Sequence record: MT496969.1
Strand: one strand, 5' to 3'
From: Escherichia phage Mt1B1_P3
DNA: 40,313 nucleotides
Shown: piece by piece, positions 1 to 40,313 of the stretch
Layout of the letters: the number at the start of each line of letters is the position of its first letter
Position numbering within the stretch: the stretch's first letter is position 1
Notes under the pieces: generated by a model
The model's database searches: none
What the model was told of the DNA's origin: nothing
The model's input: the letters and a program-made list of their open reading frames with translations, nothing else
Translations under genes and position numbers: made by a program

Positions 1-202
1 AGAGACTCAAAGAAGACCTATAGCCTCTACCTATCGTCCTTCCATAAGCCATAGCCTAGACCTATCGTTGACCTGAAGTCCTGACCATCGGTCCAACCTT
101 ATGACAGACTGGCTGTGACTGCAAGGAGTAGTAACGGGTAGGGCCTTTGGTCTGGACTTAAAGAGGGCCTATGGGGAGACTTGAGGTTCTTGAACTGTGA
201 GA
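1..202. repeat. Left direct terminal repeat (DTR)
   Basis: Bases 1-202 recur at 40112-40313; the window ends inside the repeat, so DTR is at least 202 bp. Typical of T7-like linear genomes. Confidence 0.85.
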
Positions 203-240
203 TGTGGTCTCAAACTTTTGGTCCAAAACTCATCGTCACT

Positions 241-285
241 ACTGTAGGCCACAGCCACTGTAGGTCAAGGACCGTAGGTCAGGCG
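241..285. repeat. Short ctgtagg(t/c)ca-type repeats just inside the left DTR
   Basis: actgtaggcca...actgtaggtca...accgtaggtca in tandem-like array; same core (ctgtagg) as the array near the right DTR. Confidence 0.5.
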
Positions 286-441
286 ACACTAGGATAGACC
301 AATAAGTAGGATGACCCTAAGTGAGCTTCTCTTAAGGTGTTACCTAAAGTCCTTGACTACAGTAGCTAAGGTCAGTAGAGTGGGTCTTTATCCACGTACT
401 GACCTTAGGTCTTCCGCTCATGAATCGTTACCATGATTGCG

Positions 442-600
442 TTAATTACACTGAGACACCAGAGAACATACGAGAGTCTCGACCCACCCGACCCACTGAC
501 TTCCAGCAGTAACGCCAGCAGCAAGTAGAACAGCAGCAAGAAACCTGTATGTAGCTCGATTGGTCGCCAGAGCTTTAAGTACAGCTTTGGTCTTTGCCAT
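442..600 (-). CDS. 19.5: gp19.5-like small protein (52 aa)
   Basis: Hand translation MAKTKAVLKALATNRATYRFLAAVLLAAGVTAGSQWVGWVETLVCSLVSQCN; TYRFL and VCS motifs and position after the rightmost phage promoter match T7 gp19.5; AGGAGG 10 nt upstream of ATG. Confidence 0.55.
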   Translation of the reverse strand: MAKTKAVLKALATNRATYRFLAAVLLAAGVTAGSQWVGWVETLVCSLVSQCN

Positions 601-780
601 ATGCTACATACCTCCTGTATCTATGGTCGGTGACTATCTGTATTGGAGGGATTATGATTAATATCACCCTCCTTCCATCGGTGCAAGCCTTAGGTAAGAA
701 CTCGGAGTCTGCCTCCTAAGGTCTTGCATAAAGTCTGCATATGTATATTCACTACAGTAATACTATAAGTAACCGGGGGT

Positions 781-803
781 CTTCCCTATAGTGATAGTTA
801 AGT
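781..803 (-). promoter_or_regulatory. Phage RNAP promoter (phiOR-like), TSS about 786
   Basis: Minus strand ACTTAACTATCACTATAGGGAAG; matches the 10-copy consensus; lies between gene 19 and gene 19.5 as phiOR does in T7. Confidence 0.6.
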
Positions 804-897
804 CCAAACTCCTTGTAAAACAGTAGGTTAGACTGGTAGTAACTATAGGTTACTAACTGCTTATTAATTCAGTTTTCGCCTATAGTTATTCATTCAG

Positions 898-2661
898 CTA
901 GTGGAACGTAACGTAGGACCCTAGTCCCAGCTCGTCGTCCGTATCGTGAGTTACCCGGACCCCATTGTCCCAGAACTCCGTGTGGATGGACTCGAAGCCT
1001 TTCCGTGGGTTCTCCATCTGTTCCTCCAGCCACTCCTCAGTGACTTCACGTTCGCCTTTGTTGGCATCCTTCGCCATAGACTCAACGAAGAACTGTACAC
1101 CGATAGCCAGCGCATCAAGTCGGTCATCGTGTGCCAATGCTCCACGTTCACGAGAGATACGTGTCATCTGGTAGAAGAGAGAATAGATAGGGTTACGAAC
1201 ACCATCCTTATCAGAGGCAGACTGGTAATCTTGGACGATAGCAGCAGCGTTGACGATAAGTCGGTGAGACCCCATGATAGGCTCCAGAACGTCACAGATG
1301 CGTAGTTCCTTCTGACCCTTACTCTTCACTTCAGTTACAGCAGCAGGATGAATACGGGAAGCTACAGGCTTGAATAGCTCAAGGTACATACCATCACCGA
1401 AGTTACCCTCAATGACGTATTCGTTTACCTTCCACTTACGACCAATCTTAGCCAAGGCTTCCAGCGTAGAGTCTTCATAGCCACCTCGCATACCGCCAAC
1501 TTCCATAGCGAAGATGTAGCCGTTTAGCTGGTACAGTACCGCATAACCTGTTTCATCCTTACCACGACCACTAGGGTCAATGACCAGAATCTTCTGGGTG
1601 TACGAACTGAAGGCAGAACCTACAGTCTGATACGTGTGGTATGAGTCACCCATGAGTCCAACGTTAGGAACGTCCTCACGCTTGTTCTGAGGGTTAGGAA
1701 GCCATTGGTAGACCATTGGGCTAGACGCTGGGTCCAAGTCTGCTACGATAAGGTCACGGAGCTTCAGAGGGTACTTCTCGGCATCACTCAGGTTAGGGTT
1801 AAGCATGAATTGTAGAGCGAAGCCAGCTTTACCATAGGACAGCTCACGTTCCTTCAGGTCCGTATCATCGAATCGTACTTCATCGGTAGGACGCCAGTAG
1901 AAGGACTCAGGGTCCTCTTCAAGCTCTGCCTGAAGCATAGGAGCCAGACGGTCTCCGTAAGACTGCCAGTCCTTCTTATCGCGTGGGTAGCGAGCGGGCC
2001 AGATGGTAGTGGTATATCCACGACCTTCCAGCTCACGATACAAGGTCATCTCGTTCTGAGGAGTACCCAGATAGATGATTGTACCTCCCGGCTTCAGGAT
2101 AGCGTCGAACTCTTTCACAAGCTCTGACAGACGGTCTCGTGCAGCCTGAGTCGCTGAGTTGTTCGGAACCTCCACGTCATCGGCAATCAGGATGTCAGCA
2201 CGACTACCAGTCAACTGACCAGTGATACCAACGGACTTAACCGAAGGTGAGTGATCTGGCTTGGCTGGTCCAACGTCGAAGCTGATAACAGCATCTCGCT
2301 GCCCCTGCTTAGGTTTAAGTTCCTGAAGCTGAGGCATGAGGTCGATGATTCGCTTGATGAATATGGAGTTCGCATCTGCTCGTTCCTTTGAGGCCGACAC
2401 AATCATGAACTTCAAGTCTGGGTTGTTCCACAGTTTCCATACCACGAATGCGCACGTTATGAATGACTTCCCGATACCACGGAACGCCTGTAGGATGAAA
2501 CGCCTGTTGTCCCCAGCCGATAGTTTCTTCGCCATGTCAATCTGACAGCGAGTCGGGACTGGTAGTGACAGGGCTTTCCACAGGACGAACAGGAAGAACA
2601 CGAAGTCTGCCTTCATACGGGCAGTCATTAGCGCCTGACGCGCCACTAAATCTTTACTCAA
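898..2661 (-). CDS. 19: Terminase large subunit (DNA maturase B)
   Basis: 587 aa; collinear with T7 gp19 ([26 protein letters not shown] Walker A-like, [12 protein letters not shown]). Start appears to be TTG overlapping the Rz stop (TTGA) with AAGGAGGT 7 nt upstream. Confidence 0.95.
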
Positions 2662-3107
2662 TGCGTCACCTCCTTATCTTGCTGCAAGGCTCTCACAGTG
2701 TCCTGAAGGGCCTTAATCCACTTGTCTCCTTTCACTCCGATGGCGATAAGACGTTTAGCATCTCGTTCGTCAAGTTCGGCGTAACCATCAATGACGCATC
2801 GACCGTCACTTTGCGTGGTTCCACTCGTTGGCTTGACTCGGATGCGCAGCCGCTTATTGTCAGACTGAAGGTCAGCAATAATCCTATCAGTGCTGCCTTC
2901 CAGCGAGGACATTTCGTCCTGAAACCGTTTGGACACTTTGTTGACTTCAGCTTGGACAGCAAGCCTTGTATCTTCCGATGCCTTAAGATTCGAGGTGTAT
3001 TCTTCATTGACCTTAGCCTCCCACTTATTGTTAGCGGTGTGGTAGCCACCAGCAAACATCACTGCTGCAAGTAACCACGGAGCCGCTCTCTTTAAAAATT
3101 CGAGCAT
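2658..3107 (-). CDS. 18.5: Rz-like i-spanin (gp18.5)
   Basis: 149 aa, N-terminal TM segment ([14 protein letters not shown]) followed by charged coiled-coil region; position and size match T7 gp18.5. Confidence 0.8.
2732..3007 (-). CDS. Candidate embedded Rz1-like o-spanin lipoprotein (gp18.7-like); start uncertain
   Basis: Alternate frame inside Rz encodes ...[25 protein letters not shown]...: hydrophobic stretch plus lipobox-like ISGC. No ATG/GTG/TTG close to the signal peptide; nearest in-frame ATG is at 3007. Confidence 0.4.
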   Translation of the reverse strand: MKNTPRILRHRKIQGLLSKLKSTKCPNGFRTKCPRWKAALIGLLLTFSLTISGCASESSQRVEPRKVTVDASLMVTPNLTNEMLNVLSPSE

Positions 3108-3165
3108 AGTTGCCCTCCCGGTTTATCAGATTTCACGTAGAGTCGCCTCCACTAGTTAGTGTTAA

Positions 3166-3205
3166 CCATAAAGGCCACTACATATAGTAATGACCTTGAG
3201 TCTAA
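3166..3205 (-). promoter_or_regulatory. Putative RNase III processing hairpin (R18.5-like)
   Basis: Conserved element ATAAAGGCCAC-N10-ATGACCTTGAGTCTA also at 26682-26719 and 33882-33921; imperfect stem AAGGUCA/UGGCCUU in minus RNA; located between genes 18 and 18.5 as in T7. Confidence 0.45.
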
Positions 3206-3208
3206 CAC

Positions 3209-3472
3209 TTATTGAACACCATACCCGGTGTCATTATCTTCTGTAGCTGAGAGCACCTTATCGTACTCTGCGTTCAGGGCCTCCATATCAGCGAGCGTCT
3301 TCTCGTCAACAGACACCTTGCTTAACACAAAGTTGTGACGAGCAAGCAGCTTCTCAATGGCGTTGTAGAGCTGAGGTGAACGCTTAGTGTCATCCCGCAG
3401 GTCTTGCAGCATGAGTCGAGCACGTTCAGTATCTAGCATTAAGAGGAACTTCTCTAAGTCCATCTGCGTCAT
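3209..3472 (-). CDS. 18: Terminase small subunit (DNA packaging protein A)
   Basis: 87 aa; size and position match T7 gp18 (89 aa); stop overlaps holin gene start. Confidence 0.8.
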   Translation of the reverse strand: MTQMDLEKFLLMLDTERARLMLQDLRDDTKRSPQLYNAIEKLLARHNFVLSKVSVDEKTLADMEALNAEYDKVLSATEDNDTGYGVQ

Positions 3473-3666
3473 GTTTTACCACTGCCTCCTTTAATCGTTT
3501 TGTAGACTAGCACACCAATCTGGACAACGGTGTACGCGATAGCTGCAACGTAGAACCATTCGTTCAGTGTAAGTCCGAAGAAGAACCGACTGGCACCATC
3601 AGCCGCAGCGGTCCCGACGATAGGAGAGGCTTTAAGGACCTCATTCTTGAAGTCTAACTCAATCAT
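3469..3666 (-). CDS. 17.5: Holin (gp17.5-like, class II)
   Basis: 65 aa with hydrophobic core (FFFGLTLNEWFYVAAIAYTVVQIGVLV) and charged C-terminus; T7 gp17.5 position. Confidence 0.75.
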   Translation of the reverse strand: MIELDFKNEVLKASPIVGTAAADGASRFFFGLTLNEWFYVAAIAYTVVQIGVLVYKTIKGGSGKT

Positions 3667-3777
3667 AAAACCTCCAGTTTAAAGCGGGTCGTCCGTGACC
3701 CAAAGTTGTTACCTTATGTTGTTTAGCGTGTAGTTAGCCTCTACCTCCACAACTTAATGGCAAAAGGGTTTTGTTTA

Positions 3778-6700
3778 TTACTTCTGTTCAAGAGCAGAAA
3801 GTCTGGCTTCGATTCTTTCCAGTTTTCTTCTCTGATAAGCGGCTTCAGCAAAGAAAATTCCGTCAGGCCGAACACCCCACTCCTCACCCTCTTCATGGAT
3901 AACCACCTCAGTGAATACAGGCTCTTCCGTAGTAGTGACATTACCCTCCTCGTCAGTGTGTTCAATGATTTCATTGTGCGAAAATACCGTATCGGTCATC
4001 CGTGGATACTTGTCATAGCACAGAACGGCATAACGACAATTCGTACTGTTTTCATCCATCAGACCGTGTGCAATGAATACATCACGAATTTGCTGAGCAA
4101 TAACCCCGAAGTGAATACGAGCATCATTGCCTTTCAGTTGAACAGCATCTAACCATTGATACATGATGTAGTGAACGTCACCCCAGGCATCTAGGAAAGC
4201 ATCATCAAAAACTACCGGCTCTGTTTTCTTCTCCCCATTAGAAGTAACAATAGGGTTGCTTCCGAGATATGCAGTTGTGAAACGGTTACTTGGTCCACCA
4301 AGCGCAATGACGTTATCGTTATAAGGCTTAACGTCAGCAGTCTGGAACAGATGCTCATCACCATTGTAAACTATTCGCCTTGAGTCTGTGTTATTTGCAC
4401 CATAAAGCGTAATCTGTGCGCCAGTCGTTGAACTGGTGCCTTCACCTCCGCAAAATATGGTGCGCTGCCCTGCCGGGTTATCAGTCGGTATAGACTTCCC
4501 GATAAACCCATATTCACCTTCCATTAAAACTTCAGAGCGAATGTTACTACTGGTGCTGGCTCTAAGGGTCACATGACCTAAACCCAAATCCCCTGTAAAT
4601 TCCATTGGTGCAGGAACAGTGCGAATCCCATTCGTATCAAAAAACACGGGAACAGCTCTGTTAGGTACAGCACCATACCTGAAATCACGGGAAACATGAT
4701 TGCTTGGGCCAATCTTCATTTTGTAGCAATACAAATCTGAGGGATGACCATCCGCTTTGAATGGGTCCTTCGCTGAGTTATCTCCATAGGTCCATGGGTT
4801 AAAATGGTCCTCTCCACCAAACATGTAGTAGATGTAATTATCCTTCACAACTACCGAACCAACACCTACACCTGAGTTAACTATTCCGCCCTGATAAATC
4901 TGGTCAGTGATGTTAACCCATTCAATATCATCTGCATTCCAATTGTTTACATTCAATCGTGCATAGAAGGTGCGAGGATAAGATGCCTTGTAACGATCAT
5001 CTGGTGCACCTGCTTCCCATTCATTTTCTGCACGTTCTGAACCAAACATAATAAGGTCATCCCCTACTTTAGCAAAAGGTAATGTAGTATGATGAACATT
5101 ATGTGGAAATCTCAGTGACTCCCAAGTCTGACCTATGTCTCTACTACGATGCAAAGAGCTACCTAGCCTATCCCCACGAGTGCCACGAGTGATAAGGTAT
5201 AATACACCGTCATAGTACTTTATGCACGGCTCTGACGCATCTGGTTCATACTCAGATGGTATCTGACGGCGAACATAACTAGATGGGCTATTGAAAGCGT
5301 CAGGGAAGTAGAAAAGCCCAACTTCGCGTGGAGCTACATCGCCTTGATGATAACCCATAACAAAGCCATTGTTATCAATAGTAGCAAAGCTATGCACCTC
5401 TGTGACACGAGGGATTAGACCAAGGTCTGTCTTACGCCATGGAGACTTATGGAAAGACGTACCCATGTGCCAATTCTTTCCAGCGTTATTCAAATCTGAA
5501 GTCTGCTGGTTGGGTGTAAGAACCGTGAAGTTGTCCTTATCTATTACGGTTGCAACAGTCATATCACCGGATACACCTGTTACCGCAGAATTAGAGAAGT
5601 TAACAAAATCACCCACGAATAGTCCGTGGTCTGGTACATGTATTGTTGCATATTGCTGATTTGCAGCTTTAGTGATACCACCAGTAAGATGCAGGCTACG
5701 AGACATGGGGCGATCCCATAATGCACAATTGGTTAATGCGTTCTTGGCTAAAGTACGTGTTTCAATCATGGCAAACAGACGGTTGCGACATACACCCATA
5801 CTCATACAGTGATAGTTCACTGTAGGGTAATCTGGATGCAGATCAGTTAGCCACTCTGGAGTAGACCATGTTTGACCATCATCACCAGACTTAACCCATG
5901 ATACATGCAGACGACTAACACCATGACGATCGCTACCCATGTAAGGTGCATATATCACATTATCATATACGAACGCTTTATCCTGAGGCCACGCATTGTA
6001 ATAAGGGGTGTCCGTTATTTTGAACAACTCACCCTGAACAAATTCCTCAGAGGCATAATAAAGAGGTTGTCCGGGAATGCGCTCATAAACGAAACGAGTG
6101 TTGATGAAGCGACTAATGTCAGGTAGGGATGTGACCTTATATGTCTTCCCATTGCCATTAATCTTTTGTCCAACCGGTATGTCGTTTAATGCGCTCGTTA
6201 ACGCTGCTGTATCATCAGTGACGCCATCACCTTTAGCACCCCAACCACGAACATCTTTTTCATCAAGCCAGCGTGCTCTATGTAATTCAGGGTAGAGTAT
6301 TGCCCCTTCAGGATTTGAAATCTGACTTCTTAAAGCAGCATCACCAACACTAACCCACGCACCTAATCCAATCCCACCGGAAGTTTCAGGAGTTGAACCA
6401 GCAGGAACGTTCTTTGGAAGCGTACCATCCCAGCGGTAATAATCACCATCCTCTTCCCATAGCAGGACCTCGCTCCATGTTGTAACGTTGTAGCCTTTCT
6501 CGAAGGAGCGACGGGTAATATAGCCAAGTCTACCAGCTTCCCTGATACTCTCAGCGATTCGTCGTGCTTCGTCCTCGCTATCCTTAGCGTTGCCAGCAGA
6601 GCTACTAGCAGCATCGGCATATTCCTTCGCTAAGTCAACCGTTTGGTCTCGACCTTCTTCTGCAATATGGATAGCCTGAAGCTCTGAATTAGTCAGGTCA

Positions 6701-6972
6701 CTAGCTGTCAACACTGAGCCATTCCTGAAGTCTACCACTAAGTCAGTTCCAGTCTGACGGTGAATACGAACGATGTCGAAACCTGATTGGTCAACCAACA
6801 TCTCAATCATCGTTGGATTAAGGAATCGGTAATCTCGACCAACTTCCAGTACACGGTTTAGGGTAGGGTTAGAGCTATTCACCAGCGTAACAACAATAAA
6901 CGTTCTGGCTAGGTAGTCGAACTCAATCCTGTACTGAGTGTTTCCTGAAGGGAATTGTGTAATCGTGGACAT
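3778..6972 (-). CDS. 17: Tailspike endosialidase (endo-N-acetylneuraminidase) with T7 gp17-like N-terminal adaptor and C-terminal intramolecular chaperone domain
   Basis: 1064 aa. N-terminus (FDYLARTFIVVTLV...DYRF...LVDFRNGSVLTASDL...IHIAEEGRD) aligns to T7 tail fiber N-domain; two Asp-box motifs SGDDGQTW and SRDIGQTW (sialidase beta-propeller); C-terminal GNDARIHFGVIAQQIRDV...AVLCYDKY resembles autocleaving chaperone domain of K1F endoNF. AGGAGG-CATA-ATG start. Confidence 0.93.
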   Translation of the reverse strand: MSTITQFPSGNTQYRIEFDYLARTFIVVTLVNSSNPTLNRVLEVGRDYRFLNPTMIEMLVDQSGFDIVRIHRQTGTDLVVDFRNGSVLTASDLTNSELQAIHIAEEGRDQTVDLAKEYADAASSSAGNAKDSEDEARRIAESIREAGRLGYITRRSFEKGYNVTTWSEVLLWEEDGDYYRWDGTLPKNVPAGSTPETSGGIGLGAWVSVGDAALRSQISNPEGAILYPELHRARWLDEKDVRGWGAKGDGVTDDTAALTSALNDIPVGQKINGNGKTYKVTSLPDISRFINTRFVYERIPGQPLYYASEEFVQGELFKITDTPYYNAWPQDKAFVYDNVIYAPYMGSDRHGVSRLHVSWVKSGDDGQTWSTPEWLTDLHPDYPTVNYHCMSMGVCRNRLFAMIETRTLAKNALTNCALWDRPMSRSLHLTGGITKAANQQYATIHVPDHGLFVGDFVNFSNSAVTGVSGDMTVATVIDKDNFTVLTPNQQTSDLNNAGKNWHMGTSFHKSPWRKTDLGLIPRVTEVHSFATIDNNGFVMGYHQGDVAPREVGLFYFPDAFNSPSSYVRRQIPSEYEPDASEPCIKYYDGVLYLITRGTRGDRLGSSLHRSRDIGQTWESLRFPHNVHHTTLPFAKVGDDLIMFGSERAENEWEAGAPDDRYKASYPRTFYARLNVNNWNADDIEWVNITDQIYQGGIVNSGVGVGSVVVKDNYIYYMFGGEDHFNPWTYGDNSAKDPFKADGHPSDLYCYKMKIGPSNHVSRDFRYGAVPNRAVPVFFDTNGIRTVPAPMEFTGDLGLGHVTLRASTSSNIRSEVLMEGEYGFIGKSIPTDNPAGQRTIFCGGEGTSSTTGAQITLYGANNTDSRRIVYNGDEHLFQTADVKPYNDNVIALGGPSNRFTTAYLGSNPIVTSNGEKKTEPVVFDDAFLDAWGDVHYIMYQWLDAVQLKGNDARIHFGVIAQQIRDVFIAHGLMDENSTNCRYAVLCYDKYPRMTDTVFSHNEIIEHTDEEGNVTTTEEPVFTEVVIHEEGEEWGVRPDGIFFAEAAYQRRKLERIEARLSALEQK

Positions 6973-7018
6973 TATGCCTCCTGTTATGAATTAAAGGAGA
7001 CCTATGGTAGCGCCTCCC

Positions 7019-7041
7019 GTTTCCTATAGTGATAGTTTAGT
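7019..7041 (-). promoter_or_regulatory. Phage RNAP promoter phi17, TSS about 7024
   Basis: Minus strand ACTAAACTATCACTATAGGAAAC immediately upstream of the tailspike gene. Confidence 0.65.
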
Positions 7042-10000
7042 CCTTGATGTGGATACCTTGCTCCTCAAACGTTCCAAGCAACAGCTTCTGGGTAATTGGG
7101 TCGTTCGGAACCAGTTCACGGAACGTATTATACATCCCGGTCATGTAGTCACGCTCGTTGACACGAGTATCCGCCTTGAGGTAGCCAGCCAAGTTGTAAG
7201 CCGAAGCGCCAACGTTAGCAGCATATCCGAAAGCTGGAACCTGCTCCAAGAAGTTACCAACAACATTCATCACAGGGCCACTTGTAGCTGCACCATACGC
7301 GATGGCACGTTCAGGCTTCTCTGTAGGCGAACGAGGTAGGATAGACGAACGGAGCATCTTAGTGTCCTCATACCCAGCGATGCCACCCAGAATGTTAGCT
7401 ACCCCAAGTGGTCCACCAAGATGTGAACTACGTGATAGAGCTGCATATCCAATCATCGTCGGGTCTAGAGCTTGCTTGAGGTAGTCACGGTCTCGACCAT
7501 CCTGCATAGCGTAAGCCTTGACGTGCGCCTGAGCCATGTAGTAGATACCAGCCAGACCCATAGACATCACAGTGGACAAGGCAGCGTCCATCGCTCGGTT
7601 GTTCTTCGTGGCGTTATAGAAGGTTCGCATGGTACGTCCATTGATGGACTTGATGACGAAGTTCTTAAACTGAAGGACAGTCTTAGCGAGAGGACCATAA
7701 GCCTTGGCGTCCATGTTGGACAGCTTGTGGGGCCGGAGTAACGTTTCGTCAGCGATGGTGTCACCCATACGCCATAGGTCCATAGCCCTTGGGTCCTGAC
7801 TGAACGCCTTCTTATCCTTGATGGTATACTTCCCGTCTGGACCACGAGTCACTGACTCACGGATTAGGGACTTAATGCCCTTCCACTGCTCGTCAGAGAT
7901 ACCAGCGGTCTTCAGCCAGCGGTCATCGAACTTACGCTTACTACCAGTCAGGCTATGCTCCACGATGTCAGACAGGAAGCCTTGACGTCCAGCATCTAAC
8001 AGGTAGTTGGTCGTACCGTTGAGGACTTTAGTGAACGGAGAGCGTACTGCAAGTTCGCCAGTGTAATACTTGGCAGTCCCCAGAGCTGTAGCTGCACCAC
8101 GACCGAGGTCACTGTAAGATCGCAGACGGTCAATGACATCCTGTTTAGACGGACGGATTGAGTCATCCAGCTCCTTACCAAAGATAACATTGTGCAGGTC
8201 CTTAATCTCTGAGGCCCCAACTTTCTTGTTACGGAAGGCTAGGTCACGGAAAATTGGGACTCCATGCAGCATTGCGCGAACGTTACCACGGGCCAGCATA
8301 CCACCAATCTCCGTTAAGTTCTGAACACCCATATAGGCATTCTTAGCGAAGAACGATAGGTCTGTCATTGTGCGCATCACGGCAGCGAAGGCTGCATCGT
8401 CAGCCCCATCACGTCGAGAACGACCAGTTAGAATCTTCAGTGTGTCACGCAAGGTAGATACTTCACCTTTCAACTTTCCGTCATCACCAGCCTTGTTCAT
8501 CATGGTCTCAACCAAGTCCTTCATTTCTTTCGTTGTCTTGCCTGTACCAGCCATAATAGCAATGTCACCATTAACTCGACGGTTGTATGCCGGGACAATC
8601 TTGTCCATGTCCCACTCACGCAGGTTGTTGACACTGAAGGTCTGACCGTTAGGCAGGACGATTGACATATCGCTATCGAACAGGTTACGAGCCTCAAGGA
8701 AGCTGTTGTTCTCCAGACCAACCAGACCGTTGATGTTCTCTTCCATTACGGATGAACGTTCGAACTGCTCGGTGTGGGAGATACCGTAAGCCTTATCGTT
8801 GGCGTACTTATCGACCGCAGCCGCAAGCCCTTCTGGAGTCAACGTAGGGTCAGACTCTAAGAGTGCCTCGTCCACGCGTTTCTTGACTTCAGGTCGAGAC
8901 GCATAGCTGGTCAACCATGACTTCTTGATGGCCTCCTGCAACGCCTCTGGACTCCCAAGCTCCTTGGTGTACAGCTCCTTCATCTGTTTGCTATACACAT
9001 GAGGGACGTAGGTTCCCTTGAAGCGGCTACCCGGAAAGATAGACTGAGCATCTGACCGACCAAACATAGCTGGGTTCTCCATCATCTCACGCTTGGCGTC
9101 AAACTGGTTCTTCAGTAGGTCATAGACTTTAAGTTCTCCCGGAGTCAGTTCAGCCTTCAGGTTTCCGCTGCCATCTTCGATAGCCATAGACACGCGCTGG
9201 TAGATGTCCTGACGGAATGCTCCAGAGTCTCGCCAGAATGCTGTCTGGAAGTACGGGTCCTTTAGTGCCTCAGTAACCGCATCGTCGATGTCGTTGTAGA
9301 ACCGATGGTCCACAGCACGAAGCCTCTCGAACACGTCTGACGCAGTTGTCCCTATTTTACCTGAGGCCCCAGACTGCATACCAGTCGGTGAACGTACTAA
9401 GTCAGCAGCTACTCCACGAATCTCAGGGTTATCAGACCGAAGCAGCTTCAGGCCAATCTCGGTAAGTCCACCAAGGTTCACACCAGCAGCGGCACGTTCT
9501 GGCTCAATCACTTCGTCGAAGACTTGACGTGTCTTAGGGTTCAGAGGGTTCTCACCAATCAGGATTGAACCATCTTCTAATCGTACACTTCCCGGCTCAT
9601 TAGGAACGTCAGCGAACTTAACGCCTTGATGACTAAAGGTCTGCTCACCTTCCTGAATAGGAAGACGAGACAGGTCCTGACCATCAACGTTACGAGCGGT
9701 CTCACGAGCTTCCAGACGTGTAGCTGGGCCAGCAAACTCATTAGTGTTGCGACCTAAGGCTCTGCCTAACCCATCAGCGATGGCAGTCATACCACCACCA
9801 AAGAGAGCACCACCAAGGATAGCTTCAGCCACATGAGCATCCCCACCAGCCACTGAGGTACGGGCCATCTCTGATACACCAGCAAGTGCTCCAGATTGAG
9901 CAGCCACGGTGAACATCTTGTTGACTAGCTTCGCACCTTTGCCAACCTGTCCAGCGATAGGAACATAGGTCAGCGGGTCTACACCAGCACCAATCACACC

Positions 10001-10924
10001 AGCTGCTAGCTGAGCACCAGTCCCAGCCTTGGCCTTCTCTTGGTCCAACTTCTGGTTCTCAAGCGCCAAGTTAATAAGCTCAGTCAGGTTCTGAGGAGAG
10101 CCACCCGTAATGACACCGTAATACTGAGGGAGAACTCCAGCGTTACGAATCTGGTCCAGCTCCTCACGAGACCACTTATGGTTGTTCCAGCGGGTAGGGT
10201 TGAACACATCGCCAATGACATCAAGTGAGTCCTCGGTCTGACCAGCGCGGATAGCCACGCCGACCATAGAGTTCTTCACTTCAGCTTCTGTAGCCGCGCC
10301 GAAACCGAACCACGTAGAGCGATCCTCTCGTTCCTGCATGGTCTCGCCAGTAGACTTATAGAACATCTCACCGAACGATTCGTTGGGAGCTTCAGGTGCT
10401 TGACCCTCAATGTTTAGACCAGCAGCGGTCGGAAGGTTCTCACCCAGAGCTACTTTAGGTTTAGCCTTGAGTCCTTCCGTGAGTGCGTCAAATACGTTAG
10501 CGCTTACTGGTGGAGTCTTTGGGCTAATGCCGTTAAGTGCTCTTTCGACTCCCTTCTGATAGACTTCAGGATTGTACCGGGAGCCTGTCTCATGGAAGCT
10601 AATAGCTTGCGCCAGAGCAGACAGGGTGTCAGGGTTCGATAGGTCGAGACTCTGGGTAGCTGGAATACCAGTTGCAGCCACCACTGAGTCAATATAAGCC
10701 TTAGTGTCATTCTCGTTAGGAGGCGCCCATCTGTTGATAATCTTCTCGATGGAGTCATAACCTTGGCGACCGTAGGACAGCAGGTTTTTACCTAAAGCTC
10801 GGACGCCAGACTCTGGACTATCGAAGGTGACGAAGGCGCCATCATCTCCAGTCATTCCTTCCCATTGGTCCTTACTTACCCGTATATTACCAGGATTGTT
10901 ATTGCGAATACCACGAGTCGCCAT
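7037..10924 (-). CDS. 16: Internal virion protein D (gp16) with N-terminal lytic transglycosylase-like domain
   Basis: 1295 aa, size and position of T7 gp16 (1318 aa); N-terminal region typical of gp16 muralytic domain. Confidence 0.92.
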   Translation of the reverse strand: MATRGIRNNNPGNIRVSKDQWEGMTGDDGAFVTFDSPESGVRALGKNLLSYGRQGYDSIEKIINRWAPPNENDTKAYIDSVVAATGIPATQSLDLSNPDTLSALAQAISFHETGSRYNPEVYQKGVERALNGISPKTPPVSANVFDALTEGLKAKPKVALGENLPTAAGLNIEGQAPEAPNESFGEMFYKSTGETMQEREDRSTWFGFGAATEAEVKNSMVGVAIRAGQTEDSLDVIGDVFNPTRWNNHKWSREELDQIRNAGVLPQYYGVITGGSPQNLTELINLALENQKLDQEKAKAGTGAQLAAGVIGAGVDPLTYVPIAGQVGKGAKLVNKMFTVAAQSGALAGVSEMARTSVAGGDAHVAEAILGGALFGGGMTAIADGLGRALGRNTNEFAGPATRLEARETARNVDGQDLSRLPIQEGEQTFSHQGVKFADVPNEPGSVRLEDGSILIGENPLNPKTRQVFDEVIEPERAAAGVNLGGLTEIGLKLLRSDNPEIRGVAADLVRSPTGMQSGASGKIGTTASDVFERLRAVDHRFYNDIDDAVTEALKDPYFQTAFWRDSGAFRQDIYQRVSMAIEDGSGNLKAELTPGELKVYDLLKNQFDAKREMMENPAMFGRSDAQSIFPGSRFKGTYVPHVYSKQMKELYTKELGSPEALQEAIKKSWLTSYASRPEVKKRVDEALLESDPTLTPEGLAAAVDKYANDKAYGISHTEQFERSSVMEENINGLVGLENNSFLEARNLFDSDMSIVLPNGQTFSVNNLREWDMDKIVPAYNRRVNGDIAIMAGTGKTTKEMKDLVETMMNKAGDDGKLKGEVSTLRDTLKILTGRSRRDGADDAAFAAVMRTMTDLSFFAKNAYMGVQNLTEIGGMLARGNVRAMLHGVPIFRDLAFRNKKVGASEIKDLHNVIFGKELDDSIRPSKQDVIDRLRSYSDLGRGAATALGTAKYYTGELAVRSPFTKVLNGTTNYLLDAGRQGFLSDIVEHSLTGSKRKFDDRWLKTAGISDEQWKGIKSLIRESVTRGPDGKYTIKDKKAFSQDPRAMDLWRMGDTIADETLLRPHKLSNMDAKAYGPLAKTVLQFKNFVIKSINGRTMRTFYNATKNNRAMDAALSTVMSMGLAGIYYMAQAHVKAYAMQDGRDRDYLKQALDPTMIGYAALSRSSHLGGPLGVANILGGIAGYEDTKMLRSSILPRSPTEKPERAIAYGAATSGPVMNVVGNFLEQVPAFGYAANVGASAYNLAGYLKADTRVNERDYMTGMYNTFRELVPNDPITQKLLLGTFEEQGIHIKD

Positions 10925-10928
10925 TATG

Positions 10929-13211
10929 TTACTCCTTACCGATTAGTACGTTTGCGATACCCTCCAATGAGACGTCATTGTACATCCCTCCGCGCTTCTC
11001 GATGTTGGCCTCTCGGTCAGCTCGACGTTTGTCACCGGCAGCTTTGGTCCCGACGATACGCGCTCGCTTGTTAGCGTCACGTTCTGCCTGAGCGTATGCG
11101 GCATCTTGTGCCTTCTGCTGTTGTTCGCGGTAGAGTTTACCTACAAGTTCTTTATCGTAGCGAATACGAATAGTACCTGTAGCGTCTTGGAGGAAGATAG
11201 AGCCATTCTGTTCAACAACGGACAACTGAGAGTTCACTACCCAAGGGTTGGCATTAATGAGCTGCTTACGAGCGGTGTCGATAATGTCTCGACCAGCCTG
11301 CCACGACTCTGGGTTATCCCCTACCATAAGCTGGTGCTTTGACACCATGCCGATGGACTTACCGTCAGAACCTTCAGACTGGAACGTTACGGTGTTCTCA
11401 TTCAGCCAGCGTTGAGTCTGCTGCGTTGCAGCGTCAGCGTTACCTGTACGATAGTACCATGAGTCCCAGACCTTACGAGCACTTGAGTCCAGAGACGTTG
11501 GGAGGCGAGACAACTGGGTGTTCTTGGAGTCGTTCTTCAACTCCTGCCACGCCTTGTCTGACTCCATGCGCATCTCACGGCTTTGACTTGCAGCTTGCTT
11601 ATCAGCTTCAATCATCGTCTGAGGGTCCAGACCCATCTTGTCCATCTGGTCGAACGTAGAGAACAACTGAGCTTGGTCAGGATACAGAGCAGCGAAACTT
11701 GAAGGGTCCTGAGTGTAGGCACGACGAAGAGACTCGAAGCGTTGCATCTTGTCTGGGTCGTACTGTCCACGGATGACAGCAGCTTGCCACTCACCAGCAG
11801 CGTCCTGAGTAAGAGTCTGGAAGGCATTACGGAACGGACCGTTGTTAGTGTCAGCTCTTAACAATGCCACCTTCTGGGCGTCCTTAGCAGCCTCAGGGAT
11901 GTCCATCTGGTCAATCTGCTGTAGCTTAGAAGACGCATAGTTGTTCATGTCTGAACGCTTGAACTCTCCTGTGGCTTCAGAGACCGGAAGGTCCTCATAG
12001 TTGGTGGACACGTTGTCTCCAGCCAGACGTCGCTGATAAACTTGGTCAATGACAAGTTGCTTGTTCTGGGTCTGGATTAACTTCGTGTTCTCCTTCGCCT
12101 GTTCAGCAGACTTACGCTTTACCGCTTCCAGTAAGCTGGCTTCGGCATTAATAAGCATCTGACGCTGAGGTGTGAGTTCTTCACCCGGTTGAAGCAGGTT
12201 GTTCTGCTCCTTGAGTTTCTGAATCTGGGCAAGACCGATGGTTGGGTCGTCCTGAAGAATCGCAGACTGAACGCCTAACGCTAAGTCTTCCTGATACTTA
12301 GCCACCAGCTTGTACTCAGTTCCTTGTGCCTCAACAATAGCAGCGTTGAAGACATCAGGTCCTACAATCTCTTCGACTGTAGCATCCACACCGTTAAGTG
12401 TGATTCGCTCGCCTCGTACTTGCTGTAGGAAGTTTGAGCCGCCTGACTTCTGGATTGCGTCACGTACAGTCTGGGTAATGACCTCACGCGCTCGCTGGTC
12501 CGAGGGGATAGCAGCAGTAGTCAGTCCGTCACGAAGGTAGGTCATGAATGTCTTGCCAGACTCAGGTGAACGCATCAGGTCGCCATCGTTCAGGAATGAG
12601 TTCATCTCAATACGGGTGTTCAACATTGCTGTCTCTTCAGACTGCTTGCTGAAATACTTATTGAAAGACCCATAGATAGCTATGTTGCGGTCTGTGATGT
12701 TATCGTTGAACCCACGCTGGAAGAACTCGTCTGTAGGGTTAATACCCGCCTCTTCAGCATAGGACTTAGCGGCGTCCTGAAGTCGCTGGTGGCGATACTC
12801 TTCCATGTCCTGACGTGTACGGAACTCACCGTTCTGAATCTTAACGTTAATCTCGTCGTCTACAGCAAAGGCAGCATTACGACCAGTCTTGACTCGAAGT
12901 GCTTCCATAGCGTAAGGGTCATCCTGATACAGCAATGTGCCGTTCTGGATAGCCTCACGTCTTTGCTGAGGTGTCAGTTTACGGATAATCTCGTTAGACC
13001 GCTCGTCAGCTCTGGTCTTCTCCTCGTCCTTGAACTGCTTGTACAATCCAGTCCCAGACTCAACGAAGTTGGTCAACGCACGAGCCAGACCGGAGTCACC
13101 AGTTGGAGCCTGAACGCTGGCTGCTTGATAGTTGACGGCGATAGTTTTACCAGGCGCTCTGCCACGACCCATAGTCCGATTAGCCAGAGCTGATTCAATA
13201 TTACTAGCCAT
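10929..13211 (-). CDS. 15: Internal virion protein C (gp15)
   Basis: 760 aa vs T7 gp15 747 aa; position between gp14 and gp16; GGAGG RBS. Confidence 0.88.
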   Translation of the reverse strand: MASNIESALANRTMGRGRAPGKTIAVNYQAASVQAPTGDSGLARALTNFVESGTGLYKQFKDEEKTRADERSNEIIRKLTPQQRREAIQNGTLLYQDDPYAMEALRVKTGRNAAFAVDDEINVKIQNGEFRTRQDMEEYRHQRLQDAAKSYAEEAGINPTDEFFQRGFNDNITDRNIAIYGSFNKYFSKQSEETAMLNTRIEMNSFLNDGDLMRSPESGKTFMTYLRDGLTTAAIPSDQRAREVITQTVRDAIQKSGGSNFLQQVRGERITLNGVDATVEEIVGPDVFNAAIVEAQGTEYKLVAKYQEDLALGVQSAILQDDPTIGLAQIQKLKEQNNLLQPGEELTPQRQMLINAEASLLEAVKRKSAEQAKENTKLIQTQNKQLVIDQVYQRRLAGDNVSTNYEDLPVSEATGEFKRSDMNNYASSKLQQIDQMDIPEAAKDAQKVALLRADTNNGPFRNAFQTLTQDAAGEWQAAVIRGQYDPDKMQRFESLRRAYTQDPSSFAALYPDQAQLFSTFDQMDKMGLDPQTMIEADKQAASQSREMRMESDKAWQELKNDSKNTQLSRLPTSLDSSARKVWDSWYYRTGNADAATQQTQRWLNENTVTFQSEGSDGKSIGMVSKHQLMVGDNPESWQAGRDIIDTARKQLINANPWVVNSQLSVVEQNGSIFLQDATGTIRIRYDKELVGKLYREQQQKAQDAAYAQAERDANKRARIVGTKAAGDKRRADREANIEKRGGMYNDVSLEGIANVLIGKE

Positions 13212-13222
13212 TAGTCCTCCTC

Positions 13223-13810
13223 TTAGCTATGACCTGTAGGTGTGCCTTTAGCAGCACTAATTGGTGCAGCACCACCAGAGCTGGACGCTCCAGAGATTGC
13301 CTTACCAGCGGCGTAACCTTGCATCCCGGCGTTAGCAACATTAAGTGCATGAGCCAGTGGGCTGGTCTTGATGATTTTACCTTGACCACGGATAGCAGAC
13401 TTGGTGTTCTCAATGTTGGCGATACGGTTCCCGAAGATAGCCGCATAGTCGCGGTTGTAACTTTCGGTAATCCCTGCTCGCTCCTTGACTGTATCTCCTG
13501 CGACCTGACGTTCAATCCTGTCCATAGAGTTACCTTCCAGACCGGACTCAGCTACCGCAGCTCTGACCATACCCTGATTGCGGATACCGTTGAGCGTGGT
13601 CTCTGTCAGTTCAGCCATCTGCTGCTCCTTCAGGTCTCGCTCCTGCATCTTCAGGTTGGCGTCAGAGTAGTTCATCTGCTTAACCATTTCCTGAGACTGT
13701 CGGTTCTGAGCGTCAATTGCTGCACCTTCAGCCTTGGCCTGTTGGGATGCGGACATAGTGGCGCCAGCTACAGACATGATACCTAGACCGATACTTACTG
13801 GCTCGCACAT
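13223..13810 (-). CDS. 14: Internal virion protein B (gp14)
   Basis: 195 aa vs T7 gp14 196 aa; position; AGGAGG RBS. Confidence 0.85.
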   Translation of the reverse strand: MCEPVSIGLGIMSVAGATMSASQQAKAEGAAIDAQNRQSQEMVKQMNYSDANLKMQERDLKEQQMAELTETTLNGIRNQGMVRAAVAESGLEGNSMDRIERQVAGDTVKERAGITESYNRDYAAIFGNRIANIENTKSAIRGQGKIIKTSPLAHALNVANAGMQGYAAGKAISGASSSGGAAPISAAKGTPTGHS

Positions 13811-14265
13811 ACGTCCTCCTTAGAGATAGTGAATAGTTGAAAACGCTCACCAGTTACTGGGCTTACAGTCCAATCATCATGGAATTTAGCCCCAAGCAAC
13901 TTCAAGAATTTAATGTGAGACTTATTGCCTGACCACACGTAGTTCCAGATGGTCCCGTATTGGTCTAACATTAAGTCCCTGTACTCAGAGATACGCTTTA
14001 TGAACTCCCGCTTCTCTTTAGGTCTCAGCTTATAGACAAGACCAGAAGTCAAGAACCATACGTTATCCCCTTGGTTTCCACCATAAGCAAACACTTCGCC
14101 TACACCGTTCGTTAAAACCACAGATGATGGAGATAGGTGCTTAAGCAGTCTTTCAGAGAGACCAACGGTTGACCCATAGTTTGCTTTGCACTCATTAACA
14201 TCATCTGCTGAAAGATGCCACAGAAAGTAGTGGACATCTGGTTCCGTAGCCTTGCGAATATACAT
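13795..14265 (-). CDS. 13: Internal virion protein A (gp13)
   Basis: 156 aa; position downstream of phi13 promoter; GGAG RBS. Confidence 0.75.
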   Translation of the reverse strand: MYIRKATEPDVHYFLWHLSADDVNECKANYGSTVGLSERLLKHLSPSSVVLTNGVGEVFAYGGNQGDNVWFLTSGLVYKLRPKEKREFIKRISEYRDLMLDQYGTIWNYVWSGNKSHIKFLKLLGAKFHDDWTVSPVTGERFQLFTISKEDVCASQ

Positions 14266-14294
14266 AAAGTCTCCTTATAACCTTAAGGGCCTAT

Positions 14295-14317
14295 AGTCCC
14301 TATAGTGATAGTTAAGG
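14295..14317 (-). promoter_or_regulatory. Phage RNAP promoter phi13, TSS about 14300
   Basis: Minus strand CCTTAACTATCACTATAGGGACT; embedded between 12-bp perfect inverted repeats (14285-14296 / 14323-14334). Confidence 0.65.
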
Positions 14318-14341
14318 TAAATCTATAGGCCCTTCAATAAG

Positions 14342-16699
14342 TTAGACGGAACGAGCTTTCTTAGCGTATGACGCCTCCCAGCCACATCCAACGATTGACA
14401 CTGGGGTAGGATAGTCGGACTCTAAGGTTAGACTCGTGGTTAATGCGTTACCATTCATAGCGAAGCGATACTGCCCGTCACCAATGTTAGTAGTCCCTAT
14501 GGTCTGCTGACCAAGTGTGTACCCATTAAAGGTGTTAACGAACTCTCGCTCACCGTTTCTGACAATGAGTCTCAGAGCGCCAGTGTCCTTGTAGTTGACC
14601 CAAGCCCGACGAAGCTGTAGACGACCAGTGTCTTCAGACTGAGTGCCACTATCATCTTCAATCTTAATCAGGAACCGTGAGAACTTGTAGGACATCAGAT
14701 AGGGCCGCCCGATGAACACTGTACGTCCTGACCAATCGCCGTTGAGGGTAATCACAGTAGAGATACTGGTCAAGTCCCCAAGGTCCAAATAAGCACCCTG
14801 ACTGTCAATCAGATAGTACCGACCGGGAGACGGAGCATTACCACCATAAGCAGCACCAATGTCAACCGTAGTCTTATATGTGTCAGCATTAAACGAGCCA
14901 ATTGGGATGACCATAGACACCTTGGAGTCAACGTGGAGTCTATACGGCTCTGATGGAAAGTCAGTTGCCTCCTTGATGAACTTAAGGTGCTCAAGGTCCA
15001 CGCCGCCTTGGTGCTGACGAACAATGAACATGGTAGAGCCAATCGACGCAGACGCCAGAATCTTATCAGCTTTAGGGAACTCCCAGTGAGACCAAGAGGC
15101 TTGAAGCTGTACGCCGTCCTTAAACAAGAACTTGTAGAGGTAGATTCGGTTGTATGCACCTGTAGAGTTGACGCAGATGTAGTTCTCAGTCCCTGTTCCC
15201 TGAATGTCAAACACCCCGTTAGGGATATAGGATAGTACGTGACCAGTGGTATCATCGGCATCCTTCACGTCAGACACATCTGCTACAGCGAAGTATCGCT
15301 TAATGCTGGTGAATGACCCACGAGGCGCTGAGAAGAAGACTGAGCGTCCTACAGCGAACGGTCTGGCATTATCTCCTAAGGCAAACTCTGAGCCTACATC
15401 AAGCTGGATAGACTTCGAGGTAAGGACCCCTGAGCTTGTCATCACGAACTGCACTTCATCTGACCAAAGTAGTAGCTGCTCGCTAAACGGAACGGCATAC
15501 TTAAGGATTGAGATTCTAGGGTGACTTACAGCTACATCAATAGGGTCATCATCACTCAGTGTCGCCACACTCTTAGGGAAGAACGCAAAGTAGCTTGCTG
15601 AACGGCTCATGATTACGTTCTCGCCTGACAAGAACCCTAGCCTGTTCCTGTAGAAGAACACATCGTTAATCGTAGCATCCACGAAGCTAGGCATAGGGCT
15701 TGTGTCATCATTACCAGCACCACGCTTAGACCAGTCCAGAGCCTTGAACTCAAAGGAGCCATCAGATTGTCGTACCAGAGCGTGTGGCATTGTGGTGTTA
15801 TCGAACCCAGTGACAACTCCCGGCTCCACTGTCTCCTTCCACGTCTTAGTGTTGGAGTCATACATCACGTAGTATTCATCGGCGCTACTGTTTGTCTCAC
15901 CTTGAATCTTAATGATATACCCATTAGGAGCGGCAAGAGGTAGTTTAGAGATTGTCTGCACAGTGTCTAGGACTGGGCTTATTAGCTGGTTAGCGTAGCC
16001 ATCCTCCGTCTCCACTGAGTTAATATCGGTCCCTGAAGGAGCTGTGATTAGCAGGAATCCAGACCCAAGGTCAAACGTGAAGGTAGGGTAGGCAGTAACA
16101 AGAAGGTCTCTCAGAGCTGCACCAATGGCTTGAGCGTCCACCTTAGGCGGGTCATTCTCGGCATCATTACCTGCTGGTAGCTTATGCGAGACCTTAACGC
16201 CACCGTTGATTCCCACCTTAAGGGTTCGACCATACTGTCCACCACGTAGGTTAATTAAAGCTCGTGCTTTGCGGTTATAACCAGAGTGTGACTTCTCGCT
16301 TCCACCTTTGACGACAACCTTACGGTTAACGACGAACGTATAGTCTGCCACGGTAACGACACGGATGTCATCTCGTGGGTTGGAGGACTTAACGTAGTCT
16401 ACCGAACCTGACACTGCGTATTGATTACCACTCAAGTCAACTACCTGAATGTTTGACCCATTGAACACGATGTAATACTGCTCCTGCTCATCACGGTTAA
16501 TCAGGTGGAACTTAGGGTTGCTTCCAACGTCGATGTTAAGACGTCGCTTGAAGACTGTAGGTGGGCGCTTCTGGAGGCCATCACTCTCGGATGACCAGCA
16601 GTTAACTTGTGCTTCGCCTTGGTCTGAGAACCTCAGTATGTCTGGCTGCTGGCTAATACCACCTTTAAGGTTCTTGATTGATTGAGTAATTAGTGGCAT
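14342..16699 (-). CDS. 12: Tail tubular protein B (gp12)
   Basis: 785 aa vs T7 gp12 794 aa; AAGGAGGG RBS. Confidence 0.93.
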   Translation of the reverse strand: MPLITQSIKNLKGGISQQPDILRFSDQGEAQVNCWSSESDGLQKRPPTVFKRRLNIDVGSNPKFHLINRDEQEQYYIVFNGSNIQVVDLSGNQYAVSGSVDYVKSSNPRDDIRVVTVADYTFVVNRKVVVKGGSEKSHSGYNRKARALINLRGGQYGRTLKVGINGGVKVSHKLPAGNDAENDPPKVDAQAIGAALRDLLVTAYPTFTFDLGSGFLLITAPSGTDINSVETEDGYANQLISPVLDTVQTISKLPLAAPNGYIIKIQGETNSSADEYYVMYDSNTKTWKETVEPGVVTGFDNTTMPHALVRQSDGSFEFKALDWSKRGAGNDDTSPMPSFVDATINDVFFYRNRLGFLSGENVIMSRSASYFAFFPKSVATLSDDDPIDVAVSHPRISILKYAVPFSEQLLLWSDEVQFVMTSSGVLTSKSIQLDVGSEFALGDNARPFAVGRSVFFSAPRGSFTSIKRYFAVADVSDVKDADDTTGHVLSYIPNGVFDIQGTGTENYICVNSTGAYNRIYLYKFLFKDGVQLQASWSHWEFPKADKILASASIGSTMFIVRQHQGGVDLEHLKFIKEATDFPSEPYRLHVDSKVSMVIPIGSFNADTYKTTVDIGAAYGGNAPSPGRYYLIDSQGAYLDLGDLTSISTVITLNGDWSGRTVFIGRPYLMSYKFSRFLIKIEDDSGTQSEDTGRLQLRRAWVNYKDTGALRLIVRNGEREFVNTFNGYTLGQQTIGTTNIGDGQYRFAMNGNALTTSLTLESDYPTPVSIVGCGWEASYAKKARSV

Positions 16700-16708
16700 A
16701 GGCCCTCC

Positions 16709-16936
16709 TTAAATCATACTCATTAGGACGTATCCCTCAGCGATGTCACCAACGTCAGCAATGTGGACAACCTTACGTGCTACCTGTTGTCCAGTATACC
16801 CGTTGTCCCACTCATTCAGGATAAGCCAATCGCCAACCTTAAAGTCCCGGTCGTTAAGTCTCAGCTCTGCTGTCTTTAGACCTAGTTGTACCGGACCAAA
16901 GTGCTGGCGGTGAATCTTCAGGTTGTGACTAGCCAT
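16709..16936 (-). CDS. Small ASCH/PUA-like (DUF3850-like) protein inserted between tail tubular genes
   Basis: 75 aa MASHNLKIHRQHFGPVQLGLKTAELRLNDRDFKVGDWLILNEW...: HxLKIxxxxFxxVxxGxKTxExRxNDRDxxVGDxLxLxEW pattern typical of DUF3850. ATG overlaps gp11 stop (TAATG), GGAGGG RBS. No T7 counterpart at this position. Confidence 0.75.
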   Translation of the reverse strand: MASHNLKIHRQHFGPVQLGLKTAELRLNDRDFKVGDWLILNEWDNGYTGQQVARKVVHIADVGDIAEGYVLMSMI

Positions 16937-17502
16937 TAGTCCCTCCCGATGTCAGACATCATGTTGTAGCGACCAGTGTCCATCTCGTACTCCATAACCT
17001 GCTGATAGAGTTCTGCTTCCTGCTCACGAAGGTATAGCTCTGACTCTGGGCTACCGAAGAACTTAGCGTTGAACTCACGGCTAGCTTTAGTGACGATGTA
17101 GTCCCTGAAGACCACAGGCATCTCGGAGAATGGCTTCATCTCCACAAGCTCTACCGTGATGGGGTCGGTGAAAGTGGTTGACTGAGTGGATAGGTCGTAC
17201 AGGTATCCACCCATGTTGCTGTAGTAGCTGGTGGCCCCAGCGGTCATTACGCGAAGGTATGACGGCAAGAATCGAATCCTATTGTCTTGGACATCAGGTG
17301 TCAGGACAGCAGCTTCATTGATATTAAAGTTCCAGCCTTTAGCTTGGACCTGACGATTGACACGATGCAGGATACGTTGAGCGTTCGAGACGTCAGCGTT
17401 CCCCTCGTCAAGCTGTAGGACTGCTGGTTCACCGATAGCAGCTAACATATCGTTGATGGCGTCTAAGTCATCGTTAGCATTCAGTGGAATGTATTGAGCC
17501 AT
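16936..17502 (-). CDS. 11: Tail tubular protein A (gp11)
   Basis: 188 aa; aligns with T7 gp11 (DAINDMLAAIGEP..., NAQRILHRVNRQVQAKGWNFN). Confidence 0.93.
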   Translation of the reverse strand: MAQYIPLNANDDLDAINDMLAAIGEPAVLQLDEGNADVSNAQRILHRVNRQVQAKGWNFNINEAAVLTPDVQDNRIRFLPSYLRVMTAGATSYYSNMGGYLYDLSTQSTTFTDPITVELVEMKPFSEMPVVFRDYIVTKASREFNAKFFGSPESELYLREQEAELYQQVMEYEMDTGRYNMMSDIGRD

Positions 17503-17618
17503 AGGTTTACTCCTTAACGGTCATAGGCGCTAGACGGTGAGCTGGACAGCAGGTACGCCCAGAATAAGACGAATAGTGCTAACCCTGTGTAAATAAGGAC
17601 CATAGTACCTCCTTAAGC

Positions 17619-17654
17619 AAAAAACCCCTCAAGCACCCGAAGGCACCCAAGGGG
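17619..17654 (-). terminator. Tphi-like terminator downstream of the capsid gene
   Basis: Minus RNA CCCCUUGGGUGCCUUCGGGUGCUUGAGGGG followed by UUUUUU; near-identical architecture to T7 Tphi (AACCCCTTGGGGCCTCTAAACGGGTCTTGAGGGGTTTTTTG). Confidence 0.8.
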
Positions 17655-17660
17655 TTTCAA

Positions 17661-18835
17661 TTAGTTGTTGGACTCAGCCAGTTTAGCGGCCCTGTTCGCA
17701 GCACGAGTACGCGCAGCTTTCTGTTGAGGAGTTAGAGTCTCCTCTTCAGGTGCAGCCGCTACTGTAGCGACGTTAGGTTGGCTAAAGGTGCTTACGCCGC
17801 TGGGCTGAAAACCAGTGCGCCAGCCGCTTCAGGACGCAGACCACCGTGACCCATAGCGTATTTACCAACAATCAGGTCGCCCTGAGCATCTACGTCACGG
17901 TCACGTTCCAGCGCCAAGTCACGCAGCTTCACAGTACCCACAGCAGAACGGTGAGAGAACAGACCAACAACGTTGTCCATAGCAACTTTAACGTCGCCAG
18001 TAGCAGTTGCCGGGAATGCGTGTTTCTGACCGGAAGCGATAGAGATGCCATCGTCACCACGAGTCTCACCAGCGCCACCCTGTACCAGATGCGGAACTTC
18101 AACAACAACGAAGCCCATCACGTTACGGATGTTACCAGTCTCTGGGTCAATCAGCGCAGCATAGTTAGCAGCGTTCGGCATCAGAGCCGCTAGGATTGCA
18201 GAGTAGTTGTCCGGCGTGGTGTAGAAGTAACGGTCGCCAGCAGGAACGTAGTTGGAGGTCAGCTTCGCACGAGCAATGGTCAGTTGACCAATGATTGCTT
18301 CACCCAGTTTAGCCGGGGTGTTGAGGTCAGCTTTCTTGCCAACTTCCAGTACTGACGCAGTGCCCAGACCCACGATGTTCTCGTTGGATGCAGCCGGTAG
18401 GTTACACAGGATCGCCATTTCAGCCAGCACCGCACCATCAGCAGCGATAGCCAGAGCTTCGCCCAACTGGTTGGAATACTCGCCAGCCACGTCGTAGTGG
18501 TTCATCGCGTCTTCAATGTCGAAAATCATCACATCGGCAGTCAGCAGACCATCAATGGTAATCACTTTCTCGGTATGTTTGATACCTTTACGCTTATCGG
18601 ACAGTCGCTCACCCGGAGCCAGATACACACCAGAGGTGCGACCCATGACCGGGAACTGAGCAGACTTACCGTTCTGAATGGTACGGACAATATGCTTGTC
18701 AGCAGTTACAGAGCGGCGAGTGAATGCGGTCAGGACTTCACCAGCAAATACCTTCAGGAACAACGCCAGAGCGTCTGAACTGGATTTGCCTTTACCTTGG
18801 TCTGTACCAATTTTCTGACCCGGAACGTTTGCCAT
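17661..18835 (-). CDS. 10B: Minor capsid protein 10B via -1 programmed frameshift near codon 343
   Basis: Slippery G GUU UUC (plus-strand 17807-17813) 4 codons before the 10A stop, as in T7; -1 frame stays open for about 47 codons (…QPSGVSTFSQPNVATVAAAPEEETLTPQQKAARTRAANRAAKLAESNN) and stops 7 nt before Tphi. Confidence 0.6.
17792..18835 (-). CDS. 10A: Major capsid protein 10A
   Basis: 347 aa, highly similar to T7 gp10A throughout (DKLALFLKVF-like N-terminus, ...AKYAMGHGGLRPEAAGA); GGAGA RBS as in T7. Confidence 0.97.
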   Translation of the reverse strand: MANVPGQKIGTDQGKGKSSSDALALFLKVFAGEVLTAFTRRSVTADKHIVRTIQNGKSAQFPVMGRTSGVYLAPGERLSDKRKGIKHTEKVITIDGLLTADVMIFDIEDAMNHYDVAGEYSNQLGEALAIAADGAVLAEMAILCNLPAASNENIVGLGTASVLEVGKKADLNTPAKLGEAIIGQLTIARAKLTSNYVPAGDRYFYTTPDNYSAILAALMPNAANYAALIDPETGNIRNVMGFVVVEVPHLVQGGAGETRGDDGISIASGQKHAFPATATGDVKVAMDNVVGLFSHRSAVGTVKLRDLALERDRDVDAQGDLIVGKYAMGHGGLRPEAAGALVFSPAA

Positions 18836-18937
18836 ATGATAATTCTCCTATTCAATTGAAAGATAAAGTTTATTACTTACTGTATGCCCAATCCGTATGG
18901 ACTGAAGTAATAGGGAAACCTTGAGTCTATCTCTTGG

Positions 18938-18960
18938 TCTCCCTATAGTGATAGTTTAGT
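18938..18960 (-). promoter_or_regulatory. Phage RNAP promoter phi10, TSS about 18943
   Basis: Minus strand ACTAAACTATCACTATAGGGAGA; initiating GGGAGA identical to T7 class III promoters; directly upstream of capsid gene. Confidence 0.7.
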
Positions 18961-18961
18961 C

Positions 18962-19882
18962 CTACAGGCTTGAGGCAGCTACCTTAGCGCGAACTTCCAT
19001 AGTGTATTTAGCGTCACGCAGGTATCGCGGGTCACTCATGGCCTTAATCATGTCAGCCTTGGAGCTGAATGCTTCGGTCTGAGGAGCCTTAGGTGCGACC
19101 ACAGGTTTAGCCTGAGTGGTGATGGTACGCTGAGGTTTAACACCCACAGCTTTACCCAGAGTCTTGCCAGCCAGATTCAGCAGAGCTTTGGTAGTCGCAA
19201 TGTCCTTACGAACGATAGCAGCTTCCAGTGCTTCACGAGTTGATGGGTCGTTGGACTCAAGGTGTGACAGGATGCGATTAAACTGTTCAGCTCCGCCAGC
19301 GTAGCGAACCACACCAGCAGCATACTGTTCAGCCAGAGCTTCCTGACCACGGACAAACGAATCTACGAAACGCTTGGTGTAACCTGCTTCCTGCAACTTA
19401 GCGTAGGATGCGTCAGACAGCTTACCGTCCTTGGCGTATTCAGCCTTGATAGCGGTAATTTCATCAGCAGTGACCTTGCCGGCTTCTACAGCAGAAGACA
19501 CCATGTCGTCAAATGCAGCTTCGTTTTCATCCAGAGCGGTGACACTTTCGGTCAGCTCTTTAGGTGCATCACCAAGTTCTACGAACTCAGGTTGCTCACC
19601 ATCTGTCTCAGACTCTTCGTCATCTGACTCGTGGTCTTCTTCACCTTCAGTCTCTTCGACGTTTTCGTCTTCTTCGGTCGCCTCTTCGTTTTCGGCTTCC
19701 AGTTGCTTGAAGGTAATAGCGTCATCGCCATCACGAACAGCTACGTCCTGTTCAAGCATAGACTTCTGGTGTTCGTTCAGGTCCTCAACGGAACCAGTGA
19801 TTGCATTAGAGCTAACGCCGAACTCGGCATAAACTGATTGAGACATTAAGTCATTCTCCTTTAAGTCGTTAATAGGAAACAC
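18962..19882 (-). CDS. 9: Capsid assembly (scaffolding) protein gp9
   Basis: 306 aa, strongly acidic with Glu/Asp-rich tract; T7 gp9 is 307 aa at same position. Confidence 0.88.
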   Translation of the reverse strand: MFPINDLKENDLMSQSVYAEFGVSSNAITGSVEDLNEHQKSMLEQDVAVRDGDDAITFKQLEAENEEATEEDENVEETEGEEDHESDDEESETDGEQPEFVELGDAPKELTESVTALDENEAAFDDMVSSAVEAGKVTADEITAIKAEYAKDGKLSDASYAKLQEAGYTKRFVDSFVRGQEALAEQYAAGVVRYAGGAEQFNRILSHLESNDPSTREALEAAIVRKDIATTKALLNLAGKTLGKAVGVKPQRTITTQAKPVVAPKAPQTEAFSSKADMIKAMSDPRYLRDAKYTMEVRAKVAASSL

Positions 19883-19936
19883 AACAACCTGCCCTCCCGT
19901 TACGGCTGGCTATGCGTTCACTCACTCAAGTTGTGT

Positions 19937-19959
19937 TGTTCCTATAGTGATAGTTTAGG
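19937..19959 (-). promoter_or_regulatory. Phage RNAP promoter phi9, TSS about 19942
   Basis: Minus strand CCTAAACTATCACTATAGGAACA upstream of scaffold gene; overlaps the portal gene stop. Confidence 0.65.
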
Positions 19960-21523
19960 CTTGAGCCATGTCCTCACCAGCTCCCTGACCTACAGCAGCA
20001 CCCATGTTAGCACCAGCAGCACTAGCACCTTGGACAACTGCCTGTTGAGACGACTGCTCTGCCATGCGCTGAATCTTCTCGTCTTGCGTCAGGAGTAGGC
20101 CAGCGGTGTCGATGCCCAGAGCGTTCAGGAGTCGCAGCTTAAGGGTCGGCAAATTGATGTCCGGGTCCTGAGATAGCGGCTGAAGACCAGTCATCATGTT
20201 AACCGCCTGAGTCAGCTTCTCCAAGTCCTGACCACGGCCCAGAGCTTCCAGACCAGTTGAGACAGTAGGCTCTACCGCTTCTTTCGGAAGGTCAGGAATC
20301 ATGCCAGCAGACTGAAGTTGGTTCATCAGCACACGGACGATAGGTAACTGAAGCTCTTGTGACTGTACTGAATACACGCCACCTAAGGTCGCCTCCAGTT
20401 CGCCAGCAACATAACGAATCTCTTCGGCAGTGACTCGCTCGGCATTACGCTGAACAGCACTATTGAGAAGGAAGGCCCAGCCTAGACGTTGCTCGATAGC
20501 GTCAGCCACCGATTTAGCAATCGTAAAGTCCTGACCTTTCGTCAGTTGCAGAAAGTTGATGTCCTCAACGCGACCAGCCACGAACTCACCTGTAGCCGCC
20601 TTATTCAGACGACGAGGTTGCGTGATACCGTTCGGGTTAACGAGGCCCACCACTTTGGAGGCTACCTTAGCCATTTTGGTGATAGCTTCTGTAATCGTCT
20701 CCAGCGAGTTCAGGTCTCCCAGATACTCCTCGCAATAAGAGCGCCCATAGTCTTCACCGTCCAGTCGAACCATTCGTACCGGGATGTATGGACAGGCAGT
20801 CAGTGGGTAAGAACCATCGGTCCCTGCTACCTCAATGCCTTCCACTTCCTCGTAGCGTAGATACTCGTCGTCCTGACGGTAAATGTGCGTATACACTTCC
20901 AGCTCGGTGTCAGGCTCATAGTCGTCTGCGTTGAGTTGAGACTTCACGTCTTCCGGTAGAGCACTAAACGCTACCTTGTCGAGAGTCACAATCTGCAAGA
21001 TGTTACCGAACGCATCACGTTGAACAACGTAAGACACTAAGCGGTACATTCGCATGGGACTGTAGGTTCCCTGTTCAGGCTCTGGAATGTAGAGCAGACA
21101 GTTACCGGAGACTATAAGCTGCTTCAGAGCTTCGAACAATGGAACACGGAAACTGTTTGTCTCCATGTAGGCCATCAACACACGCTCGACCATAGCAAGC
21201 CCCTCGTCAACACGAGCAGCAGCCTCTGAGTCCTGACTCAAGGTCTTAGCCTCATATTCGGAGACTGTAAGTCGCATCCACGGTGACTGGGGGAATAATG
21301 CCAACATCAGCTTTGCAGCCAAGTTGTTCAAACATCGAGCACCTACAGCTTGCCACGGAGTGGTGTACTCAGTAGACGAGTTGTCGGACTCCTTAGGAAA
21401 CAGTGACGGGATAGTGACAGCAGCACAATTCTGAGCGCGTGTCTCATATGGCTGTCTACCGTTCTTCAGTCGGTCATAGACCGCTTTGGCCCCTTCAGCA
21501 GCGAACCCTTCACGTTCAGCCAT
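19955..21523 (-). CDS. 8: Portal (head-to-tail connector) protein gp8
   Basis: 522 aa vs T7 gp8 536 aa; position between gp7.3 and gp9. Confidence 0.93.
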   Translation of the reverse strand: MAEREGFAAEGAKAVYDRLKNGRQPYETRAQNCAAVTIPSLFPKESDNSSTEYTTPWQAVGARCLNNLAAKLMLALFPQSPWMRLTVSEYEAKTLSQDSEAAARVDEGLAMVERVLMAYMETNSFRVPLFEALKQLIVSGNCLLYIPEPEQGTYSPMRMYRLVSYVVQRDAFGNILQIVTLDKVAFSALPEDVKSQLNADDYEPDTELEVYTHIYRQDDEYLRYEEVEGIEVAGTDGSYPLTACPYIPVRMVRLDGEDYGRSYCEEYLGDLNSLETITEAITKMAKVASKVVGLVNPNGITQPRRLNKAATGEFVAGRVEDINFLQLTKGQDFTIAKSVADAIEQRLGWAFLLNSAVQRNAERVTAEEIRYVAGELEATLGGVYSVQSQELQLPIVRVLMNQLQSAGMIPDLPKEAVEPTVSTGLEALGRGQDLEKLTQAVNMMTGLQPLSQDPDINLPTLKLRLLNALGIDTAGLLLTQDEKIQRMAEQSSQQAVVQGASAAGANMGAAVGQGAGEDMAQA

Positions 21524-21534
21524 TCGTCACCTCC

Positions 21535-21786
21535 TTAAATAGAAATACCACCACCAGAGGTGCGAGAGACCTGAAGGCTCCGCTTACCTGAACGCTTCAC
21601 TTTCTTCTCATCAGATGCGGTTGCTTCGGTATCCACATCTTCCACTTTATCGTTCGGTACTTCCACTGGTGCTGCTGCTGGGGTCGGAGCCTCAACAACC
21701 TTAGGTGCATCGTCAGAGCCAAGACCCACTGTCCCTAACGTACTTTTCACCACTTTCTTGAAAGCCTTACTGATTGATTTACCCAC
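21535..21786 (-). CDS. 7.3: gp7.3-like tail/host-range protein
   Basis: 83 aa, Ala/Pro/Lys-rich low-complexity protein at T7 gp7.3 position. Confidence 0.65.
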   Translation of the reverse strand: MGKSISKAFKKVVKSTLGTVGLGSDDAPKVVEAPTPAAAPVEVPNDKVEDVDTEATASDEKKVKRSGKRSLQVSRTSGGGISI

Positions 21787-22201
21787 GGTTAATCTCCTTG
21801 TTCGTGCTAACGCACTTGGTTGTTACGATGTCTACCGACCCAGAAACATGCTTGACACGAGAATACCAGCCAAGACCCCACTGCTTGCACTCTTCGTCTA
21901 TGATGTGCCTGACAGTCTCAAGAACCTTGCGGGAGGACTGCGAGTCACGACGAATAGCGACGATTGAAAGGTCAAGACCGGGAGTCGGTCGGTGCCAAGA
22001 TGCGGTAGCCAGCATGTAGAGATACGCTACTGGTTGACCTGAGACATCGTAGATTGTGTACTCCTCACCGTCGAACTCGTCAGCCATACGGTAAGTATGA
22101 GCCTTGAAGTCCTCGAATGACTTGAAGTTAGACTGCCCGTCTTCCCAGAGGCGACAAGCGCACATGTGGCGGCCTTCGCGTGAGTTGAGATATGGTAGCA
22201 T
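21779..22201 (-). CDS. gp7-like protein (hypothetical)
   Basis: 140 aa ORF at the T7 gene 7 position (T7 gp7 is 133 aa); called on position and size only. Confidence 0.55.
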   Translation of the reverse strand: MLPYLNSREGRHMCACRLWEDGQSNFKSFEDFKAHTYRMADEFDGEEYTIYDVSGQPVAYLYMLATASWHRPTPGLDLSIVAIRRDSQSSRKVLETVRHIIDEECKQWGLGWYSRVKHVSGSVDIVTTKCVSTNKEINRG

Positions 22202-22205
22202 TGTC

Positions 22206-22430
22206 TTACCCCATGTTGACGCCAGAGTTACGCATAGCGCGACTTACTGACGATTTATCTTTAGGTGCAGACTCCTTCTTGACCTTCAGGTCTTTGATAC
22301 CTTTGGTCTCGTTGGTGCCCACGTCCGATTCAGCCCCGATGTCAACTGACGCAACTTCCTCACTCAGAGGTGCTGGTTCAGGTGCTTGGACCGAAGGCTT
22401 CGGAGTGCTAATCTTTGGACTGAAACACAT
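22206..22430 (-). CDS. 6.7: gp6.7-like head protein
   Basis: 74 aa beginning MCFSPKISTPK, matching T7 gp6.7 N-terminus MCFSPKIKTPK. Confidence 0.8.
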   Translation of the reverse strand: MCFSPKISTPKPSVQAPEPAPLSEEVASVDIGAESDVGTNETKGIKDLKVKKESAPKDKSSVSRAMRNSGVNMG

Positions 22431-22444
22431 AGTCCCTCCTACAG

Positions 22445-22717
22445 TTAATCAAACTGAACGGTATCTTTCAGCTCACGACGCATAGCAATCGCAGAGTCGA
22501 GAGTGTCAGAACAATACTGGAGACCCTTGATGAACCCGGCAATGAACGCATCGCTGTAGCCCTGCTGCTTGAGGAGACTGATAGCTCCCATCTTCTCAGC
22601 GTAGCTTGCGTTGAACAATACGTGCAGAAACTGGATGGCAGACTGGGAGATGTTCGGGACATCAAGTCTTTCTTCCTGTAACTGCTTAACAACGTTTTCA
22701 ATAGCATTAATCGCCAT
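22445..22717 (-). CDS. 6.5: gp6.5-like protein
   Basis: 90 aa at the T7 gene 6.5 position downstream of phi6.5. Confidence 0.65.
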   Translation of the reverse strand: MAINAIENVVKQLQEERLDVPNISQSAIQFLHVLFNASYAEKMGAISLLKQQGYSDAFIAGFIKGLQYCSDTLDSAIAMRRELKDTVQFD

Positions 22718-22778
22718 CTTGAATCTCCTCTTTAAGTTAAGACTAAAGTCTATCTTATAGTCATATCTTAGGTCCTAA

Positions 22779-22801
22779 AGTCCCTATAGTGATAGTTTAG
22801 T
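22779..22801 (-). promoter_or_regulatory. Phage RNAP promoter phi6.5, TSS about 22784
   Basis: Minus strand ACTAAACTATCACTATAGGGACT. Confidence 0.65.
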
Positions 22802-22927
22802 GTTTCACCTATGGATGACTGTGGGATTAATAGGATATGACTATCGGTTAGACTCAGTGTTTAGGGCGGTTGTTCGACCCGAACCACTTGTACATGCAGT
22901 AAAGGGCCAGAAGTCCTGCCCAGTAGA

Positions 22928-23794
22928 TTACATGGGTGGTGTCCACAGGATGACCTCCTTGGACTTAGGGTCATAGTCGGAGGCTCGACAAATACGAGCG
23001 ACCTGAGCTTGGACCAGAAGTTCCTCCTCGGTCATCCCAGCTTTAGCAGCCAGAGTAACCATGCAGTCCCACAGCGTCATGTCTTCACGCTTTGGATACT
23101 TCTTCCACTCAGTCTTAATCTGGCCTTTGTTCTTGCCAGTCTTAAGCTCACGGCTCTCCTGCACGAAGTAGTACGGCTCGTCAAGGAACACACGAGTGGT
23201 GTCCTCACCCATCCCCGGAATCCCGCCATAGCCATCTGTAGTGTCACCCTTGATGGTCTGCTCCATGTGCCAGTAGTCTGCCTCGGCAGTCGTATGACTC
23301 AGTATTTCACCAGTGGTTAACCAGAAGAACTCACAGTTTGGGATGGTCTTGAAGTCCTTGTCACAGGACACCAGAACCGCATGGTCACATCCGACAATCT
23401 GAGGTCTGGTCCCGATGATGCCCATACAGTCATCACCCTCAAGCGTAGGACGCAGGAAGCTGTTGAACCGTGGGTCAGCCATCACTTCGGCTACGAACTT
23501 CTTGTAACCTACAGGCTTGCGAGAACCTTTACGGTTGGCCTTATAGGTAGGCAGGATGGACTTGCGCCAGTTCTCATCATCGGTGAAGCACATCACAATC
23601 TTAGCGTCTTTCCACGCCTTGCGCTTCTTAACGATTTCAGCGATGGTGTTCTCAAGGATACGACGAGCCTTGGCGTGGTCGCAGATAAGGGTATAAATAT
23701 CATCGCCCCAGTCTGTCTCGTCCTCGGCAGCAGCCATAGAAGAGAAGACCAGATAGTCACCATCCAGAACCAGAGCTATTTTCTTCTCTGACAT
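22928..23794 (-). CDS. 6: 5'-3' exonuclease gp6
   Basis: 288 aa; aligns with T7 gp6 (LVxDGDxLVF, CDHAKARxILE, KANRK, CDKDFKTIPNC, WDC...KAGMTEE); AGGAGG RBS. Confidence 0.95.
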   Translation of the reverse strand: MSEKKIALVLDGDYLVFSSMAAAEDETDWGDDIYTLICDHAKARRILENTIAEIVKKRKAWKDAKIVMCFTDDENWRKSILPTYKANRKGSRKPVGYKKFVAEVMADPRFNSFLRPTLEGDDCMGIIGTRPQIVGCDHAVLVSCDKDFKTIPNCEFFWLTTGEILSHTTAEADYWHMEQTIKGDTTDGYGGIPGMGEDTTRVFLDEPYYFVQESRELKTGKNKGQIKTEWKKYPKREDMTLWDCMVTLAAKAGMTEEELLVQAQVARICRASDYDPKSKEVILWTPPM

Positions 23795-24012
23795 TATGCC
23801 TCCTCAACGATGCAAACTGAAGAGAAGGCACGTACCGTTTCGACTTCCTCGGTCATTCCCTTCCAGCGGATATACGTCTCGTGTTTGATGGCTACCGACT
23901 TTGGCATTACCCGGGCTACTTCCCCTATACGCATAGCGTATGACTTACCAGCTAGGCAGAAAGCAACTTTTTGACCTACCTTAAGTTCTCGGCCTGATAC
24001 GTCTTGACTCAT
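23794..24012 (-). CDS. Hypothetical basic protein at the gene 5.9 position (not gp5.9-like)
   Basis: 72 aa MSQDVSGRELKVGQKVAFCLAGKSYAMRIGEVARV...; GGAGG RBS; coupled ATGA/TAATG overlaps on both sides. Unlike acidic T7 gp5.9. Confidence 0.65.
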   Translation of the reverse strand: MSQDVSGRELKVGQKVAFCLAGKSYAMRIGEVARVMPKSVAIKHETYIRWKGMTEEVETVRAFSSVCIVEEA

Positions 24013-24218
24013 AGACAGCCTCCGTGTTGGTTCAGGAACTTGGTGCCTTCAGCAGTAATCTCCCACGCACCGTTGTTACGCCCATCCATAGACAGGCAGC
24101 TTAGATGTCCACGACTCGCAGCCTCAGCCACAAGTGCAGCGTTATTGCGCACATAGTTGGACTGGAAGGTCTTCGGGCAGGACTTAAGGGCCGCTAGGAC
24201 CCGTAAGTATTCACTCAT
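24009..24218 (-). CDS. 5.7: gp5.7 homolog
   Basis: 69 aa; close to T7 gp5.7 (KSCPKTFQSNYVRNNAxLVAEAASRGH). Confidence 0.88.
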   Translation of the reverse strand: MSEYLRVLAALKSCPKTFQSNYVRNNAALVAEAASRGHLSCLSMDGRNNGAWEITAEGTKFLNQHGGCL

Positions 24219-24487
24219 TGCTTGAACCTCGTGCTGATATTGTAGACCTCTTGCAACTTGTCTTTCAGTTGTGACGCCAGAATAGACTTCAGGTGCAGCT
24301 CAATAGCAGCTTCGACCCCATGCTCTACAGCAGTCTCTACCAGCTTCCGTGCCATGCCATCCAGTTTCTCACCGGAGACATAAGCCTTGGTAATCTTCAC
24401 CAGCTCAAGAACGTATGACTCCACGTCCTCAGGCGTAAAGACAATCTTCATGTCAAACTTACAGGTCAGGCGTTTGGTCATAGCCAT
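24215..24487 (-). CDS. 5.5: gp5.5-like protein (H-NS binding in T7)
   Basis: About 90 aa starting MAMTKR (T7 gp5.5-like N-terminus); ATG at 24487 overlaps DNAP stop (TAATG) with AAGGAG upstream; track ORF starts at an upstream GTG. Confidence 0.65.
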   Translation of the reverse strand: MAMTKRLTCKFDMKIVFTPEDVESYVLELVKITKAYVSGEKLDGMARKLVETAVEHGVEAAIELHLKSILASQLKDKLQEVYNISTRFKQ

Positions 24488-26658
24488 TAGTGACACTCCT
24501 TCCACGTTGGTCCAATCTTACCTTCGGTATCAAGGACACATTTAAAGTTATAGAACTCACCCACCTTACGCATAGCAAGTTGAGCAATCTTGACGACTTC
24601 TTCGGCAATCTCCTGAGTACGACACGCAATCTGTAGCTCATCGTGAACCCAAGCCATGTACGCAAAGTCACCTTCCCAGCCGTGAACATACCCGGCATCT
24701 TCGAGCATACGTTCAGTCTCGACAATCCAGTGCTTACAGACTACCGCACCATCGCCTTGAAGTAAGGCGTTAAGTGCTGAGTGTGGAGACCGGATGTGGA
24801 TACGCCGACCATCAAGTCCACGCAACCAACGGCGTTTCCACTTGACGATGTTCTCTCCGTCCACCCACTTAGAGTCTGAGATTAACGTATCACTCACAGC
24901 TTCCCTGAGGTCCTTGATGGCTGGTGTGCCCTCAATGAATTTCTTCATGAGAGCTGAACCTTCCTTCTTACCACCGCCAACTATCAGTCCAATCTTCGCG
25001 GCCCCTGCACCATACAGGAACGCATAGATGAACGTCTTAGCGTTATTACGGAAAGCATCATGGTCGTGGCTCGACTTGTCGCGTGGGACGTTAGGTGCTA
25101 ACCCAGCGTTTACTGCGTTGGCCCAGTGTATGTCCCCTTCGACCACAGTCTTCGCATAGTCTCCACCATCAAACGGAGCCGCTCGGTTCCCTAGACAACG
25201 AAGCTCAAGACCTGAAGCATCCACGCCTACTTGAATCCAAGGGTCTGGCTTACCATCCGTCTTGTTCCAAGCTGCACCGAAAGCACCACGGCAAGTCTCA
25301 CCGTATGGAGCACCGTTAGCCGGGACTTGAGCCATGTTTGGTGAACTGTGAGTCGCACGTCCGGTTACTGCCCCGCATGGGTTTATTGAACCGTGCATAC
25401 GTCCGTCTGGACCTACAAGTTTCAACCATGCGTTCTTACCTTCAGCAGCCTGACCGATGCGCTTCTGGACTACCAGATACTCACGGACCAGCTCTACGCA
25501 AGCCTGAGCCTCTTCGTCTGGCAACTTAACGTGTTCTAACGTCTCGTCATCGACCACAGGTTTCCCGGTGTCAGTGAAGTCCACAGGCTCCCAGCCACGC
25601 TCCATCAGAACTTTCGCTAAGTGGTCCCCGCTTCCCGGATTGAACTCAACGTAAGTGATAGGTGTGAATGGTGCTCCCTCCATCGTGTCTCGCGTATCGC
25701 GTTCACAAGGTTCAAGACCTAAGCGTTGAGCTTTGTTCTTCGGCTTCTTAAAGATGCCACCGACCTTAGGATACACGACTCTCGGATACTTCGGAAGGTC
25801 CTTGCCTGTACGTGGGTGCTTGAAGAACTCCTTTCCGCCCTTTGGTGCGTACCAGCTACCGAAAGTCGAACGCAGCTTGTCCAGCAACTCTGCACGTTTG
25901 ACGGTGAGTTCACGATATAAGCCTTCGACCATCTCGGTGTTCATCGGATAGCCGTTACGCTCCATCTTCGCACAGGTCCACGCAGCATCGTGTTCCAGAC
26001 GCAACGCATAAATCTGGTCGAAAGCGAACTGTTCAGACTGGAAGTAATACTTGTCAGTCAGGAACTTCTTGAACAACGCCAGTGTGACCACAACGTCTTG
26101 AACGTTATAGTCCAGCATCTCCTGAGACGGGAACAACCATTCGTCCCCAGCCTTATATTCGATACCTTCAGCCTTGCATTTGGCAACGTAATCGTGTTTG
26201 TACTCACCCTTCATCTCACCGAGACGATAGCCCCAAGCCTCAAGAGACTGACGTCCCATCATACTAGGTGGCAGACGACCAGATTTCACTGCGCCCATGT
26301 CTGAGAACTTAATGTTTGGATACATCAAGCGGCCCAGCACCAAGGTATCAATCATCTTGTGTTTCGGGAAGTTAAAGCGTTTCCCAAAGTACAGACGTTT
26401 CAGCTTGTCTATAGCAGGGACGTCATAGTTGATACCGTTATGGAATACCAGCATACCATCAGGTGATGCGGCAATCTCTTCCACTTTATGAACATACTCT
26501 TTGAAGCCACCGACGATACCGACCATCGGAGCTACCCCATACTTAAGGGTCTCATTCGACTCGGCGTTAATCAGGACCCCACAGTGAAACTGGGAGACTG
26601 TATCAAGGAGACCGTTGGTCTCGATGTCAGAACCCCAGATACTCTTAAGGTCAAACAT
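24487..26658 (-). CDS. 5: DNA polymerase gp5
   Basis: Collinear with T7 DNAP (DIETNGLL, FHNGxxYDVPA, GKPxPKYPR, GDFAYMAWVHDE, LDTEGKxGP). Start placed at ATG 26658 (MFDL...) with GGAGG RBS; track start 26694 is an upstream GTG. Confidence 0.96.
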   Translation of the reverse strand: MFDLKSIWGSDIETNGLLDTVSQFHCGVLINAESNETLKYGVAPMVGIVGGFKEYVHKVEEIAASPDGMLVFHNGINYDVPAIDKLKRLYFGKRFNFPKHKMIDTLVLGRLMYPNIKFSDMGAVKSGRLPPSMMGRQSLEAWGYRLGEMKGEYKHDYVAKCKAEGIEYKAGDEWLFPSQEMLDYNVQDVVVTLALFKKFLTDKYYFQSEQFAFDQIYALRLEHDAAWTCAKMERNGYPMNTEMVEGLYRELTVKRAELLDKLRSTFGSWYAPKGGKEFFKHPRTGKDLPKYPRVVYPKVGGIFKKPKNKAQRLGLEPCERDTRDTMEGAPFTPITYVEFNPGSGDHLAKVLMERGWEPVDFTDTGKPVVDDETLEHVKLPDEEAQACVELVREYLVVQKRIGQAAEGKNAWLKLVGPDGRMHGSINPCGAVTGRATHSSPNMAQVPANGAPYGETCRGAFGAAWNKTDGKPDPWIQVGVDASGLELRCLGNRAAPFDGGDYAKTVVEGDIHWANAVNAGLAPNVPRDKSSHDHDAFRNNAKTFIYAFLYGAGAAKIGLIVGGGKKEGSALMKKFIEGTPAIKDLREAVSDTLISDSKWVDGENIVKWKRRWLRGLDGRRIHIRSPHSALNALLQGDGAVVCKHWIVETERMLEDAGYVHGWEGDFAYMAWVHDELQIACRTQEIAEEVVKIAQLAMRKVGEFYNFKCVLDTEGKIGPTWKECH

Positions 26659-26681
26659 GGTTAATCCTCCGTTTAGTCTAA

Positions 26682-26719
26682 TCATAAAGGCCACTCGCTG
26701 TGAATGACCTTGAGTCTAG
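26682..26719 (-). promoter_or_regulatory. Putative RNase III processing hairpin (R4.7-like) upstream of DNAP
   Basis: Second copy of ATAAAGGCCAC-N-ATGACCTTGAGTCTA element. Confidence 0.45.
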
Positions 26720-26721
26720 AC

Positions 26722-28601
<1,880 letters not shown>

Positions 28602-28648
28602 TCACTCCTTAATCACAAATGCGAACAAAGGGACAGGACTAATTGTCC

Positions 28649-28671
28649 CATCCCTAAGGTGATAGTTTAGG
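28649..28671 (-). promoter_or_regulatory. Variant phage promoter upstream of gene 4, followed by 5' hairpin
   Basis: Minus strand CCTAAACTATCACCTTAGGGATG (two changes at -4/-3 vs consensus); transcript would begin with GGGACA-N8-UGUCCC hairpin (plus 28630-28649). Confidence 0.5.
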
Positions 28672-28882
28672 CTTTGAAGAACTGAGCCAACTGGTCAGCT
28701 TTGGTATCAGCCTGACGAGCCTTCATTCCAGCTTCCAGTGACGCGATGGTCAGCTTGTCAGCCAGAGCAGCAGCATCAGCCGCACCGTCCGCATTCTTCT
28801 TTTCTACCTTTCGTTCCAGTACCGCAGCACGACGATACCCACGCACCACCAGACGACCAAGAAATTCGATAATTTTAATCAT
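28667..28882 (-). CDS. Hypothetical 71-aa protein (Ala/Lys-rich, predicted helical)
   Basis: MIKIIEFLGRLVVRGYRR...ADAAALADKLTIASLEAGMKARQADTKADQLAQFFKA; ATG with AAGGGAG RBS; occupies the slot of T7 gene 3.8 but unrelated to HNH endonuclease. Confidence 0.6.
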   Translation of the reverse strand: MIKIIEFLGRLVVRGYRRAAVLERKVEKKNADGAADAAALADKLTIASLEAGMKARQADTKADQLAQFFKA

Positions 28883-28906
28883 TTGGTTGTTCTCCCTTAG
28901 AGTTTA

Positions 28907-29365
28907 TTAACCACGGTCGGAAGTGACCAGTTCATTGGTAGACAGCCAGCGTTGCAAGTCAAAACTTGGACACGCCTTAGGTGCTACGTCATGGTGTGCT
29001 TTGATTTCTGCCTGAGGATACAGGACCTTCAGGTCAGCCAGCTTGTTGCGCAGGGAGTTCATCTGGGCTGGAGTGAAGTTAGCTTCAAACTGACCCTTAG
29101 CGTCAATTCCACCTACAAGGCAGACGCCTACTGACCGGGAGTTCCAATCCTTAACGTGTGACCCTACGACATTTACCGGGCGACCCTCTTCCACAGTACC
29201 ATCACGCTTGATGATAAAGTGGTAGCCTACATCCAGCCAGCCTTGCTGCTTGTGCCACATACGGATGGTCTCTACCCCGATGTCCATCTCTGGCTTGGTA
29301 GCCGAACAGTGCACGAAGATAGCGTCAGTCCGGGACCGTGGGTTGAACTGTACCTTACTTACCAT
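28907..29365 (-). CDS. 3.5: Lysozyme / N-acetylmuramoyl-L-alanine amidase gp3.5
   Basis: 152 aa; near-identical blocks to T7 lysozyme (DAIFVHCSATKP, WLDVGYHFIIKRDGTVE, VGVCLVGGID, KACPSFDL, NELVTSDRG). Confidence 0.96.
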   Translation of the reverse strand: MVSKVQFNPRSRTDAIFVHCSATKPEMDIGVETIRMWHKQQGWLDVGYHFIIKRDGTVEEGRPVNVVGSHVKDWNSRSVGVCLVGGIDAKGQFEANFTPAQMNSLRNKLADLKVLYPQAEIKAHHDVAPKACPSFDLQRWLSTNELVTSDRG

Positions 29366-29825
29366 TGTACACCACCAGTTCTACTACCACAAGATTCAGA
29401 TGTGACTGGAAGCGCTGTGCGTCAGTCGTGTGCATCTGTAGCCGCTTGTGGTTGAATACGTGAGAGTTGCTAATCTTCACGTACACTTCGTCAGGCTTAC
29501 CGTGGACGATGAACGTCTGGCCTACACCAATCTTGTTGATGGTCAGGACTTCACGTTTAACGGTGACAGGAGGGACGCTTGAGGCTGGTAGGACCTGAGG
29601 TTTATCCTCTACGATTTCCTCAAGATTTTCGTTTACAACCCACGCCCCCCACATACCATCAGGCTGAGTGTTATGACCTGCTGCTCCGTGTTTGTATGTG
29701 CCACGCTCAGTGGATTCCACCAGAGTATGTCCGTTTGATGGTGCAGGGTCTTTCGCACATTTCGTAACGATAGTGCCTTTAGGCCACCCGTAGCCACTAA
29801 CCTTAAGTCTATATTTCTGAGTCAT
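29355..29825 (-). CDS. Hypothetical 156-aa protein inserted between endonuclease I and lysozyme
   Basis: ATG overlaps gp3 stop (TGATG) with AAGGAG 7 nt upstream; 3' end overlaps lysozyme start by 11 nt. No recognised motif. No T7 gene at this position. Confidence 0.7.
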   Translation of the reverse strand: MTQKYRLKVSGYGWPKGTIVTKCAKDPAPSNGHTLVESTERGTYKHGAAGHNTQPDGMWGAWVVNENLEEIVEDKPQVLPASSVPPVTVKREVLTINKIGVGQTFIVHGKPDEVYVKISNSHVFNHKRLQMHTTDAQRFQSHLNLVVVELVVYNGK

Positions 29826-30277
29826 CACTTAACTCCTTTCTTCTTGGGGATGAGGATACCTGAAGGCAGACGTACAGTCGCCTCTTTCAGCCACTCAACC
29901 GGGATGAACTTATCGGCATACTTATAGCCATTCTTTTCACACCATGCGCCATACGTGGTCGGAGACCCTTTGTATAGCTTGGAGCGGGAACTTGAGAACA
30001 CGAACCGGATGTCTAACTCTGGGTGCTGTTCTCGTACCAGAAGGTGCTTCTTACGGTCATCACTATCGAAGATACCTTTGGTCTCCACGATGATACCGTT
30101 AGGAAGGATAAAGTCTGGTGTATACTTGTGGTCGGAAGCCGGAATCACATAGTTGATATAATGGCTTTCGTACTCCGCTTTGACGCCATTCTGTTCCAGC
30201 CACTGCTGGTTCTTGGCTTCAAGTCCAGAGCGGTAGGCACCCACAGAGTGCCCCCGTTTTGCAGACCATTGGGCCAT
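29825..30277 (-). CDS. 3: Endonuclease I (Holliday junction resolvase) gp3
   Basis: 150 aa; aligns with T7 gp3 (GAYRSGLE, YVIPASxHxYTPDFxLPNGIxVETKG, DDRKKHLLxREQHPELDIRxVFSSSRxKLYKGSPT). Confidence 0.96.
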   Translation of the reverse strand: MAQWSAKRGHSVGAYRSGLEAKNQQWLEQNGVKAEYESHYINYVIPASDHKYTPDFILPNGIIVETKGIFDSDDRKKHLLVREQHPELDIRFVFSSSRSKLYKGSPTTYGAWCEKNGYKYADKFIPVEWLKEATVRLPSGILIPKKKGVK

Positions 30278-30975
30278 TAGAAGTCGTAATCGCCACCAGA
30301 GTTGGAGTCGTCACCACCTTCGGAACCATCGTCACCGAAGTCATCGTCACCGAAGTCACCATCGGTTGACGCTTTGTAGCCAGTACCGAGGTCTTCATCA
30401 TCACCCCAGCCACCATCGCCACCAGCACCATCACCTTTCCATTCCTTCAGTTCTACCAGAAGGCAGGACTCAAGCTGGAGCTTAACGCTTGCACCAGTCG
30501 CAGCGTTCCACTTGAACGGCAGGACTTTAAACTTGACCTTCAGCTTTGAGCCAGCGCCAATATTCGGGACGTCACGGATTAACTTAGCATCGGTGTCGTA
30601 GAACCGTAATACGATAGGCTCTGACTTGCCGTCTTTAAGGTAAGACGCAAAGCATTTAAACTTAAGGGTAACAGTACCGTCACCATTCTCAATCCACGGC
30701 ATGTCGCCTTCTCGTGGTTCAATAGGCTTCTTGCCACGCTGAACCTGAGGTGGGTTCTTCTCGTGGTCTGCGAGTGCTTTCGCATACGCATCGTCGTGAA
30801 TCTTCTGTAAGACATCAATCATCTTACGGACCTTAGGGTTGCTCAGGTCGAAAGTCAGGTTAACCTTATGCTCACCACGCTCGTTAAACTTGGTGTCTGC
30901 TTTGTTCAGCCATGCGTAAGGCTCAACGATACCAGATACCGGAGTGGTGAAAGTCTTCAGTTGCTCTTTAGCCAT
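30277..30975 (-). CDS. 2.5: Single-stranded DNA-binding protein gp2.5
   Basis: 232 aa (same as T7 gp2.5); acidic C-terminal tail ending in Phe (…GGDDSNSGGDYDF). Confidence 0.95.
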   Translation of the reverse strand: MAKEQLKTFTTPVSGIVEPYAWLNKADTKFNERGEHKVNLTFDLSNPKVRKMIDVLQKIHDDAYAKALADHEKNPPQVQRGKKPIEPREGDMPWIENGDGTVTLKFKCFASYLKDGKSEPIVLRFYDTDAKLIRDVPNIGAGSKLKVKFKVLPFKWNAATGASVKLQLESCLLVELKEWKGDGAGGDGGWGDDEDLGTGYKASTDGDFGDDDFGDDGSEGGDDSNSGGDYDF

Positions 30976-31014
30976 TGGTGTACATCTCCTAATTTAAAGT
31001 TACGAACTGGACGT

Positions 31015-31037
31015 CTGTCCTACAGTGATAGTTTAGG
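31015..31037 (-). promoter_or_regulatory. Phage RNAP promoter phi2.5, TSS about 31020
   Basis: Minus strand ACCTAAACTATCACTGTAGGACAG (one change, -3 G). Confidence 0.6.
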
Positions 31038-31191
31038 TCTCAGGACGAATCCGTCCGACAACAAAACCAGCGTCCTCATACTCTTGGGACTTCAGGGTAG
31101 CCTCTTCAAGAGACTTTGCGTACACCGGAACCTCGAAGGACTGAACTCGACCCTCAAGCTCCACGATGTATTTCTTCTCAACCTCGGTCAT
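31033..31191 (-). CDS. 2: gp2-like inhibitor of host RNA polymerase
   Basis: C-terminal block [14 protein letters not shown]...[11 protein letters not shown] matches T7 gp2 (SFEVPIYAETLDEA...AGFEVTRVRP). Start chosen at ATG 31191 (AAGGAG RBS); in-frame upstream ATG 31209 and GTG 31269 possible. Confidence 0.75.
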
Positions 31192-31278
31192 AAACCGCGC
31201 TCCTTCCATTGGTTGTATAACGTAATGTAGTCCGGGTTGAGAGTCTTCTCGTACATCTCCCGGCACCACTCACTAGGT

Positions 31279-31506
31279 TTAAGCATATCTGTTCACCATT
31301 ACACAGTCGTCAGAATGGTCATACTCCTCTACCTTAATAATAATACTAGGAGTCTTCGTATAAGCAAACGGTAGGAGGTCATAGTCACAATATTCGCTGT
31401 GTCCTAATGAGAACTCTAACATACCCTTACGCAGCGCCTTATATGCTCGATAAAACCTGAGTGATCTACGCTTCACCCCTACAGCTTTAAGTTCTTCATA
31501 CGTCAT
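31279..31506 (-). CDS. Hypothetical protein (gene 1.8 position)
   Basis: 75 aa ORF, ATG start overlapping end of gp1.7; no recognised motif. Confidence 0.55.
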   Translation of the reverse strand: MTYEELKAVGVKRRSLRFYRAYKALRKGMLEFSLGHSEYCDYDLLPFAYTKTPSIIIKVEEYDHSDDCVMVNRYA

Positions 31507-31936
31507 AGCACTTACCTTTATGCAGGTCGAACAGCTCCTGATAGAAGGCCGCTTTGTTTAGGTCCTTCTCCATAGTTGCTAGCTCTGACTTCTTACCAGC
31601 TCGGAGTCGATACTTCAGGACGTTACCCATGCAGAACCCACGTAACTCGCTGACAGTCATTGACCGAGCGATAATCTCAATGGATTCCACACCGTCAAAG
31701 ACCTGATAGTGAGATGGCTTACGGACGCTATCTTCCTGACCTATGGTTGTCGGCTCGGACTGCGCCTGCTTGGTAATACTTAAGGAACTAATGGAGTGAG
31801 TGAGTGGTTCAGATAAACGGGGCCACTTAACAACAGCCACATGCTCATTCTTAACCACTATCACCTTGCCACAGGAGCGTCCCGTGTGGGCTTCAACTGG
31901 TCCAACATAGTTAACTGTATCCCCCACCTTAACCAT
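31496..31936 (-). CDS. 1.7: gp1.7-like protein (DUF3310-type, putative nucleotide kinase)
   Basis: 146 aa; C-terminal PSHYQ...IEIIARSMT...GFCMGNVLKYRLRAGKK...MEKDLNKAAFYQEL pattern characteristic of T7 gp1.7 family; strong GAAGGAGGTGA RBS. Confidence 0.65.
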   Translation of the reverse strand: MVKVGDTVNYVGPVEAHTGRSCGKVIVVKNEHVAVVKWPRLSEPLTHSISSLSITKQAQSEPTTIGQEDSVRKPSHYQVFDGVESIEIIARSMTVSELRGFCMGNVLKYRLRAGKKSELATMEKDLNKAAFYQELFDLHKGKCYDV

Positions 31937-32189
31937 TGATCACCTCCTTCACGAACTCAATAAACAGACGAACGCGAGGCCACTTGGTGTATACCACAGG
32001 TACGTCGGTCTCACGCTTTTGGCGAGCCTCTTCAGCTTTGCCGGGAGTAATCAGAGCATAGACTGTAGGTGACAGCTTAACGGCCTTCCCGAAGTATCCC
32101 AGCTTCTCGTTGCGCTTAATGCAAGCGAACGGGTTGTTAGACAGGTGGAAGGTATCGGTATAACGGTTGAACATTAAGTTCTTAGACAT
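31929..32189 (-). CDS. 1.6: gp1.6-like protein
   Basis: 86 aa (T7 gp1.6 is 88 aa) directly downstream of phi1.6; AAGGAGA RBS. Confidence 0.65.
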   Translation of the reverse strand: MSKNLMFNRYTDTFHLSNNPFACIKRNEKLGYFGKAVKLSPTVYALITPGKAEEARQKRETDVPVVYTKWPRVRLFIEFVKEVING

Positions 32190-32213
32190 AGAGTCTCCTT
32201 AGGTTGTTGATGG

Positions 32214-32236
32214 TTGTCCTATAGTGATAGCTTAGG
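32214..32236 (-). promoter_or_regulatory. Phage RNAP promoter phi1.6, TSS about 32219
   Basis: Minus strand CCTAAGCTATCACTATAGGACAA. Confidence 0.6.
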
Positions 32237-32321
32237 GTCTAGCTGGTGGCCAAGACGATAGCTTGCTAGCACAAAGCAAAGAAACCCAGCAGTCCGCTAA
32301 GACCACTGGGTTGAAATTTAG

Positions 32322-33398
32322 TTAACTCTTAACAGTTGGGTTATCTTCCGTTCCGCGCCAGCACTTGAAGCTAGGGTGACGAAGGGAACCATCTGGGAAC
32401 CGCTCCATGAAGAGGACTTCGCACTGCCAGCCTTCGTATGGGTTGATCTTCTCGGTCCCATCCTGAATAACCACATGGCCACCAGCCAAGGTATAACCAC
32501 TAGATTCAGCGACGTTAGCTGTGAACTCGTTCTTCTGTTCTTCAGTCAGACCACAAGCATTAACTACCATTCCGTCCTCCAGCAGAACCTCGAAGCCGAT
32601 GACCTTACCTTCGTTAGCCTTACCCGGAGTCCCCCACACGAGTCCGCATACGGTCCCGTCGATGGTATCCTCAGGCTTCATTTTCCACATGCCTGACTTC
32701 TTGCCACGCTTCCACTTACCCAGCGGGTCTTTGACTACCAGACCCTCATGTCCTTCCAGACGCTTCTCTTCGTACAGGGAGTTGAGCGACTCAAGGTCAT
32801 AGACCGTGTGTGACTCAGACAGAACCCAGTCGATTTCCGGGAAGTATTTCTGGAGGAGAGGGACGATAGCTTCAGCCTTCAGGCGTGTGACGCTATGGAT
32901 AGGACCTTCGGCTTTCGGGTCAGCAATGGTTGTCATGTCTACGACACCGTATACCACAACCTGAAGTCTTGACCGGGCTGCCCAGAACGGGACCTTCTTA
33001 CCACGCCACGGATAGCATTCAGCGAACTCCTCGTTGTTAGGCTTCAGCCACTTCGTGCGGATGAGACCTGAGGAGGTGTTGAAGTCTACACCTTTGACCA
33101 TGACCTCGCCATCAATCATCATGCCCACACCTTCGTAGCCAGCTTGACGCAGGAACCATCGCCAGTCAGCTTGTGTCCACGCATTCCCTAACTCAGAGTT
33201 CATCCACTCCAAGGCTGGAAGAGGTTTAGACTCACGGCTCAACCAGTAGGTCTCACCTTCACGCAGGACCGGGAGATTCAGTCGCACACCGTCGTACTTC
33301 ACTTCAGCTTCCAGAGACCCGGCTGCTTCCAGTGCCTTCTTAACGCCAGACTCAGAGTAATCTACAGCGCGGTGCGGGTTGGTTTTAATAGTTGTCAT
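32322..33398 (-). CDS. 1.3: ATP-dependent DNA ligase gp1.3
   Basis: 358 aa from ATG 33398 (MTTIKTNP..., cf. T7 MNIKTNP); adenylation motif KYDGVR; ATG overlaps gp1.2 stop. Track start 33413 adds 5 residues. Confidence 0.95.
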   Translation of the reverse strand: MTTIKTNPHRAVDYSESGVKKALEAAGSLEAEVKYDGVRLNLPVLREGETYWLSRESKPLPALEWMNSELGNAWTQADWRWFLRQAGYEGVGMMIDGEVMVKGVDFNTSSGLIRTKWLKPNNEEFAECYPWRGKKVPFWAARSRLQVVVYGVVDMTTIADPKAEGPIHSVTRLKAEAIVPLLQKYFPEIDWVLSESHTVYDLESLNSLYEEKRLEGHEGLVVKDPLGKWKRGKKSGMWKMKPEDTIDGTVCGLVWGTPGKANEGKVIGFEVLLEDGMVVNACGLTEEQKNEFTANVAESSGYTLAGGHVVIQDGTEKINPYEGWQCEVLFMERFPDGSLRHPSFKCWRGTEDNPTVKS

Positions 33399-33661
33399 TA
33401 TGCTTTGCTCCATGTGTCGATATGGTCAGCGAGACCGTTGAGGTAGTTGGTTGCAGTATTATACAGCACGTCTTCATCGTAGTGTGTGAAGGTCTCAAGC
33501 GCGAAGATGTTACCAGCTCGGTCCTCCACCCTGAGTCTCATGCACTCTTGGCGTGACACATGGTCTTGAAACTCCTGAGATATAACAGCGAAGTCTAACT
33601 GGTAGAGCCTGTTACACGCTGCTCTGAAAGCGTTGAGGTTGCCACTATAAAGTCGGCCCAT
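33398..33661 (-). CDS. 1.2: gp1.2 (inhibitor of host dGTPase in T7)
   Basis: 87 aa; MGRLYSGNLNAFRAA...CMRLRVEDRAGN...HYDEDVLYN closely matches T7 gp1.2. Confidence 0.9.
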   Translation of the reverse strand: MGRLYSGNLNAFRAACNRLYQLDFAVISQEFQDHVSRQECMRLRVEDRAGNIFALETFTHYDEDVLYNTATNYLNGLADHIDTWSKA

Positions 33662-33665
33662 TTGG

Positions 33666-33845
33666 TTATGCTCCTACGAAGTATTTCTCTTGGTTGACCA
33701 GAGAGTCTTTACCTTCAGCATTACGGAAAGCGCCTTTGACACCACCACCACGCTTGGTCTTGTTCAGCTTGCGTCCATTCGGGATGTAGTCTTCAGTCTG
33801 CTGACGTTCACGAATGCGCTCGAAGTTGATAGTGTTCTGATACAT
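33666..33845 (-). CDS. 1.1: gp1.1-like small basic protein
   Basis: Hand translation MYQNTINFERIRERQQTEDYIPNGRKLNKTKRGGGVKGAFRNAEGKDSLVNQEKYFVGA (59 aa); GRKLNKTKR block as in T7 gp1.1. Below the 60-aa track cutoff. Confidence 0.7.
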   Translation of the reverse strand: MYQNTINFERIRERQQTEDYIPNGRKLNKTKRGGGVKGAFRNAEGKDSLVNQEKYFVGA

Positions 33846-33881
33846 GTGGTTAAATCTCCAGTAGTGTTTATTTAAGGTTAA

Positions 33882-33921
33882 TCATGAAGGCCACGACTTT
33901 GAGTCATGACCTTGAGTCTAA
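33882..33921 (-). promoter_or_regulatory. Putative RNase III processing hairpin (R1.1-like)
   Basis: Third copy of ATGAAGGCCAC-N11-ATGACCTTGAGTCTA element, in the leader of the phi1.1 transcript. Confidence 0.45.
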
Positions 33922-33941
33922 TCCTATAGTGATAGTTTAGG
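33919..33941 (-). promoter_or_regulatory. Phage RNAP promoter phi1.1, TSS about 33924
   Basis: Minus strand CCCTAAACTATCACTATAGGATTA. Confidence 0.65.
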
Positions 33942-34016
33942 GTTAACCTCTTCTGCGTTGGATTAAAGTGAATACTGCGAGTGCTCCTAGCCACAAGGCC
34001 AGTGACTGTAGGTCTG

Positions 34017-34232
34017 TCATTTGGCCTGCTCCAGCTTGGACACTGCGTCCTTCAGGTACTTCTCGTGGCTGGACTCGACCAGATCTACAAGAGTCTTGAA
34101 CGGGATGTTAAGCTGCTTGGACATCTTGGTCGGGATGACCGTGGTCTTCACCAGACCCGCGCCATTGTGTTCTGTTACGGTCACGATTTGAGTCCCACCA
34201 TTAACGCCAGTATGCTTGTGTGCAAATTTCAT
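34017..34232 (-). CDS. Hypothetical protein (71 aa) between RNAP and gene 1.1
   Basis: ATG with AAGGAG RBS; no recognised motif; no counterpart in T7 at this position. Confidence 0.6.
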   Translation of the reverse strand: MKFAHKHTGVNGGTQIVTVTEHNGAGLVKTTVIPTKMSKQLNIPFKTLVDLVESSHEKYLKDAVSKLEQAK

Positions 34233-34244
34233 AGCTCTCTCTCC

Positions 34245-34475
34245 TTATCTAATTCTAGGGAATGACGGATACTGAGTGCGCTCGTCTTCCATCCACGCGT
34301 TAAGCACTTCATCAATCGAAGCTATAAGGTTGTACTCGTTAGGTTGAATCCACCCAGTCACACCAGCTTGTAGTCTGTCTCGGAGAATGACTAAATCCTT
34401 ATAAGTAAGCTCTACATGGCAACGCCCCGACCCATCGTTGAATGCCTTGTTGTGTGCTACAAGTTTCATTGACAT
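34245..34475 (-). CDS. Hypothetical protein (76 aa) immediately downstream of RNAP
   Basis: ATG with AGGAG RBS 16 nt after the RNAP stop; no recognised motif. Confidence 0.6.
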   Translation of the reverse strand: MSMKLVAHNKAFNDGSGRCHVELTYKDLVILRDRLQAGVTGWIQPNEYNLIASIDEVLNAWMEDERTQYPSFPRIR

Positions 34476-34490
34476 ATACTTCTCCTGCTG

Positions 34491-37172
34491 TTACGCGAAT
34501 GCAAAGTCTGAAGACAAGATGTCTTCGATATTCAGTTTACCTTTCTTCGGAAGCTCAGGCAACTTGTCGCGCTGGCTCTCGTGAAGCTGGTATTCAAACT
34601 GCTCGTAGAAGTCAAGCAGCACATCGTTATCGCGGTAGGTCTCGACCATCGTCTCACGGACGCCACGGAACAGATACTCAGCGTCAGCCGGGATGGTCCC
34701 GAAGCTATCGTGAATCACTGCGAAGGACATCACGCCATACTTGCGGTGCGTGTGGACTACAGTCTTGCGTAGGTGGCTACCATCTTGTGAGTGGACGAAG
34801 TTCGGGCTAATGCCTGACTCCTGCTTGTGCTTGTCCAGCTCTTTCTTCGTGCCTTTGTTGACCGTAGGCTGAAGGTTGAATGACCCTAAGAACATCAGAT
34901 TCAGACGAGTGGTATCCTTCTTGCGGTATTCCTGCCAGACCGGGAAACCATCAGGTGTTACCCAGTGTACCGGAAGGCAAGGCTTCAGTATTTCTCCAGT
35001 CTTCTTGTCCTTCACTTCAGCAGCCAGCAGCTTGGCAGCACCCTGAAGCCACTTCATCGCGTCAACCGCAGCAACTACGGTCACGCTCACAGCTTCCCAA
35101 ATCATCTTAGCCATGAAGCGGGACGCTTGGCTTGGTTCGGTGAACATAGCGCCAGACCCTGAGTCAATCGCCGGCATCACGATGTCCTCATAAACTTGGT
35201 CTGCGAAGCCGTACTCTTTCGACCCATAGGCCAGAGTCATTACTGAACGCTTAGTGACCTTGCGTGACATGCCGTAAGTCAGCCACTGCCGGGCCAGCTC
35301 TCGTGTCCCCAGCTTGAGGCGTTCGGTAATCTCACCAGTTTTCTTGTCCTCGTGAGTTACCATCTCGTTGTCTGTGCCGTTAACCAGCAGGACTTTAAGC
35401 TCTTCCTCAATGCGGTCGGACACGATTCGGTAGATGTCTTGGACCTTACCGGAAGGCGTTAGGTTTACTGCATGTCCACCTATGTGATCACGAAGCATCG
35501 CGCTAAAGTGCTGAATCCCTGAGCATGACCCATCGAACGCTATCGGTAATGAGCAGGAGTAAGACAATCCGTGGTGCATTACACCAGCATACTCGAAGCA
35601 GAACGCAAGGAAGCAGAACGGAGAGTCTAACTTGCCCCACCACTCAATGCTATCCATCGGTGCCTTAGCAGCAGCCATAATGTTGTCGTGGTTGTCTTCC
35701 ACCCACTTGATGCGCTCCTCGAAGGTGACTTTATCAACACCCGCGCAGTTTGCACCATGGACCTTCAGCCATTTGAAACCGTCAGCACCAATAGGCTTAC
35801 CGACTGCCAGAGTAAGGAGACCTTTCTGCATGTCGTTACCCTGAGGGTTGAACATCGGAACAGCGTAGACGCGCCCACGCCAGTCCATGTTGTACGGGAA
35901 CCAGATGGCCTTGAACTGAGAGAACTTGTTCGCTTGGTTAACGATAAAGCTCAGTGACAATCTTCGCGACTGTCGGGCCTTCTCGCGGCGATAGATACCA
36001 GCAGCAGCCTTCTTCCATGCCTTGAGTTCCTCCTCAGTCTCACCCGCATAGTCTTCAGGCTTCAGTGGCTCCATCTGAGGGATGTCATCAATAGGCGTGT
36101 TGTTCAACTTCTCGACCATGTTCACCACGTCCAGTACCTTCTTGTTCACTTTCCAAGGTGTATTCTGGATGATATTCACAGCGTCATAGACTTCAGGCAT
36201 GTATACGTCTTCATAACGTGCCACCGCTGATTTAGACCCTAAGCGAATCAGGGGTAGCGGTCTGCGACCTTTGGCCCAGTACCCACCACCTACGACACCA
36301 GTCCACGGCTTAGGTGGAACGACGCAAGGCTGGTAGACTGGAGCTATACCCGCAAGGCTGAATCCTCGTTGTGCCATCTTCTTGACCCAGAAGTCTGACA
36401 GGTGGACCATCTCTACGTCAGCCGCTGCATTGCCAGCACCGTACCGCTTAAGCTCGACCAGTTGTGTTGACTGGATGACAATCTCAAGCATCTTGATGCC
36501 AACGTGGACAGCCTCTGTAGGACTCCAAGTTCCCCACGCATCTTCCAGTTGGCCTTGCTCCAGCATGGATGTCTCGACCGCTTGCATGTAGGCTTTCTTG
36601 TAGGACGCCCCGGCCCGCTTATTCAGGTTATCAGCTATCGCCTTCTTGAAGTGCTCTTTCTCTTTGTCACGGATGCGACCGAAGCGGATTTCGTCCTCAA
36701 GTGTGCGACCTATCGCGGAGGCCATCGGTGTAATCGGTATCCCTTCAGGCTTTACCAGCTTGGAGAGTATGACCTTCAGTATGATGACCGCAGCAGACTC
36801 GCAAGGGATACGCAGAGAGCGGTCCTTGACGGCCTTCTCTTCGGTGCTTAACATGGTGAACGCTACGCTAGGACGAGAGGTTGAAAGCTTCCCGTCTGGA
36901 CCTTCATACCACTCCCTGACGGCTTGCGCAATCTTAGGAACCAGAGTCTGCATCAAAGGCTTGGCGACCTGATTGTCTGCCAGTTCCCCGCGCTCAGTCT
37001 GTCGCTCAAGGTTTTTGATGAAACGTCGCTCGCCTTCAGTGTATGCCTCATGCTCAAGCTGAAGCTGCTTGACTGCAAGGTCCTTCCCGTAGTGGTCAGC
37101 CAGCAGGTTAAACGGCTCAATGGCGTTCGACACATCAGAGAAGTCGTGTTTATCAATAGAGATGACGCTCAT
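34491..37172 (-). CDS. 1: Single-subunit DNA-dependent RNA polymerase (T7 RNAP family)
   Basis: 893 aa; collinear with T7/T3 RNAP (KNDFSD...PFNxLADHYG, WFPYNMDWRGRVYAVPMFNPQGNDMxKGLLTLA, FDGSCSGIQHFSAMLRD, VMTLAYGS, IHDSFGT, C-terminal SDFAFA). Confidence 0.98.
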   Translation of the reverse strand: MSVISIDKHDFSDVSNAIEPFNLLADHYGKDLAVKQLQLEHEAYTEGERRFIKNLERQTERGELADNQVAKPLMQTLVPKIAQAVREWYEGPDGKLSTSRPSVAFTMLSTEEKAVKDRSLRIPCESAAVIILKVILSKLVKPEGIPITPMASAIGRTLEDEIRFGRIRDKEKEHFKKAIADNLNKRAGASYKKAYMQAVETSMLEQGQLEDAWGTWSPTEAVHVGIKMLEIVIQSTQLVELKRYGAGNAAADVEMVHLSDFWVKKMAQRGFSLAGIAPVYQPCVVPPKPWTGVVGGGYWAKGRRPLPLIRLGSKSAVARYEDVYMPEVYDAVNIIQNTPWKVNKKVLDVVNMVEKLNNTPIDDIPQMEPLKPEDYAGETEEELKAWKKAAAGIYRREKARQSRRLSLSFIVNQANKFSQFKAIWFPYNMDWRGRVYAVPMFNPQGNDMQKGLLTLAVGKPIGADGFKWLKVHGANCAGVDKVTFEERIKWVEDNHDNIMAAAKAPMDSIEWWGKLDSPFCFLAFCFEYAGVMHHGLSYSCSLPIAFDGSCSGIQHFSAMLRDHIGGHAVNLTPSGKVQDIYRIVSDRIEEELKVLLVNGTDNEMVTHEDKKTGEITERLKLGTRELARQWLTYGMSRKVTKRSVMTLAYGSKEYGFADQVYEDIVMPAIDSGSGAMFTEPSQASRFMAKMIWEAVSVTVVAAVDAMKWLQGAAKLLAAEVKDKKTGEILKPCLPVHWVTPDGFPVWQEYRKKDTTRLNLMFLGSFNLQPTVNKGTKKELDKHKQESGISPNFVHSQDGSHLRKTVVHTHRKYGVMSFAVIHDSFGTIPADAEYLFRGVRETMVETYRDNDVLLDFYEQFEYQLHESQRDKLPELPKKGKLNIEDILSSDFAFA

Positions 37173-37240
37173 ACTTAAAGTCCTTGTTATTAGTCTTTCA
37201 CTTAGAGTCTCTTTGGTCTTTCACTTGTAGTCTTAGACCT

Positions 37241-37263
37241 TTAGTCCTAAAGTGATAGTTAAG
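37241..37263 (-). promoter_or_regulatory. Degenerate phage-promoter-like sequence upstream of the RNAP gene
   Basis: Minus strand GACTTAACTATCACTTTAGGACTAA: upstream half matches consensus, but -3 and +3 deviate; functional status unknown. Confidence 0.3.
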
Positions 37264-37269
37264 TCATAA

Positions 37270-37530
37270 TCACTTGCATATCAGTTGGTTAGCGTGGAGA
37301 TGGCTGAAGTCACCATTGGTCGTGTGCTTGATGGTTGACCGTTGGTCCATCGCCTTCCAGCCTGAGACTAAAAGTTTACCATCGTCAGTGATCGGTCGTC
37401 CACCATACGCCAGACACATCAGTTCGTACTCATGGCCCTCAGCCTTCATGCGGCGATGTAAGAACTCGTCACGCTGTATTTGCTCTATACGGCTACGGAT
37501 AGATGGCTTGTTAATGTATACTGTTTTCAT
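37270..37530 (-). CDS. Early hypothetical protein (86 aa)
   Basis: ATG overlapping stop of upstream ORF (TAATG); no recognised motif. Confidence 0.55.
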   Translation of the reverse strand: MKTVYINKPSIRSRIEQIQRDEFLHRRMKAEGHEYELMCLAYGGRPITDDGKLLVSGWKAMDQRSTIKHTTNGDFSHLHANQLICK

Positions 37531-37727
37531 TACAGTTTGCTCCCAATAGTTGCTATATCCCAGACGTTCGCTAAGTTGCGCATGAATCGTCCGTTAGGTT
37601 GACGTACAGTCCAGCGGCCCAGACGTACATAGTTTAATTTGTATACTCTATGCGCTTTATTGATGTCTCTCACCAGCACGTAGGCGATAAGTCCATAGCC
37701 TATGGCTATCAATAGTGCAAGACTCAT
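37530..37727 (-). CDS. Early hypothetical small membrane protein (65 aa)
   Basis: N-terminal hydrophobic helix MSLALLIAIGYGLIAYVLV followed by basic region; weak RBS. Confidence 0.5.
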   Translation of the reverse strand: MSLALLIAIGYGLIAYVLVRDINKAHRVYKLNYVRLGRWTVRQPNGRFMRNLANVWDIATIGSKL

Positions 37728-37835
37728 AGTGATTTCCGTTTAATACAGTCGTATATCCCCCAAGCTATCAGAAAGATGACCGGAGATAAGCATACCAAAT
37801 GTCCAACACTCATAGTTAACCTCTATCAATTTAAG

Positions 37836-37888
37836 TGGTAATCTTTGAGGCCACCTATCAGTCGATGACCTCTCGTCTATCACTCAGC
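37836..37888 (-). promoter_or_regulatory. Putative RNase III processing hairpin (early region)
   Basis: AAGTGGTAATC...GAGGCCACC...GATGACCTCTCGTCTATCACTCAG; same family as elements at 38270, 39066, 39386. Confidence 0.45.
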
Positions 37889-37902
37889 TAGGCCTTACAC
37901 GG

Positions 37903-38250
37903 TTACACTTCCACCGATACAGTGGTCATCTTGCTTACAGTCAGCCCACCAGCAAGCTCAACCGCATAGCGTATCGCCTCCTCTTTGGACTTGAAGTCCT
38001 TTCCTGCAAGGTGGTAAATATCACCTGTTATTACCTTAGAAGGCCGGCGACTCACCGCAATGGCGTTTTCCATGGCAAGCTCACCACGGATATACTGAGT
38101 AAACCAGCGCTTCACCGAACTCGTTCCCACCCCGAACTTTTGGGCGGTTTCAGTCACCCTATCCATAACTCCCTCAGGCAGAGAGGTGTAGTAGTTAACA
38201 ACGTTGAGTTTAAATGCTACCGAGAATACATTGCGAGTTTTAGCAGTCAT
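37903..38250 (-). CDS. Early protein with transposase-type helix-turn-helix N-terminus (115 aa)
   Basis: FSVAFKLNVVNYY...TETAQKFGVGTSSVKRWFTQY resembles the IS3/IS911 OrfA HTH signature (FSxEFKLxVV...G.S...V..W..Y); GAAGGA RBS. Confidence 0.65.
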   Translation of the reverse strand: MTAKTRNVFSVAFKLNVVNYYTSLPEGVMDRVTETAQKFGVGTSSVKRWFTQYIRGELAMENAIAVSRRPSKVITGDIYHLAGKDFKSKEEAIRYAVELAGGLTVSKMTTVSVEV

Positions 38251-38269
38251 TATTCTTTCCTTCTGTAGT

Positions 38270-38328
38270 TATCAAGTGGTAATCACTCAGGCCACCATGT
38301 AGATGACCTGTAGTTTAACACTCAGTAC
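38270..38328 (-). promoter_or_regulatory. Putative RNase III processing hairpin (early region)
   Basis: Minus RNA can pair CAGGUCAU with GUGGCCUG (8 bp incl. G-U) around a 7-nt loop, flanked by imperfect lower stem. Confidence 0.45.
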
Positions 38329-38352
38329 CCACCTGTCAGCGTTATGGTCAGG

Positions 38353-38520
38353 CTATGGTAAATATTTCTTGTCCTCAGCGTGTAGGCTGTCGTGTATGCG
38401 CTTGCGTCTCCTGTAGACCACTTTCAAGAGGCGCATAGACTCCTCGTGGTTTAATCTCCCGGTCTTGACCATAAGCCGGGCGTTGGTGACGTGGTGCTGG
38501 CAGAGACCATAAGTTACCAT
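38353..38520 (-). CDS. Small early ORF (55 aa), hypothetical
   Basis: Hand translation MVTYGLCQHHVTNARLMVKTGRLNHEESMRLLKVVYRRRKRIHDSLHAEDKKYLP; ATG overlaps Ocr stop (TGATG), GAGGAGG 10 nt upstream. Confidence 0.4.
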   Translation of the reverse strand: MVTYGLCQHHVTNARLMVKTGRLNHEESMRLLKVVYRRRKRIHDSLHAEDKKYLP

Positions 38521-39050
38521 CACTCGCAGTCCTCCTCAGCAGCCTCAGGATCGAACACTACGTTATCGTTGATGTCTTCGACCTGCATGTGAAAACCTTC
38601 CTCATAGAGTTCTTTTGCACATGCAATAGCCTCGCAAAGTGATACAGCTGCCTCAATTATCTCGCCTGTTCTAGTGTCAACTACCCAATATTCAGCCTTT
38701 TCGTCCTCCTCTTCAGCCTTTTCGTCTTCCTCTTCAGCCTCAAACCAGACCACCTCAGAGCTATTAGACACATCGTTATACAGTGCCTCATAGATGCGAG
38801 CTTGTAGTATACGCGTTACGTCCTTGGTCTCAGGCATCAGCCCAGAGTCTTCGAACTCATTGTCAATACCATCAGCAGCCATCACCGTGTAAATCTCGTG
38901 GTAATAATGCGGAACATTACCGTCTACGACCTCATGCAGCGCATCACTGTAGTCATCGCCTTCAGCTATTTCGTCGCACTGAATACGCTCATTGAACAGC
39001 TCAACGGTTGCAGCCAGCAGCTCATAGTATGCGTTAGCGTTACGTTCCAT
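38520..39050 (-). CDS. ocr: Ocr-like DNA-mimic anti-restriction protein (gp0.3) with C-terminal extension
   Basis: Core [47 protein letters not shown] matches T7 Ocr ([46 protein letters not shown]); 176 aa vs 117 aa in T7, with duplicated EEDEKAE and about 55 extra C-terminal residues. Confidence 0.9.
   Translation of the reverse strand: [176 protein letters not shown]
38690..38740. repeat. 21-bp tandem duplication inside ocr (encodes EEDEKAE x2)
   Basis: cagccttttcgtcctcctctt / cagccttttcgtcttcctctt adjacent copies on plus strand. Confidence 0.8.
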
Positions 39051-39065
39051 AGTTATATCCTCTCA

Positions 39066-39124
39066 GTTGTTAGTGACTATCAGTCAGGCCGCTATAAGTC
39101 TAACGACCTGTAGTTAATCACTCT
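39066..39124 (-). promoter_or_regulatory. Putative RNase III processing hairpin (R0.5-like)
   Basis: GTTAGTGACTATCAGTCAGGCCGC-loop-ACGACCTGTAGTTAATCACT; imperfect long hairpin between first early ORF and ocr. Confidence 0.45.
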
Positions 39125-39378
39125 CAGTTAGCGAAATAAGGAGCTGAGACGCCCGCTGTAGGACTCACGGTTATCTGCGAATCTATCAGGTAGGTCTCGT
39201 TGTCTATGCGCACAGTATCTATGCTGTAGTTGCTGAACGGCTTGCTTGAGACCTTGCGCACTACCACACGGTGACGCGCTCCTGTCATCTCTTTAAGCTG
39301 AATCCACGCATAACCTTTAGTGTTCACGAATACTTCATTGTGATTAGTGATTGTGCTTAAGTGTTTCATAGTGTTCAT
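39124..39378 (-). CDS. First early ORF (84 aa), hypothetical
   Basis: Open frame fills the interval between two RNase III-like elements upstream of ocr; no obvious Shine-Dalgarno; no recognised motif. Confidence 0.45.
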   Translation of the reverse strand: MNTMKHLSTITNHNEVFVNTKGYAWIQLKEMTGARHRVVVRKVSSKPFSNYSIDTVRIDNETYLIDSQITVSPTAGVSAPYFAN

Positions 39379-39385
39379 CCGTTAA

Positions 39386-39449
39386 GTTAGTGACTATCAG
39401 TCAGGGCCTTCAGATGTAGACTCAAAGGCCCTGTAGTTAGTCGCTATCT
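39386..39449 (-). promoter_or_regulatory. Putative RNase III processing hairpin (R0.3-like) in early leader
   Basis: Perfect 8-bp inverted repeat AGGGCCTT (39403-39410) / AAGGCCCT (39425-39432) with 14-nt loop, flanked by imperfectly complementary arms. Confidence 0.5.
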
Positions 39450-39678
39450 GCGTACATTAAGAGTTTATCCAGATTGTTAAAGAGCATTGTTGGCTGTCCA
39501 ACTCGGGGTATTGCGTAGTTCCCAACGTTCTCTGTTACCGCGCTATAGGTAGTAACTTAGTATCCGACAATCAGACCTTCTTCACTCGGTGAAGCCCGGC
39601 CCCTCAATTTACTCTTAGTGAGGCGGTTAGAGTGTACCTGCTACCAATTCCGTGGTGGCGTCTTACTGCTTTAGATTC

Positions 39679-39708
39679 ATAATACTTTAATTATATACTT
39701 CTTGTCAA
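39679..39708 (-). promoter_or_regulatory. Candidate host sigma70 early promoter
   Basis: Minus strand TTGACA (plus 39703-39708) then 18 nt then TATTAT (plus 39679-39684); correct orientation for early genes. Only one of the expected multiple early promoters could be picked out by eye. Confidence 0.35.
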
Positions 39709-39999
39709 CTACTTTCTGTCGGTTGCCTGTTGTTCGTATGTCTTACAGGCTGACTACTTAACCGGACCGGACCGGCGTCTTCACTATCCGGTTGTTGCCG
39801 TGTCGTGTTGACGGAAGCTATTAGGCCATATCCTTGACCTATAGTCAATAGGTAATTTGAAATAATACTGATTAAGCTATCGTCGGCCTCATGGTGTAAG
39901 AGGATATAGTCTTTGACTAACATGTCTTGGACCTTAAGTCTATAGCTCTGTGTCTAGTAACTGTAGATCTATGACTGTAGGTGTTGGTGTCTTATGGTT

Positions 40000-40076
40000 G
40001 AGACTGTAGGTTAGTGAGACTGTAGGTTAGTGAGACTGTAGGTTAGTGAGACTGTAGGTTAGTGAGACTGTAGGTG
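40000..40076. repeat. Tandem 16-bp repeats (gagactgtaggttagt x4.8) adjacent to right DTR
   Basis: Four exact copies plus a partial one, preceded by a degenerate copy at 39971-39983. Confidence 0.9.
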
Positions 40077-40111
40077 TAGGACGTAATGTTATACTATAAC
40101 ACTATACAGAT

Positions 40112-40313
40112 AGAGACTCAAAGAAGACCTATAGCCTCTACCTATCGTCCTTCCATAAGCCATAGCCTAGACCTATCGTTGACCTGAAGTCCTGACCATC
40201 GGTCCAACCTTATGACAGACTGGCTGTGACTGCAAGGAGTAGTAACGGGTAGGGCCTTTGGTCTGGACTTAAAGAGGGCCTATGGGGAGACTTGAGGTTC
40301 TTGAACTGTGAGA
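40112..40313. repeat. Right direct terminal repeat (DTR)
   Basis: Identical to bases 1-202. Confidence 0.85.

Follow-up and report, generated by a model that had tools for sequence, protein, structure and literature searches.

A conserved upstream ATG as the probable start of the embedded o-spanin gene in Escherichia phage Mt1B1_P3

The spanin locus of Escherichia phage Mt1B1_P3 poses the question of where translation of an o-spanin begins when its reading frame is buried within another gene. An earlier, sequence-only reading of the window (the whole stretch of DNA analyzed, 40,313 nucleotides of record MT496969.1) had described a spanin pair in which the i-spanin gene, Rz, was clear and the o-spanin embedded in it lacked an obvious start codon. 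Either a non-canonical start or an unusually long N-terminal region had been proposed.

The window is assigned to a Kayfunavirus, a K1F-like member of the T7 family. Across 2600-3500 it matches Kayfunavirus MT1B1P3 at 100% identity and many K1F-like coliphages at 97-99%, and at least 600 T7-family genomes match in this part. The minus strand carries all genes, and the spanin pair lies between terS and terL, downstream of the holin gene (Table 1), an order shared with T7, K1F, Pipis, and Peacock. A TTG start is apparently used by terL. A plus-strand ORF of 169 aa (2565-3074) is regarded as spurious, being antisense to Rz with all genes on the opposite strand. An Rfam search of the entire stretch gave no match at the gathering score, and a scan for sigma-70 promoters and terminators across 2600-3700 returned nothing relevant exceeding the shuffled expectation.

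Table 1. Positions of the spanin genes, their start-site elements, and neighboring genes in the window
Feature	Coordinates	Strand	Description
Tailspike	3778-6972	-	ORF
Holin	3469-3666	-	ORF
terS	3209-3472	-	ORF
Shine-Dalgarno (SD) sequence GGGAGGG of i-spanin gene	3113-3119	-	5 nt before ATG; anti-SD duplex -10.8 kcal/mol
i-spanin gene, Rz/gp18.5 homologue, 149 aa	2658-3107	-	ATG-initiated ORF
SD sequence GGGAGG of o-spanin gene	3017-3022	-	9 nt before ATG; from Rz codons W29-E30-A31
o-spanin gene, Rz1/gp18.7 homologue, predicted 91-aa preprolipoprotein plus stop	2732-3007	-	+1 frame of i-spanin gene; TGA 2734-2732
N-terminal extension (n-region) of predicted signal peptide, codons 1-37	2897-3007	-	Net charge +12; 0 acidic residues
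Alternative in-frame TTG	2960-2962	-	38 codons before Cys, ~21 before core; SD -3.5 kcal/mol
Hydrophobic core and lipobox, codons 38-54	2846-2896	-	Cys codon TGC 2848-2846
Predicted mature o-spanin, 38 aa	2735-2848	-	Translation
terL	898-2661	-	ORF

The Rz call was borne out: the 149-aa ORF occupies exactly the interval proposed for it and is 56% identical over its full length to T7 gp18.5, and it matches PHROG 1327 ("Rz-like spanin") with an E value of 5.5e-61. The match to Pfam PF03245 (Phage_lysis) reaches 23.5 bits (E 7e-5), below the gathering cut-off of 25.4, and the protein is best classed as a distant relative or analogue of the lambda Rz family rather than a member of it. An N-terminal hydrophobic segment at approximately residues 4-20 has the top hydropathy among 17-residue windows and is followed by a periplasmic coiled-coil-type domain; the i-spanin would be a type II inner-membrane protein. 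Its Cys104 is conserved in 15/15 sequences of the lineage alignment.

Inside Rz, the +1 frame is open from 3055 to 2732, and the o-spanin gene lies wholly within the i-spanin gene on the same strand, its ATG beginning with base 2 of Rz codon 34. The encoded protein matches Pfam PF17531 (O_Spanin_T7) over residues 32-88 (88.6 bits, cut-off 25, E 2.6e-25) and PHROG 4306 ("Rz-like spanin") over residues 3-88 (E 2.3e-36). The proposed pair with an embedded o-spanin is fully supported, and the locus is identified by homology as a standard embedded two-component spanin of the T7 family, gp18.5/gp18.7.

The lipobox-like ISGC reported after a hydrophobic stretch also proved sound. The protein matches the classical lipobox pattern, {DERK}(6)-[LIVMFWSTAG](2)-[LIVMFYSTAGCQ]-[AGS]-C with a hydrophobic core in front, up to Cys54; hydropathy over 13 residues peaks at 2.31, and the lipobox, T-I-S-G↓C, is followed by the mature sequence CASES. 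The mature N terminus, C-A-S-E, has Ala at position +2 and no Asp, and sorting to the outer membrane would therefore be expected. The lipidated Cys is the sole Cys of the mature protein. LEGSTDRII, the best conserved motif of Rz, is overlapped by the core and lipobox, and the codons beneath these two are nearly invariant across 15 lineages (columns 98-117); the mature motif VDASLM...L..L is present in 82/82 loci of the comparative set described below.

Counting back from the Cys codon (2848-2846), the first in-frame ATG upstream of the lipobox is reached after 53 codons, at 3007-3005, in agreement with the 52 codons counted earlier within the ambiguity of the reference point. The GGGAGG at 3022-3017, which ends 9 nt before this ATG, had gone unremarked. 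When anti-SD pairing was scored before each in-frame codon of the embedded region, the ATG had the strongest duplex (-10.2 kcal/mol), ranking 19th among 799 gene-strand ATGs and close to the values for the genuine starts of Rz (-10.8), the tailspike (-10.3), and the holin (-10.0). A second SD-like element, TAAGG, precedes the same ATG at 3015-3011. The remark that no GTG or TTG lies near the signal peptide holds only loosely, as there is a TTG 38 codons before the Cys, preceded by an AAGG just 1 nt from it, and another in-frame TTG 10 codons before the Cys, which falls within the hydrophobic core and is unusable as a start.

A rule of thumb for lipoproteins, heuristic rather than biochemically required, places the Cys at position 15-35 and a Lys or Arg among the first seven residues. 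The Lys/Arg part agrees with both the ATG and the TTG, but the Cys falls at position 54 from the ATG and at position 39 from the TTG; position 35 would be reached only from a non-canonical CTG located 34 codons upstream. Points against the ATG are the position of Cys54 outside the 15-35 range and the decision of the SpaninDB curators to shift the start downstream for a good LipoP score. Within Mt1B1_P3, the chance of an open extension is 0.07 given the Rz protein and codon usage; with a 7% chance in this phage alone, the argument for the start rests on the comparative set of related lineages.

That set comprised 82 distinct Rz/Rz1 loci from T7-family genomes, including T7, K1F, Pipis, and Peacock. 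The homologous site lies 48-53 codons ahead of the Cys and reads ATG in 80/82 loci and GTG in 2/82, and in 81/82 a GGAGG-type SD of -9 kcal/mol or stronger precedes this start. The Rz residues that supply the SD differ by clade (W-E in K1F-like, Q-E-V in T7-like, and K-E-E in K11-like phages), as does its spacing. In both GTG loci the Rz residue is altered (Asn to Arg or Ser) and a start codon is retained. The Asn codon that provides the AT of the ATG is invariably AAT, yet AAT is the minority Asn codon in the genome (113 AAT versus 333 AAC). In 31/82 loci the conserved start is preceded by a stop at a distance of 0-2 codons, and no stop was found between this start and the Cys in any of the 82.

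Stop avoidance was assessed at Leu, Ile, and Val codons of Rz where the synonymous choice can yield a +1-frame stop, in 15 lineages sharing <92% nucleotide identity. Stop-making codons were used at 0/62 such positions in the extension, 0/122 in the core and mature region, and 37/102 in Rz outside the o-spanin ORF (Fisher p = 2e-9 across the 15 lineages, a statistic that ignores shared ancestry). Conservation extends to no other start: the TTG at 38 codons is confined to the K1F clade (16/82 loci), and in five loci (L015, L023, L024, L026, and L039) the interval from 40 to 15 codons before the Cys contains no further canonical start. The strength of the SD, the conservation of SD and start, and the upkeep of the open frame are directly established, as are the gene identities and the geometry of the overlap.

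The ATG is therefore the best-supported candidate start and the only one conserved across the T7 family. Translation of the o-spanin probably begins there, from its own ribosome binding site, to give a 91-aa precursor with a 53-aa signal peptide (probability roughly 0.74). The description of an o-spanin without an obvious start is not supported, as the upstream ATG has both the strongest SD of the embedded region and the family-wide conservation. Of the two options offered earlier, the evidence favors the long N-terminal region, which appears from the alignments as a family-wide trait and is not peculiar to Mt1B1_P3; a non-canonical start is unneeded and unsupported. A literature search for start-site experiments (ribosome profiling or N-terminal mapping) on this phage, T7 gp18.7, or K1F found none.

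The main rivals involve the TTG, either together with the ATG or on its own. Dual initiation is unlikely; on this reading most precursor would be the 91-aa form from the ATG, with a lesser share of the 76-aa form from the TTG. Both codons are in frame, and either precursor would contain the complete core and lipobox; the 38-aa lipoprotein released would be identical, and thus a second start would not be selected against. Further in-frame starts do occur in other clades (in 20/82 loci an ATG at 31 codons from the Cys, in 55/82 a TTG at 21), but these inner starts have weak SDs, none is conserved between clades, and nothing in the data demands them.

Initiation solely at the TTG (2962-2960), with a 76-aa precursor, a 38-residue signal peptide, and an upstream ATG and SD that are incidental to the Rz sequence, is quite improbable. 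TTG is a canonical start in bacteria, and terL of Mt1B1_P3 apparently uses it; this one is kept in 16/16 K1F-clade sequences, gives the better LipoP score, and was chosen by the annotators of Peacock and in the SpaninDB entry for K1F. However, its SD is weak (Table 1), it is missing from sister clades (L014-L026) in which signal peptide and mature protein are the same, and it still leaves the Cys at position 39, beyond the 15-35 range. Initiation at the TTG alone would also leave unexplained both the conserved SD with its ATG or GTG and the 15 stop-free codons between ATG and TTG.

A non-canonical start near the core is highly improbable. One candidate is the CTG at 34 codons from the Cys, which would satisfy the classical rule and which SpaninDB lists as the start for PE3-1; the others are a CTG and an ATA, 14 and 13 codons before the Cys, downstream of a moderate SD-like GGAAGG (-5.5 kcal/mol). 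Measurements of start codons in Escherichia coli, however, put initiation at CTG and ATA at no more than about 1% of that at ATG. The first CTG has no usable SD (-3.0), the starts at 14 and 13 codons would produce a signal peptide without a positive n-region, and a strong, conserved, canonical start is already present upstream. That the embedded frame is not a gene and its lipobox-like motif a chance product of the Rz sequence is for practical purposes refuted: short out-of-frame ORFs are common and none of the NCBIfam models matches the embedded frame (or the i-spanin), but the PF17531 match, the mature sequence conserved in 82/82 loci, the almost invariant codons where the frames overlap, with 0/122 stop-making choices in core and mature region, and the yeast two-hybrid interaction of T7 gp18.7 with gp18.5 (cited in PMC3276506) all speak against it. 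A frameshift fusion of Rz and Rz1 was likewise dismissed, as an independent SD and start are conserved.

With initiation at the upstream ATG, the pathway may be outlined as follows; ATG use, the processing steps, and the lysis function are here inferred from the comparative data, from lipoprotein biogenesis, and from homology. The o-spanin would be translated from the internal ribosome binding site (GGGAGG, 9-nt spacer, ATG) as a precursor whose signal peptide consists of a strongly basic n-region of 37 residues and a hydrophobic core of 13, followed by the lipobox I-S-G↓C. By the general route of lipoprotein biogenesis, this precursor would be exported via Sec; Lgt would lipidate Cys54, LspA would then cleave before it, Lnt would N-acylate the Cys, and Lol would carry the o-spanin to the outer membrane. 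Homology further suggests that the 38-aa mature lipoprotein pairs with the periplasmic C terminus of the i-spanin and that, once the holin and endolysin have acted, the spanin complex disrupts or fuses the outer membrane.

One of the closest known counterparts, gp18.5/gp18.7 of T7, also lies between terS (gene 18) and terL (gene 19), its o-spanin nested completely in the +1 frame of the i-spanin gene. Its ATG occupies the homologous Asn-Glu site of Rz behind a GGAGG SD, and the two o-spanins share the TISG↓C lipobox, the mature motif VD[AS]SLM...L, and a long signal peptide, with the Cys at position 49 in T7 and 54 in Mt1B1_P3. T7 gp18.7 has been annotated from this homologous ATG as a protein of 83 aa (PMC3276506). 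The T7 and Mt1B1_P3 systems differ in that the i-spanins are 56% identical and the Mt1B1_P3 extension is 5 codons longer. In addition, T7 has two inner starts, an ATG at 31 and a TTG at 21 codons from the Cys, that could give signals of canonical length, albeit with weak SDs, whereas Mt1B1_P3 has neither and carries TGT at 21 codons before the Cys.

The pair of K1F is near-identical to that of Mt1B1_P3, with few amino-acid substitutions and the same ATG, TTG, signal peptide, and 38-aa mature protein. SpaninDB assigns K1F to the T7 i-spanin family and the K11 o-spanin family (Kongari et al. 2018, PMC6139136) and starts its o-spanin at the TTG, whereas the comparative analysis favors the ATG. 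The curators flagged the ambiguity with the comment "Too long signal sequence" when moving the start downstream, and the start of the T7-like phage 13a was likewise shifted (PMC6139136). Annotations from a single center conflict in the same manner: Pipis uses the ATG (91 aa) and Peacock the TTG (76 aa). The 91-aa database homologue P0001 starts at the equivalent Met, and NCBI and UniRef name it "Rz1-like spanin outer membrane subunit." Lengths for the o-spanin family are 57, 74, 84, 90, 91, and 142 aa in the protein collection; with SpaninDB and GenBank entries included, they are 57, 72, 74, 75/76, 84, 90, 91, and 142 aa.

Seen against these records, the system is already known, and the apparent missing start is best read as an ambiguity of annotation, noted earlier by curators. 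The practical value of the result lies in annotation; to satisfy LipoP, even expert curators had shifted the start downstream. The comparative data argue that the far-upstream ATG would be the real start throughout the T7 family; if so, the signal peptides of T7-family o-spanins would be about twice the usual length. The choice of start alters neither the mature protein nor the view of spanin function.

Rz1 of phage lambda has a short canonical signal peptide and, in its mature form, a periplasmic Cys for disulfide dimerization, whereas the mature o-spanin of Mt1B1_P3 has only the lipidated Cys. Lambda Rz/Rz1 resembles the Mt1B1_P3 pair in its o-spanin embedded in the +1 frame, its topology logic, and its presumed disruption of the outer membrane (PMC6139136). 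There is no significant sequence similarity between the o-spanins, and lambda Rz1 is listed at 60 aa in SpaninDB (PMC6139136).

The remaining question concerns the long, basic n-region that the upstream ATG would add. Its charge of +12 compares with a mean of +9.8 obtained by synonymous resampling of Rz (P = 0.08), and other clades lie at or below their own null; selection for basic charge was rejected on these grounds. The basic character is a by-product of Glu/Lys-rich Rz codons read in the +1 frame. The sequence of the extension and its underlying third-codon positions vary freely among clades, unlike the codons of the core and lipobox.

In some autotransporters, the ESPR similarly places an extension of tens of residues before a normal core and cleavage site, and export remains Sec dependent. 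Selection acts on the ESPR, whose sequence motif is conserved, whereas the Mt1B1_P3 extension varies freely among clades and owes its charge to the Rz frame; the likeness is one of analogy only, and the extension is not a member of that class. A Tat-type signal was dismissed, as the extension has no twin-arginine motif and the RR of T7 lies ~20 residues from the hydrophobic core. It is very unlikely that the long basic extensions of these 48-53-residue signal peptides act as a functional device, either slowing or timing export or yielding a released cationic peptide that is membrane active at lysis, rather than as mere spacers.

The long n-region instead appears to be a spacer, its length arising because the sole site in the Rz coding sequence with both an SD and a start codon sits ~35 codons upstream of the core. 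The locus thereby exemplifies how gene overlap can constrain the placement of a start site. The nearest Rz segment that provides both an SD and a start codon is K-W-E...N-E, just past the Rz transmembrane helix.

Outside the K1F clade, some T7-family phages may have a second start for the o-spanin. An in-frame TTG lies 21 codons before the lipobox Cys in 55 of the 82 T7-family Rz/Rz1 loci compared, including T7 itself (L003) and K11-like loci such as L046, and all 55 lie outside the K1F clade. Initiation at this TTG in these non-K1F loci would yield a textbook 21-residue lipoprotein signal (M-P-R-W-K-G-A-L-I-G...); the Shine-Dalgarno sequences preceding it are weak, with anti-SD duplex energies of -1.6 to -6.9 kcal/mol. 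The homologous codon in the window is TGT (2911-2909). Under the name "Rz1-like spanin outer membrane subunit", the databases list two 57-aa homologues, P0004 and P0007, that begin at the TTG 21 codons before the Cys. Both are o-spanins of the Klebsiella phage type, and the NCBI organism labels are Micrococcus luteus and Staphylococcus argensis. The underlying contigs are 232 and 368 bp long, and the records look like phage contamination of assemblies of these two bacteria.

Other features of the window are listed below.

Further features of the window
Feature	Coordinates	Strand	Remarks
ORF antisense to the spanin genes	2565-3074	+	169 aa, GTG start
terL ORF, opening TTG	2659-2661	-	Overlaps the i-spanin stop (aTTGA)
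Shine-Dalgarno sequence of the terL TTG	2668-2676	-	TAAGGAGGT, near perfect, 6 nt upstream of the TTG
terS/i-spanin intergenic gap	3108-3208	-	101 nt, strong hairpin
Tailspike ORF	3778-6972	-	1064 aa

The terS/i-spanin intergenic gap folds with a minimum free energy of -38 kcal/mol (z = -4.2), and none of the shuffled sequences was equally stable. It is conserved relative to its counterpart between genes 18 and 18.5 in T7 and to those of other clades. No Rfam family matching the hairpin was found. The hairpin is probably the equivalent of R18.5, because this RNase III processing site sits in the corresponding gap of T7.

The antisense ORF is most likely spurious, since the recognizable genes all lie on the opposite strand. 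The tailspike ORF matches K1F gene 17 in length and position, which fits the Kayfunavirus assignment. The terL gene is a further case of inconsistent start codons within this genus: the TTG is the annotated start in Pipis, and an ATG 30 nt downstream is that in the K1F RefSeq record.

Follow-up and report, generated by a model that had tools for sequence, protein, structure and literature searches.

Ten RNase III sites, R13 among them, have been reported in bacteriophage T7, in which cleavage sites that accompany a promoter are described as common (PMC6938266). In the RefSeq record of phage T3 (NC_003298), a stem_loop labelled 'RNase III recognition site R13' occupies positions 25443-25480, and the element 'T3 promoter phi13' (25457-25479) is nested within it; the same record places an R6.5 stem_loop (17135-17206) around promoter phi6.5 (17160-17182). 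No RNase III sites are listed in the feature tables of the T7 records that were checked. Dunn and Studier, in 1983, are said to have placed the R13 cut of T7 at 27281, 7 nt past the phi13 start at 27274. Both for T3 (at R13 and R6.5) and for T7, the nesting of a promoter within an RNase III hairpin has been described before. Substrates of E. coli RNase III contain approximately two helical turns of double-stranded RNA, often arranged as two stems around an internal loop, and are free of inhibitory base pairs (antideterminants) in the proximal and distal boxes, which are placed with reference to the cut.

The DNA analysed here, that of Escherichia phage Mt1B1_P3 (MT496969.1; 40,313 nt, referred to below in its entirety as the window), is a complete K1F-like genome of approximately 40.3 kb, assigned to Kayfunavirus. 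Over the 1.2 kb that was compared, it is 100% identical to Kayfunavirus MT1B1P3 and approximately 97% identical to K1F. The sequence is presented in reverse orientation, with all of the genes and phage promoters on the minus strand. A direct terminal repeat of approximately 200 bp is present, window positions 1-200 being duplicated at 40112-40313, which indicates that the window represents the complete linear genome, read in reverse. The non-coding spacer between genes 12 and 13 is 76 nt in length (14266-14341) and contains the whole of the hairpin that is the subject of this analysis. Neither promoters nor RNase III sites are annotated at this place in the K1F records that were checked; in the record of phage ASO2B (MZ726794, 98.8% identical), a promoter alone is annotated at the homologous place, as one of the K1F consensus.

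A repeat search identified two arms in the spacer, 14285-14296 (AAGGGCCTATAG) and 14323-14334 (CTATAGGCCCTT), which are complementary at 12 of 12 positions and lie 26 nt apart. A sequence-only reading of the window, made beforehand without database searches, had proposed a perfect 12-bp inverted repeat at exactly these coordinates, with its arms flanking the phi13 promoter, and both proposals were confirmed. A K1F-type promoter is situated on the minus strand between the arms, with its +1 at 14300; relative to that base the arms occupy positions -34 to -23 and +5 to +16, and the whole promoter is thereby flanked. Since the inverted repeat is perfect, it reads the same on both strands. Read on the coding strand, the spacer element is AAGGGCCTATAG-ATTTA-CCTTAACTATCACTATA^GGGA-CTATAGGCCCTT. 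The enclosed sequence, CCTTAACTATCACTATAGGGAC, fits the K1F promoter consensus and matches the core ACTATCACTATAGG at 14 of 14 positions. This core is common to approximately 12 sites in the window, all of them on the minus strand (14 matches, as compared with 3.1 expected). The features of the junction are collected in Table 1, together with the other hairpins of the genome that are considered below.

Table 1. Features of the gene 12-13 junction and other RNA elements in the window
Feature	Position	Strand	Comment
Gene 12, tail tubular protein B	16699..14342	minus	Identity from K1F and ASO2B annotations
Gene 12 stop codon	14342..14344	minus	
5' arm of RNA hairpin, AAGGGCCUAUAG	14323..14334	minus	8 nt past gene 12 stop codon
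5' side of asymmetric internal loop, 5 nt, AUUUA	14318..14322	minus	MFE structure; varies among relatives
phi13 promoter for phage RNA polymerase, -17..+6, +1 = 14300	14295..14317	minus	Core match
Upper stem, 5' strand, CCUUA, promoter -17..-13	14313..14317	minus	Predicted, MFE structure
Upper stem, 3' strand, UAGGG, promoter -2..+3	14298..14302	minus	Predicted, MFE structure
3' arm, CUAUAGGCCCUU, +5..+16 of phi13 transcript	14285..14296	minus	Near-duplicate of promoter core CUAUAGGGAC
Shine-Dalgarno AAGGAG of gene 13	14271..14276	minus	Just outside hairpin; ATG 14265-14263
Gene 13, internal virion protein A	14265..13795	minus	Identity from K1F and ASO2B annotations
Tphi-like terminator	17618-17657		With U-run
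R18.5-like hairpin	3159-3202	minus	Before gene 18.5-like ORF
R3.8-like hairpin	28630-28654		
R1.1-like hairpin	33876-33918	minus	Stems nearly identical to T7 R1.1
Early-region hairpin	37834-37885	minus	
Early-region hairpin	38275-38323	minus	
Early-region hairpin	39073-39121	minus	
Early-region hairpin	39390-39444	minus	

Perfect inverted repeats of at least 12 bp, with a loop of at most 60 nt, occur twice in the entire window. When the sequence was shuffled with respect to dinucleotides, the mean number of such repeats was 0.165 per genome, and at least one was present in 10.5% of the shuffles. That one of two such repeats should by chance bracket one of approximately 12 promoters is, as a rough inference, much less likely. 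These figures bear on the view that the repeat is a functionless by-product, generated by local duplication of the palindromic core CTATAGG and persisting through the close kinship of the genomes. Some 12-bp inverted repeat is, after all, found in approximately 10% of shuffled genomes, and the 3' arm nearly repeats the promoter core. Moreover, CTATAG is self-reverse-complementary and is present three times within a stretch of 50 nt at this locus (18 times in the window), so that an inverted repeat would arise here more easily than in random sequence. Such an origin is nevertheless very improbable in view of the comparative data described below: the arms are fixed while the loop, the flanks and the promoter specificity change, down to 63-68% gp13 identity, and other genera keep a hairpin at the junction with compensating changes (no clear hairpin is found in Dickeya W2B).

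The sequence-only reading had also predicted that a transcript reading through from gene 12 would fold into a hairpin enclosing the promoter, and that transcripts started at phi13 would not. Computation supports both predictions. In the MFE structure of the read-through RNA, a 12-bp lower stem is followed by a 5/1-nt internal loop, a 5-bp upper stem (CCUUA/UAGGG) and a 10-nt apical loop. The energy of this fold is -21.5 to -23.4 kcal/mol, and its z value ranges from -2.8 to -3.8 relative to shuffled sequences; values of -4.6 to -7.4 were obtained for the fold of the T7 gene 12-13 junction. The 5' arm, AAGGGCCUAUAG, is confined to transcripts reading through from gene 12. Because the phi13 start lies between the arms, RNA initiated there does not contain the complete hairpin, and in the RNA from +1 to +70, which lacks the 5' arm, nothing comparable to the 12-bp stem is predicted to fold.

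A hairpin of this stability, situated directly past a stop codon, might also terminate or attenuate transcription by the phage or the host RNA polymerase where gene 12 ends. The stem is not followed by a U-run (CCCUUAAGGUUAUAAGG), however, and a terminator scan revealed no terminator-like site at the hairpin, the tail of which is CCCUUAAGGUUAU. A real Tphi-like terminator, complete with U-run, is situated elsewhere in the genome (Table 1). The terminator reading was rejected on the basis of the missing U-run and the negative scan, and is regarded as extremely unlikely. A search of Rfam yielded no matches at the gathering score across the whole window.

When the read-through chain is folded as it grows, the 5' arm is predicted to pair initially with the CUAUAGG of the promoter in a 7-bp helix (-6.6 kcal/mol), which is displaced by the 12-bp helix once +16 has been transcribed. 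On this prediction, the 5' arm would have two mutually exclusive partners, the promoter core (7 bp) and the downstream copy (12 bp). It is conceivable, if very doubtful, that the re-wired element constitutes a co-transcriptional, origin-sensing switch that would make the expression of genes 13-16 depend on the promoter used. Such a switch could govern the occurrence and the position of an RNase III cut, as well as the retention, in the gene 13 mRNA, of the CCCUU segment that is able to pair with the Shine-Dalgarno sequence of that mRNA. The accessibility of the gene 13 Shine-Dalgarno differs little between the read-through and the phi13-initiated RNA, and masking of that sequence by the freed 3' arm in phi13 transcripts is weakly supported (mean P(unpaired) of 0.42 versus 0.56).

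Matches to gp13 are present in 1170 phage records. Conservation of the junction was assessed among K1F-type relatives, for which 44 junctions were taken from IMG/VR, from metagenomes and from records of phages. When the last 88 nt are considered, 25 of the sequences are distinct (24 of the K1F type and that of Citrobacter CR8); over positions -42 to +24, there are 20 distinct K1F-type sequences. A related-locus search with the C-terminus of gp12 added almost no diversity. CR44b and all of the other Kayfunavirus-like genomes sampled have the K1F-type junction. It is apparent that the pairing is retained throughout: 11-17 pairs bridge the promoter in 20 of the 20 distinct K1F-type junctions, including four that have differing promoters (L021, L026, L028 and L045). 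The 9-bp core, GGCCUAUAG/CUAUAGGCC, is nearly invariant, and the 3' arm, CUAUAGGCCCUU, is invariant save in one junction (L072). Around these fixed arms, the loop, both flanks and, in the four junctions just named, even the promoter specificity region vary, and different upper stems are predicted for the relatives with other promoters. The arms are kept in relatives with gp13 identities as low as 63-68%.

Several of the distinct junctions contain changes that affect the pairing itself. In one of them (L006), an A-U pair is changed to G.U and pairing is kept, and in two others (L070 and L072) one pair is broken near the apex. Lineages that have lost pair 10, through a G to U change in the 5' arm, have mostly gained a T on the 3' flanking side (CCCUUUAAG); in these the lower stem is re-registered as UUGAA.U.GGCC / GGCC.C.UUUAA, with one G.U pair. 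The 9-bp core is conserved in the K1F-type family without any true double compensatory substitution. The pattern among these phages is one of conservation with mild structural compensation, and not of strict covariation.

These data are pertinent to the possibility that the constraint acts on DNA, in that the palindrome might bind a protein or form a cruciform that modulates phi13, or might mark a recombination junction. A perfect 12-bp Watson-Crick inverted repeat would be consistent with such a role, as would the near-palindromic nature of AGGGACTATAGGCCCT itself and the fact that the arms hardly vary, though low variation alone cannot separate a constraint on DNA from one on RNA. The G.U pairs of L006 and of the re-registered lower stems, on the other hand, are functional solely in sense-strand RNA, and they favour an RNA structure over a DNA palindrome. 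The homologous hairpins of other genera are likewise rich in G.U pairs, and no precedent is known for a DNA-level element at the promoters of the T7 group. A role at the level of DNA is accordingly considered very unlikely.

In the four K1F-type junctions with differing promoters, the same arms enclose another phi13 specificity region, such as ATTACACCCTCACTATAGGGA or TATTTAACACTCACTATAGGGA. This combination implies exchange or divergence of RNA polymerase/promoter specificity in a Kayfunavirus-like backbone.

The analysis was extended to the gene 12-13 junctions of 12 phages belonging to other genera of the Studiervirinae, namely T7, T3, Klebsiella vB8388, Yersinia fPS-54-ocr, Morganella MP2, Pectobacterium ZXLW2, Klebsiella Henu1, Pantoea SK1, Pseudomonas ALEA, Yersinia AKS, Dickeya W2B and Citrobacter CR8, each of which was folded. 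In all but Dickeya W2B, a segment located upstream forms a clear hairpin by pairing with the core of the promoter (approximately -10 to +7). The z value was -2.9 or lower for 10 of the 12 junctions, ranging from -2.9 to -7.4 over those ten. The junctions of Dickeya W2B (z = -0.4) and CR8 (z = -1.4) were not significant by the shuffle, in the case of CR8 despite a perfect 12-bp stem. No comparable gene 12-13 spacer is present in three distant relatives, Pasteurella Pa7, Aeromonas T7-Ah and Vibrio JSF11.

A run of approximately 15 G residues in T3 (L058; NC_003298, about 25495-25510) and one of approximately 14 in W2B (L046) are situated directly downstream of phi13, before gene 13. Either sequencing artefacts of the homopolymer kind or genuine G-tracts could account for these runs. 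That of W2B disturbs the fold of its junction, for which the z value is given above.

Covariation was evaluated by means of a promoter-anchored table and a swap test; a MAFFT alignment lost the register of the 5' arm and was not used for counting pairs. The table reveals U-A, A-U, G-C and C-G pairs at position -1 in different phages and several pair types at +4 to +7, and G.U pairs are frequent. In the swap test, the mean energy of the cognate combinations of upstream segment and core was -20.8 kcal/mol, as compared with -12.7 kcal/mol for the non-cognate ones, and none of 20,000 permutations was as good. The pairing is also specific to phi13 among the promoters of a given phage. For the 17 promoters of T7, the energy of upstream segment with core is -24.0 kcal/mol at phi13 and -4.3 to -13.3 kcal/mol at the others; for the 14 promoters of T3, the corresponding values are -22.8 kcal/mol and -5.4 to -16.6 kcal/mol. 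On the strength of the cognate pairing in the swap test and of the phi13-specific pairing in T7 and T3, the read-through-specific hairpin over phi13 dates far back in the subfamily and has been under selection.

In the window, the pairing of upstream segment with core at phi13 amounts to -11.7 kcal/mol, which is within the range of the window's other promoters; a 7-bp remnant of this pairing is predicted to form solely as a transient in the nascent RNA. As pairing of the T7 type is not an outlier here, the homology with R13 of T7 and T3 rests on position and logic, and not on identical structure. When upstream and downstream segments were paired instead, phi13 was the strongest of the 11 promoters of the window (-29.2 kcal/mol), and the promoter at the phi6.5 position was second (-26.3 kcal/mol). 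In T7 (L004/L075, 27236-27300), a further partner is available to the upstream arm, UUCUCCCUGUGGU, namely ACUACGGGAGGG at +15 to +26, a segment that includes the gene 13 Shine-Dalgarno GGAGG. This duplex has an energy of -21.5 kcal/mol and would represent a weaker, alternative T7 fold in which the arms flank the promoter in the manner of K1F.

Comparison with the described sites shows which of their properties are shared by the element in the window. As with R13 of T3 and T7, the hairpin is located in the gene 12-13 spacer and is complete solely in read-through RNA, and the phi13 start is inside it, with the result that the 5' arm is missing from phi13 transcripts. The hairpins are also of comparable size, with stems of 8 + 5 bp in T3, 15 + 3 bp in T7 and 12 + 5 bp here. 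The description of the site as R13-like, offered tentatively in the sequence-only reading, is borne out by the annotated R13 of T3 and by the co-varying phi13 hairpins at the same junction, the processing itself being putative. The two differ in their pairing partners. In R13 of T7, T3 and eight further lineages, the 3' arm is the promoter core (-10 to +7), whereas in the window it lies at +5 to +16. Since this 3' arm is a downstream near-copy of the core, the promoter is placed wholly within the loop. Unlike those of T7 and T3, moreover, the phi13 transcripts of the window carry a complete 3' arm, and the arms have no sequence similarity to those of the two phages.

In having two arms around an entire promoter, the element resembles R6.5 of T7 and T3, which is found at a different genome position. 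The motif ACUCAAGG...CCUUUAUGAUU of R1.1, R6.5 and R18.5 is absent from the phi13 arms AAGGGCCUAUAG and CUAUAGGCCCUU. The close relative Citrobacter CR8 (L024; 68% gp13 identity) also has a 12-bp hairpin at the junction; unlike the K1F-type phages, it keeps the T7-type scheme, with GUCCCCUAUGGU pairing with ACUAUAGGGGAC of the promoter, which puts it at the transition from one architecture to the other. R1.1 shares with the element a bipartite stem, an asymmetric internal loop and a location in an intergenic spacer beside a phage promoter. R1.1 differs in being downstream of its promoter, so that all of the transcripts carry it, in its greater total helix length and in having a cut site that has been mapped by experiment.

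The remainder of the genome contains further hairpins of these kinds. The promoter at the phi6.5 position (+1 = 22784) is nested between arms of 24 nt (22747-22770 and 22831-22854; minus strand) that are 83% complementary and 60 nt apart, in agreement with the annotation of phi6.5 within R6.5 in T3 and with the fold of T7. The nested arrangement at phi13 is thus not unique in the genome. The R1.1-like hairpin (Table 1), which follows the first promoter beyond the gene for RNA polymerase, and the R18.5-like hairpin contain the common motif GACUCAAGGUCA...UGGCCUU(C/U)AUG(A/G)UUAAC; they bear a close resemblance to the R1.1 and R18.5 regions of T7 and occupy corresponding genome positions. The four early-region hairpins are of a common design, comprising a lower stem, the segments ACUACAGG(U/G)C...GGCCUGA around an internal loop, and a tail of either GAUAGUCAC or GAUUACCAC; the z value of one of them is -3.8. 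They are probably the early RNase III sites, of the R0.3, R0.5 and R1 series. Given that the genome keeps R1.1-, R3.8-, R6.5- and R18.5-like hairpins as well as those of the early region, R13 would be expected to have been kept also.

The element is considered, with a probability of approximately 0.7, to be the Kayfunavirus R13, that is, a putative RNase III processing site in transcripts reading through from gene 12. It is most likely an expected feature with a slightly rearranged structure, and no new kind of element. According to this proposal, late transcripts from upstream promoters that read through gene 12 would contain both arms and form the bipartite hairpin, which host RNase III would cut, separating the message for genes 11-12 from that for gene 13 onward. 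The former would retain a protective 3' hairpin. Transcripts from phi13, which start within the hairpin (GGGACUAUAGGCCCUU...) and do not contain the 5' arm, would escape RNase III. As phi13 RNA starts inside the hairpin and would be left uncut, the processed and the primary gene 13 mRNAs would have similar 5' ends. Cleavage by RNase III, the position of the cut and any effect on the stability or translation of the mRNA are putative components of this scheme.

An RNA structure might also have been selected without being an RNase III site, serving as a barrier to 3'-exonucleases or causing the phage polymerase to slow or pause before gene 13. The structure is conserved and sits at the end of gene 12, as would be required of it. 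The predicted helix consists of 12 + 5, or 17, pairs interrupted by the 5/1 internal loop, which is comparable to the annotated R13 of T3, and short; among helices acted on by the RNase III of E. coli, one of 12 + 5 bp would rank with the shorter. Processing is, in addition, not essential, since T7 grows in hosts that have no RNase III (PMC6938266). An exonuclease barrier requires a nearby 3' end, however, and there is no terminator at the hairpin; the same position is that of the annotated RNase III site R13 in T3, and other canonical hairpins of the RNase III type are present in the window. An uncleaved structure is for these reasons considered unlikely.

In the literature that could be searched, no link between Kayfunavirus and RNase III and no cleavage data were found, and neither was the Kayfunavirus version of the site, with its swapped pairing partner. 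Phages of the K1F type serve as chassis in therapy and engineering, and the value of the present results lies mainly in annotation and engineering; the phi13 hairpin opens no new biological question. A probable R13, together with the set of R6.5, R1.1, R3.8 and R18.5, has now been placed in a K1F-type genome. In at least 11 lineages of the Studiervirinae, phi13 has remained coupled, with compensating changes, to a hairpin specific to read-through RNA, and the pairing partner can be swapped while the same logic persists. Where payloads are inserted or sequences re-coded around gene 13, both arms should be preserved.

The other perfect 12-bp repeat with a short loop is located at 366-377 and 397-408 (19-nt loop, in the region AAGGTCAGTAGA... 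/ ...TACTGACCTTAG). In plus-strand coordinates, this repeat (366-408) is situated near the right genome end, past the last ORF. A promoter-like sequence, AGTGAACTATCACTGTATGAGTA, with two mismatches to the core, was observed within gene 17 (tailspike, 3778-6972), at 5793-5827 on the minus strand, where it is contained in a strong coding-region hairpin, CCCUACAGUGAACUAUCACUGUAUGAGUAUGGG, with a z value of -3.8.

Follow-up and report, generated by a model that had tools for sequence, protein, structure and literature searches.

The stretch of DNA analysed here (hereafter the window: 40,313 nucleotides of Escherichia phage Mt1B1_P3, sequence record MT496969.1) is a complete T7-family genome in the reverse complement of the usual T7 map, in which a small gene encoding a stand-alone DUF3850 protein runs right to left between genes 11 and 12, which encode the two tail tubular proteins (Table 1). 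The region of interest is 100% identical to Escherichia phage vB_EcoA_ASO2B and to Kayfunavirus MT1B1P3, the encoded protein is identical to ASO2B_037, and the late half of the window is about 95% identical to phage K1F. The window is bounded by exact 202-bp direct terminal repeats (1-202 and 40112-40313).

Table 1. Features at and around the gene 11/gene 12 junction, in window coordinates.
Feature	Coordinates	Strand	Remarks
DUF3850 gene (11.05), stand-alone 75-aa CDS	16709..16936	minus	ATG start; sequence MASHNLKIHRQHFGPVQLGLKTAELRLNDRDFKVGDWLILNEWDNGYTGQQVARKVVHIADVGDIAEGYVLMSMI
Gene 11, tail tubular protein A (gatekeeper/adaptor), 188 aa	16936..17502	minus	PHROG 446 tail, E 8e-68
Gene 12, tail tubular protein B (nozzle), 785 aa	14342..16699	minus	PHROG 457 tail, E 5e-283
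TAATG overlap	16934..16938	minus	gene 11 stop (16938-16936) overlaps DUF3850-gene ATG (16936-16934); one base shared
Shine-Dalgarno GGGAGGG	16941..16947	minus	inside last gene 11 codons (GGG AGG GAC, Gly-Arg-Asp)
Second Shine-Dalgarno AAGGAGGG plus 3-nt spacer CCT	16700..16710	minus	overlaps DUF3850-gene stop; serves gene 12
Phage-RNAP promoter phi10	18938..18959	minus	upstream of gene 10; nearest upstream of DUF3850 gene; consensus match
T-phi-like intrinsic terminator	17613..17656	minus	downstream of gene 10; coordinates mapped from ASO2B annotation
Phage-RNAP promoter, phi13 equivalent	14295..14316	minus	next promoter, just past gene 12; consensus match
29-aa hydrophobic mini-ORF	17514-17603	minus	sequence MVLIYTGLALFVLFWAYLLSSSPSSAYDR; strong AAGGAGG Shine-Dalgarno; directly after T-phi, before gene 11

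The minus-strand junction is GGGAGGGACTAATGGCT, and on the coding strand the translation signals read GGGAGGG-ACTAATG-GCT, the Shine-Dalgarno lying 4 nt upstream of the ATG. The same overlap is present in all 32 filled locus entries examined, some contigs having been entered twice. At the other end of the gene, the second Shine-Dalgarno, AAGGAGGG, and the CCT spacer lie at the 3' end of a 237-bp segment that is missing in K1F. The original prediction, made from the letters of the window, had described an open reading frame with a DUF3850 signature, inserted between genes 11 and 12 when compared with T7 and coupled to gp11. The insertion is confirmed as a clean 237-bp indel relative to T7 and K1F, and the coupling signals, the TAATG overlap and the GGGAGGG Shine-Dalgarno, are read in the sequence as claimed. 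Translation of the DUF3850 gene is probably coupled to that of gene 11.

The DUF3850 signature, for which the original prediction had quoted residues 6-43, was recovered by profile searches. Pfam DUF3850 (PF12961) matches residues 4-73 over profile positions 2-76 of 77, with an E-value of 1.9e-19 and 70.1 bits against a gathering threshold of 22.9, Pfam ASCH (PF04266, of the PUA-like clan) scores 26.2 bits against a cut-off of 21.2, and PHROG 986 matches with an E-value of 2.8e-35. Comparison with diverged copies yields dN/dS values of 0.07-0.14 (Nei-Gojobori), and the GC content of the gene (0.48) and its GC3 agree with the rest of the genome. The open reading frame is a real, constrained gene, far beyond what chance would produce. 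Rfam and tRNA scans of the whole window returned no RNA family or tRNA, and none over the DUF3850 gene. An antisense 56-aa open reading frame (16743..16913, plus strand) was set aside, as the codon-level constraint sits in the minus-strand frame. The protein had no match in NCBIfam and a single sub-threshold match in PADLOC (E 0.007), and by these two scans it is not a member of a known defence or named family. No nuclease domain was detected in it either, Pfam returning DUF3850 and ASCH only and the NCBIfam and PADLOC scans having also been run.

A sequence search against solved structures returned one match, PDB 3IUW (E 1e-10, or 3e-19 with a profile), a structural-genomics DUF3850 structure of the "activating signal cointegrator" NP_814290.1 from Enterococcus faecalis V583. 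An AlphaFold2 model computed with 18 homologues (pLDDT 81.6) has the order strand-helix-strand-strand-strand-strand, and Foldseek superimposes it on 3IUW with a TM-score of 0.83-0.86. Bona fide ASCH proteins come next, namely PH0355 (8.2), YqfB (7.6), PF0470 (7.0), and 3S9X and ZmASCH (both 6.5), the EVE and YTH readers falling at 6-7. The ASCH/PUA-like fold put forward in the original prediction was thus found by both profile and structure comparison, and the model shows the protein as a predicted stand-alone, minimal ASCH/PUA-like β-barrel. The 3IUW protein shares this fold but belongs to a Gram-positive bacterium and not to a tail operon, and its name is a homology label only. The other comparable proteins, namely ZmASCH (a Zymomonas mobilis ssRNA-specific ribonuclease), the ASCH/EVE/YTH readers of type IV restriction enzymes and those of toxin-antitoxin systems, span 110-160 aa with additional helices that form a basic cleft, or are fused to nucleases, whereas the Mt1B1_P3 protein is a bare 75-aa barrel of 8.5 kDa with a near-neutral pI of 6.4.

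An exhaustive HMMER search retrieved 5,324 representatives of clusters at 50% identity (E<=0.001); of the best 150, 147 could be aligned over the domain. In these 147 representatives, invariance reaches at least 90% at 16 positions (H4, L6, K7, G19, K21, E24, R26, N28, D29, R30, G35, D36, L38, L40, E42 and G49), and the Mt1B1_P3 protein keeps all 16; the proline of the LKxxP motif (P10, 85% Pro in the family) is an arginine in it. The ASCH motif GxKxxExR is present as G19-L-K21-T-A-E24-L-R26 in the helix 1-strand 2 segment, and H4, K7, the NDR triplet (N28-D29-R30), D36 and E42 are invariant polar residues specific to DUF3850, beyond the ASCH motif. With about ten charged or polar residues invariant on so small a barrel, a specific pocket or an active site is more plausible than the generic binding of polymers, against which the near-neutral pI also speaks.

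The contiguous segment formed by the end of gene 11, the open reading frame and the start of gene 12 occurs in 157 phage records, and tblastn with the DUF3850 protein retrieved 154 records at >=80% identity; about 220 Kayfunavirus genomes have been sequenced. The orthologues (CR44b 11.05, PE3-1, EcoDS1, vB_EcoP_F, FFK3, EPr2 and others, about 150 records) share the junction and TAATG, and most are 96-100% identical. GenBank labels them variously as "hypothetical protein", "RNA-binding protein" (the PHROG label), "DUF3850 domain-containing protein", "activating signal cointegrator" or "11.05", and the gene at this junction is an already annotated, ordinary feature of the genus. The original prediction had called such a gene unexpected inside a structural operon. 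This holds for the protein family, which is found at other loci away from gp11 and gp12, and does not hold for Kayfunavirus, where the arrangement is the norm.

Copies that are 67-73% identical, from metagenomic T7-like contigs, lie at the same site with the same TAATG, and a neighbour-joining tree of 168 family members places every Kayfunavirus copy in a single clade. Since they are monophyletic and the diverged copies occupy the same site, these data indicate that the gene was acquired once and has resided in the genus for a long time. A recent foreign insertion was rejected, given the genome-like GC and GC3 and the 67-73% identical copies at the same site.

Two intact open reading frames at the same site depart from the family pattern. 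CR44b gene 11.05 (L116, 2067-2291) is only 45% identical, has SIP in place of NDR and has also lost K7 and E24, and the copy of Pectobacterium phage LET1 (L120, 2801-3019) has YDE in place of NDR. If NDR is essential, these frames could reflect neofunctionalisation or have been kept for another reason.

An uninterrupted, empty junction was present in 24 phage records among the matches listed and in 11 of 24 IMG/VR loci. K1F and Zappy differ from the window by the clean indel described above, and their gp12 is 98-99% identical to that of the window; the K1F junction reads GGGAGGGACTAATGCC. ZG49 (L094) has the same K1F-type empty site, with gp11 100% and gp12 98% identical. The DUF3850 gene is therefore not present in every phage with the same tail, and its absence from K1F and Zappy despite near-identical gp12 argues that it is not an obligatory tail component. 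SFP20, which is more diverged (gp12 74% identical), also lacks the gene, as do Dev2, SH3 and SH4 (PMC4925675).

Empty sites fall into two types. In the K1F type, the embedded Shine-Dalgarno GGGAG[G/A]G is kept and TAATG is fused directly to gene 12. In the type represented by SFP20, Dev2 and SH4, gene 11 ends in GGT CGA GAC TAA and is followed by an 11-13-nt spacer, and these sites have a Shine-Dalgarno of their own. All filled loci and the K1F-type empty sites contain GGGAG[G/A]G, and every spacer-type site read has GGT CGA GAC; the embedded Shine-Dalgarno, which uses the rare AGG codon, is in no spacer-type genome whose junction was read. Because all filled and no spacer-type genomes carry it, we infer a T7-like ancestral state, represented by the spacer type, and regard the filled state as derived. 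The K1F-type sites would then be secondary, precise deletions, which would have arisen at least twice or spread by recombination, since their flanks match different filled haplotypes.

Between the window and locus L090, gene 11 has a dS of 0.24 and a dN of 0, whereas the adjoining DUF3850 gene has a dS of about 2.1, and by this contrast the gene 11 stop is a sharp recombination breakpoint. The divergence of the DUF3850 gene tracks the gp12 type and not gp11. A mosaic boundary lies at window position 16936 in comparisons with L090, L093 and L021, where gene 11 is near-identical and gp12 has 74% amino acid identity; either gp12 type (785 aa or 789 aa) can be found both in phages that have the DUF3850 gene and in phages that lack it.

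The gene 11/gene 12 junction also holds other open reading frames. Klebsiella phage vB-KpnLmqsRe27-1 (L008, 856-1296) carries a 146-aa Endonuclease VII-type frame there (PF02945, E 6e-25), and in Enterobacter cloacae phage B1 an extra 158-aa frame (ORF41) follows the DUF3850 gene (PMC12785254). The junction looks like a recurrent insertion hotspot. Since the same junction accommodates both of these frames, we infer that the DUF3850 gene sits there because the slot is permissive and not because of a role in the tail.

Nine matches to the K1F phage-RNAP promoter consensus were found in the window against zero expected by chance, all of them on the minus strand. The same scan detected no promoter between T-phi and the phi13 equivalent, so genes 11, 11.05 and 12 would be transcribed by read-through of T-phi. 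The DUF3850 gene would thereby be transcribed late, together with the tail genes, and its translation would be coupled to that of gene 11 through TAATG and a Shine-Dalgarno built of synonymous codons at the gene 11 end. From these signals, the product should be late and of low-to-moderate abundance. The mini-ORF located between T-phi and gene 11 is 83-100% identical in 44 Kayfunavirus records and is unannotated in ASO2B; it is missing in K1F, whose spacer between genes 10 and 11 is about 96 nt shorter.

Outside Kayfunavirus, 68 other IMG/VR phage loci carry a homologue with no gp11 or gp12 within about 4 kb. In Erwinia phage Midgardsormr38 the homologue (65% identity) lies in the nin region, between the replicative helicase and NinX/NinB, and in the K1-specific siphophage K1ind1 (61% identity) it lies in a small-gene region. 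Other sites are the early region of T1-like phages and, in P2-like phages, the vicinity of replication gene A. For 39 of the 68 loci, 145 neighbour proteins were compared with Pfam, and the families identified were NinB, NinG, late regulators of the sigma-70 region 4 type, HNH endonucleases, the P2-type replication protein GPA, primases, Dam and N6_N4 methylases and Mom. No dominant partner family emerged among the neighbours at these 39 non-T7 loci, which share a general replication/nin setting only.

About half of the aligned representatives have extra sequence beyond the DUF3850 domain, and the fusions include DUF551 (8 of 61) and a dATP/dGTP pyrophosphohydrolase. ParB-CTPase-DUF3850 fusions are encoded next to parA, and one of them binds CTP (PMC12704722); they occur on prophages and ICEs, an example being TnSmu1 smu_194c (PMC10098952). 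They carry the same domain, likewise on mobile elements, although there it accompanies a CTP-binding ParB fold beside parA, whereas here it stands alone beside tail genes. Taken together, fusions and neighbours suggest DNA or nucleotides at least as much as RNA, and the "RNA-binding" name is only a label inherited from the superfamily. Our literature search, which included ASCH proteins in phages and anti-defence screens, found no experimental function for any DUF3850 protein. IMG/VR contig 3300037277_000110 (L078, 3533-4234) encodes a 233-aa protein with a DnaA C-terminal helix-turn-helix (PF08299, E 1e-10) and a C-terminal DUF3850 domain, an architecture of which we found no mention in the literature consulted on the family.

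We propose, with moderate confidence, that the DUF3850 gene is a dispensable, non-structural accessory gene whose late product stays outside the virion, binds a nucleotide or base and has a part in phage-host conflict or in nucleic-acid metabolism. It would have been acquired once, by the ancestor of most Kayfunavirus, in the permissive slot between genes 11 and 12. By analogy with the characterised ASCH/PUA-like proteins, all of which work in this manner, the invariant residues would surround a pocket accommodating a nucleoside or a base that is flipped out and possibly modified. The characterised relatives include YqfB and EOLA1, which act on ac4C (PMC9599836), ZmASCH, which acts on ssRNA, and the ASCH/EVE/YTH readers, which act on modified bases; in addition, the ASCH-like protein BapA is a 5hmC glycosylase (2026 preprint). 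The Mt1B1_P3 protein thus probably binds, and perhaps processes by hydrolysis, a specific nucleotide or a base in DNA or RNA within the infected cell, and the benefit would lie in phage-host conflict or nucleic-acid metabolism, not in tail building. What speaks against this reading is the loss of the NDR motif from the frames kept in CR44b and LET1; in addition, the location of the gene and its coupling would also fit a role in assembly.

The latter objection leads to a tail-associated explanation, in which the protein is a minor virion component, a chaperone of gp11/gp12 assembly, or a cargo ejected with the tail or core at the start of infection. The sequence signals, which place a late gene inside the tail pair and couple it to gp11, are what such a role would predict, as is a divergence that follows the gp12 type, and the T4 proteins Ip1-3 provide a precedent for injected anti-defence factors (PMC12373910). 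Virion data bear on it little: we found no whole-virion proteome of a gene-carrying phage in the literature, the SH3 and SH4 proteomes come from non-carriers, and the study of phage B1 virions relied on excised gel bands in which neither gp11 nor gp12 was detected (PMC12785254), which makes it too shallow. The K1F-type phages nevertheless do without the gene while having near-identical gp12 and, in ZG49, an identical gp11, elsewhere the family is found in the early, replication or nin regions of temperate phages, siphophages and myophages, and its invariant residues make up a polar, pocket-like set rather than an interface pattern. We accordingly regard a tail-associated role as improbable. 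It is very unlikely that the gene is instead a selfish or neutral passenger, either a homing-type cassette or a frame kept mainly because it carries the translation signals of gene 12. Presence/absence polymorphism with identical junctions, the sharp breakpoint at the gene 11 stop, the Endonuclease VII-type frame in the Klebsiella phage and the retention of frames devoid of the NDR motif in CR44b and LET1 would all suit a passenger. They have to be set against a dN/dS of about 0.1, invariant residues that are kept in nearly all copies, a single site and a single clade that co-diverges with gp12, and scans that matched no nuclease family (Pfam, NCBIfam, PADLOC); moreover, gene 12 has its own strong Shine-Dalgarno and functions without the frame in K1F.

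A further rival is a YqfB/EOLA1-type N4-acylcytidine (ac4C) amidohydrolase, with modified cytidine as the substrate to be salvaged or detoxified. The catalytic residues of YqfB are Lys21, Thr24, Arg26 and Glu74 (PMC9599836); in a profile alignment to the Escherichia coli protein, G19, K21, T22 and R26 fall in identical register, and the two proteins are alike in being small and non-basic. However, at the position of the YqfB nucleophile Thr24 the Mt1B1_P3 protein has Glu24, a glutamate that is 99% invariant in the family, and the DUF3850 chain stops at residue 75 as a β-strand, with no equivalent of the helical segment that bears Glu74. Conversely, YqfB has none of the DUF3850-specific H4, K7, NDR, D36 and E42. 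We rejected a YqfB-type amidohydrolase on the loss of Thr24 and Glu74, despite the conserved Lys21 and Arg26, and consider it the least probable of the explanations discussed here. Alternatively, and as a tentative idea that we rate as unlikely, the protein would be an uncharacterised enzyme or specific reader, as its roughly ten invariant polar residues suggest. It would be made together with the tail and either be carried or ejected with the particle or be deployed late as a counter-defence against a host system in which a modified base or nucleotide is the means of marking, sensing or cleaving nucleic acids. If a counter-defence function were true, DUF3850 would constitute a new anti-defence family common to thousands of temperate and virulent phages.

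DUF3850 is a large family of phages and mobile elements, as judged from the number of clusters retrieved above, and the Kayfunavirus copy is an unusually clean test case: the phage is lytic, with a 40-kb genome, only one gene of 228 bp is involved, and expression is simple and predictable. Natural, isogenic-like relatives with and without the gene exist, K1F among them, with its late region about 95% identical, and comparing carrier/non-carrier pairs on sets of defence systems could show what the family as a whole does.

Two further observations concern related genomes. A Kayfunavirus-like gp12 nozzle of 1001 aa, encoded by a Logan contig (SRR17238234; L093, 3740-6745), has a GDSL/SGNH lipase-esterase domain (PF00657, PF13472) inserted within its Phage_nozzle domain. 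Records OR786095.1, PV615262.1 and PV485104.1 are plainly Kayfunavirus coliphage-like genomes, yet the hosts given for them are Staphylococcus aureus, Acinetobacter baumannii or Klebsiella; for this genus the first two hosts look implausible, and contamination or mislabelling may be the cause.

Follow-up and report, generated by a model that had tools for sequence, protein, structure and literature searches.

The capsid locus of Escherichia phage Mt1B1_P3 raises the question whether a single gene supports two capsid proteins, i.e., whether ribosomes translating the major capsid protein 10A may shift into the -1 frame shortly before the stop codon and produce a longer protein, 10B. A conserved programmed -1 frameshift had been proposed at this place in a first-pass annotation made from the sequence, and the proposal was followed up here in the window, that is the whole stretch of 40,313 nucleotides that was analysed (MT496969.1). 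The feature is already known, in the same genus and in a near-identical sequence: for K1F, the type species of Kayfunavirus, a -1 translational frameshift with the "addition of 44 triplets" was described (PMC6277420), and nothing reported below changes the understanding of frameshifting. The 10A/10B signal proposed for Mt1B1_P3 was confirmed as an observation, and its interpretation is supported, with a probability that we put at about 0.9, by the slip site, the frame devoid of a start, the homology of the tail and the terminator; expression of 10B in this genome would be expected from what is described for its relatives.

The capsid gene and its genomic setting

The genome is assigned to Kayfunavirus, as a K1F-like relative of T7. 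The minus strand carries all genes and promoters that were examined, which makes the window a reverse complement relative to the usual T7-type map; the first-pass annotation gave exact coordinates for the frameshift region, but left this strand unstated. For a query of 1,341 bases around gene 10, the identity is 100% with Kayfunavirus MT1B1P3 (OZ035815.1) and 99.8% with Escherichia phage vB_EcoA_ASO2B, and many other K1F-like phages follow at 95–97%. The equivalent of the phi10 promoter precedes the capsid gene by ~105 nt (Table 1). The K1F promoter consensus is matched 11 times in the window, this promoter included; each match is on the minus strand, and chance would give 0. The vB_EcoA_ASO2B record annotates a promoter at the position matching that of the phi10 equivalent.

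The zero-frame product of the gene matches the Pfam family Gp10A-like (PF21703) over residues 60–342 (E 1.5e-104), and in the PDB it matches 9vvq (E 2.4e-217) and the T7 10A structure 2xvr (E 2.9e-146). The major capsid protein encoded by the host gene is Gp10A-like, has the HK97 fold and belongs to a T7-like phage; its C-terminus reads ...GALVFSPAA, and the TAA stop codon of the gene occupies 17794..17792 on the minus strand.

Slip site, -1 frame and the predicted 10B protein

The slippery heptamer G GUU UUC had been placed four codons before the 10A stop, and it was found exactly there, in phase with the capsid frame: between GGTTTTC (17813..17807, minus strand) and the TAA of 10A there are four sense codons, AGC CCA GCG GCG. 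The -1 frame, for which about 47 codons had been given, comprises by our count 48 sense codons and ends with the TAA at 17663..17661 (minus strand), and its translation is QPSGVSTFSQPNVATVAAAPEEETLTPQQKAARTRAANRAAKLAESNN. The predicted 10B has 391 aa and 40.93 kDa vs. 347 aa and 36.29 kDa for 10A; with 44 residues and 4.64 kDa added, the earlier expectation of a capsid species roughly 5 kDa larger was a fair one. At the slip junction the predicted protein reads ...AAGALVFQPSGVSTF..., with VF-QPSG at the junction itself. Trypsin is predicted to release only two peptides informative for 10B, namely LAESNN at the C-terminus and, across the junction, YAMGHGGLRPEAAGALVFQPSGVSTFSQPNVATVAAAPEEETLTPQQK with 48 residues, while the junction peptide predicted for GluC is AAGALVFQPSGVSTFSQPNVATVAAAPE.

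The -1 frame was also searched for ATG, GTG and TTG starts that would give an ORF of at least 20 aa, and none was found; lacking a start codon, the -1 ORF is reachable only from 10A. The tail alone matches PHROG 12582, described as "head protein" (E 3.7e-10). A Pfam search with the tail of the window's 10B gave no match, Big_2 included, whereas the tails of T3 and of two collected loci (L030, L045) do match Big_2.

How much of this could arise by chance? Taken singly, neither element stands out, since GGTTTTC occurs in 2 copies in the window vs. 3.7 expected and an open run of 48 codons has P ~0.08 as estimated from the stop-triplet frequency. A slip-site scan of the gene strand covered its 52 stop-to-stop ORFs with 80 codons or more. 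These contain only 7 in-phase slippery heptamers, and the one at 17813..17807 is the only heptamer of the 7 whose -1 frame passes the zero-frame stop. Heptamer and open frame together, being conserved across genera, do exceed chance.

Table 1. Positions in the window of the 10A/10B locus and of the elements and ORFs around it.
Feature	Coordinates	Strand	Basis or remark
Phage RNA polymerase promoter, phi10 equivalent	18940..18958	minus	perfect match to the K1F promoter consensus TAAACTATCACTATAGGGA
Gene 10A, major capsid protein, zero frame, 347 aa	17792..18835	minus	ORF, Pfam and PDB matches
Slippery heptamer G GUU UUC (Val-Phe), -1 shift site	17807..17813	minus	phase verified; identical to the T7 site
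10B-specific -1 frame, 48 sense codons and TAA	17661..17807	minus	translation, PHROG, tail homology
10B	join(18835..17807, 17807..17661)	minus	predicted 391 aa
Tphi-homologous terminator for phage RNA polymerase	17619..17658	minus	hairpin 17658..17621, U-run to 17619
29-aa hydrophobic ORF	17514..17603	minus	between the terminator and gene 11
75-aa DUF3850/ASCH-domain ORF	16709..16936	minus	between tail genes 11 and 12

Conservation of the site and of the tail in relatives

The relatives compared were 78 IMG/VR loci encoding capsid homologues, together with reference records that included K1F, T7, T3, EcoDS1 and Berlinvirus. G GUU UUC is kept at the homologous Val-Phe codons in all kayfunaviruses of the collected set. 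Of the distinct sequences that code for Val-Phe here, 35 have GTT TTY, and 34 of these 35 relatives continue in a -1 ORF of at least 45 codons, while in relatives with the terminator directly after the 10A stop the valine codon is GTC, GTA or GTG, by which the slippery run is destroyed. The association of GUU with the extension has a Fisher p of ~1e-6 (not corrected for phylogeny). Nine apparent exceptions to this rule were noted and are otherwise explained: some of them have, two codons further on, an A AAG site of the T3 type, and in the others the -1 frame reads through the terminator and twice reaches gene 11.

The tail is homologous to that of T7 and Berlinvirus 10B over the block (E/T)LTPxQxAARTRAANxAxK. 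Substitutions in this block, counted by -1 codon position, are 5/4/14 vs. T7 and 3/4/11 vs. Berlinvirus, and the eight-codon AARTRAAN core keeps amino acids identical to those of T7 despite 6 synonymous changes; in the other two frames nearly all the changes would be nonsynonymous. The conservation of the tail is of the coding type, and its third-position-biased change is the signature of a translated frame.

Within the genus the coding signal is weak. In short-type kayfunaviruses the nucleotide diversity is 0.023 in the extension vs. 0.044 in the 10A body, and the fraction of variable third positions is 0.20 vs. 0.37, whereas variable first and second positions are more frequent in the extension; by codon position the variable sites number 5/6/10 in the tail and 25/7/127 in 10A. 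The amino-acid constraint on the tail within the genus is weak. The lower synonymous diversity, which is based on 21 variable sites in the tail, is compatible with an added constraint at the RNA level, and recent recombination would explain it equally well. One close relative, L012 (IMG/VR UViG_2974615076), has a 1-nt deletion at the 10A stop (TAAG to TAG) that puts the 10B tail in the +1 frame, and there a -1 shift would add only 15 residues; the deletion may be an error of sequencing, or the phage may be a natural variant without the 10B tail, in which case the tail would be dispensable.

Comparison with characterized systems

K1F has the same heptamer four codons before the stop and the same terminator. 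Its 48-codon tail differs from that of Mt1B1_P3 at one residue (RADKL in K1F, RAAKL here), and its capsid protein ends in ...SPAE instead of ...SPAA. In K1F the g10b::gfp phages, with GFP fused to the end of g10b, are stable and fluorescent (PMC6277420). The RefSeq record of EcoDS1 states that the product "may be translated via slippery sequence" and marks a "region of similarity to gp10B". In Kvp1, mass spectrometry has confirmed 10B, and the slippage there occurs at TTTTCA (PMC2579914).

The site had also been likened to that of T7, which holds for the heptamer: an identical G GUU UUC stands in the homologous Val-Phe codons, G_GU is listed as the X_XX of the T7 gene 10 slip site in a recoding review (PMC5009743), and the frameshifting in T7 reaches ~10% (PMC1635266). 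The tail core ETLTPxQxAARTRAAN is shared as well, and a homologous Tphi follows directly after the 10B stop. At the level of sequence, no feature of the 10A/10B system of T7 is missing here. The geometry, however, is not the same, since T7 has three codons from heptamer to stop and 56 codons in the -1 frame, in contrast to four and 48 here, and the distance from heptamer to terminator is ~177 nt in T7 vs. ~149 nt here. The tails of the two phages cannot be aligned in their N-terminal half, and Mt1B1_P3 lacks the GGGGG tract that T7 has 3′ of its site.

In T3 and phiYeO3-12, too, a minor capsid protein arises from a shift to the -1 frame at the 3′ end of the capsid gene, which is homologous to that of Mt1B1_P3, but the T3 site is C CCA AAG (lysine), and what the shift adds there is a Big_2 Ig-like domain of ~85 aa (Pfam E 4.5e-10; PMC2579914; PMC5009743). 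An A AAG site was sought near the 10A stop of the window and none was found, which sets the locus apart from the T3-type class. Eight T3-like loci among the relatives (L036, L044, L048, L051, L054, L055, L061, and L067) have Big_2 tails and are devoid of the poly-U heptamer; right ahead of their stop stands GCA AAG G, ACA AAG G or GAA AAG G, and these A AAG motifs imply single- or tandem-tRNA slippage like that at C CCA AAG of T3.

Kayfunaviruses of the LM33_P1 type, with a long tail, share the genus, the G GUU UUC and the terminator with Mt1B1_P3, and differ in that their -1 domain of ~94 codons is unrelated (phrog_7473, E 6.7e-37, no Pfam match). Tails of the phrog_7473 type occur behind the same GGTTTTC in L006, L015–L025, L076, and L077 (IMG/VR and LM33_P1 loci) and fall into two sequence subtypes (…SRRTNSLYFKA…). 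In L045 and L060 (IMG/VR 3300034349_000001 and 3300034127_000003) the -1 frame behind G GTT TTT is open for more than 400 codons and runs off the end of the locus; a Big_2 Ig-like domain comes first (E 5e-11) and is followed by ~300 residues without a Pfam match, in which a GDS-type motif is suggestive of an SGNH/GDSL hydrolase.

The terminator and the search for a stimulatory structure

The terminator behind the 10B stop had been called Tphi-like, which the alignment bears out: its hairpin can be aligned to Tphi of T7, Tphi of T3 and the "phiTE" terminator annotated in EcoDS1, and AACCCCTTGGG...TGAGGGGTTTTTTG is conserved. The minimum-free-energy of the hairpin is -25.2 kcal/mol (z -4.57), and a run of six U follows. 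The distance of 7 nt that had been given for it is approximate, since the hairpin begins 2 nt, and its CCCC core 6 nt, past the 10B stop. In T7 the CCCC tract of the terminator, which lies over 200 nt to the 3′ side of the slip site, has an unexplained long-range effect on frameshifting (PMC5009743).

Local folds, the consensus fold and tests of long-range pairing revealed no conserved stimulatory structure. The 202-nt region folds better than its shuffles (z -4.1), and this fold predicts an 8-bp stem 5 nt downstream of the heptamer; the stem is, however, absent both from the local minimum-free-energy fold, for which z is only -2.0, and from the consensus fold, and it is disrupted in K1F and L008. 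It was rejected as evidence of a local 3′ hairpin or pseudoknot stimulator because it is not conserved. A further hairpin, at alignment columns 43–59 and ~35 nt from the site, was rejected as well; its "compensatory" changes occur only between non-homologous segments of Kayfunavirus and Berlinvirus. Pairing of the 50 nt after the slip with the 5′ arm of the terminator gave -12.0 kcal/mol vs. a shuffle mean of -11.9, and the same comparison in T7 is also not significant.

Alternative explanations

It could be argued that the -1 ORF is an untranslated relic, and that the 131 nt from the 10A stop to the terminator are kept as RNA or DNA, e.g., for stability of the mRNA 3′ end, as terminator context or as a recombination tract. 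The halved diversity of the extension relative to the 10A body, with its fewer variable third and more variable first and second positions, would fit such a role, and so would the better-than-shuffled folding of the 202-nt region; the length of the open run, moreover, is by itself not exceptional. We nevertheless consider a relic very improbable, as the amino acids of the tail are conserved across genera with third-position-biased change, GUU co-varies with the presence of the extension, folded Ig-like domains occupy the equivalent -1 position in other relatives, and the fluorescence of the K1F g10b::gfp phage requires translation of the -1 frame (PMC6277420). Even less credible, to the point of being practically dismissed, is a separate small gene with its own initiation. 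Such a gene is what some Berlinvirus records in effect annotate as stand-alone CDSs, e.g., the 165-nt "major capsid protein 10B" of BSP161 and the "putative minor capsid protein" of ETEP21B, and PHROG 12582 is built from short "head protein" entries resembling these CDSs. Yet the -1 frame offers neither the start codon for which it was searched nor an evident ribosome-binding site, and the product is a fusion with 10A in T7 and, according to mass spectrometry, in Kvp1 (PMC2579914).

The shift could also take place in transcription, if the phage RNA polymerase, slipping on the run of four T, gave a fraction of the mRNAs one U more or less. A -1 fusion made in this way at a U-run would look identical at the protein level, and the computed features do not tell the two possibilities apart. 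Slippage of a polymerase normally needs homopolymer runs longer than four, which counts against it here, and the requirement for a heptamer that permits tandem re-pairing (G GUU UUC or G GUU UUU) fits slippage of two tRNAs instead. The review of the field treats T7 gene 10 as a case of ribosomal frameshifting (PMC5009743), and we give the transcriptional variant only a slight chance, about that of the relic.

Proposed mechanism

In the preferred reading, that of a ribosomal -1 frameshift, most ribosomes would translate G GUU UUC AGC CCA GCG GCG UAA to its end and release the 347-aa 10A. A minority, with tRNA-Val and tRNA-Phe on GUU UUC, would slip back by one nucleotide, so that the tRNAs re-pair on GGU UUU; decoding would resume at CAG in the -1 frame and proceed for 48 codons to give the 391-aa 10B. 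The protein would be a minor capsid protein co-assembled into the shell, and its 44 extra residues are expected on the outer surface. By analogy with T7 and K1F, the slippage would be ribosomal and ~10% efficient, 10B would be found in virions, and the Tphi-type terminator would contribute to stimulation.

Two related readings that go further are regarded as unlikely. The 131-nt tail region may double as a long-range RNA element that together with the Tphi hairpin sets the efficiency of frameshifting, and such a dual role in coding and in RNA would account for a reduced synonymous diversity despite weak amino-acid constraint. G GUU UUC may also be a fixed "socket" into which close relatives exchange unrelated surface modules; the modules present behind the capsid slip site in relatives are the short basic tail, the phrog_7473 domain, Big_2 domains and the extension of more than 400 codons.

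Neighbouring ORFs

Between the terminator and gene 11 there is a 29-aa hydrophobic ORF, MVLIYTGLALFVLFWAYLLSSSPSSAYDR, with an AAGGAGG ribosome-binding site upstream, for which searches of Pfam and PHROG gave no match. Diverged but similar forms occur in the kayfunaviruses L001, L002, L006, L012, and L015, and phage Pipis has the small ORF on record as a hypothetical protein with a single transmembrane segment. K1F and EcoDS1 lack it and have a gap of only 15–21 nt, while L026 has at the same spot a 444-nt insert, whose longest ORF codes for 143 aa rich in cysteine and histidine. Further along, tail genes 11 and 12 are separated by an inserted 75-aa ORF with a DUF3850/ASCH domain (Pfam E 1.9e-19). 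The ORF is also present in EcoDS1, under the annotation "RNA-binding protein"; it is missing in K1F, whose gene 12 begins at the end of gene 11.

Implications for annotation and capsid engineering

By blastn of the 131-nt extension, it is present at ≥95% identity in about 80 public records, and among the records listed nearly all are without annotation under the 10B-specific region; the 100%-identical OZ035815.1 has no annotation at all. Many kayfunavirus records name the 347-aa 10A "minor capsid protein", as does the PDB entry 9vvq, or "scaffold protein". The main value of the finding lies in annotation, the correct form being join(18835..17807, 17807..17661) on the minus strand. An enzyme appended to a capsid protein by frameshifting, as hinted by L045 and L060, would be unusual. 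In T7 and K1F the C-terminus of 10B is an established point of display, so Mt1B1_P3 could be engineered likewise.

Follow-up and report, generated by a model that had tools for sequence, protein, structure and literature searches.

Eleven K1F-type promoters and their cognate RNA polymerase in the genome of Escherichia phage Mt1B1_P3

Eleven copies of a 23-bp element are distributed along the genome of Escherichia phage Mt1B1_P3, and these almost certainly serve as promoters for the single-subunit RNA polymerase that the phage itself encodes, with the specificity of the K1F/Kayfunavirus class. The motif class, its consensus, its layout along the genome, and the specificity residues of the polymerase are already known; the observation is real and had been correctly interpreted. 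Described here are the sites, the polymerase that is expected to read them, and a number of neighboring features of the genome.

The K1F promoter class has been approached experimentally. Temme et al. (2012) replaced residues Q744 to I761 of the T7 RNA polymerase (RNAP) with the K1F hairpin and, correspondingly, positions -12 to -7 of the T7 promoter with the consensus of the K1F subfamily (PMC3458549). With T7(K1F) and its promoter, induction was 17-fold, and high orthogonality of this pair to the T7, T3, and N4-type pairs was reported (PMC3458549). A natural enzyme was studied by Takatsuki et al. (2025, JBC), who demonstrated that the purified RNAP of Ro45lw transcribes from ACTTAACTATCACTATAGGGACT in vitro, that +1 is a G as judged by deep sequencing, and that ACTTAACTATCACTATAGGGA constitutes the minimal promoter (PMC12272871). 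The varying background signal in that study was put down by its authors to cross-reactivity of T7 RNAP with foreign promoters (PMC12272871). In addition, CTWAACTATCACTATAGG repeats were described as promoters in a 2026 genome paper on the Kayfunavirus Sparklingdew (PMC13298934).

The genome and its relatives

The analysis covered sequence record MT496969.1 at its full length of 40,313 bp, which is referred to here as the window. An exact direct terminal repeat of 202 bp occupies positions 1-202 and 40112-40313, which indicates that the window comprises an entire linear genome of the T7 type, given as its reverse complement. It is 100% identical to the unannotated record of Kayfunavirus MT1B1P3 (OZ035815.1) over positions 17000-22000 and 99.7% identical to it over positions 25001-40313. 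The identity with Escherichia phage vB_EcoA_ASO2B (MZ726794) is 98.5-99.9%, and that with phage K1F is ∼95% at the nucleotide level over 5 kb. On the basis of nucleotide identity and synteny, the genome can be assigned to Kayfunavirus. Records labeled as Acinetobacter phage vB_Aba_01KA (PV615262.1), Enterococcus phage EFA-1 (MT350292.1), and Klebsiella phage SEA1f (OR287805.1) are likewise ∼95% identical to the window genome, and their host labels look doubtful.

Promoter sites

A scan of the window with the 20-mer CTAAACTATCACTATAGGGA, allowing for up to three mismatches, yielded exactly ten matches, all of which lie on the minus strand (783-802, 7021-7040, 14297-14316, 18940-18959, 19939-19958, 22781-22800, 28651-28670, 31017-31036, 32216-32235, and 33921-33940). 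The same scan of 100 dinucleotide-preserving shuffles gave no matches, and chance occurrence of the motif is thereby ruled out. A looser scan with the -13 to +2 core revealed an eleventh copy at 37264-37242 (minus strand), which shows four mismatches to CTAAACTATCACTATAGGGA and a single one, -3 A>T, within the core. With the 19-mer consensus spanning -17 to +2 and a limit of three mismatches, eleven sites are found in the window; their coordinates are provided in Table 1. All eleven lie on the coding strand, either between genes or at the 3' ends of genes, and they precede genes 1, 1.15, 1.6, 2.5, 4, 6.5, 9, 10, 13, 17, and 19.5 by 30-190 nt.

A first-pass annotation of this DNA had listed ten copies. 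Each of the ten places was recovered; the count is one short, the copy ahead of gene 1 having been missed. Its assignment of downstream genes 1.6, 2.5, 4, 6.5, 9, 10, 13, 17, and 19.5 agrees with the present one, and the copy that it placed before gene 1.1 precedes an open reading frame named 1.1 in EcoDS1 and 1.15 in K1F (AM084414). In the numbering employed here the 23-mer extends from -17 to +6, and the starts given in that annotation correspond to position +6. Its register for the specificity block was off by one. The letters TATCA, given there as -12 to -8, occupy -10 to -6, whereas -12 to -8 reads ACTAT and -11 to -7 reads CTATC. When the sites are aligned to the T7 promoter (-17 TAATACGACTCACTATA -1), the blocks with which TATCA had been compared, namely GACTC for T7, CCCTC for T3, and GGCAC for K11, sit at -11 to -7.

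Table 1 Promoters and associated features of the window. Promoter sequences are given from -17 to -1 and, after the slash, from +1 to +6.
Feature	Position	Strand	Sequence	Remarks
phi10 promoter	18938..18960 (+1 at 18943)	-	ACTAAACTATCACTATA / GGGAGA	Perfect consensus copy; precedes gene 10 (major capsid, 17792-18835); corresponds exactly to the K1F-consensus promoter marked at 21008-21030 in MZ726794
Gene 1 promoter (eleventh copy)	37242..37264 (+1 at 37247)	-	ACTTAACTATCACTTTA / GGACTA	-3 A>T; 75 nt from +1 to the downstream start codon of gene 1 (ATG at 37172); syntenic copy is promoter 'phi' in EcoDS1 (2244-2266)
Promoter of gene 1.15 (K1F) / 1.1 (EcoDS1)	33919..33941	-	CCTAAACTATCACTATA / GGATTA	Annotated in ASO2B and EcoDS1; upstream of a 59-aa ORF (33666-33845), then genes 1.2 and 1.3 (ligase)
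phi1.6 promoter	32214..32236	-	CCTAAGCTATCACTATA / GGACAA	-12 G; annotated in ASO2B and EcoDS1
phi2.5 promoter	31015..31037	-	CCTAAACTATCACTGTA / GGACAG	-3 G; annotated in ASO2B and EcoDS1
Gene 4 promoter	28649..28671	-	CCTAAACTATCACCTTA / GGGATG	-4 C, -3 T; annotated in EcoDS1 (11107-11129)
phi6.5 promoter	22779..22801	-	ACTAAACTATCACTATA / GGGACT	Annotated in ASO2B and EcoDS1
phi9 promoter	19937..19959	-	CCTAAACTATCACTATA / GGAACA	Overlaps gene 8 3' end; annotated in ASO2B and EcoDS1
phi13 promoter	14295..14317	-	CCTTAACTATCACTATA / GGGACT	Annotated in ASO2B and EcoDS1
phi17 promoter	7019..7041	-	ACTAAACTATCACTATA / GGAAAC	Overlaps gene 16 3' end; ahead of tailspike (endosialidase) gene 17; annotated in ASO2B and EcoDS1
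phiOR promoter	781..803	-	ACTTAACTATCACTATA / GGGAAG	Precedes gene 19.5 (442-600); 'phiOR' in EcoDS1
Gene 1, single-subunit RNA polymerase	34491..37172	-		893 aa; Pfam RNA_pol (PF00940), RPOL_N (PF14700)
RNAP specificity loop	34833..34928	-	YRKKDTTRLNLMFLGSFNLQPTVNKGTKKELD	Residues 749-780, equivalent to T7 739-770
phi10 transcript 5' leader hairpin	18913..18943	-	GGGAGACC...GGUUUCCC	Fold from +1 to ATG: MFE -27.5 kcal/mol, z -3.4
Tphi-like intrinsic terminator 3' of gene 10	17616..17643	-	stem-loop, then GTTTTTTGCT	Syntenic terminator in ASO2B (22312-22355) and EcoDS1

The eleven aligned sites have an information content of ∼36 bits. Among the 19 positions between -17 and +2, fourteen show no variation in any copy, namely -16, -15, -13, -11 to -5, -2, -1, +1, and +2. 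The block from -12 to -8 is ACTAT in every copy apart from that of phi1.6, where it is GCTAT. Positions -4 and -3 vary in three of the eleven copies, and the surrounding CAC at -7 to -5 and the bases at -2, -1, +1, and +2 are fixed throughout. A subtype with T at -14 comprises the gene 1, gene 13, and phiOR copies. As had been noted in the first-pass annotation, the phi10 copy initiates with GGGAGA and the gene 4 copy is the most divergent. The phi10 copy is the sole one with this start, and the divergence of the gene 4 copy holds for the -17 to -1 part (CACCTTA, with -4 C and -3 T). From -17 to +4, the phiOR copy is the same as the minimal Ro45lw promoter that was tested in vitro.

A candidate for a twelfth promoter, located inside gene 17 at 5821-5799 (minus strand; AGTGAACTATCACTGTA / TGAGTA), was rejected on the basis of a T at +1, mismatches at -16 to -14, and its position within a coding region. 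This near-match (5799-5821) is also present in ASO2B and is probably non-functional. In K1F, nothing lies within two mismatches of the -13 to +2 core beyond its eleven promoters.

Other promoter classes were searched for in the window as well. No site falls within four mismatches of the T7, K11, or SP6 consensus, or indeed within five of that for T7, and none falls within three of the T3, K11, or SP6 consensus. At four mismatches the T3 consensus has a single match, which is the phiOR copy of the K1F-type motif itself, and the weak T3 matches at four to five mismatches are mostly K1F-type sites. Taken together, the absence of T7, K11, and SP6 matches within four mismatches and the identity of the lone T3 match indicate that the K1F type is the sole class of promoter for the phage's own polymerase. 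An Rfam scan of the whole window yielded no family at the gathering score.

The RNA polymerase and its specificity loop

The gene 1 RNAP is 99% identical to that of K1F (885 of 893 residues), with an identical specificity loop, 94% identical to that of Ro45lw, and 64% identical to T7 RNAP. Polymerases at least 90% identical to it are encoded in more than 200 phage records. The catalytic residues Asp 537, Lys 631, and Asp 812 are invariant in an alignment with the T7, T3, and K11 enzymes.

The first-pass annotation had proposed a comparison of the specificity loop with that of T7 RNAP. Within the hairpin corresponding to T7 residues 744-761, the replacements Q754S, R756N, and I761V are observed, and Arg 746, Asn 748, and Gln 758 are kept. 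The alignment with T7 also displays Q744T, which is absent from Table 2 of the NAR 2025 study, and other differences within residues 739-770. That table summarizes the T7(K1F) variant of Temme et al. as 754S/756N/761V and pairs it with a cognate promoter having ACTAT at -12 to -8 (PMC11880802). The window matches this pairing exactly, both in the loop and in the promoter block. This pattern of replaced and retained residues fits the retained bases, C at -7 and T at -8, and the changed base at -9. The correspondence between residues and bases is not a simple one-to-one swap, given that Asn 748 is kept although positions -11 and -10 are C and T here and G and A in T7. A search of the PDB revealed no structure of a K1F-type polymerase-promoter complex, T7 RNAP being the only one of the close relatives represented.

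Comparison with the T7, T3, and K11 systems

The element shares with the class II and class III promoters of T7 (RNAP structure 1CEZ) a 23-bp architecture, the sequence CACTATAGG from -7 to +2, and a GG start. Its placement is also that of T7, with promoters ahead of genes 1.1-like, 1.6, 2.5, 4, 6.5, 9, 10, 13, and 17 and at phiOR, and the order of phi10, leader hairpin, gene 10, and Tphi is the same. The two systems differ from -17 to -8, where the window has ACTAAACTAT and T7 has TAATACGACT; within this region, the -12 to -8 block is ACTAT in the window and CGACT in T7. The corresponding difference in the polymerase loop includes the Q754S, R756N, and I761V changes. The window has an extra promoter directly before gene 1; to our knowledge, none is found at that position in T7, where phiOL is located near the left end.

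The T3 promoter has A at -12 and C at -11 in common with the window, but its -12 to -8 block is ACCCT and is accompanied by N748D. The K11 enzyme shares R756N with the window RNAP, but its -12 to -8 block is GGGCA and is accompanied by Q758K. The engineered T7(K1F) with PK1F (Temme et al. 2012) and the K1FR sigma fragment (Segall-Shapiro et al. 2014) contain the same hairpin sequence and the same ACTAT block. T7(K1F) is a loop graft in a T7 backbone, combined with a T7 promoter altered only at -12 to -7, whereas the enzyme of the window is a natural one, and its natural promoters differ from those of T7 at -17 to -13 as well.

With an element of ∼23 bp, the core CACTATA at -7 to -1, a GG start, co-orientation with the gene blocks that T7 promoters also precede, and a cognate T7-like RNAP with its catalytic residues encoded in the same genome, the sites fall within the T7 group (Studiervirinae). 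ACTAT at -12 to -8 and a 754S/756N/761V hairpin, both of which are present, define the K1F class; the class of T7 RNAP itself (Teseptimavirus) is characterized by CGACT together with Asn 748, Arg 756, and Gln 758, and residue 756 is an asparagine here. By every sequence criterion tested, then, the element belongs to the K1F/Kayfunavirus promoter class.

Conservation and annotation in related phages

The 23-bp sequence is the same in K1F and in other members of Kayfunavirus (EcoDS1, vB_EcoA_ASO2B, Ro45lw, and Sparklingdew), and the specificity loop of the window polymerase is that of K1F. When the sites were extracted from the window, K1F, ASO2B, and EcoDS1 and compared, the same eleven, in the same layout, were found in all four genomes. 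Positions -11 to -5 are invariant in the eleven copies and across the four genomes. The variants peculiar to individual sites are also kept, including G at -12 in phi1.6, G at -3 in phi2.5 (T in ASO2B), C at -4 and T at -3 in the gene 4 copy, which has the most divergent core and is identical in this respect in K1F, ASO2B, and EcoDS1, GGGAGA at phi10 only, the T at -14 of the gene 1, phi13, and phiOR copies, and the differing +3 to +6 sequences. At -3 of the copy upstream of gene 1, the base is T in the window and ASO2B, as against the consensus A in K1F and EcoDS1. The remaining, likewise trivial differences between the window and K1F, EcoDS1, and ASO2B are single-base changes at -17 and at +3 to +6 (gene 4 and phiOR copies).

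Existing annotation of these sites is uneven. In MZ726794 (ASO2B) nine sites are annotated as 'promoter', similar to the K1F consensus (A/C)CTAAACTATCACTATAGGRAAA, which is credited there to Scholl and Merril (2005); the copy upstream of gene 1 and the gene 4 copy are omitted. In EcoDS1 (NC_011042) all eleven are annotated, including those two and phiOR. In IMG/VR, more than 120 stretches contain the 15-mer AACTATCACTATAGG; many of those with multiple copies come from contigs of ∼40 kb, and there are numerous single matches in contigs that are short or of unrelated length.

Three 'rho-independent terminators' in the ASO2B record (21023-21067, 6255-6291, and 39264-39320) are hairpins that begin at or just after a promoter +1, and their counterparts in the window are ∼18901-18945 and the stretches immediately 3' of 33919 and 781. 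The one at phi10 is the stem-loop of the transcript 5' leader, as in T7. For the other two, an identity as RNase III or leader hairpins is more likely than one as terminators.

Regions flanking the gene 1 and phiOR promoters

The 40-45 nt that precede the gene 1 promoter (37265-37309) and the phiOR promoter (804-848) are ∼60% identical, with 24 of 40 positions the same, whereas the mean over all promoter pairs is 10.9 (sd 3.3). This likeness is conserved in K1F, ASO2B, and EcoDS1, and thus in four genomes with the window. The two flanks share a stretch of ∼40 nt, CGCTAACCnACTGaTaTgCAAG, with the common pattern CGCTAACCnACTG.T.T.CAAG, the GTCTAAC part of which is also found at phi13. Upstream of gene 1 the stretch falls within the 3' end of gene 0.38. 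A duplication of the promoter together with its flank, or a common upstream element, could account for the resemblance.

It is conceivable, albeit rather unlikely, that the gene 1 promoter, the least documented of these elements, provides positive feedback on the polymerase, perhaps attenuated in this lineage through the -3 A>T change, and that the stretch in common with phiOR marks a second function such as replication or concatemer processing. The phiOL and phiOR promoters of T7 would be the analogue for such a pair of end-proximal promoters with a second function.

Other repeats and the tailspike gene

A 53-nt direct repeat, with copies at 3153-3205 and 33869-33921 that are 81% identical, was also observed. 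Both copies are hairpin-forming; one lies between genes 18 and 18.5, and the other is immediately 3' of the phi1.15 start. In T7, the RNase III sites R18.5 and R1.1 occupy these positions. A motif of the repeat, TAGACTCAAGG, is also present in the phi10 leader. The copy at 3153-3205 is matched at ∼92% over ∼50 nt in many Klebsiella phages of Przondovirus, and the DNA that flanks it has no match there.

As in K1F, the tailspike encoded by gene 17 (3778-6972, minus strand) is a K1 endosialidase. A segment of 1.35 kb within the gene (4670-6021) is ∼91-92% identical to the endosialidase of the SP6-like phage K1-5 (AY370674) and to that of phage ULINTec7, and it matches the CUS-3 prophage endosialidase weakly. 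K1-5 is an unrelated phage and ULINTec7 a likewise distinct one; the receptor-destroying domain has here been exchanged horizontally.

Alternative explanations

Dispersed copies of a sequence need not be promoters, and the elements might instead serve as recombination or homing hot spots, replication origins, or packaging signals and not as transcription start signals. In T7, a link to replication also exists for the promoters in the vicinity of gene 1.1 and at the ends of the genome, and the likeness of the gene 1 and phiOR upstream regions noted above (24 of 40 against a mean of 10.9, sd 3.3) would be in keeping with such a role. A secondary function in replication would, however, supplement promoter function rather than supplant it. 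Every copy points in the direction of the genes and is placed immediately before a gene block, the -7 to +2 core is that of the T7-group promoters, and a polymerase that is 94% identical, that of Ro45lw, initiates at a K1F-type sequence in vitro. Repeats of another kind are thus considered exceedingly improbable.

That the sites are promoters with no distinct specificity, read much as T7 RNAP reads its own promoters and with -12 to -8 differences that reflect neutral drift, is regarded as very unlikely. Such a scheme might draw on the identity of the -7 to +2 core with that of T7, on the 64% identity of the polymerases, and on the cross-reactivity of T7 RNAP with foreign promoters suggested by the authors of the 2025 JBC study. 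It is at odds with the fixation of -11 to -5 in eleven copies and four genomes and with the asparagine that replaces Arg 756, a residue that contacts a base in the T7 complex. Moreover, high orthogonality was reported for T7 RNAP and T7(K1F), each with its own promoter (PMC3458549). The claim in the first-pass annotation of an RNAP specificity distinct from those of T7, T3, and K11 is therefore borne out by the consensus scans, the loop differences, and the published orthogonality of T7(K1F). Its description of the promoter as having its own specificity determinants is right as to their reality, but they are not new, since the K1F/Kayfunavirus promoter class has been published.

Proposed mechanism and implications

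With the sites taken as K1F-type promoters, a scheme for transcription of the genome can be put forward. By analogy with T7, the host RNA polymerase would transcribe the early region and gene 1. The phage polymerase would bind duplex DNA from -17 to -5, with its N-terminal AT-rich-recognition loop contacting -17 to -13 and its specificity β-hairpin (residues 749-780) reading the major groove at approximately -12 to -7. The conserved TATA at -4 to -1 would be melted, and transcription would start at G+1 G+2. Promoter activity and a G at +1 have been demonstrated by others on close relatives (Ro45lw), as has the activity of T7(K1F) on ACTAT promoters.

From homology we infer that each of the eleven sites is used during infection, and that they differ in strength. 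The deviations at individual sites, graded in the early and middle copies and absent from the perfect phi10 copy, probably set graded promoter strengths, in the manner of the class II and class III promoters of T7, a suggestion that stems from how strictly they are conserved within the genus. Two copies, those of gene 1 (-3 T) and gene 4 (-4 C, -3 T), depart from the consensus where the DNA is melted and may be weak promoters. The perfect GGGAGA copy at phi10 would drive expression of the capsid gene up to the Tphi-like terminator.

The discovery value of the sites is small, inasmuch as the class is already in use as an orthogonal part in synthetic biology in the form of the K1F loop and the PK1F promoter. 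For the annotation of Kayfunavirus genomes they are of immediate use: OZ035815.1 is bare, two of the promoters are missing from MZ726794, and the eleven sites of Table 1 are directly transferable to both records.

Follow-up and report, generated by a model that had tools for sequence, protein, structure and literature searches.

The gene 5.9 protein of bacteriophage T7 is a DNA-mimic inhibitor of RecBCD that forms an alpha-helical coiled-coil dimer, and RecBCD modulators that do not act by mimicry also exist, such as Abc2 of phage P22, which binds RecC (PMC9836394). Of the small Tudor-like barrels, the C-terminal domain of ProQ is known to drive RNA duplexing and strand exchange (PMC9977716). 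The DNA analysed here, referred to as the window, is a stretch of 40,313 nt from Escherichia phage Mt1B1_P3 (MT496969.1), a K1F-like T7 relative (Kayfunavirus) whose genes lie on the minus strand of the window. Over the 1.6 kb compared, it is 100% identical to an unannotated record, Kayfunavirus MT1B1P3 (OZ035815.1). A sequence-only reading of it had remarked that the place held in T7 by gene 5.9 is taken here by a 72-aa basic, non-acidic protein coupled to both of its neighbours, and had proposed that the phage either handles RecBCD by another mechanism or relies on other protection.

The 72-aa gene occupies positions 23794..24012 (minus strand) and starts with ATG. As had been described, it lies between a gene 5.7 homologue upstream (24009..24218, minus strand; 69 aa, 77% identical to T7 gp5.7, phrog_1334 E 1e-38) and the gene 6 5'-3' exonuclease downstream (22928..23794, minus strand; Pfam PF02739, 5_3_exonuc_N, E 3.5e-9; phrog_107 E 4e-79), and the peptide quoted in the earlier description corresponds to its residues 7-35. 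The coupling on both sides is plainly visible in the sequence. The ATG of the 72-aa gene (24012-24010) and the TGA of gp5.7 (24011-24009) share an ATGA overlap (24009..24012, minus strand), and the TAA of the 72-aa gene (23796-23794) and the gene 6 ATG (23794-23792) share a TAATG overlap (23792..23796, minus strand). A GGAGG ribosome-binding site (24019..24023, minus strand) stands 6 nt before the ATG, and a GAGGAGG ribosome-binding site for gene 6 (23799..23805, minus strand) is contained in the final codons (EEA) of the 72-aa gene itself. The K1F-type promoter consensus has 10 matches in the window against 0 expected. The nearest one upstream precedes gene 4 (28650..28670, minus strand; 3 mismatches), and the unit is closed by the phi6.5 equivalent just downstream of gene 6 (22780..22800, minus strand; 1 mismatch), at the same place where phi6.5 is annotated in phage EcoDS1. 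Since no phage promoter lies between these two, the 72-aa gene is co-transcribed with genes 4 to 6.

Compared with five other Kayfunavirus alleles, the gene has a dN/dS of 0.06-0.09 at a dS of 0.58-0.82, which indicates purifying selection. Its product was found by tblastn in 194 phage records from at least five phage groups, and a profile search of 1.84 billion cluster representatives returned 96 related clusters, nearly all of 60-90 aa. The 72-aa ORF is a genuine gene and no chance reading frame.

In its small size, its position between genes 5.7 and 6 and its overlap with the neighbouring genes, the 72-aa protein resembles T7 gp5.9 (phrog_9014). The likeness ends there. T7 gp5.9 has a pI of 4.08 and a charge of -8.5, whereas the 72-aa protein, with 11 K+R against 9 D+E, has a pI of 8.68 and a net charge of +1.6 at pH 7 and lacks the acidity of a DNA mimic; the protein is indeed non-acidic, and "basic" overstates what is a weakly basic character. 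The predicted fold of the 72-aa protein is an all-beta barrel, in contrast to the helical coiled-coil dimer of gp5.9 (PMC9836394). No blastp alignment was obtained between gp5.9 and the 72-aa ORF, and phrog_9014, which gp5.9 itself matches at 5.6e-40, is absent from the PHROG matches of the ORF. Remote homology was considered and rejected, as hhalign of the DUF7205 family profile (see below) against gp5.9 gave a probability of 0.1%. The same holds for a gp5.9 hidden elsewhere in the window, for which the best E values were 0.65 (tblastn, word size 2) and 3.1 (phmmer --max, six frames). These results show that the 72-aa protein shares neither ancestry nor predicted fold with gp5.9 and is no DNA mimic. 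The sequence-only reading had named structure prediction as a check, and homology to gp5.9 on sensitive alignment as a refutation, of its view that a non-acidic protein takes the gp5.9 place; neither approach relates the protein to gp5.9.

A gp5.9 homologue is carried by 187 phage records, which come essentially from the T7/T3/Yersinia-phage clade and many laboratory T7 variants, against 1280 records for gp5.7, and the T7 record marks gp5.9 as "not essential". Absence of gp5.9 is therefore the norm among phages that have gp5.7 and needs no special explanation, and, as gp5.9 is not essential, no replacement is required.

By sequence, the 72-aa gene joins a known, uncharacterised family as a new member. 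It matches phrog_2251, of unknown function, over residues 2-71 (E 3.7e-20), and is 79-93% identical to the other Kayfunavirus copies; the profile PF23835.2 (DUF7205) is precomputed on all of these homologues, and the older profile PF23835.1 is not reached by the 72-aa protein. Across 86 family representatives the most conserved columns are D4 and V16 (100%), G13 (98%), G7 (93%), K38 (91%), G30 (90%) and R61 (83%), with F/Y18 and W/Y50, aromatic positions that might contribute to a Tudor-type cage, also conserved, and the signature D4, G7, G13, V16, G30, K38, R61 is complete in the 72-aa protein. The family is steadily mildly basic (median pI 8.9, median charge +1.8). A metal site is unlikely, because the two cysteines are present in just 29% of the members. 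Uncharacterised phage proteins, for example EcoDS1 AS9_0028 (recorded as "unknown product") or PAK_P4 gp159, are alike in sequence family, in a length of about 70 aa, in the D4-G7-G13-V16-A-F...G30...K38...R61 signature and in their DNA-metabolism gene neighbourhood; from these the 72-aa protein shows no difference of substance, being an ordinary member. The family also includes truncated copies in two Enterobacter phages (P0044, P0045) and fusions, namely a barrel with a zinc ribbon (P0047), an N-terminal domain with a barrel (P0048, P0063) and tandem barrels (P0091, P0130).

Named relatives were sought more widely. The 72-aa protein has no match in NCBIfam or PADLOC, its matches in BFVD are uncharacterised phage proteins only, and among solved structures none is related by sequence, the best hit (Mtd, E 0.24) not being meaningful. 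The family profile detects no paralogue in T7 bases 1-19000. A literature search found no papers on PF23835 or DUF7205, and an accessory-gene screen preprint, an anti-defence catalogue and a phiKMV ligase-repair preprint contained nothing on DUF7205.

AlphaFold2, run on a 29-sequence alignment, returned a confident model (mean pLDDT 89.1, pTM 0.76; five models within about one pLDDT point) with strands at residues 15-19, 27-35, 39-48, 53-62 and 66-70 and no helix of four or more residues. The 72-aa protein is thus predicted to be a five-stranded Tudor/KOW-type SH3-like beta-barrel, and in the model this barrel superposes on Tudor and KOW domains, with values of 8.6 for the Sgf29 Tudor domain, 8.1 for Spt5 KOW, 8.0 for the PHF19 Tudor domain, 7.8 for TDRD3 and 7.3 for NusG. 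A sequence bridge to Tudor is provided by a 1690-aa protein (P0054), which the DUF7205 profile matches in five stretches (E 9e-9) and in which Pfam finds Tudor_5, Agenet, Tudor_3 and SGF29_Tudor repeats. To the "royal family" barrels (the Sgf29, SMN and PHF19 Tudor domains; Spt5 and NusG KOW) sequence identity is 6-19%, and these are parts of larger proteins, whereas the 72-aa protein stands alone. Membership in the KOW family at the level of sequence found no support, hhalign to an approximate sequence of the C-terminal (KOW) domain of E. coli NusG giving a probability of 0.7%.

A Pfam scan at E up to 1 yielded CusF_Ec, Phage_ProQ_C_like, MCP_C and HTH_Tnp_1_2 only, all sub-threshold. Phage_ProQ_C_like (PF24203) is the commonest weak Pfam match in DUF7205, seen in 25/86 members with a best E of 1.6e-4 and always sub-threshold; the 72-aa protein scores 14.2 bits against a gathering threshold of 27, so it is not assigned to that family. 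The phage ProQ C-terminal-like domain is likewise a small Tudor-like barrel found in phages, and the C-terminal domain of ProQ is Tudor-like as well. Unlike ProQ, the 72-aa protein has no FinO/ProQ N-terminal domain.

The family is present in phages of several other groups, with about 150 records from Pseudomonas myophages, including phages used in therapy research. In Pakpunavirus PAK_P4 the DUF7205 gene is two genes upstream of the dCMP deaminase and DNA ligase genes; in Drulisvirus phiKpS2 it lies between the 5'-3' exonuclease and endonuclease VII, in Ralstonia phage RSB2 between the RNA polymerase and the SSB region, and in Warsawvirus phTUNSv between the ligase and the dNMP kinase. Among IMG/VR sequences, T7-like loci carry it directly after the DNA ligase that follows the DNA polymerase (L021) or between the ligase and SSB (L022, L023), a 230-kb contig (L024) carries it between a RecA-like protein and a UvrD-like helicase, and in two further loci (L019, L020) it adjoins primase/helicase genes. 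The common theme of these positions is the replication, repair and recombination module, with no single fixed slot.

We surveyed the junction between genes 5.7 and 6 in two samples. In GenBank, we sampled 47 relatives that a query joining both flanks matched on either side, and examined one representative for every size class. The slot is empty in 13/47 (K1F, JSS1, SH3 and others) and holds the 72-aa gene in 6-7/47. An approximately 91-aa form, present in 3/47, is either the SP7-type barrel with the tail ...EEPKASLMPATVAMATGGLDDGF or the divergent IMM-002 allele, which matches the DUF7205 family profile at E 2e-15. Other relatives have a 149-aa acidic protein (13/47; phrog_4382, charge -17) that ends in the same tail as the SP7-type barrel, a 110-aa acidic protein (8/47; phrog_18166, charge -12), a 66-aa very acidic protein (1/47; GW1, charge -16), an HNH endonuclease (1/47; KE05) or an unannotated 42-aa CxxC...CxxC ORF (1/47; TM1). 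The second sample consisted of 80 IMG/VR loci anchored on gp5.7, with gp5.7 78-100% identical to that of the window. Here DUF7205, counting both alleles, is the commonest single occupant (21/80), acidic families fill 22/80, the slot is empty or reduced to a gap of <45 nt in 24/80, a 54-aa ORF (phrog_12303) is found in 11/80 and other contents in 2/80. Two records classed as Kayfunavirus, "Acinetobacter phage vB_Aba_01KA" and "Enterococcus phage EFA-1", bear unexpected host names.

The 5.7/6 junction of Kayfunavirus- and K11-like phages is therefore a hot spot for cassettes, and at least eight states of it were seen: besides the empty one, there are DUF7205 in two divergent alleles, an HNH endonuclease, ORFs of the zinc-ribbon and 54-aa types and three unrelated acidic proteins. 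No alternative occupant is encoded elsewhere in the window. A junction alignment of five phages differing in slot content shows a conserved left edge, GGAGGCTGTCTATGA; the ATGA overlap of the window is this left junction of the cassette site, and the TAATG overlap is the right one. In the empty state (ASO2B, K1F) the ATG of the left edge is the start of gene 6, which is then coupled directly to gene 5.7. Alignment with the empty slot of ASO2B places the cassettes right after the ATGAG that begins gene 6, and they supply their own ribosome-binding site for gene 6. Between the window and EcoDS1 (L001) the dS of the cassette is 0.70, against 0.10 for gp5.7 and 0.30 for gene 6. A dS so far above that of the flanks indicates that alleles are exchanged by recombination at the 5.7/6 site and that the cassette has its own evolutionary history. 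As the slot may also be empty or filled by unrelated cassettes, the 72-aa gene is, at the level of the phage group, dispensable for the core life cycle and horizontally exchanged.

Several other occupants show features of their own. The 66-aa protein of Cronobacter phage GW1 (L031 392-592), a "putative tail spike protein" in GenBank, matches phrog_4790 (E 1e-12) and phrog_6234 (E 2e-9), both labelled "host RecBCD nuclease inhibitor", labels that are annotations and not tests; it also matches PHROG 6163. It has no similarity to T7 gp5.9, which belongs to another PHROG, 9014. A weak match to phrog_6163 is also seen in residues 90-115 of the 149-aa acidic protein. One tail, ...EEPK(A/V)SLMPATVAMATGGLDDGF, ends both a DUF7205 barrel (SP7, L010 987-1265) and the 149-aa acidic protein (PRF-SP2, L008 987-1436); it overlaps the gene 6 start and is absent from the window allele. 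A related tail occurs in IMM-002 (L029 392-667), and the metagenomic fusion P0047 has LPATMKMAQT after its barrel. With its acidic tip and final Phe, the tail may resemble the C-termini of SSB and T7 gp2.5. The 42-aa ORF in the slot of Escherichia phage TM1 (L030 404-524) has two CxxC pairs (MSLKGLFASRLKCKKCGQHPMLEGYAGSSYWWCLKCNKEVKE) and resembles the zinc ribbon of P0047. In SP7 (vB_EcoP_SP7, L010 128-997), the gene 6 exonuclease is annotated as "DNA polymerase" in GenBank.

The window has nine copies of the E. coli Chi site (GCTGGTGG); a dinucleotide shuffle predicts 1.4 and a synonymous-codon shuffle 3.3, with 0/1000 shuffles of the latter kind reaching nine. They are located at 3046, 9843, 12302, 30419, 32479 and 37946 on the minus strand and at 12785, 17227 and 32242 on the plus strand; five of the six on the coding strand encode Ala-Gly-Gly. 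Compensation for a missing gp5.9, as one candidate for the "other protection" that had been proposed, was considered as a cause of this enrichment and rejected: Chi density is 1.93 per 10 kb in gp5.9-plus T7/T3-like loci (n=17) versus 2.11 in gp5.9-minus loci (n=80; Mann-Whitney p 0.84), and density being equal, the enrichment is a property of the whole group. Of the Chi sites, 98% are on the coding strand in gp5.9-plus loci versus 75% in gp5.9-minus loci, a comparison uncorrected for relatedness. The window also encodes a 176-aa protein (38520-39050, minus strand; net charge -42), residues 7-99 of which match the Pfam family "DNA mimic ocr" (E 2.4e-30); T7 Ocr (117 aa) lacks its extra acidic C-terminal part of about 75 aa.

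Taking into consideration the predicted fold, the gene neighbourhoods and the behaviour of the slot, we favour, with a probability of about 60%, the reading that the 72-aa protein is an accessory Tudor-like binding module and not an analogue of gp5.9. On this reading its gene is an accessory gene of the DNA-metabolism (class II) region, expressed as part of the operon, and the protein would act stoichiometrically as a binding module in phage DNA replication, repair or recombination; a role of this kind is suggested because the protein has no catalytic residues, is small and mildly basic, and is always found among ligase, exonuclease, recombinase or helicase genes. Its most likely ligand would be a nucleic acid (ssDNA, RNA, a DNA end or a nick) or an enzyme, from host or phage, that acts on nucleic acids, and the effect of binding may be a tuning of host range or counter-defence. 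As to the kind of ligand, the evidence leans both ways. The neighbouring genes, the mild conserved positive charge, the conserved residues K38 and R61 and the ProQ-C-like signal below threshold tend to favour a role linked to nucleic acids; a net charge of +1.6 is too small to make a strong case for binding of that kind. In Tudor/SH3-like barrels, proteins are no rarer as ligands than nucleic acids, and the hot-spot location, together with the tail that some alleles have in common with an acidic protein, tends to favour a protein target.

In an explanation that we consider less likely and still worth some weight, the protein would be a protein-binding inhibitor of another host defence or host factor, with a target unconnected to any binding of nucleic acids by the barrel itself. 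A hypervariable accessory locus with unrelated alternatives, a patchy spread over unrelated phage groups and the small size of the protein would all suit such an inhibitor, Tudor-like domains are classic protein-protein modules, and the tail ...LMPATVAMATGGLDDGF, found in some alleles and also on an acidic slot protein unrelated to them, suggests that both dock to one partner. However, that tail is missing from the window allele, neither a PADLOC match nor a known anti-defence relative in the literature searched was found, and a DNA-metabolism role accounts no less well for the constant presence of replication and repair genes nearby and for the steady mild positive charge.

The recurrence of DUF7205 at the slot (two alleles, 21/80) in alternation with acidic proteins leaves room for a shared target, maybe RecBCD. 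In an improbable form of this idea, the DUF7205 barrels and the acidic proteins would be interchangeable solutions, the barrel being a non-mimic effector that acts on a host machine processing DNA ends or nicks. That machine might be RecBCD, some other helicase-nuclease, or a defence system responsive to intermediates of this kind. If true, this would explain why genes for ligase, exonuclease, RecA-like and UvrD-like proteins accompany DUF7205 across unrelated phages.

Also improbable, in our estimate, is a functional replacement of gp5.9 in the strict sense, in which the protein would inhibit or modulate RecBCD by means other than DNA mimicry, such as attachment to a surface of RecB, RecC or RecD. 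The 72-aa gene does hold the gp5.9 position between genes 5.7 and 6, the same slot in sister phages holds small, very acidic proteins, of which that of GW1 matches the "host RecBCD nuclease inhibitor" PHROGs, and the window has no other recognisable RecBCD inhibitor. Position is nevertheless the sole link to RecBCD, so that of the original interpretation the statement that the protein is not gp5.9 holds for sequence, predicted fold and charge, and the RecBCD-handling role is left with location as its argument. The slot is empty in K1F and in about a quarter of the relatives, and since it also accepts an HNH endonuclease, a zinc-ribbon ORF and a 54-aa ORF, its occupants need not have a function in common. 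DUF7205 genes of phages that infect Pseudomonas, Ralstonia and Klebsiella, and those of further T7-like phages, occur away from this slot. The PHROG labels are annotations, with T7 gp5.9 in a different PHROG, and the 72-aa protein itself has no gp5.9 similarity and no RecBCD-inhibitor family in the Pfam scan at E up to 1. That the ORF is spurious or in decay, and persists only for the gene 6 ribosome-binding site and coupling signals, might be suspected from the empty slots, in which gene 6 is coupled directly to gene 5.7, and from the truncated Enterobacter copies, but this is refuted for practical purposes by the low dN/dS (0.06-0.09) at high dS, the confident fold prediction and the conservation seen in some 190 phage records, spread over at least five groups, and in 96 representative clusters.

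T7-like phages were already known to vary at the 5.7/6 junction; the "gp5.9 slot" is no fixed functional position, and function should therefore not be read from position there. The main outputs of this work are the description of the 5.7/6 hot spot and the recognition of DUF7205 as a widespread phage module, Tudor-like by structure prediction, that travels with DNA-repair genes. The occupants of the hot spot, from the two alleles of the Tudor-like barrel and the three acidic proteins to the HNH endonuclease and the zinc-ribbon and 54-aa ORFs, form a small ready-made set for screening host range or counter-defence, and the function of DUF7205, once found, would annotate many genomes at once.

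Follow-up and report, generated by a model that had tools for sequence, protein, structure and literature searches.

In Escherichia phage Mt1B1_P3, the gene that separates lysozyme from primase-helicase encodes a 71-residue protein that belongs with gp4.3 of phage T7, a homology that sequence comparison supports well, and the idea that this gene has taken the place of the T7 HNH endonuclease gene 3.8 is not supported. The protein corresponds to gp3.7 of phage K1F and is predicted to form a single long helix. The absence of homing endonucleases from this genome is a separate matter and is best treated as normal variation.

The window, that is the whole 40,313-base stretch of record MT496969.1 that was analyzed, is the complete genome of a T7-like phage, a K1F-like Kayfunavirus, bounded by an exact 202-bp direct terminal repeat. 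Its genes lie on the minus strand throughout, its tail spike is a K1F-type endosialidase, and a 3.5-kb test stretch is 98.4% identical to Escherichia phage vB_EcoA_ASO2B (ASO2B). The ORF of interest occupies 28667..28882 on the minus strand, with its ATG at 28882 and its TAA at 28667-28669, and its 71 codons translate as MIKIIEFLGRLVVRGYRRAAVLERKVEKKNADGAADAAALADKLTIASLEAGMKARQADTKADQLAQFFKA. A strong Shine-Dalgarno sequence, AAGGGAG (28892..28898, minus strand), is read 9 nt upstream of the ATG and is kept in K1F and in Escherichia phage pO2. The upstream neighbor is the gene 3.5 lysozyme/amidase (28907..29365, minus strand; Pfam Amidase_2, E = 2.4e-16; phrog_822, E = 6.5e-80) and the downstream neighbor is a T7-type gene 4 primase-helicase (26898..28598, minus strand; Helic-prim_T7_N, Toprim_2 and DnaB_C; phrog_239, E = 1e-231), so the placement of the ORF in the original prediction was correct. 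Since the gene was recovered by tblastn in 191 phage records (184 of the 191 at a coverage of at least 80%) and its dN/dS against K1F, CR44b and pO2 is 0.15-0.39, its sequence marks it as a real gene and not a chance ORF. Truncated natural alleles also occur (EcoDS1, 31 aa; P0058-P0072; several of 40-57 aa), and EcoDS1 and the other phages that carry them are otherwise intact. Purifying selection together with frequent natural truncation fits a useful but non-essential gene.

The protein is 94% identical to K1F gp3.7 (YP_338106; CKV1F_gp17), from which it differs by a few substitutions only, and the two genes are alike in length, in position between genes 3.5 and 4, in Shine-Dalgarno sequence and in the promoter-like element downstream. 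The ASO2B_022 product is 100% identical to it. ASO2B_022, CR44b gene '4.3' and SH4 gp20 are the Kayfunavirus orthologues of K1F gp3.7, all of them hypothetical proteins, and both the gene and its family are already catalogued. Beyond the genus, the Mt1B1_P3 protein matched phrog_1950 over its full length (E = 8.3e-25, 1-70/70), and T7 gp4.3 (NP_041979) matched the same profile, also over its full length (E = 6.3e-31). Pairwise identity to T7 gp4.3 is about 30%, and BLASTP aligned the two proteins from end to end at 34% identity (E = 1e-5). When alignments of the two sub-families were compared by hhalign (18 sequences for gp3.7 and 13 for gp4.3), residues 1-70 aligned with residues 1-70 at 97.3% probability and E = 2.2e-11. 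Nine positions, M1, I5, G9, L11, V13, A62, L65, F68 and F69, are invariant in the joint alignment. Both ends of the family are strongly conserved, as an N-terminal motif M-h-K-h-I-x-x-h-G-x-L-h-V and a C-terminal motif K/Q-A-x-Q-L-x-x-F-F, and T7 gp4.3 shares M-x-K-h-I-x-x-L-G-x-L-h-V-R-x-Y and Q-L-x-x-F-F with the Mt1B1_P3 protein. Additionally, the two proteins are close in size (70 aa in T7 and 71 aa in Mt1B1_P3), and each is the product of a stand-alone class II gene adjoining gene 4.

Pfam alone would not place the Mt1B1_P3 protein in DUF5471, the Pfam family of T7 gp4.3 (169 bits, E = 2e-50). The Mt1B1_P3 protein aligned with that model over 1-69/70 at 15.2 bits (E = 0.027), below the gathering threshold of 25 bits, and a precomputed Pfam match was found for none of its Kayfunavirus homologues. 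The DUF5471 model was built on close T7-type members. With T7 gp4.3 as tblastn query, the Mt1B1_P3 genome returned a match to the first 16 residues only (E = 0.06). Pairwise searching is too weak for the gp4.3 family, and a Pfam scan is insufficient unless PHROGs and hhalign are used with it. A literature search for DUF5471 found no paper that mentions the name.

Map position is a habit of the gp4.3 family and not a criterion of homology. The order in T7 is 3.5, the phi3.8 promoter, 3.8 (HNH), 4, 4.3, 4.5, 4.7 and 5, and that in T3 is 3.5, 3.7, a promoter and RNase III site, 4, 4.3, 4.5 and 5; a metagenomic relative (locus L011) has 3.5, 4, DUF5471, TA_inhibitor (4.5) and 5. In all Kayfunavirus records examined (Mt1B1_P3, K1F, CR44b, SH4, EcoDS1 and ASO2B) the family gene precedes gene 4, and no gene 4.5 partner was found in these records. 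What follows gene 4 in these genomes is only an unrelated gene of 54 aa that K1F-lineage annotation names 'gp4.3' (26722-26919, minus strand, in Mt1B1_P3; phrog_13039). In T7-type genomes gp4.3 is accompanied by gp4.5, whereas tblastn and the Pfam matches listed gave no homologue of gp4.5 (TA_inhibitor) or gp4.7 in Mt1B1_P3. Because the gp4.5 partner is absent, the functional context of the Mt1B1_P3 protein may differ from that of T7 gp4.3.

The signals before gene 4 place the gene more precisely. A predicted phage-RNA-polymerase promoter-like element, CTAAACTATCACCTTAGGGAT (28650..28670, minus strand), overlaps the stop codon of the 71-aa gene and has three mismatches to the K1F consensus, which fall in the -3 to -1 region. 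The genome has 10 matches to this consensus, every one on the minus strand, where chance alone would give 0, and a promoter is annotated at the corresponding place in CR44b and EcoDS1. Between this element and gene 4, a terminator-like scan identified a G+C-rich hairpin followed by TTTGTT (28630..28649, minus strand; RNA fold -23.4 kcal/mol, z = -2.8), which would be a terminator or else an RNase III-type site; ASO2B has an annotated terminator here. In T3 the phi3.8 promoter and the R3.8 stem-loop stand in the same relative place as the Mt1B1_P3 element and hairpin. The 71-aa gene is therefore in the position of T3 gene 3.7, upstream of the signals, and not in that of T7 gene 3.8, downstream of the promoter, and because the two slots lie on opposite sides of the promoter they are not equivalent.

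T3 gp3.7 (NP_523314, 35 aa) shares with the Mt1B1_P3 gene the map slot between 3.5 and the promoter and stem-loop. It was considered as a homologue and rejected, since this Cys-rich 35-mer, MRMICIRCDKPLKSRVPSRQCQCKDPIKAEEHTEK, bears no resemblance by eye to the 71-aa protein. The true family member of T3 is T3 gp4.3, which is encoded downstream of gene 4. The K1F name 'gp3.7' appears to be positional and borrowed from the T3 slot. The CR44b annotation already names the family gene '4.3'.

The original prediction described an Ala/Lys-rich helical protein, and both composition (16 Ala and 8 Lys among 71 residues) and modeling agree with this. From an alignment of 29 family members, AlphaFold2 predicted one uninterrupted helix covering residues 2-70 with a mean pLDDT of 94.9, a value that for a lone helix says nothing on packing. 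The hydrophobic moment of the sequence is highest at 100 degrees per residue, a level reached by 57 of 2000 shuffles. When 1.84 billion representative proteins were searched by profile, the family came to 47 representative clusters, all of them small, single-domain, stand-alone proteins, and the lengths of family members group at 69-71 aa (n = 41) and 76-78 aa (n = 11). One member (P0100) lies on a contig of 511 bp. The Ala/Lys/Glu-rich middle of the family is variable and in some members is longer by about seven residues, or one heptad; the Kayfunavirus variant P0057 carries a seven-residue duplication. Conserved ends, a heptad step in length and a variable middle together would be the pattern of a coiled-coil rod with functional ends.

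A comparison that has been proposed for T7 gp4.3 is with IF1, the mitochondrial F1-ATPase inhibitor. Like IF1, the 71-aa protein is short, is predicted as one long helix and could pair as a coiled coil. The protein matched nothing in the PDB, whether by structure or by sequence. Foldseek with the helix model returned 0 matches in the PDB, IF1 included, a comparison in which a lone helix carries little structural information, and a profile search of PDB sequences returned noise only (Rop, E = 0.67).

The explanation that we favor, and hold to be fairly probable, is that the protein is dispensable and non-enzymatic, forms a coiled coil and acts by binding a protein of the host or of a defense system. 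The gene, genuine and presumably expressed, would be a dispensable class II gene of the DNA-metabolism period, and its product would be a stand-alone protein of about 70 residues, modeled as one long amphipathic alpha-helix. This rod would most plausibly self-associate in a coiled coil, its conserved ends binding and inhibiting a host protein; catalysis would not be expected. Studies of T7 bear on this explanation. Genes 4.3-4.7 can be deleted from T7 (PMC12664982, PMC9825161). Furthermore, a genome-wide knockout preprint reported that deletion of gp4.3 lowered plating by ~70% on cells carrying Pluralibacter gergoviae RADAR and RdrD, an effect of less than 10-fold that is weak and comes from this single preprint (PMC11482910). 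The plating defect was rescued by complementation, and T7 gp4.3 was proposed, as to mechanism, to be an ATPase inhibitor on the basis of its structural resemblance to IF1 (PMC11482910).

A broader version of this proposal is that the whole gp3.7/gp4.3 family is a widespread single-helix coiled-coil inhibitor of host ATPase-based defense such as RADAR. We regard this as a speculative extension that is unlikely to hold. If it did hold, contact with the target would be made by the N- and C-terminal motifs, the heptad-stepped variable middle would serve as a spacer, and the Kayfunavirus move upstream of gene 4, in genomes that do not have gp4.5, would represent a variant that differs in timing or in target. 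An anti-RADAR role for the Mt1B1_P3 protein specifically is doubtful at best, the phenotype being reported for T7 gp4.3 only (PMC11482910).

Alternatively, the protein could be a replisome accessory of the gene 4 primase-helicase, for example a helical adaptor, and not be directed at the host or its defenses. The family gene adjoins gene 4 in both orders (upstream in Kayfunavirus; downstream in T7, T3 and L011) and is transcribed with DNA-metabolism genes, as this explanation would predict. Adjacency is nevertheless weak evidence in a compact, collinear genome, and for one distant family member (P0118, locus L010) no gene within ~2 kb upstream or 4 kb downstream encodes a primase-helicase domain. 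T7 gp4.3 is also dispensable on laboratory hosts (PMC12664982, PMC9825161), and truncated alleles persist in otherwise intact phages. Taken together, these points make a replisome role unlikely.

Somewhat less likely still is a remnant, decaying or without function, that persists only because the promoter and processing signals before gene 4 run into the 3' end of the ORF. The overlap of the stop codon with the promoter-like element and the existence of truncated alleles (31 aa in EcoDS1, 40-57 aa in several others) would suit a remnant, but a dN/dS of 0.15-0.39 would not. Moreover, Kayfunavirus members of as little as 54-65% identity still have the full-length frame, the invariant end motifs and the Shine-Dalgarno sequence, and T7-type phages, in which the gene has another position and is not tied to this promoter, retain them at ~30% identity. 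A binder of a host or defense protein, conserved at both ends, remains our preferred explanation for the gene.

The original prediction also recognized no HNH homologue elsewhere in the genome, the slots of T7 genes 5.3 and 7.7 included, and this was borne out by three kinds of evidence. First, tblastn of both strands with T7 gp2.8, gp3.8, gp5.3 and gp7.7 and a Kayfunavirus HNH protein gave a best E value of 0.25. Second, a Pfam search of stop-to-stop stretches on both strands (150 on the plus strand, with a minimum of 52 aa; on the minus strand, 98 of 50-200 aa and 14 longer) gave no HNH, GIY-YIG or LAGLIDADG domain among the matches listed, one result set listing 25 families down to E = 0.0088. 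Six-frame scanning for HNH and GIY-YIG domains, which had been suggested with the prediction, thus recovered neither in the stretches covered, from 50 aa upward for the minus strand and from 52 aa upward for the plus strand. Third, the known homing endonuclease slots in Mt1B1_P3 are closed. Genes 2.5 and 3 overlap by 1 nt, genes 5 and 5.5 by 19 nt and genes 18.5 and 19 by 4 nt, only 11 nt separate genes 7.3 and 8, and gene 5 is a single uninterrupted frame.

The nuclease families that were found belong to gene 3 (endonuclease I), gene 6 (an exonuclease domain) and the terminase (an RNase H-like domain). The finding named in advance as counting against the prediction was an endonuclease domain in any ORF. 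Read literally, gene 3 (29825-30277, minus strand; Phage_endo_I, E = 2e-81) supplies one, but endonuclease I is a Holliday-junction resolvase and not a homing endonuclease, and the prediction stands where homing endonucleases are concerned. It stands for the 71-aa protein as well, which matched no HNH profile in Pfam or PHROGs and for which the model is all-helical. A 115-aa early protein (37903-38250) was considered as an endonuclease remnant and rejected, as it shows sub-threshold N-terminal helix-turn-helix matches and no nuclease part.

A homing endonuclease might still be present in a form too divergent, too short or too little described to be recognized, with gp3.2 (156 aa; 29355-29828, minus strand) as the leading candidate. 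This protein has no Pfam family, is encoded beside gene 3 and near the site of the T7 gene 2.8 endonuclease, and roughly half of it is modeled with low confidence. Its confidently modeled N-terminal domain, however, appears to be a small beta-barrel for which the matches are SH3-like and weak (best E = 0.24) and include no nuclease fold, and its sequence contains no HNH or GIY-YIG motif. In addition, gp3.2 is conserved across the genus and not sporadic, and the known homing slots of the genome are all closed. We reject gp3.2 with modest confidence, its C-terminal half being poorly modeled, and consider a hidden homing endonuclease of any kind very improbable.

Comparison with a close relative shows how an HNH gene can come to lie in this region. 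Escherichia phage pO2 is 94.5% identical to Mt1B1_P3 here and has an ORF of 102 aa between lysozyme and an intact gp3.7 homologue. That ORF is an HNH_3 protein (E = 1.4e-15) of the phrog_99 HNH endonucleases, and it served as the positive control for the Pfam search. In a three-way alignment of Mt1B1_P3, pO2 and K1F, the pO2 insert falls inside the 24-nt lysozyme/gp3.7 spacer (28883..28906, minus strand, in Mt1B1_P3), and homology starts again at the Shine-Dalgarno sequence of gp3.7, GGAGAACAAC..ATG; the empty, unoccupied site is common to K1F and Mt1B1_P3. MirsaeidiM_Esher2 likewise has an HNH gene beside an intact gp3.7. The pO2-type HNH gene occurs at an identity of at least 98% in two records only, and remoter copies lie at other sites in other genomes. 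All that the 71-aa protein has in common with T7 gp3.8 and the HNH_3 endonucleases is a rough location on the map, in the interval from lysozyme to gene 4. Those enzymes have the beta-beta-alpha-metal fold, whereas the 71-aa protein is modeled as all-helical, has no sequence similarity to them and contains no HNH motif.

Homing endonuclease genes are mobile insertions. In Kayfunavirus they are sporadic and occupy several sites, present or absent among close relatives. In K1F itself, gene 5 is in two joined parts and an HNH gene lies inside its span; in CR44b a homing endonuclease is predicted before gene 5. The K1F gene 5 insertion has been described as a putative group I intron, one that is absent from phage SH3 (PMC4925675), and in Hafnia phage Ca a homing endonuclease gene before gene 19 is polymorphic in one and the same stock (PMC8861465). 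With such gain and loss among close relatives, an endonuclease-free Kayfunavirus is ordinary. The missing HNH genes would need an explanation separate from that of the 71-aa gene, as mobile insertions for which Mt1B1_P3 carries the empty alleles.

The one part of the original prediction that failed, namely that the 71-aa gene replaces gene 3.8 as a different cargo in the same mobile slot, is scarcely credible: the gene does lie between lysozyme and gene 4 like T7 gene 3.8, in a region that is a hot spot of variable small genes, but it is upstream of the promoter-like element while T7 3.8 is downstream of phi3.8, it is conserved in ~190 phage genomes and not sporadic, it sits intact beside an HNH gene in pO2 and MirsaeidiM_Esher2, and its homologue in T7 is gene 4.3, which exists there side by side with 3.8.

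The finding has little importance beyond annotation, as it concerns a catalogued hypothetical protein from a well-sampled genus in which the absence of endonucleases is normal variation. For annotation it matters that names in the K1F lineage mislead: K1F 'gp3.7' is the true homologue of T7 gp4.3, and the K1F-type 'gp4.3' and T3 gp3.7 are not. The lysozyme/gp3.7 spacer, occupied in pO2 and empty in Mt1B1_P3, K1F and others, provides a pair that could be used for studying HNH homing in Kayfunavirus. Finally, ~190 natural sequences are added as a second, diverged set for follow-up of the reported anti-RADAR effect of T7 gp4.3, and they show constrained residues at both helix ends and a middle that tolerates a seven-residue insertion.

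The 'gp3.7' and 'gp4.3' labels used in annotation of the K1F lineage are swapped with respect to homology. The true homologue of T7 gp4.3 is the gene named 'gp3.7', which lies between the lysozyme and primase-helicase genes. The small gene called 'gp4.3' in this lineage, located 3' of gene 4 (26722-26919, minus strand), is assigned to phrog_13039 and is unrelated to T7 gp4.3. A third small gene of this region lies within gene 4 itself, where a 99-aa ORF (26870-27169, minus strand) overlaps the primase-helicase coding sequence in another frame. T7 gp4.2 matches this ORF by tblastn (E = 5e-11, 40% identity), indicating that the embedded gene 4.2 has been kept in both T7 and the genus.

A distant member of the gp4.3/gp3.7 family, P0118 (76 aa), is encoded at 2113-2343 of L010, a contig from Logan SRR13494420. 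An HNH_3 gene is found approximately 0.9 kb downstream of P0118, and no primase-helicase domain was detected in the genes from about 2 kb upstream to about 4 kb downstream of it. Thus, the family does not invariably adjoin gene 4.

Between the endonuclease I and lysozyme genes lies the gene for gp3.2 (29355-29828, minus strand; 156 aa), a protein that is conserved throughout the genus and has neither a Pfam family nor a counterpart in T7. The AF2 model confidently predicts an N-terminal beta-barrel (residues 1-72), with weak, exclusively SH3-like matches, and is unreliable for the C-terminal half.

The 5.7-like gene is separated from gene 6 by a 72-aa gene of phrog_2251 (function unknown; 23794-24012, minus strand). 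In contrast, the 98%-identical phage ASO2B lacks a counterpart, and there a 69-aa gene is followed directly by the exonuclease gene. A 75-aa protein with a DUF3850/ASCH domain (E = 2e-19) is encoded between tail tubular genes 11 and 12 (16709-16936, minus strand). Since ASCH domains are usually associated with RNA binding, this position inside the structural module was unexpected.

In the gp1.7 region, a 146-aa protein (31496-31936, minus strand) carries a DUF3310 domain at its C-terminal end and hits PHROGs with a nucleotide kinase annotation. The protein encoded at the equivalent place in ASO2B is longer, with 180 aa. A 115-aa early-region protein (37903-38250, minus strand) displayed N-terminal helix-turn-helix matches, all sub-threshold (BrkDBD, E = 4e-4; HTH_28; ISL3-type HTH), together with a weak match to the phrog_151 transposase, and may be an early DNA-binding regulator.

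Exact copies of a 202-bp direct terminal repeat occupy 1-202 and 40112-40313, demonstrating that the window is the entire linear genome. Within it, the DNA polymerase gene (24487-26694, minus strand) is a single unbroken frame, whereas the K1F gene (NC_007456, 12921-15690) is interrupted by a putative group I intron with an HNH endonuclease (PMC4925675). Mt1B1_P3 therefore carries the intron-less allele.

Follow-up and report, generated by a model that had tools for sequence, protein, structure and literature searches.

The gp3.2 family of Kayfunavirus phages: a near-universal C-terminal module and an optional, hypervariable N-terminal module with a predicted SH3-like fold

What is the role of a gene that one genus of T7-like phages carries directly after endonuclease I (gene 3), at a place where a very well-studied relative has none? 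T7 has no gene between gene 3, which ends at position 10706, and the lysozyme gene 3.5, which starts at 10706, as a sequence-only reading of the present DNA had said; T3 and other Studiervirinae are likewise without it. The phages that have it include K1F, CLB_P1, LM33_P1, the Mt1B1 phages and phages of Salmonella Typhi, that is, therapy candidates and gut-model phages, and almost nothing is known about those Kayfunavirus genes that are not shared with T7.

The DNA analysed here (the window, 40,313 nucleotides from Escherichia phage Mt1B1_P3) is a complete T7-like Kayfunavirus genome, given as the reverse complement of the conventional orientation. Over positions 20000-40313, its identity is 99.8% with Kayfunavirus MT1B1P3 and 94-99% with other K1F-like phages. 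An exact direct terminal repeat of 202 nt occupies positions 1-202 and 40112-40313, and a 16-nt tandem repeat (TGAGACTGTAGGTTAG, about 5 copies, 39999-40078) adjoins it at the conventional left genome end. About 11 copies of a phage RNA-polymerase promoter, each of ~27 nt and with the minus-strand consensus CCTAAACTATCACTATAGGA, are found at 784, 7022, 14299, 18941, 19940, 22782, 28652, 31018, 32217, 33922 and 37245; several of them are followed by a common leader, TAGACTCAAGGT.

Gene 3.2, its neighbours and its family

Open reading frames on the minus strand follow each other in the order gene 2.5, gene 3, gene 3.2, gene 3.5, a 71-aa ORF, and gene 4. The features that matter for the argument are these:

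31018-31044, minus strand: copy of the phage-RNAP promoter (CCTAAACTATCACTGTAGGA, repeat family D2), upstream of gene 2.5 and the nearest one upstream for gene 3.2
30975-30277, minus strand: gene 2.5 (ORF reading)
29825-30277, minus strand: gene 3, endonuclease I, the upstream neighbour without exception (ORF reading and synteny)
29833-29838, minus strand: Shine-Dalgarno sequence AAGGAG, 7 nt before the gene 3.2 ATG and within the end of gene 3 (direct reading)
29825-29827, minus strand: gene 3 stop codon TGA, whose A is common to the gene 3.2 ATG (TGATG coupling; direct reading)
29355-29825, minus strand: gene 3.2 coding sequence, 156 codons and a TAA stop, homologue of K1F gp3.2 (sequence, tblastn, PHROG)
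29610-29825, minus strand: N-terminal variable module, residues 1-72, predicted SH3-like β-barrel, type A
29562-29609, minus strand: Pro/Ser-rich conserved linker EDKPQVLPASSVPPVT, common to N-domain types A to D (dN 0.059)
29358-29561, minus strand: C-terminal constant module, residues 89-156, probable second SH3-like barrel (alignments, PHROG 15211)
29355-29365, minus strand: overlap of 11 nt in which gene 3.2 ends and gene 3.5 starts (ATGGTAAGTAA; direct reading)
28907-29365, minus strand: gene 3.5, amidase/lysozyme, the downstream neighbour in the window phage (ORF reading and homologue annotation)

Read on the minus strand, gene 3 finishes with ...AAG AAG AAA GGA GTT AAG TGA. Gene 3.2 runs from the ATG at 29825 to the TAA at 29357-29355, with the lysozyme ATG at 29365 falling inside it. 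The sequence-only reading had described a 156-aa frame, the TGATG overlap, AAGGAG 7 nt upstream and an overlap with the lysozyme start, and direct reading of the minus strand confirms all of these. The peptide that it printed (MMTQKY...) needs correction: it begins at an in-frame GTG at 29828 and has 157 aa, and the product of the ATG is MTQKY..., of 156 aa. All homologues that were read begin at an equivalent M(T/S)(Q/K)K.

A whole-genome repeat scan places gene 3.2 between phage promoters at 31018-31044 and 28652-28678, in a unit that holds genes 2.5, 3, 3.2, 3.5 and 3.7. Gene 3.2 itself was scanned for internal promoter or terminator signals, with none found, and the gene is therefore assigned to a middle (class II) transcription unit. 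An alternative-frame ORF of 54 aa (29633-29797, minus strand) lies inside the N-domain coding region and is probably meaningless.

The existence of the gene is not new, since it is already catalogued as gp3.2: its homologues carry that name in K1F, EcoDS1 and Dev2, and are called 3.01 in the Citrobacter phages CR44b and CR8. By tblastn, the product is 76% identical to K1F gp3.2 over the full length and 100% identical to that of MT1B1P3. The K1F record NC_007456.1 matches residues 1-134 only, and two K1F records disagree near the 3' end of gene 3.2. Literature searches found no function assigned to gp3.2 and met it only in genome tables, where it is called hypothetical.

Database searches agree with this picture. 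PHROG 16385 matches over residues 1-156 (E 4.3e-95) and PHROG 15211 over residues 87-156 (E 2.1e-40), and both families are annotated as of unknown function. Pfam gave nothing significant; a sub-threshold hit to Cu-oxidase_3 (E 0.038, 14.5 bits vs a cut-off of 21) was taken as chance. NCBIfam, PADLOC and PDB sequence profile searches had no match, with the other N-domain types included in the queries. There was no profile match to the canonical SH3 and bacterial SH3b families of Pfam (SH3_1, SH3_3, SH3_5 etc.), no sequence similarity to defence components in PADLOC or to anti-restriction families modelled in Pfam, such as Ocr, and no HNH motif or Pfam HNH match within gp3.2. The description of the protein as uncharacterised and free of recognisable motifs has thus held, and profile searching, which the same reading had proposed, led to PHROG families of unknown function and to none of known function.

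The family is compact and restricted to phages. tblastn with gp3.2 found matches in 219 phage records, and a search of 5.8 billion proteins returned 255 clusters (90% identity), for which the listed full-length contigs all measure 38-41 kb. When 1.84 billion representatives were searched exhaustively with an HMMER profile, only 17 clusters matched. Every match that could be traced to a contig or record lies on a T7-like genome of ~39-41 kb.

A constant C-terminal and a variable N-terminal module

AlphaFold predicts an SH3-like barrel for residues 1-72 with pLDDT >90; the model is a five-stranded small barrel that can be superposed on SH3 domains. For residues 89-156 a second SH3-like barrel is predicted with less confidence (pLDDT 82-91 in the core). 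Its best fold matches are the SH3-like FeoA, EF-P, L2 and Tudor domains; CarD and the SH3-like domains of UvrD/RecD2 are also among the matches, which are weak and heterogeneous. A structural search of BFVD found uncharacterised viral proteins only. Structure prediction, which had been suggested as a check, has supplied a predicted fold for the N-domain; this SH3-like fold is generic and points to no particular ligand.

The two modules are joined by a conserved Pro/Ser-rich stretch, PQVLPASSVPPVT. Hardly any variation is seen in the C-terminal block, which carries the motif VGxxF ... Y-(V/M)-x-(I/M)-S-N-S-H-x-F-N ... Q-M-H-T-T ... R-F. In the sequences read from related loci, at least 7 types of N-terminal part are found on the same linker and C-domain. 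Type A, present in the window phage and in K1F, reads GWPxGTIVTKC...YKHG..G..TQPDGMWGAW; type B belongs to phage Pipis and its relatives, type C to phages of Salmonella Typhi and Paratyphi, and type G to Providencia phages. Three more types, D, E and F, were distinguished, F being distantly related to A (~40% identity). Some proteins, of 226-227 aa, carry A and B N-domains in tandem, and many phages have no N-domain at all, as in the Dev2-like proteins of 74 aa, in which the C-domain stands alone. Comparison of the type-A N-domain with the C-domain by hhalign detected no homology (E 0.47), and that of type B with the C-domain gave a weak signal (E 0.0016, probability 16%); internal duplication is no more than a possibility.

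Two natural variants are damaged in the N-domain and intact in the C-domain. In P0123 the N-domain is in another frame and comes back in frame at GAWV; the alternative-frame translation of window positions 29633-29797 matches the shifted segment and so explains this variant. P0124 has an internal deletion in the N-domain and is 103 aa long.

How widespread are the two modules? Gene 2.5 of the Kayfunavirus type occurs in 220 phage records (including one fragment of 1.9 kb), and the gp3.2 C-domain in 219. The two sets differ slightly (e.g., 90 vs 87 Escherichia and 8 vs 10 Citrobacter records), and from these counts the constant module is close to universal in the genus, which answers the comparison across K1F-like genomes proposed earlier. 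Type A is found at a coverage of at least 80% in 57 of the 219 records. In about half of an evenly spaced sample of records the match is limited to residues 87-156, and the N-domain is therefore missing there or unrelated to type A. Three Kayfunavirus records are assigned to Gram-positive or Acinetobacter hosts (MT350292.1, Enterococcus phage EFA-1, flagged UNVERIFIED_ORG; OR786095.1, Staphylococcus phage MBBL139; and PV615262.1, Acinetobacter phage vB_Aba_01KA); these host labels are likely to result from mislabelling or contamination.

The same design is seen in a second clade, made up of the Providencia phages PSTRCR_120 and PSTCR2 and about 30 metagenomic clusters, with variable N subtypes and a near-invariant C-domain. 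The latter is only ~36-40% identical to the C-domain of the window and keeps the SNSHVFN..QMHTT..RF motif. Kayfunavirus EPr2, which also has a Providencia host, has a C-domain 96% identical to that of the window; the C-domain tracks the phage lineage, not the host.

The endonuclease I gene is directly upstream of gene 3.2 in all loci that were read. Adjacency to the lysozyme gene is not conserved. In phages of Salmonella Typhi and Paratyphi, an ORF of 149 aa whose product reads like an HNH endonuclease is inserted between 3.2 and 3.5 (Salmonella phage PRF-SP4; locus L003, 1751-2200). HNH homing endonucleases of the T7 gene 3.8 type populate this region of T7-like genomes. Phage JSS1 (locus L042, 1-168) has an annotated HNH homing endonuclease upstream of gene 3, and a gap of ~430 bp between genes 2.5 and 3 in loci L005 and L011 (~1893-2326) may represent the same insertion. 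In PSTRCR_120 and PSTCR2, one or two small hypothetical genes separate the gp3.2 homologue from the endolysin (L028, 1659-2012; L029, 2457-2810 and 2791-3030).

These properties of the C-domain bear on one alternative view of the whole protein, according to which the C-domain would be an SH3-like module of the Sso7d/KOW/Tudor type, associated with nucleic acid or with the replisome and recombination machinery together with the gp2.5 single-stranded DNA-binding protein and endonuclease I, and the N-domains would be dispensable decorations. The gene lies in the middle transcription unit of DNA metabolism and stays coupled to endonuclease I even where other genes part it from the lysozyme; nearly all phages of the genus have it in strongly conserved form, its C-domain follows phage lineage and not host, the Kayfunavirus C-domain is basic (pI 9.7-9.8), and EF-P, L2, Tudor, CarD and UvrD/RecD2 domains are among its fold matches. 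However, in the Providencia clade the C-domain has a pI of 6.3 and lacks this basic character, the matches in fold are weak and scattered over different families, T7, T3 and other Studiervirinae do without the gene, and the in-frame fusion of hypervariable, swappable domains is left unexplained. We regard this view as rather unlikely, with enough in its favour to be kept in mind; if gp3.2 did serve endonuclease I or the replisome in such a housekeeping role, the gene would represent an extra component, specific to one lineage, of a replication system that has been studied very closely. Charge offers no argument for DNA binding or DNA mimicry: of the two clades, one has a basic C-domain and the other a neutral one, and the pI of N-domains ranges from 4.9 to 8.9.

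Exchange and rapid change of the N-terminal module

We examined the evolution of the gene in 19 nucleotide sequences of type A, together with the flanking genes. Gene 3.2 is under purifying selection overall, with a pooled pN/pS of 0.48 in the N-domain and 0.15 in the C-domain, compared to 0.17 in genes 3 and 3.5. In pairs of sequences whose flanks are nearly identical (pS 0.01-0.06), the N-domains differ with pS 0.1-0.4 and pN 0.10-0.16. The N-domain has diverged despite near-identical surroundings, and its alleles are therefore inherited independently of them, in mosaic fashion.

The changes within the N-domain are concentrated at 18 hypervariable codons (residues 9-12, 16, 24, 28, 30, 31, 33, 39, 43, 49, 51 and 64-67), at each of which 8-18 types of residue occur among 102 distinct type-A N-domains. 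They are set in a scaffold of invariant residues: G13, W14, G17, T18, V20, C23, L35, V36, G47, G50, Q54, G60 and W62. On the tree of the 19 sequences the hypervariable codons have undergone 184 nonsynonymous vs 34 synonymous changes, a count dN/dS of 1.49, as against 0.20 in the rest of the N-domain and 0.13 in the C-domain; these values come from parsimony in a small sample with recombination present, and the sites were picked by amino-acid variability in an overlapping population. The first and second positions of the hypervariable codons changed 4.2 and 3.9 times per site vs 2.6 times at the third position, and third positions elsewhere in the N-domain changed 1.7 times per site. Coding sequences normally show the opposite, with the third position changing faster than the first two. 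The 18 sites are at the least unconstrained, and the counts suggest positive selection at them. Judging from the order of strands in the predicted secondary structure, 14 of the 18 sites would fall in the equivalents of the RT-loop, the n-Src-loop and the 3-10-helix, i.e., on the canonical ligand face of SH3 domains.

Other sources for these patterns were considered. A diversity-generating retroelement is rejected as the origin of the hypervariability, as the genome holds no template repeat: the whole-genome repeat scan found no second copy of 29610-29825, only a 24-nt match of 88% at 39931. No reverse-transcriptase gene was noticed in this T7-like genome. An NNC/NNG/NNA pattern is seen at several hypervariable codons, and strong selection at positions 1 and 2 gives the same. 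Conservation of the C-domain through an overlapping RNA or DNA element is rejected too, because its pS of 0.29 is not below that of genes 2.5 and 3.5; Rfam and tRNA scans of the sequence were empty.

What gp3.2 may do, and its relation to known systems

The sequence-only reading had put the gene forward as a candidate for host takeover or anti-defence. For the N-terminal half alone this idea gains indirect support, as that half is optional and swappable and has hypervariable loops. The C-terminal half behaves differently: as a core module of the genus, near-universal and almost invariant, it looks unlike a sporadic accessory gene for anti-defence.

The explanation that we tentatively prefer, as a possibility and not yet as a probability, is that gp3.2 has a constant anchor and a variable binder and works at the interface of phage-host conflict, in anti-defence or in the capture of a host factor. 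Gene 3.2 would be an expressed middle gene with a small, non-enzymatic, two-module product. Two predicted SH3-like barrels and a conserved linker suggest a role in binding or as an adaptor, and nothing in so small and plain a protein makes it an obvious enzyme. The C-terminal barrel of ~70 residues would be the constant module with the core function, probably docking on an invariant partner, which could be encoded by the phage or belong to the highly conserved machinery of the host. The N-terminal barrel of ~72 residues would be an optional and exchangeable specificity module. Contact with a polymorphic partner may be what makes its loops diversify; the most plausible such partner is a host protein that varies between strains, for instance one of a defence system. 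In that case gp3.2 would be an adaptor or inhibitor that ties a variable target to the constant partner, or else blocks the target.

The signatures of an arms race apply equally to the opposite relation, in which a host abortive-infection or defence sensor would sense chiefly the N-domain, and hypervariability, swapping and loss would be means of escape. The N-domain is missing or unrelated to type A in roughly half of the genomes of the spread sample, and natural frameshifted or deleted N-domains with an intact C-domain (P0123 and P0124) fit the view that its loss can be advantageous. A pure liability, however, should be lost rather than replaced, and should not leave a scaffold under purifying selection (omega 0.20); tandem A+B forms, too, suggest a gain of function. 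We consider this reading unlikely, a little more so than a role in DNA metabolism.

A partnership with the amidase/lysozyme gp3.5 is improbable. Here gp3.2 would bind the wall as a separate SH3b-like subunit, or would modulate how gp3.5 inhibits the phage RNA polymerase; in favour are the overlap of 11 nt with gene 3.5 in the window phage, where translation of the two is probably coupled, as well as weak fold matches to wall-hydrolase-associated chains and to the LysIME-EF1 lysin. Yet the adjacency is lost where an HNH-like gene (Salmonella phages) or one or two genes (Providencia phages) come between, Pfam has no SH3b match, invariant enterobacterial peptidoglycan is an ill fit for a hypervariable module, and T7 lysozyme is established to function without a partner of this kind. 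Finally, the idea of a non-functional or untranslated ORF that serves as spacer or coupling sequence for gene 3.5 is effectively refuted by conservation of amino acids amid synonymous variation (C-domain omega 0.13-0.15), a strong Shine-Dalgarno sequence and coupled start, near-universal presence, a motif kept unchanged by two clades of only ~36% identity, and a fold predicted with confidence.

Returning to the anchor and binder, one may go further and picture gp3.2 as the founding member of a "constant-variable" SH3 scaffold, in which a genus-wide anchor recruits a conserved machine and a positively selected N-terminal cassette recognises polymorphic host immune proteins. This stronger version is speculative and on balance doubtful; if true, it would make the scaffold a modular, naturally diversified family of binders and a new class of anti-defence adaptor. 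In any case, a near-universal gene that is fused in a quarter of the phages to a hypervariable, exchangeable domain offers a concrete starting point in the search for a determinant of host range or immunity that acts after adsorption, and small binding scaffolds with natural diversity might be drawn from gp3.2. To our knowledge, the predicted architecture of two SH3-like domains, the constant and variable design in two clades, the near-universal C-module and the hypervariable loop codons have not been described before.

Among known proteins, the closest are gp3.2 of K1F and EcoDS1, gp3.2 of Cronobacter phage Dev2 and 3.01 of CR44b and CR8, which belong to the same family and occupy the same locus directly after endonuclease I. 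The Dev2 protein is the C-domain alone, 81% identical over residues 87-156 of the window protein. These homologues give the gene a name without a functional explanation, and the window protein is one member among them. Several T7 proteins, namely Ocr (gp0.3), gp2, gp5.5, gp5.7, gp5.9 and gp4.5, resemble gp3.2 in being small, non-enzymatic early or middle products from the same phage subfamily; gp3.2 differs in its architecture, has no sequence relation to any Pfam or PHROG family of known function, and its gene is absent from T7. The design is reminiscent of the internal proteins of T4-type phages, which have a conserved capsid-targeting leader and a hyperplastic effector part, and of viral adaptors in which one face is conserved and the other evolves fast. 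Like them, gp3.2 combines an invariant module with an exchangeable, fast-diversifying one, and recombination shuffles its alleles between conserved flanks. Unlike these proteins, to which it has no homology, gp3.2 has its constant module at the C-terminus, where it is predicted to fold as a domain and is also encoded on its own.

Follow-up and report, generated by a model that had tools for sequence, protein, structure and literature searches.

Does the RNA polymerase of this phage transcribe its own gene? The question is raised by a short promoter-like element that an initial annotation placed just upstream of the RNA polymerase (RNAP) gene, gene 1, with the remark that T7 does not drive its polymerase gene in this way. 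The window, i.e., the whole 40,313-nt stretch of DNA that was analysed, is a complete linear T7-type genome in reverse-complemented orientation. It is the genome of the coliphage MT1B1P3, which belongs to Kayfunavirus, the genus of K1F-like phages within the T7 group (Studiervirinae). The stretch corresponds to record OZ035815.1 (MT1B1P3), relative to which it is circularly permuted, and the larger of the two alignment blocks contains 0 mismatches and 1 gap. All long open reading frames (ORFs) in the ORF list lie on the minus strand. The gene 1 product is 99.1% identical to the K1F RNAP and 62.6% identical to T7 RNAP (~62% to the T7 and T3 enzymes), and its specificity loop RLNLMFLGSFNLQ is the same in MT1B1P3, K1F and Dev2. 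Gene 1 follows a homologue of gene 0.38, from whose stop codon its ATG is separated by a gap of 97 nt. The features that frame the locus are as follows.

1-202 and 40112-40313: exact 202-bp direct terminal repeats.
34491-37172, minus strand: gene 1, single-subunit RNA polymerase of 893 aa, from the ORF list (ATG at 37172-37170).
37270-37530, minus strand: gene 0.38 homologue, from the ORF list (named gp0.38 in K1F, NC_007636; stop TGA at 37272-37270).
39679-39708, minus strand: best sigma-70-like early promoter, TTGACA-18-TATTAT, matching 11 of 12 consensus positions; putative first source of gene 1 transcripts, and also annotated as a promoter in phage ASO2B.

The element was judged against the other phage promoters of the same genome. 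A search of the whole genome returned ten further sites that share the core ACTATCACTATAGG, each of them on the minus strand and ahead of a gene, with the consensus (A/C)CT(A/T)AACTATCACTATAGG(G/A)A. For all promoter numbering, +1 was set at the first G past the TATA box. The ten sites, from gene 1 towards the right genome end, are listed here.

33919-33941, minus strand: phage promoter downstream of gene 1, +1 at 33924 (37.0 bits).
32214-32236, minus strand: phage promoter, +1 at 32219.
31015-31037, minus strand: phage promoter upstream of gene 2.5, with -3 G (box CACTGTAGG), +1 at 31020.
28649-28671, minus strand: phage promoter before the primase/helicase gene, box CACCTTAGG with C at -4 and T at -3, +1 at 28654.
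22779-22801, minus strand: phage promoter, +1 at 22784.
19937-19959, minus strand: phage promoter, +1 at 19942.
18938-18960, minus strand: phage promoter upstream of the capsid gene, +1 at 18943.
14295-14317, minus strand: phage promoter, +1 at 14300.
7019-7041, minus strand: phage promoter, +1 at 7024.
781-803, minus strand: phage promoter near the right genome end, phiOR-like, +1 at 786.

Two weaker resemblances to this family were seen elsewhere on the minus strand. At 5799-5821, within the ORF of a 1064-aa tail protein (3778-6972), the sequence AGTGAACTATCACTGTATGAGTA has an intact recognition half and TG instead of GG at the start site; at 14.0 bits it falls below the maximum for shuffled genomes and is probably not a promoter. 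Around 22750-22775, a possible remnant of a tandem duplication follows the promoter at 22784 at a distance of 29 nt; it is a degenerate box, GGACCTAAGATATGACTATAAGATAG, that scores 15.3 bits.

The site before gene 1 is the eleventh and leftmost member of the MT1B1P3 family. Its 25-nt string GACTTAACTATCACTTTAGGACTAA occurs once in the genome, at 37241-37265 on the minus strand. The initial annotation had thus located a real site, but its coordinates, 37241-37263, stop 2 nt short of the true end at 37265 and leave the minus strand unstated. The promoter and its landmarks are defined as follows.

37242-37264, minus strand: phage RNAP promoter before gene 1, -17 to +6, ACTTAACTATCACTTTAGGACTA, from the leave-out position weight matrix (PWM) and orthology.
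37247, minus strand: predicted transcription start, +1 G of GGAC, placed by register with the T7-type CACTATA|GG box.
37250, minus strand: -3 T, the sole mismatch to the conserved positions (consensus A).
37242, minus strand: +6 A (C in K1F and most relatives).

With a matrix built without the candidate, the gene-1 promoter scores 31.4 bits. The ten training sites score 33.1-40.8, which makes it the lowest of the eleven, whereas the best non-member in the genome reaches 15.3 bits and the maximum over 20 shuffled genomes is 20.2; a chance match was rejected on these values. The site is intergenic, lies on the same strand as all genes and upstream of one of them, and keeps its position in 25 relatives. 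Its -17 base sits 5 nt past the gene 0.38 stop, the gene 1 ATG lies 75 nt downstream, and scanning found no terminator-like signal between 37247 and gene 1 or within gene 1 as far as 34491. The description of a phage-promoter-like element just upstream of the RNAP gene therefore stands, as does the claim that the recognition half is kept: every invariant position from -16 to +2 agrees save -3, where 37250 carries T and eight of the ten other sites carry A. The melting box (-4 to -1) reads TTTA followed by GG, against TATA and GG in the consensus, and remains A/T-only. Both +1 and +2 are G in 11/11 genome sites and in all 25 unique sequences compared from the gene-1 locus. The second difference proposed earlier, at +3, did not hold up: the A at this position is shared by five of the ten other promoters. 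The downstream base that truly differs is +6 (A at 37242, C in K1F). To call the element degenerate overstates a single mismatch to conserved positions.

A phage promoter is not the only signal that might occupy such a gap. Scanning 37173-37300 for -35/-10 hexamers at 16-18 nt spacing gave no sigma-70-like match and, with the terminator scan likewise empty, a host promoter or terminator between gene 0.38 and gene 1 was rejected. The conserved box could also belong to an RNase III hairpin in the host-made early transcript and resemble a promoter only incidentally. T7 and T3 have such a site, R1, at the equivalent position, and in MT1B1P3 the -3 T and +6 A together form a short palindrome, CTTTAGGACTAAAG. 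Yet the 75-nt leader folds no more stably than shuffled sequences (z = -0.04), nor does the intergenic region (z = 0.12); the alignment fold of ten relatives reaches -4.7 kcal/mol with 0 compensatory pairs; and an Rfam search gave no match. The palindrome is found in no relative, and the box shifts with RNAP specificity, which is unexpected of an RNA hairpin. A stable irregular hairpin of ~50 nt with conserved structure was accordingly rejected as a candidate; this explanation is extremely improbable and close to refuted. Folding brought up nothing else than a weak pairing, without covariation, between +3 to +13 and the Shine-Dalgarno region.

The palindrome itself lies across the start site (37242-37255, minus strand). 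Its two contributing bases were also considered as a compensatory pair, which was rejected since +6 A occurs alone in phages 01KA and 1RS and no more than 5 pairs, rich in A/U, would form the hairpin.

The site can be traced in related phages. In K1F, the exact consensus stands at the orthologous place, ...GACTTAACTATCACTATAGGACTCAAGG..., with the gene 1 ATG ~75 nt further on, and CR44b and 14 IMG/VR relatives likewise have an exact-consensus promoter at this place. The eleven promoter sites of K1F occupy positions orthologous to the eleven of MT1B1P3. Among 25 unique sequences of the locus, columns -13 to -11, -8 to -4 and -1 to +4 of the promoter are invariant, whereas 60-63% of columns vary in the flanks (the end of gene 0.38 and the leader). 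The -3 base is A in 23 of these 25 sequences, G in one and T in one, the latter being MT1B1P3. Judging from these comparisons and from the Citrobacter phage CR8 (Caroctavirus), the gene-1 promoter is no oddity of MT1B1P3; an orthologue is kept throughout Kayfunavirus and in CR8. The records PV615262.1 (L050) and MT350292.1 bear the names Acinetobacter phage vB_Aba_01KA and Enterococcus phage EFA-1, respectively. They hold Kayfunavirus genomes that are almost the same as those of E. coli phages, and these host labels look doubtful.

The strongest argument for function comes from phages whose polymerase has changed its promoter specificity. Three relatives (L026, L029 and L027), in which the N-terminal region of the RNAP is 75-77% identical to that of MT1B1P3, carry AAACCCTCACT(A/G)TAGG upstream of gene 1, and the stretches retrieved from each of them show the same box at 5-9 positions that are orthologous to promoters. 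Their specificity loop, RLDLMFLGTFRLQ, has D and R at the equivalents of T7 N748 and R756, as in T3, and the T3 promoter is likewise of the ACCCTCAC type, matching these relatives with a D..R loop. In T7, the residues at these positions contact -11/-10 and -9 (PMC5937735, summarising earlier work). CR8, with an RNAP N-terminus 65% identical to that of MT1B1P3, uses a box of its own, AAGGAAGGTACACTATAGG (AGGTACAC type), at eleven annotated positions, with an exact copy in the gap between gene 0.38 and gene 1. At recognition positions -12 to -8, phages with an N..N loop thus have ACTAT, those with a D..R loop have ACCCT and CR8 has AGGTA, and in each of the three specificities the gene-1 site follows the genome-wide box. 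As the site is rewritten whenever the polymerase changes specificity, it is presumably used by that polymerase; this co-variation points to a selected, functional promoter. It is also, together with the dating of the -3 change described below, what the present analysis contributes.

Of the 175 GenBank sequences that match a 54-nt probe, two have T at -3, namely MT1B1P3 itself and ASO2B. ASO2B, a Canadian wastewater isolate, is 99.5% identical to MT1B1P3 over 1.5 kb; its record was deposited separately and contains the identical 54-nt stretch, and a sequencing error was rejected as the source of the T on that account. In 01KA and 1RS, the phages next in similarity, +6 A is combined with -3 A, so the +6 A predates the change at -3, and the A>T is by this distribution one recent point substitution on a +6 A background. 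Changes in the initiation box are not confined to this lineage. In the SFPH2/Dev2/IMM-002 clade (L019-L024, SFPH2 (L034) at 1001 and Dev2 (L035) at 2385) the gene-1 promoter is CACTAAAGG, with A at -2, while 11 other promoters of SFPH2 and Dev2 have T at -2, most of them as CACTATAGG; L027 has G at -3. Read across the group, these amount to three independent initiation-box changes at the gene-1 promoter, namely -3 T, -2 A and -3 G.

One interpretation is that the substitution crippled an ancestral promoter, leaving gene 1 to host transcription only, as in T7, and the element as a decaying relic. The low score would fit, as would the position of -3 inside the box that must melt for initiation and the uniqueness of the T among the 25 sequences of the locus, confined as it is to two near-identical genomes. 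But the change lies outside the recognition half, where all positions are intact, and it keeps the box free of G and C. Conserved promoters of the genus, moreover, naturally carry -3 T or -3 G: CACTTTAGG, the same box as in the -3 T allele, occurs at the gene 2.5 promoter of SFPH2 and Dev2; CACCTTAGG before the primase/helicase gene is kept in all four genomes (MT1B1P3, K1F, SFPH2 and Dev2); and CACTGTAGG stands upstream of gene 2.5 in both MT1B1P3 and K1F.

Data from a barcoded T7 promoter library also weigh against a loss of function. Of the 244 members of its high-activity group, at least eight have CACTTTAGG and one has CACCTTAGG, the wild-type base at -3 is retained at a rate of 81.6%, one of the lowest values in the core (S1 table), and a CACTAAAGG box (-2 A) is transcribed at about the wild-type level (PMC5937735); these values were obtained with T7 RNAP in vitro, mostly with other substitutions combined, and concern that enzyme, not one of the K1F type. 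TAATACGACTCACTTTAGG, the single mutant that corresponds exactly, did not turn up in the portion of the library supplement searched. By analogy with these variants, the -3 T allele probably retains promoter activity and is perhaps somewhat weaker than the consensus. Its persistence in two separately deposited records indicates that it is viable, although the two genomes are so similar that selection may not yet have had time to act on the allele. A decaying relic is in our estimate unlikely.

The sequence that would be transcribed first from this promoter has features of its own.

37173-37247, minus strand: 75-nt leader of the predicted gene 1 mRNA, A-rich, with Shine-Dalgarno AAGGA at 37181-37185.
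37216-37226, minus strand: direct repeat AAGTGAAAGAC (11 nt), copy 1, at +22 to +32, conserved in close relatives.
37193-37203, minus strand: direct repeat AAGTGAAAGAC (11 nt), copy 2, at +45 to +55, conserved in relatives.

Six RGACY pentamers fall within the leader, with GAC at +2, +16, +30, +39, +53 and +66, where 0.53 would be expected per 75 nt; no other window of the genome is as dense. The cluster and the direct repeat are partly conserved in diverged relatives, with AAGAC units persisting in L026, L027 and CR8, and the Shine-Dalgarno region (+61 to +75) is highly conserved among the 25 unique sequences.

These properties bear on a further possibility, that the promoter works but was selected for another role, either as a substitute for phiOL, letting the phage polymerase take over DNA internalisation early, or in replication priming together with its A/T-rich leader, in the manner of the T7 and T3 origins, which pair a promoter with A/T-rich DNA. 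Conservation shows that the site matters, not which role it plays, and both of these roles would select the same box. A promoter search found no phiOL-type site in the K1F-like genomes MT1B1P3 and K1F, and the gene-1 promoter is therefore their leftmost phage promoter. The primary origin of T3 lies immediately downstream of a phage promoter, and in MT1B1P3 the phage promoter is followed by an unstructured, A/T-rich leader with an 11-nt direct repeat and the densest RGACY cluster. Only one canonical T7-type primase site (TGGTC), however, is read from the sequence, which bears also on the RGACY repeats as possible primase sites, and the position of the T7/T3 origin is occupied by the promoter at 33924, downstream of gene 1. 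Any transcript from the gene-1 promoter, moreover, necessarily includes gene 1. A role in DNA entry or priming as the selected function seems to us improbable; it and a feedback role are not mutually exclusive.

Taken together, we consider it probable that the element is a genuine phage RNAP promoter between gene 0.38 and gene 1, under selection and feeding back on polymerase synthesis, with the -3 T most likely tolerated. In the course of infection, the host polymerase would first transcribe gene 1 from sigma-70 promoters ~2.5 kb upstream. Newly made phage polymerase would then bind -17 to -5 through its specificity loop, melt the TTTA box and start at the G at 37247, and the resulting mRNA would comprise the unstructured 75-nt leader and gene 1 and continue into the middle genes. 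We infer that such a natural ‘autogene’ would provide positive feedback, sustaining polymerase synthesis past the shut-off of host transcription. T7 lysozyme inhibits T7 polymerase and, by analogy, the lysozyme homologue of MT1B1P3 would damp the loop by inhibiting the polymerase.

28907-29365: ORF of the phage lysozyme homologue (T7-lysozyme type).

The balance between host shut-off and polymerase feedback may also be affected by the lack of a T7 gene 0.7 kinase homologue: judged by ORF sizes and the annotations of relatives only, there is none among the early ORFs of MT1B1P3 (37530-40100) or in the K1F annotation. SFPH2, Dev2 and CR8, in contrast to MT1B1P3 and K1F, encode a gene 0.7 kinase homologue.

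A more elaborate version of this scheme would regard the promoter as a tuned gain control, in which initiation-box substitutions are adaptive for polymerase dosage and the RGACY leader is a platform for a regulator. It builds on the three independent initiation-box changes, which would then be no product of neutral drift, and on the observation that the recognition half of the gene-1 promoter changes only together with the polymerase. We regard it as speculative and quite unlikely to be correct.

A gene-1 promoter of this kind would correct the textbook picture, which is based on T7, in that phages of the K1F/CR8 branch have their polymerase placed so as to transcribe the gene that encodes it. 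This arrangement persisted while promoter specificity switched at least twice and is thus probably important for phage timing. It is relevant to the use of K1F-type polymerase/promoter pairs as orthogonal parts, to the engineering of therapeutic Kayfunavirus phages and to genome annotation. The -3 T allele is a minor natural variant, which could serve to test the importance of the melting box for a K1F-type enzyme.

The promoter is already known as a prediction in relatives and is ordinary for K1F-like phages. It is entered as a ‘predicted promoter’ in the GenBank records of CR44b and CR8, and a 2026 paper on phage Sparklingdew describes CTWAACTATCACTATAGG repeats as promoters, one of them at the 3' end of the gene just before that of the RNAP (PMC13298934). 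No features are annotated in the MT1B1P3 record, and the ASO2B record, in the first 5.9 kb examined, annotates only sigma-70-like promoters and terminators and not the gene-1 phage promoter. In the searchable literature, which does not extend to the original K1F genome paper, we found no mapping of transcription starts for any Kayfunavirus and no experimental test of the predicted gene-1 promoters of K1F, CR44b, Sparklingdew and CR8. All four resemble MT1B1P3 in having the promoter past gene 0.38, ~75-80 nt before the gene 1 ATG and in the same orientation. The 23-bp box of K1F, CR44b and Sparklingdew differs from that of MT1B1P3 only at -3 (A vs. T) and +6 (C vs. A), whereas CR8 has a different recognition sequence.

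In its architecture the gene-1 site resembles the class II (middle) promoters of T7, which likewise span 23 bp, with a recognition half from -17 to -5 and a melting/initiation half from -4 to +6, and in which natural deviations also fall in the initiation half; several natural T7 class II promoters carry a CACTAAAGG box. The recognition sequences of the two phages differ (ACTATCAC in MT1B1P3 vs. CGACTCAC in T7), matching their different specificity loops. The early contrast drawn with T7 is right in that T7, unlike MT1B1P3, has no phage promoter immediately upstream of gene 1, but it passes over phiOL, which both the T7 and the T3 record show ahead of the complete early region and which leaves T7 with some potential for transcribing its own polymerase gene. 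Past phiOL, the first phage promoters of both are found after gene 1. The same records place E. coli promoter C before gene 1, and the T3 record also places RNase III site R1 there. Promoter C and R1 thus fill the slot in which MT1B1P3 has the phage promoter and in which no sigma-70-like match and no stable hairpin were found in MT1B1P3.

Comparable arrangements have been published for other T7-like phages. In the Pseudomonas phage LUZ100, the phi1 promoter lies directly upstream of the RNAP gene, its start site has been mapped and positive feedback was proposed (PMC10134795); in the Vibrio phage phiA318, the similarly placed phi-A8 promoter is a prediction that was read as autoregulation (PMC4099482). 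Both phages belong to genera distant from MT1B1P3 and their promoter sequences are unrelated to its own. For LUZ100, gating by a MarR-like repressor in a temperate context was proposed, and no such regulator is evident in MT1B1P3. The K1F RNAP/promoter pair is itself in experimental use as an orthogonal expression system (PMC12218169). A functional parallel is the engineered T7 autogene, in which T7 gene 1 is placed under a T7 promoter (concept used in PMC6395690 and PMC1500874) and the polymerase, as proposed for MT1B1P3, transcribes its own gene from its own promoter. The T7 autogene is artificial, whereas the arrangement in MT1B1P3 is natural and conserved, and is embedded in a lytic programme with a lysozyme homologue that, as in T7, would be expected to damp it.
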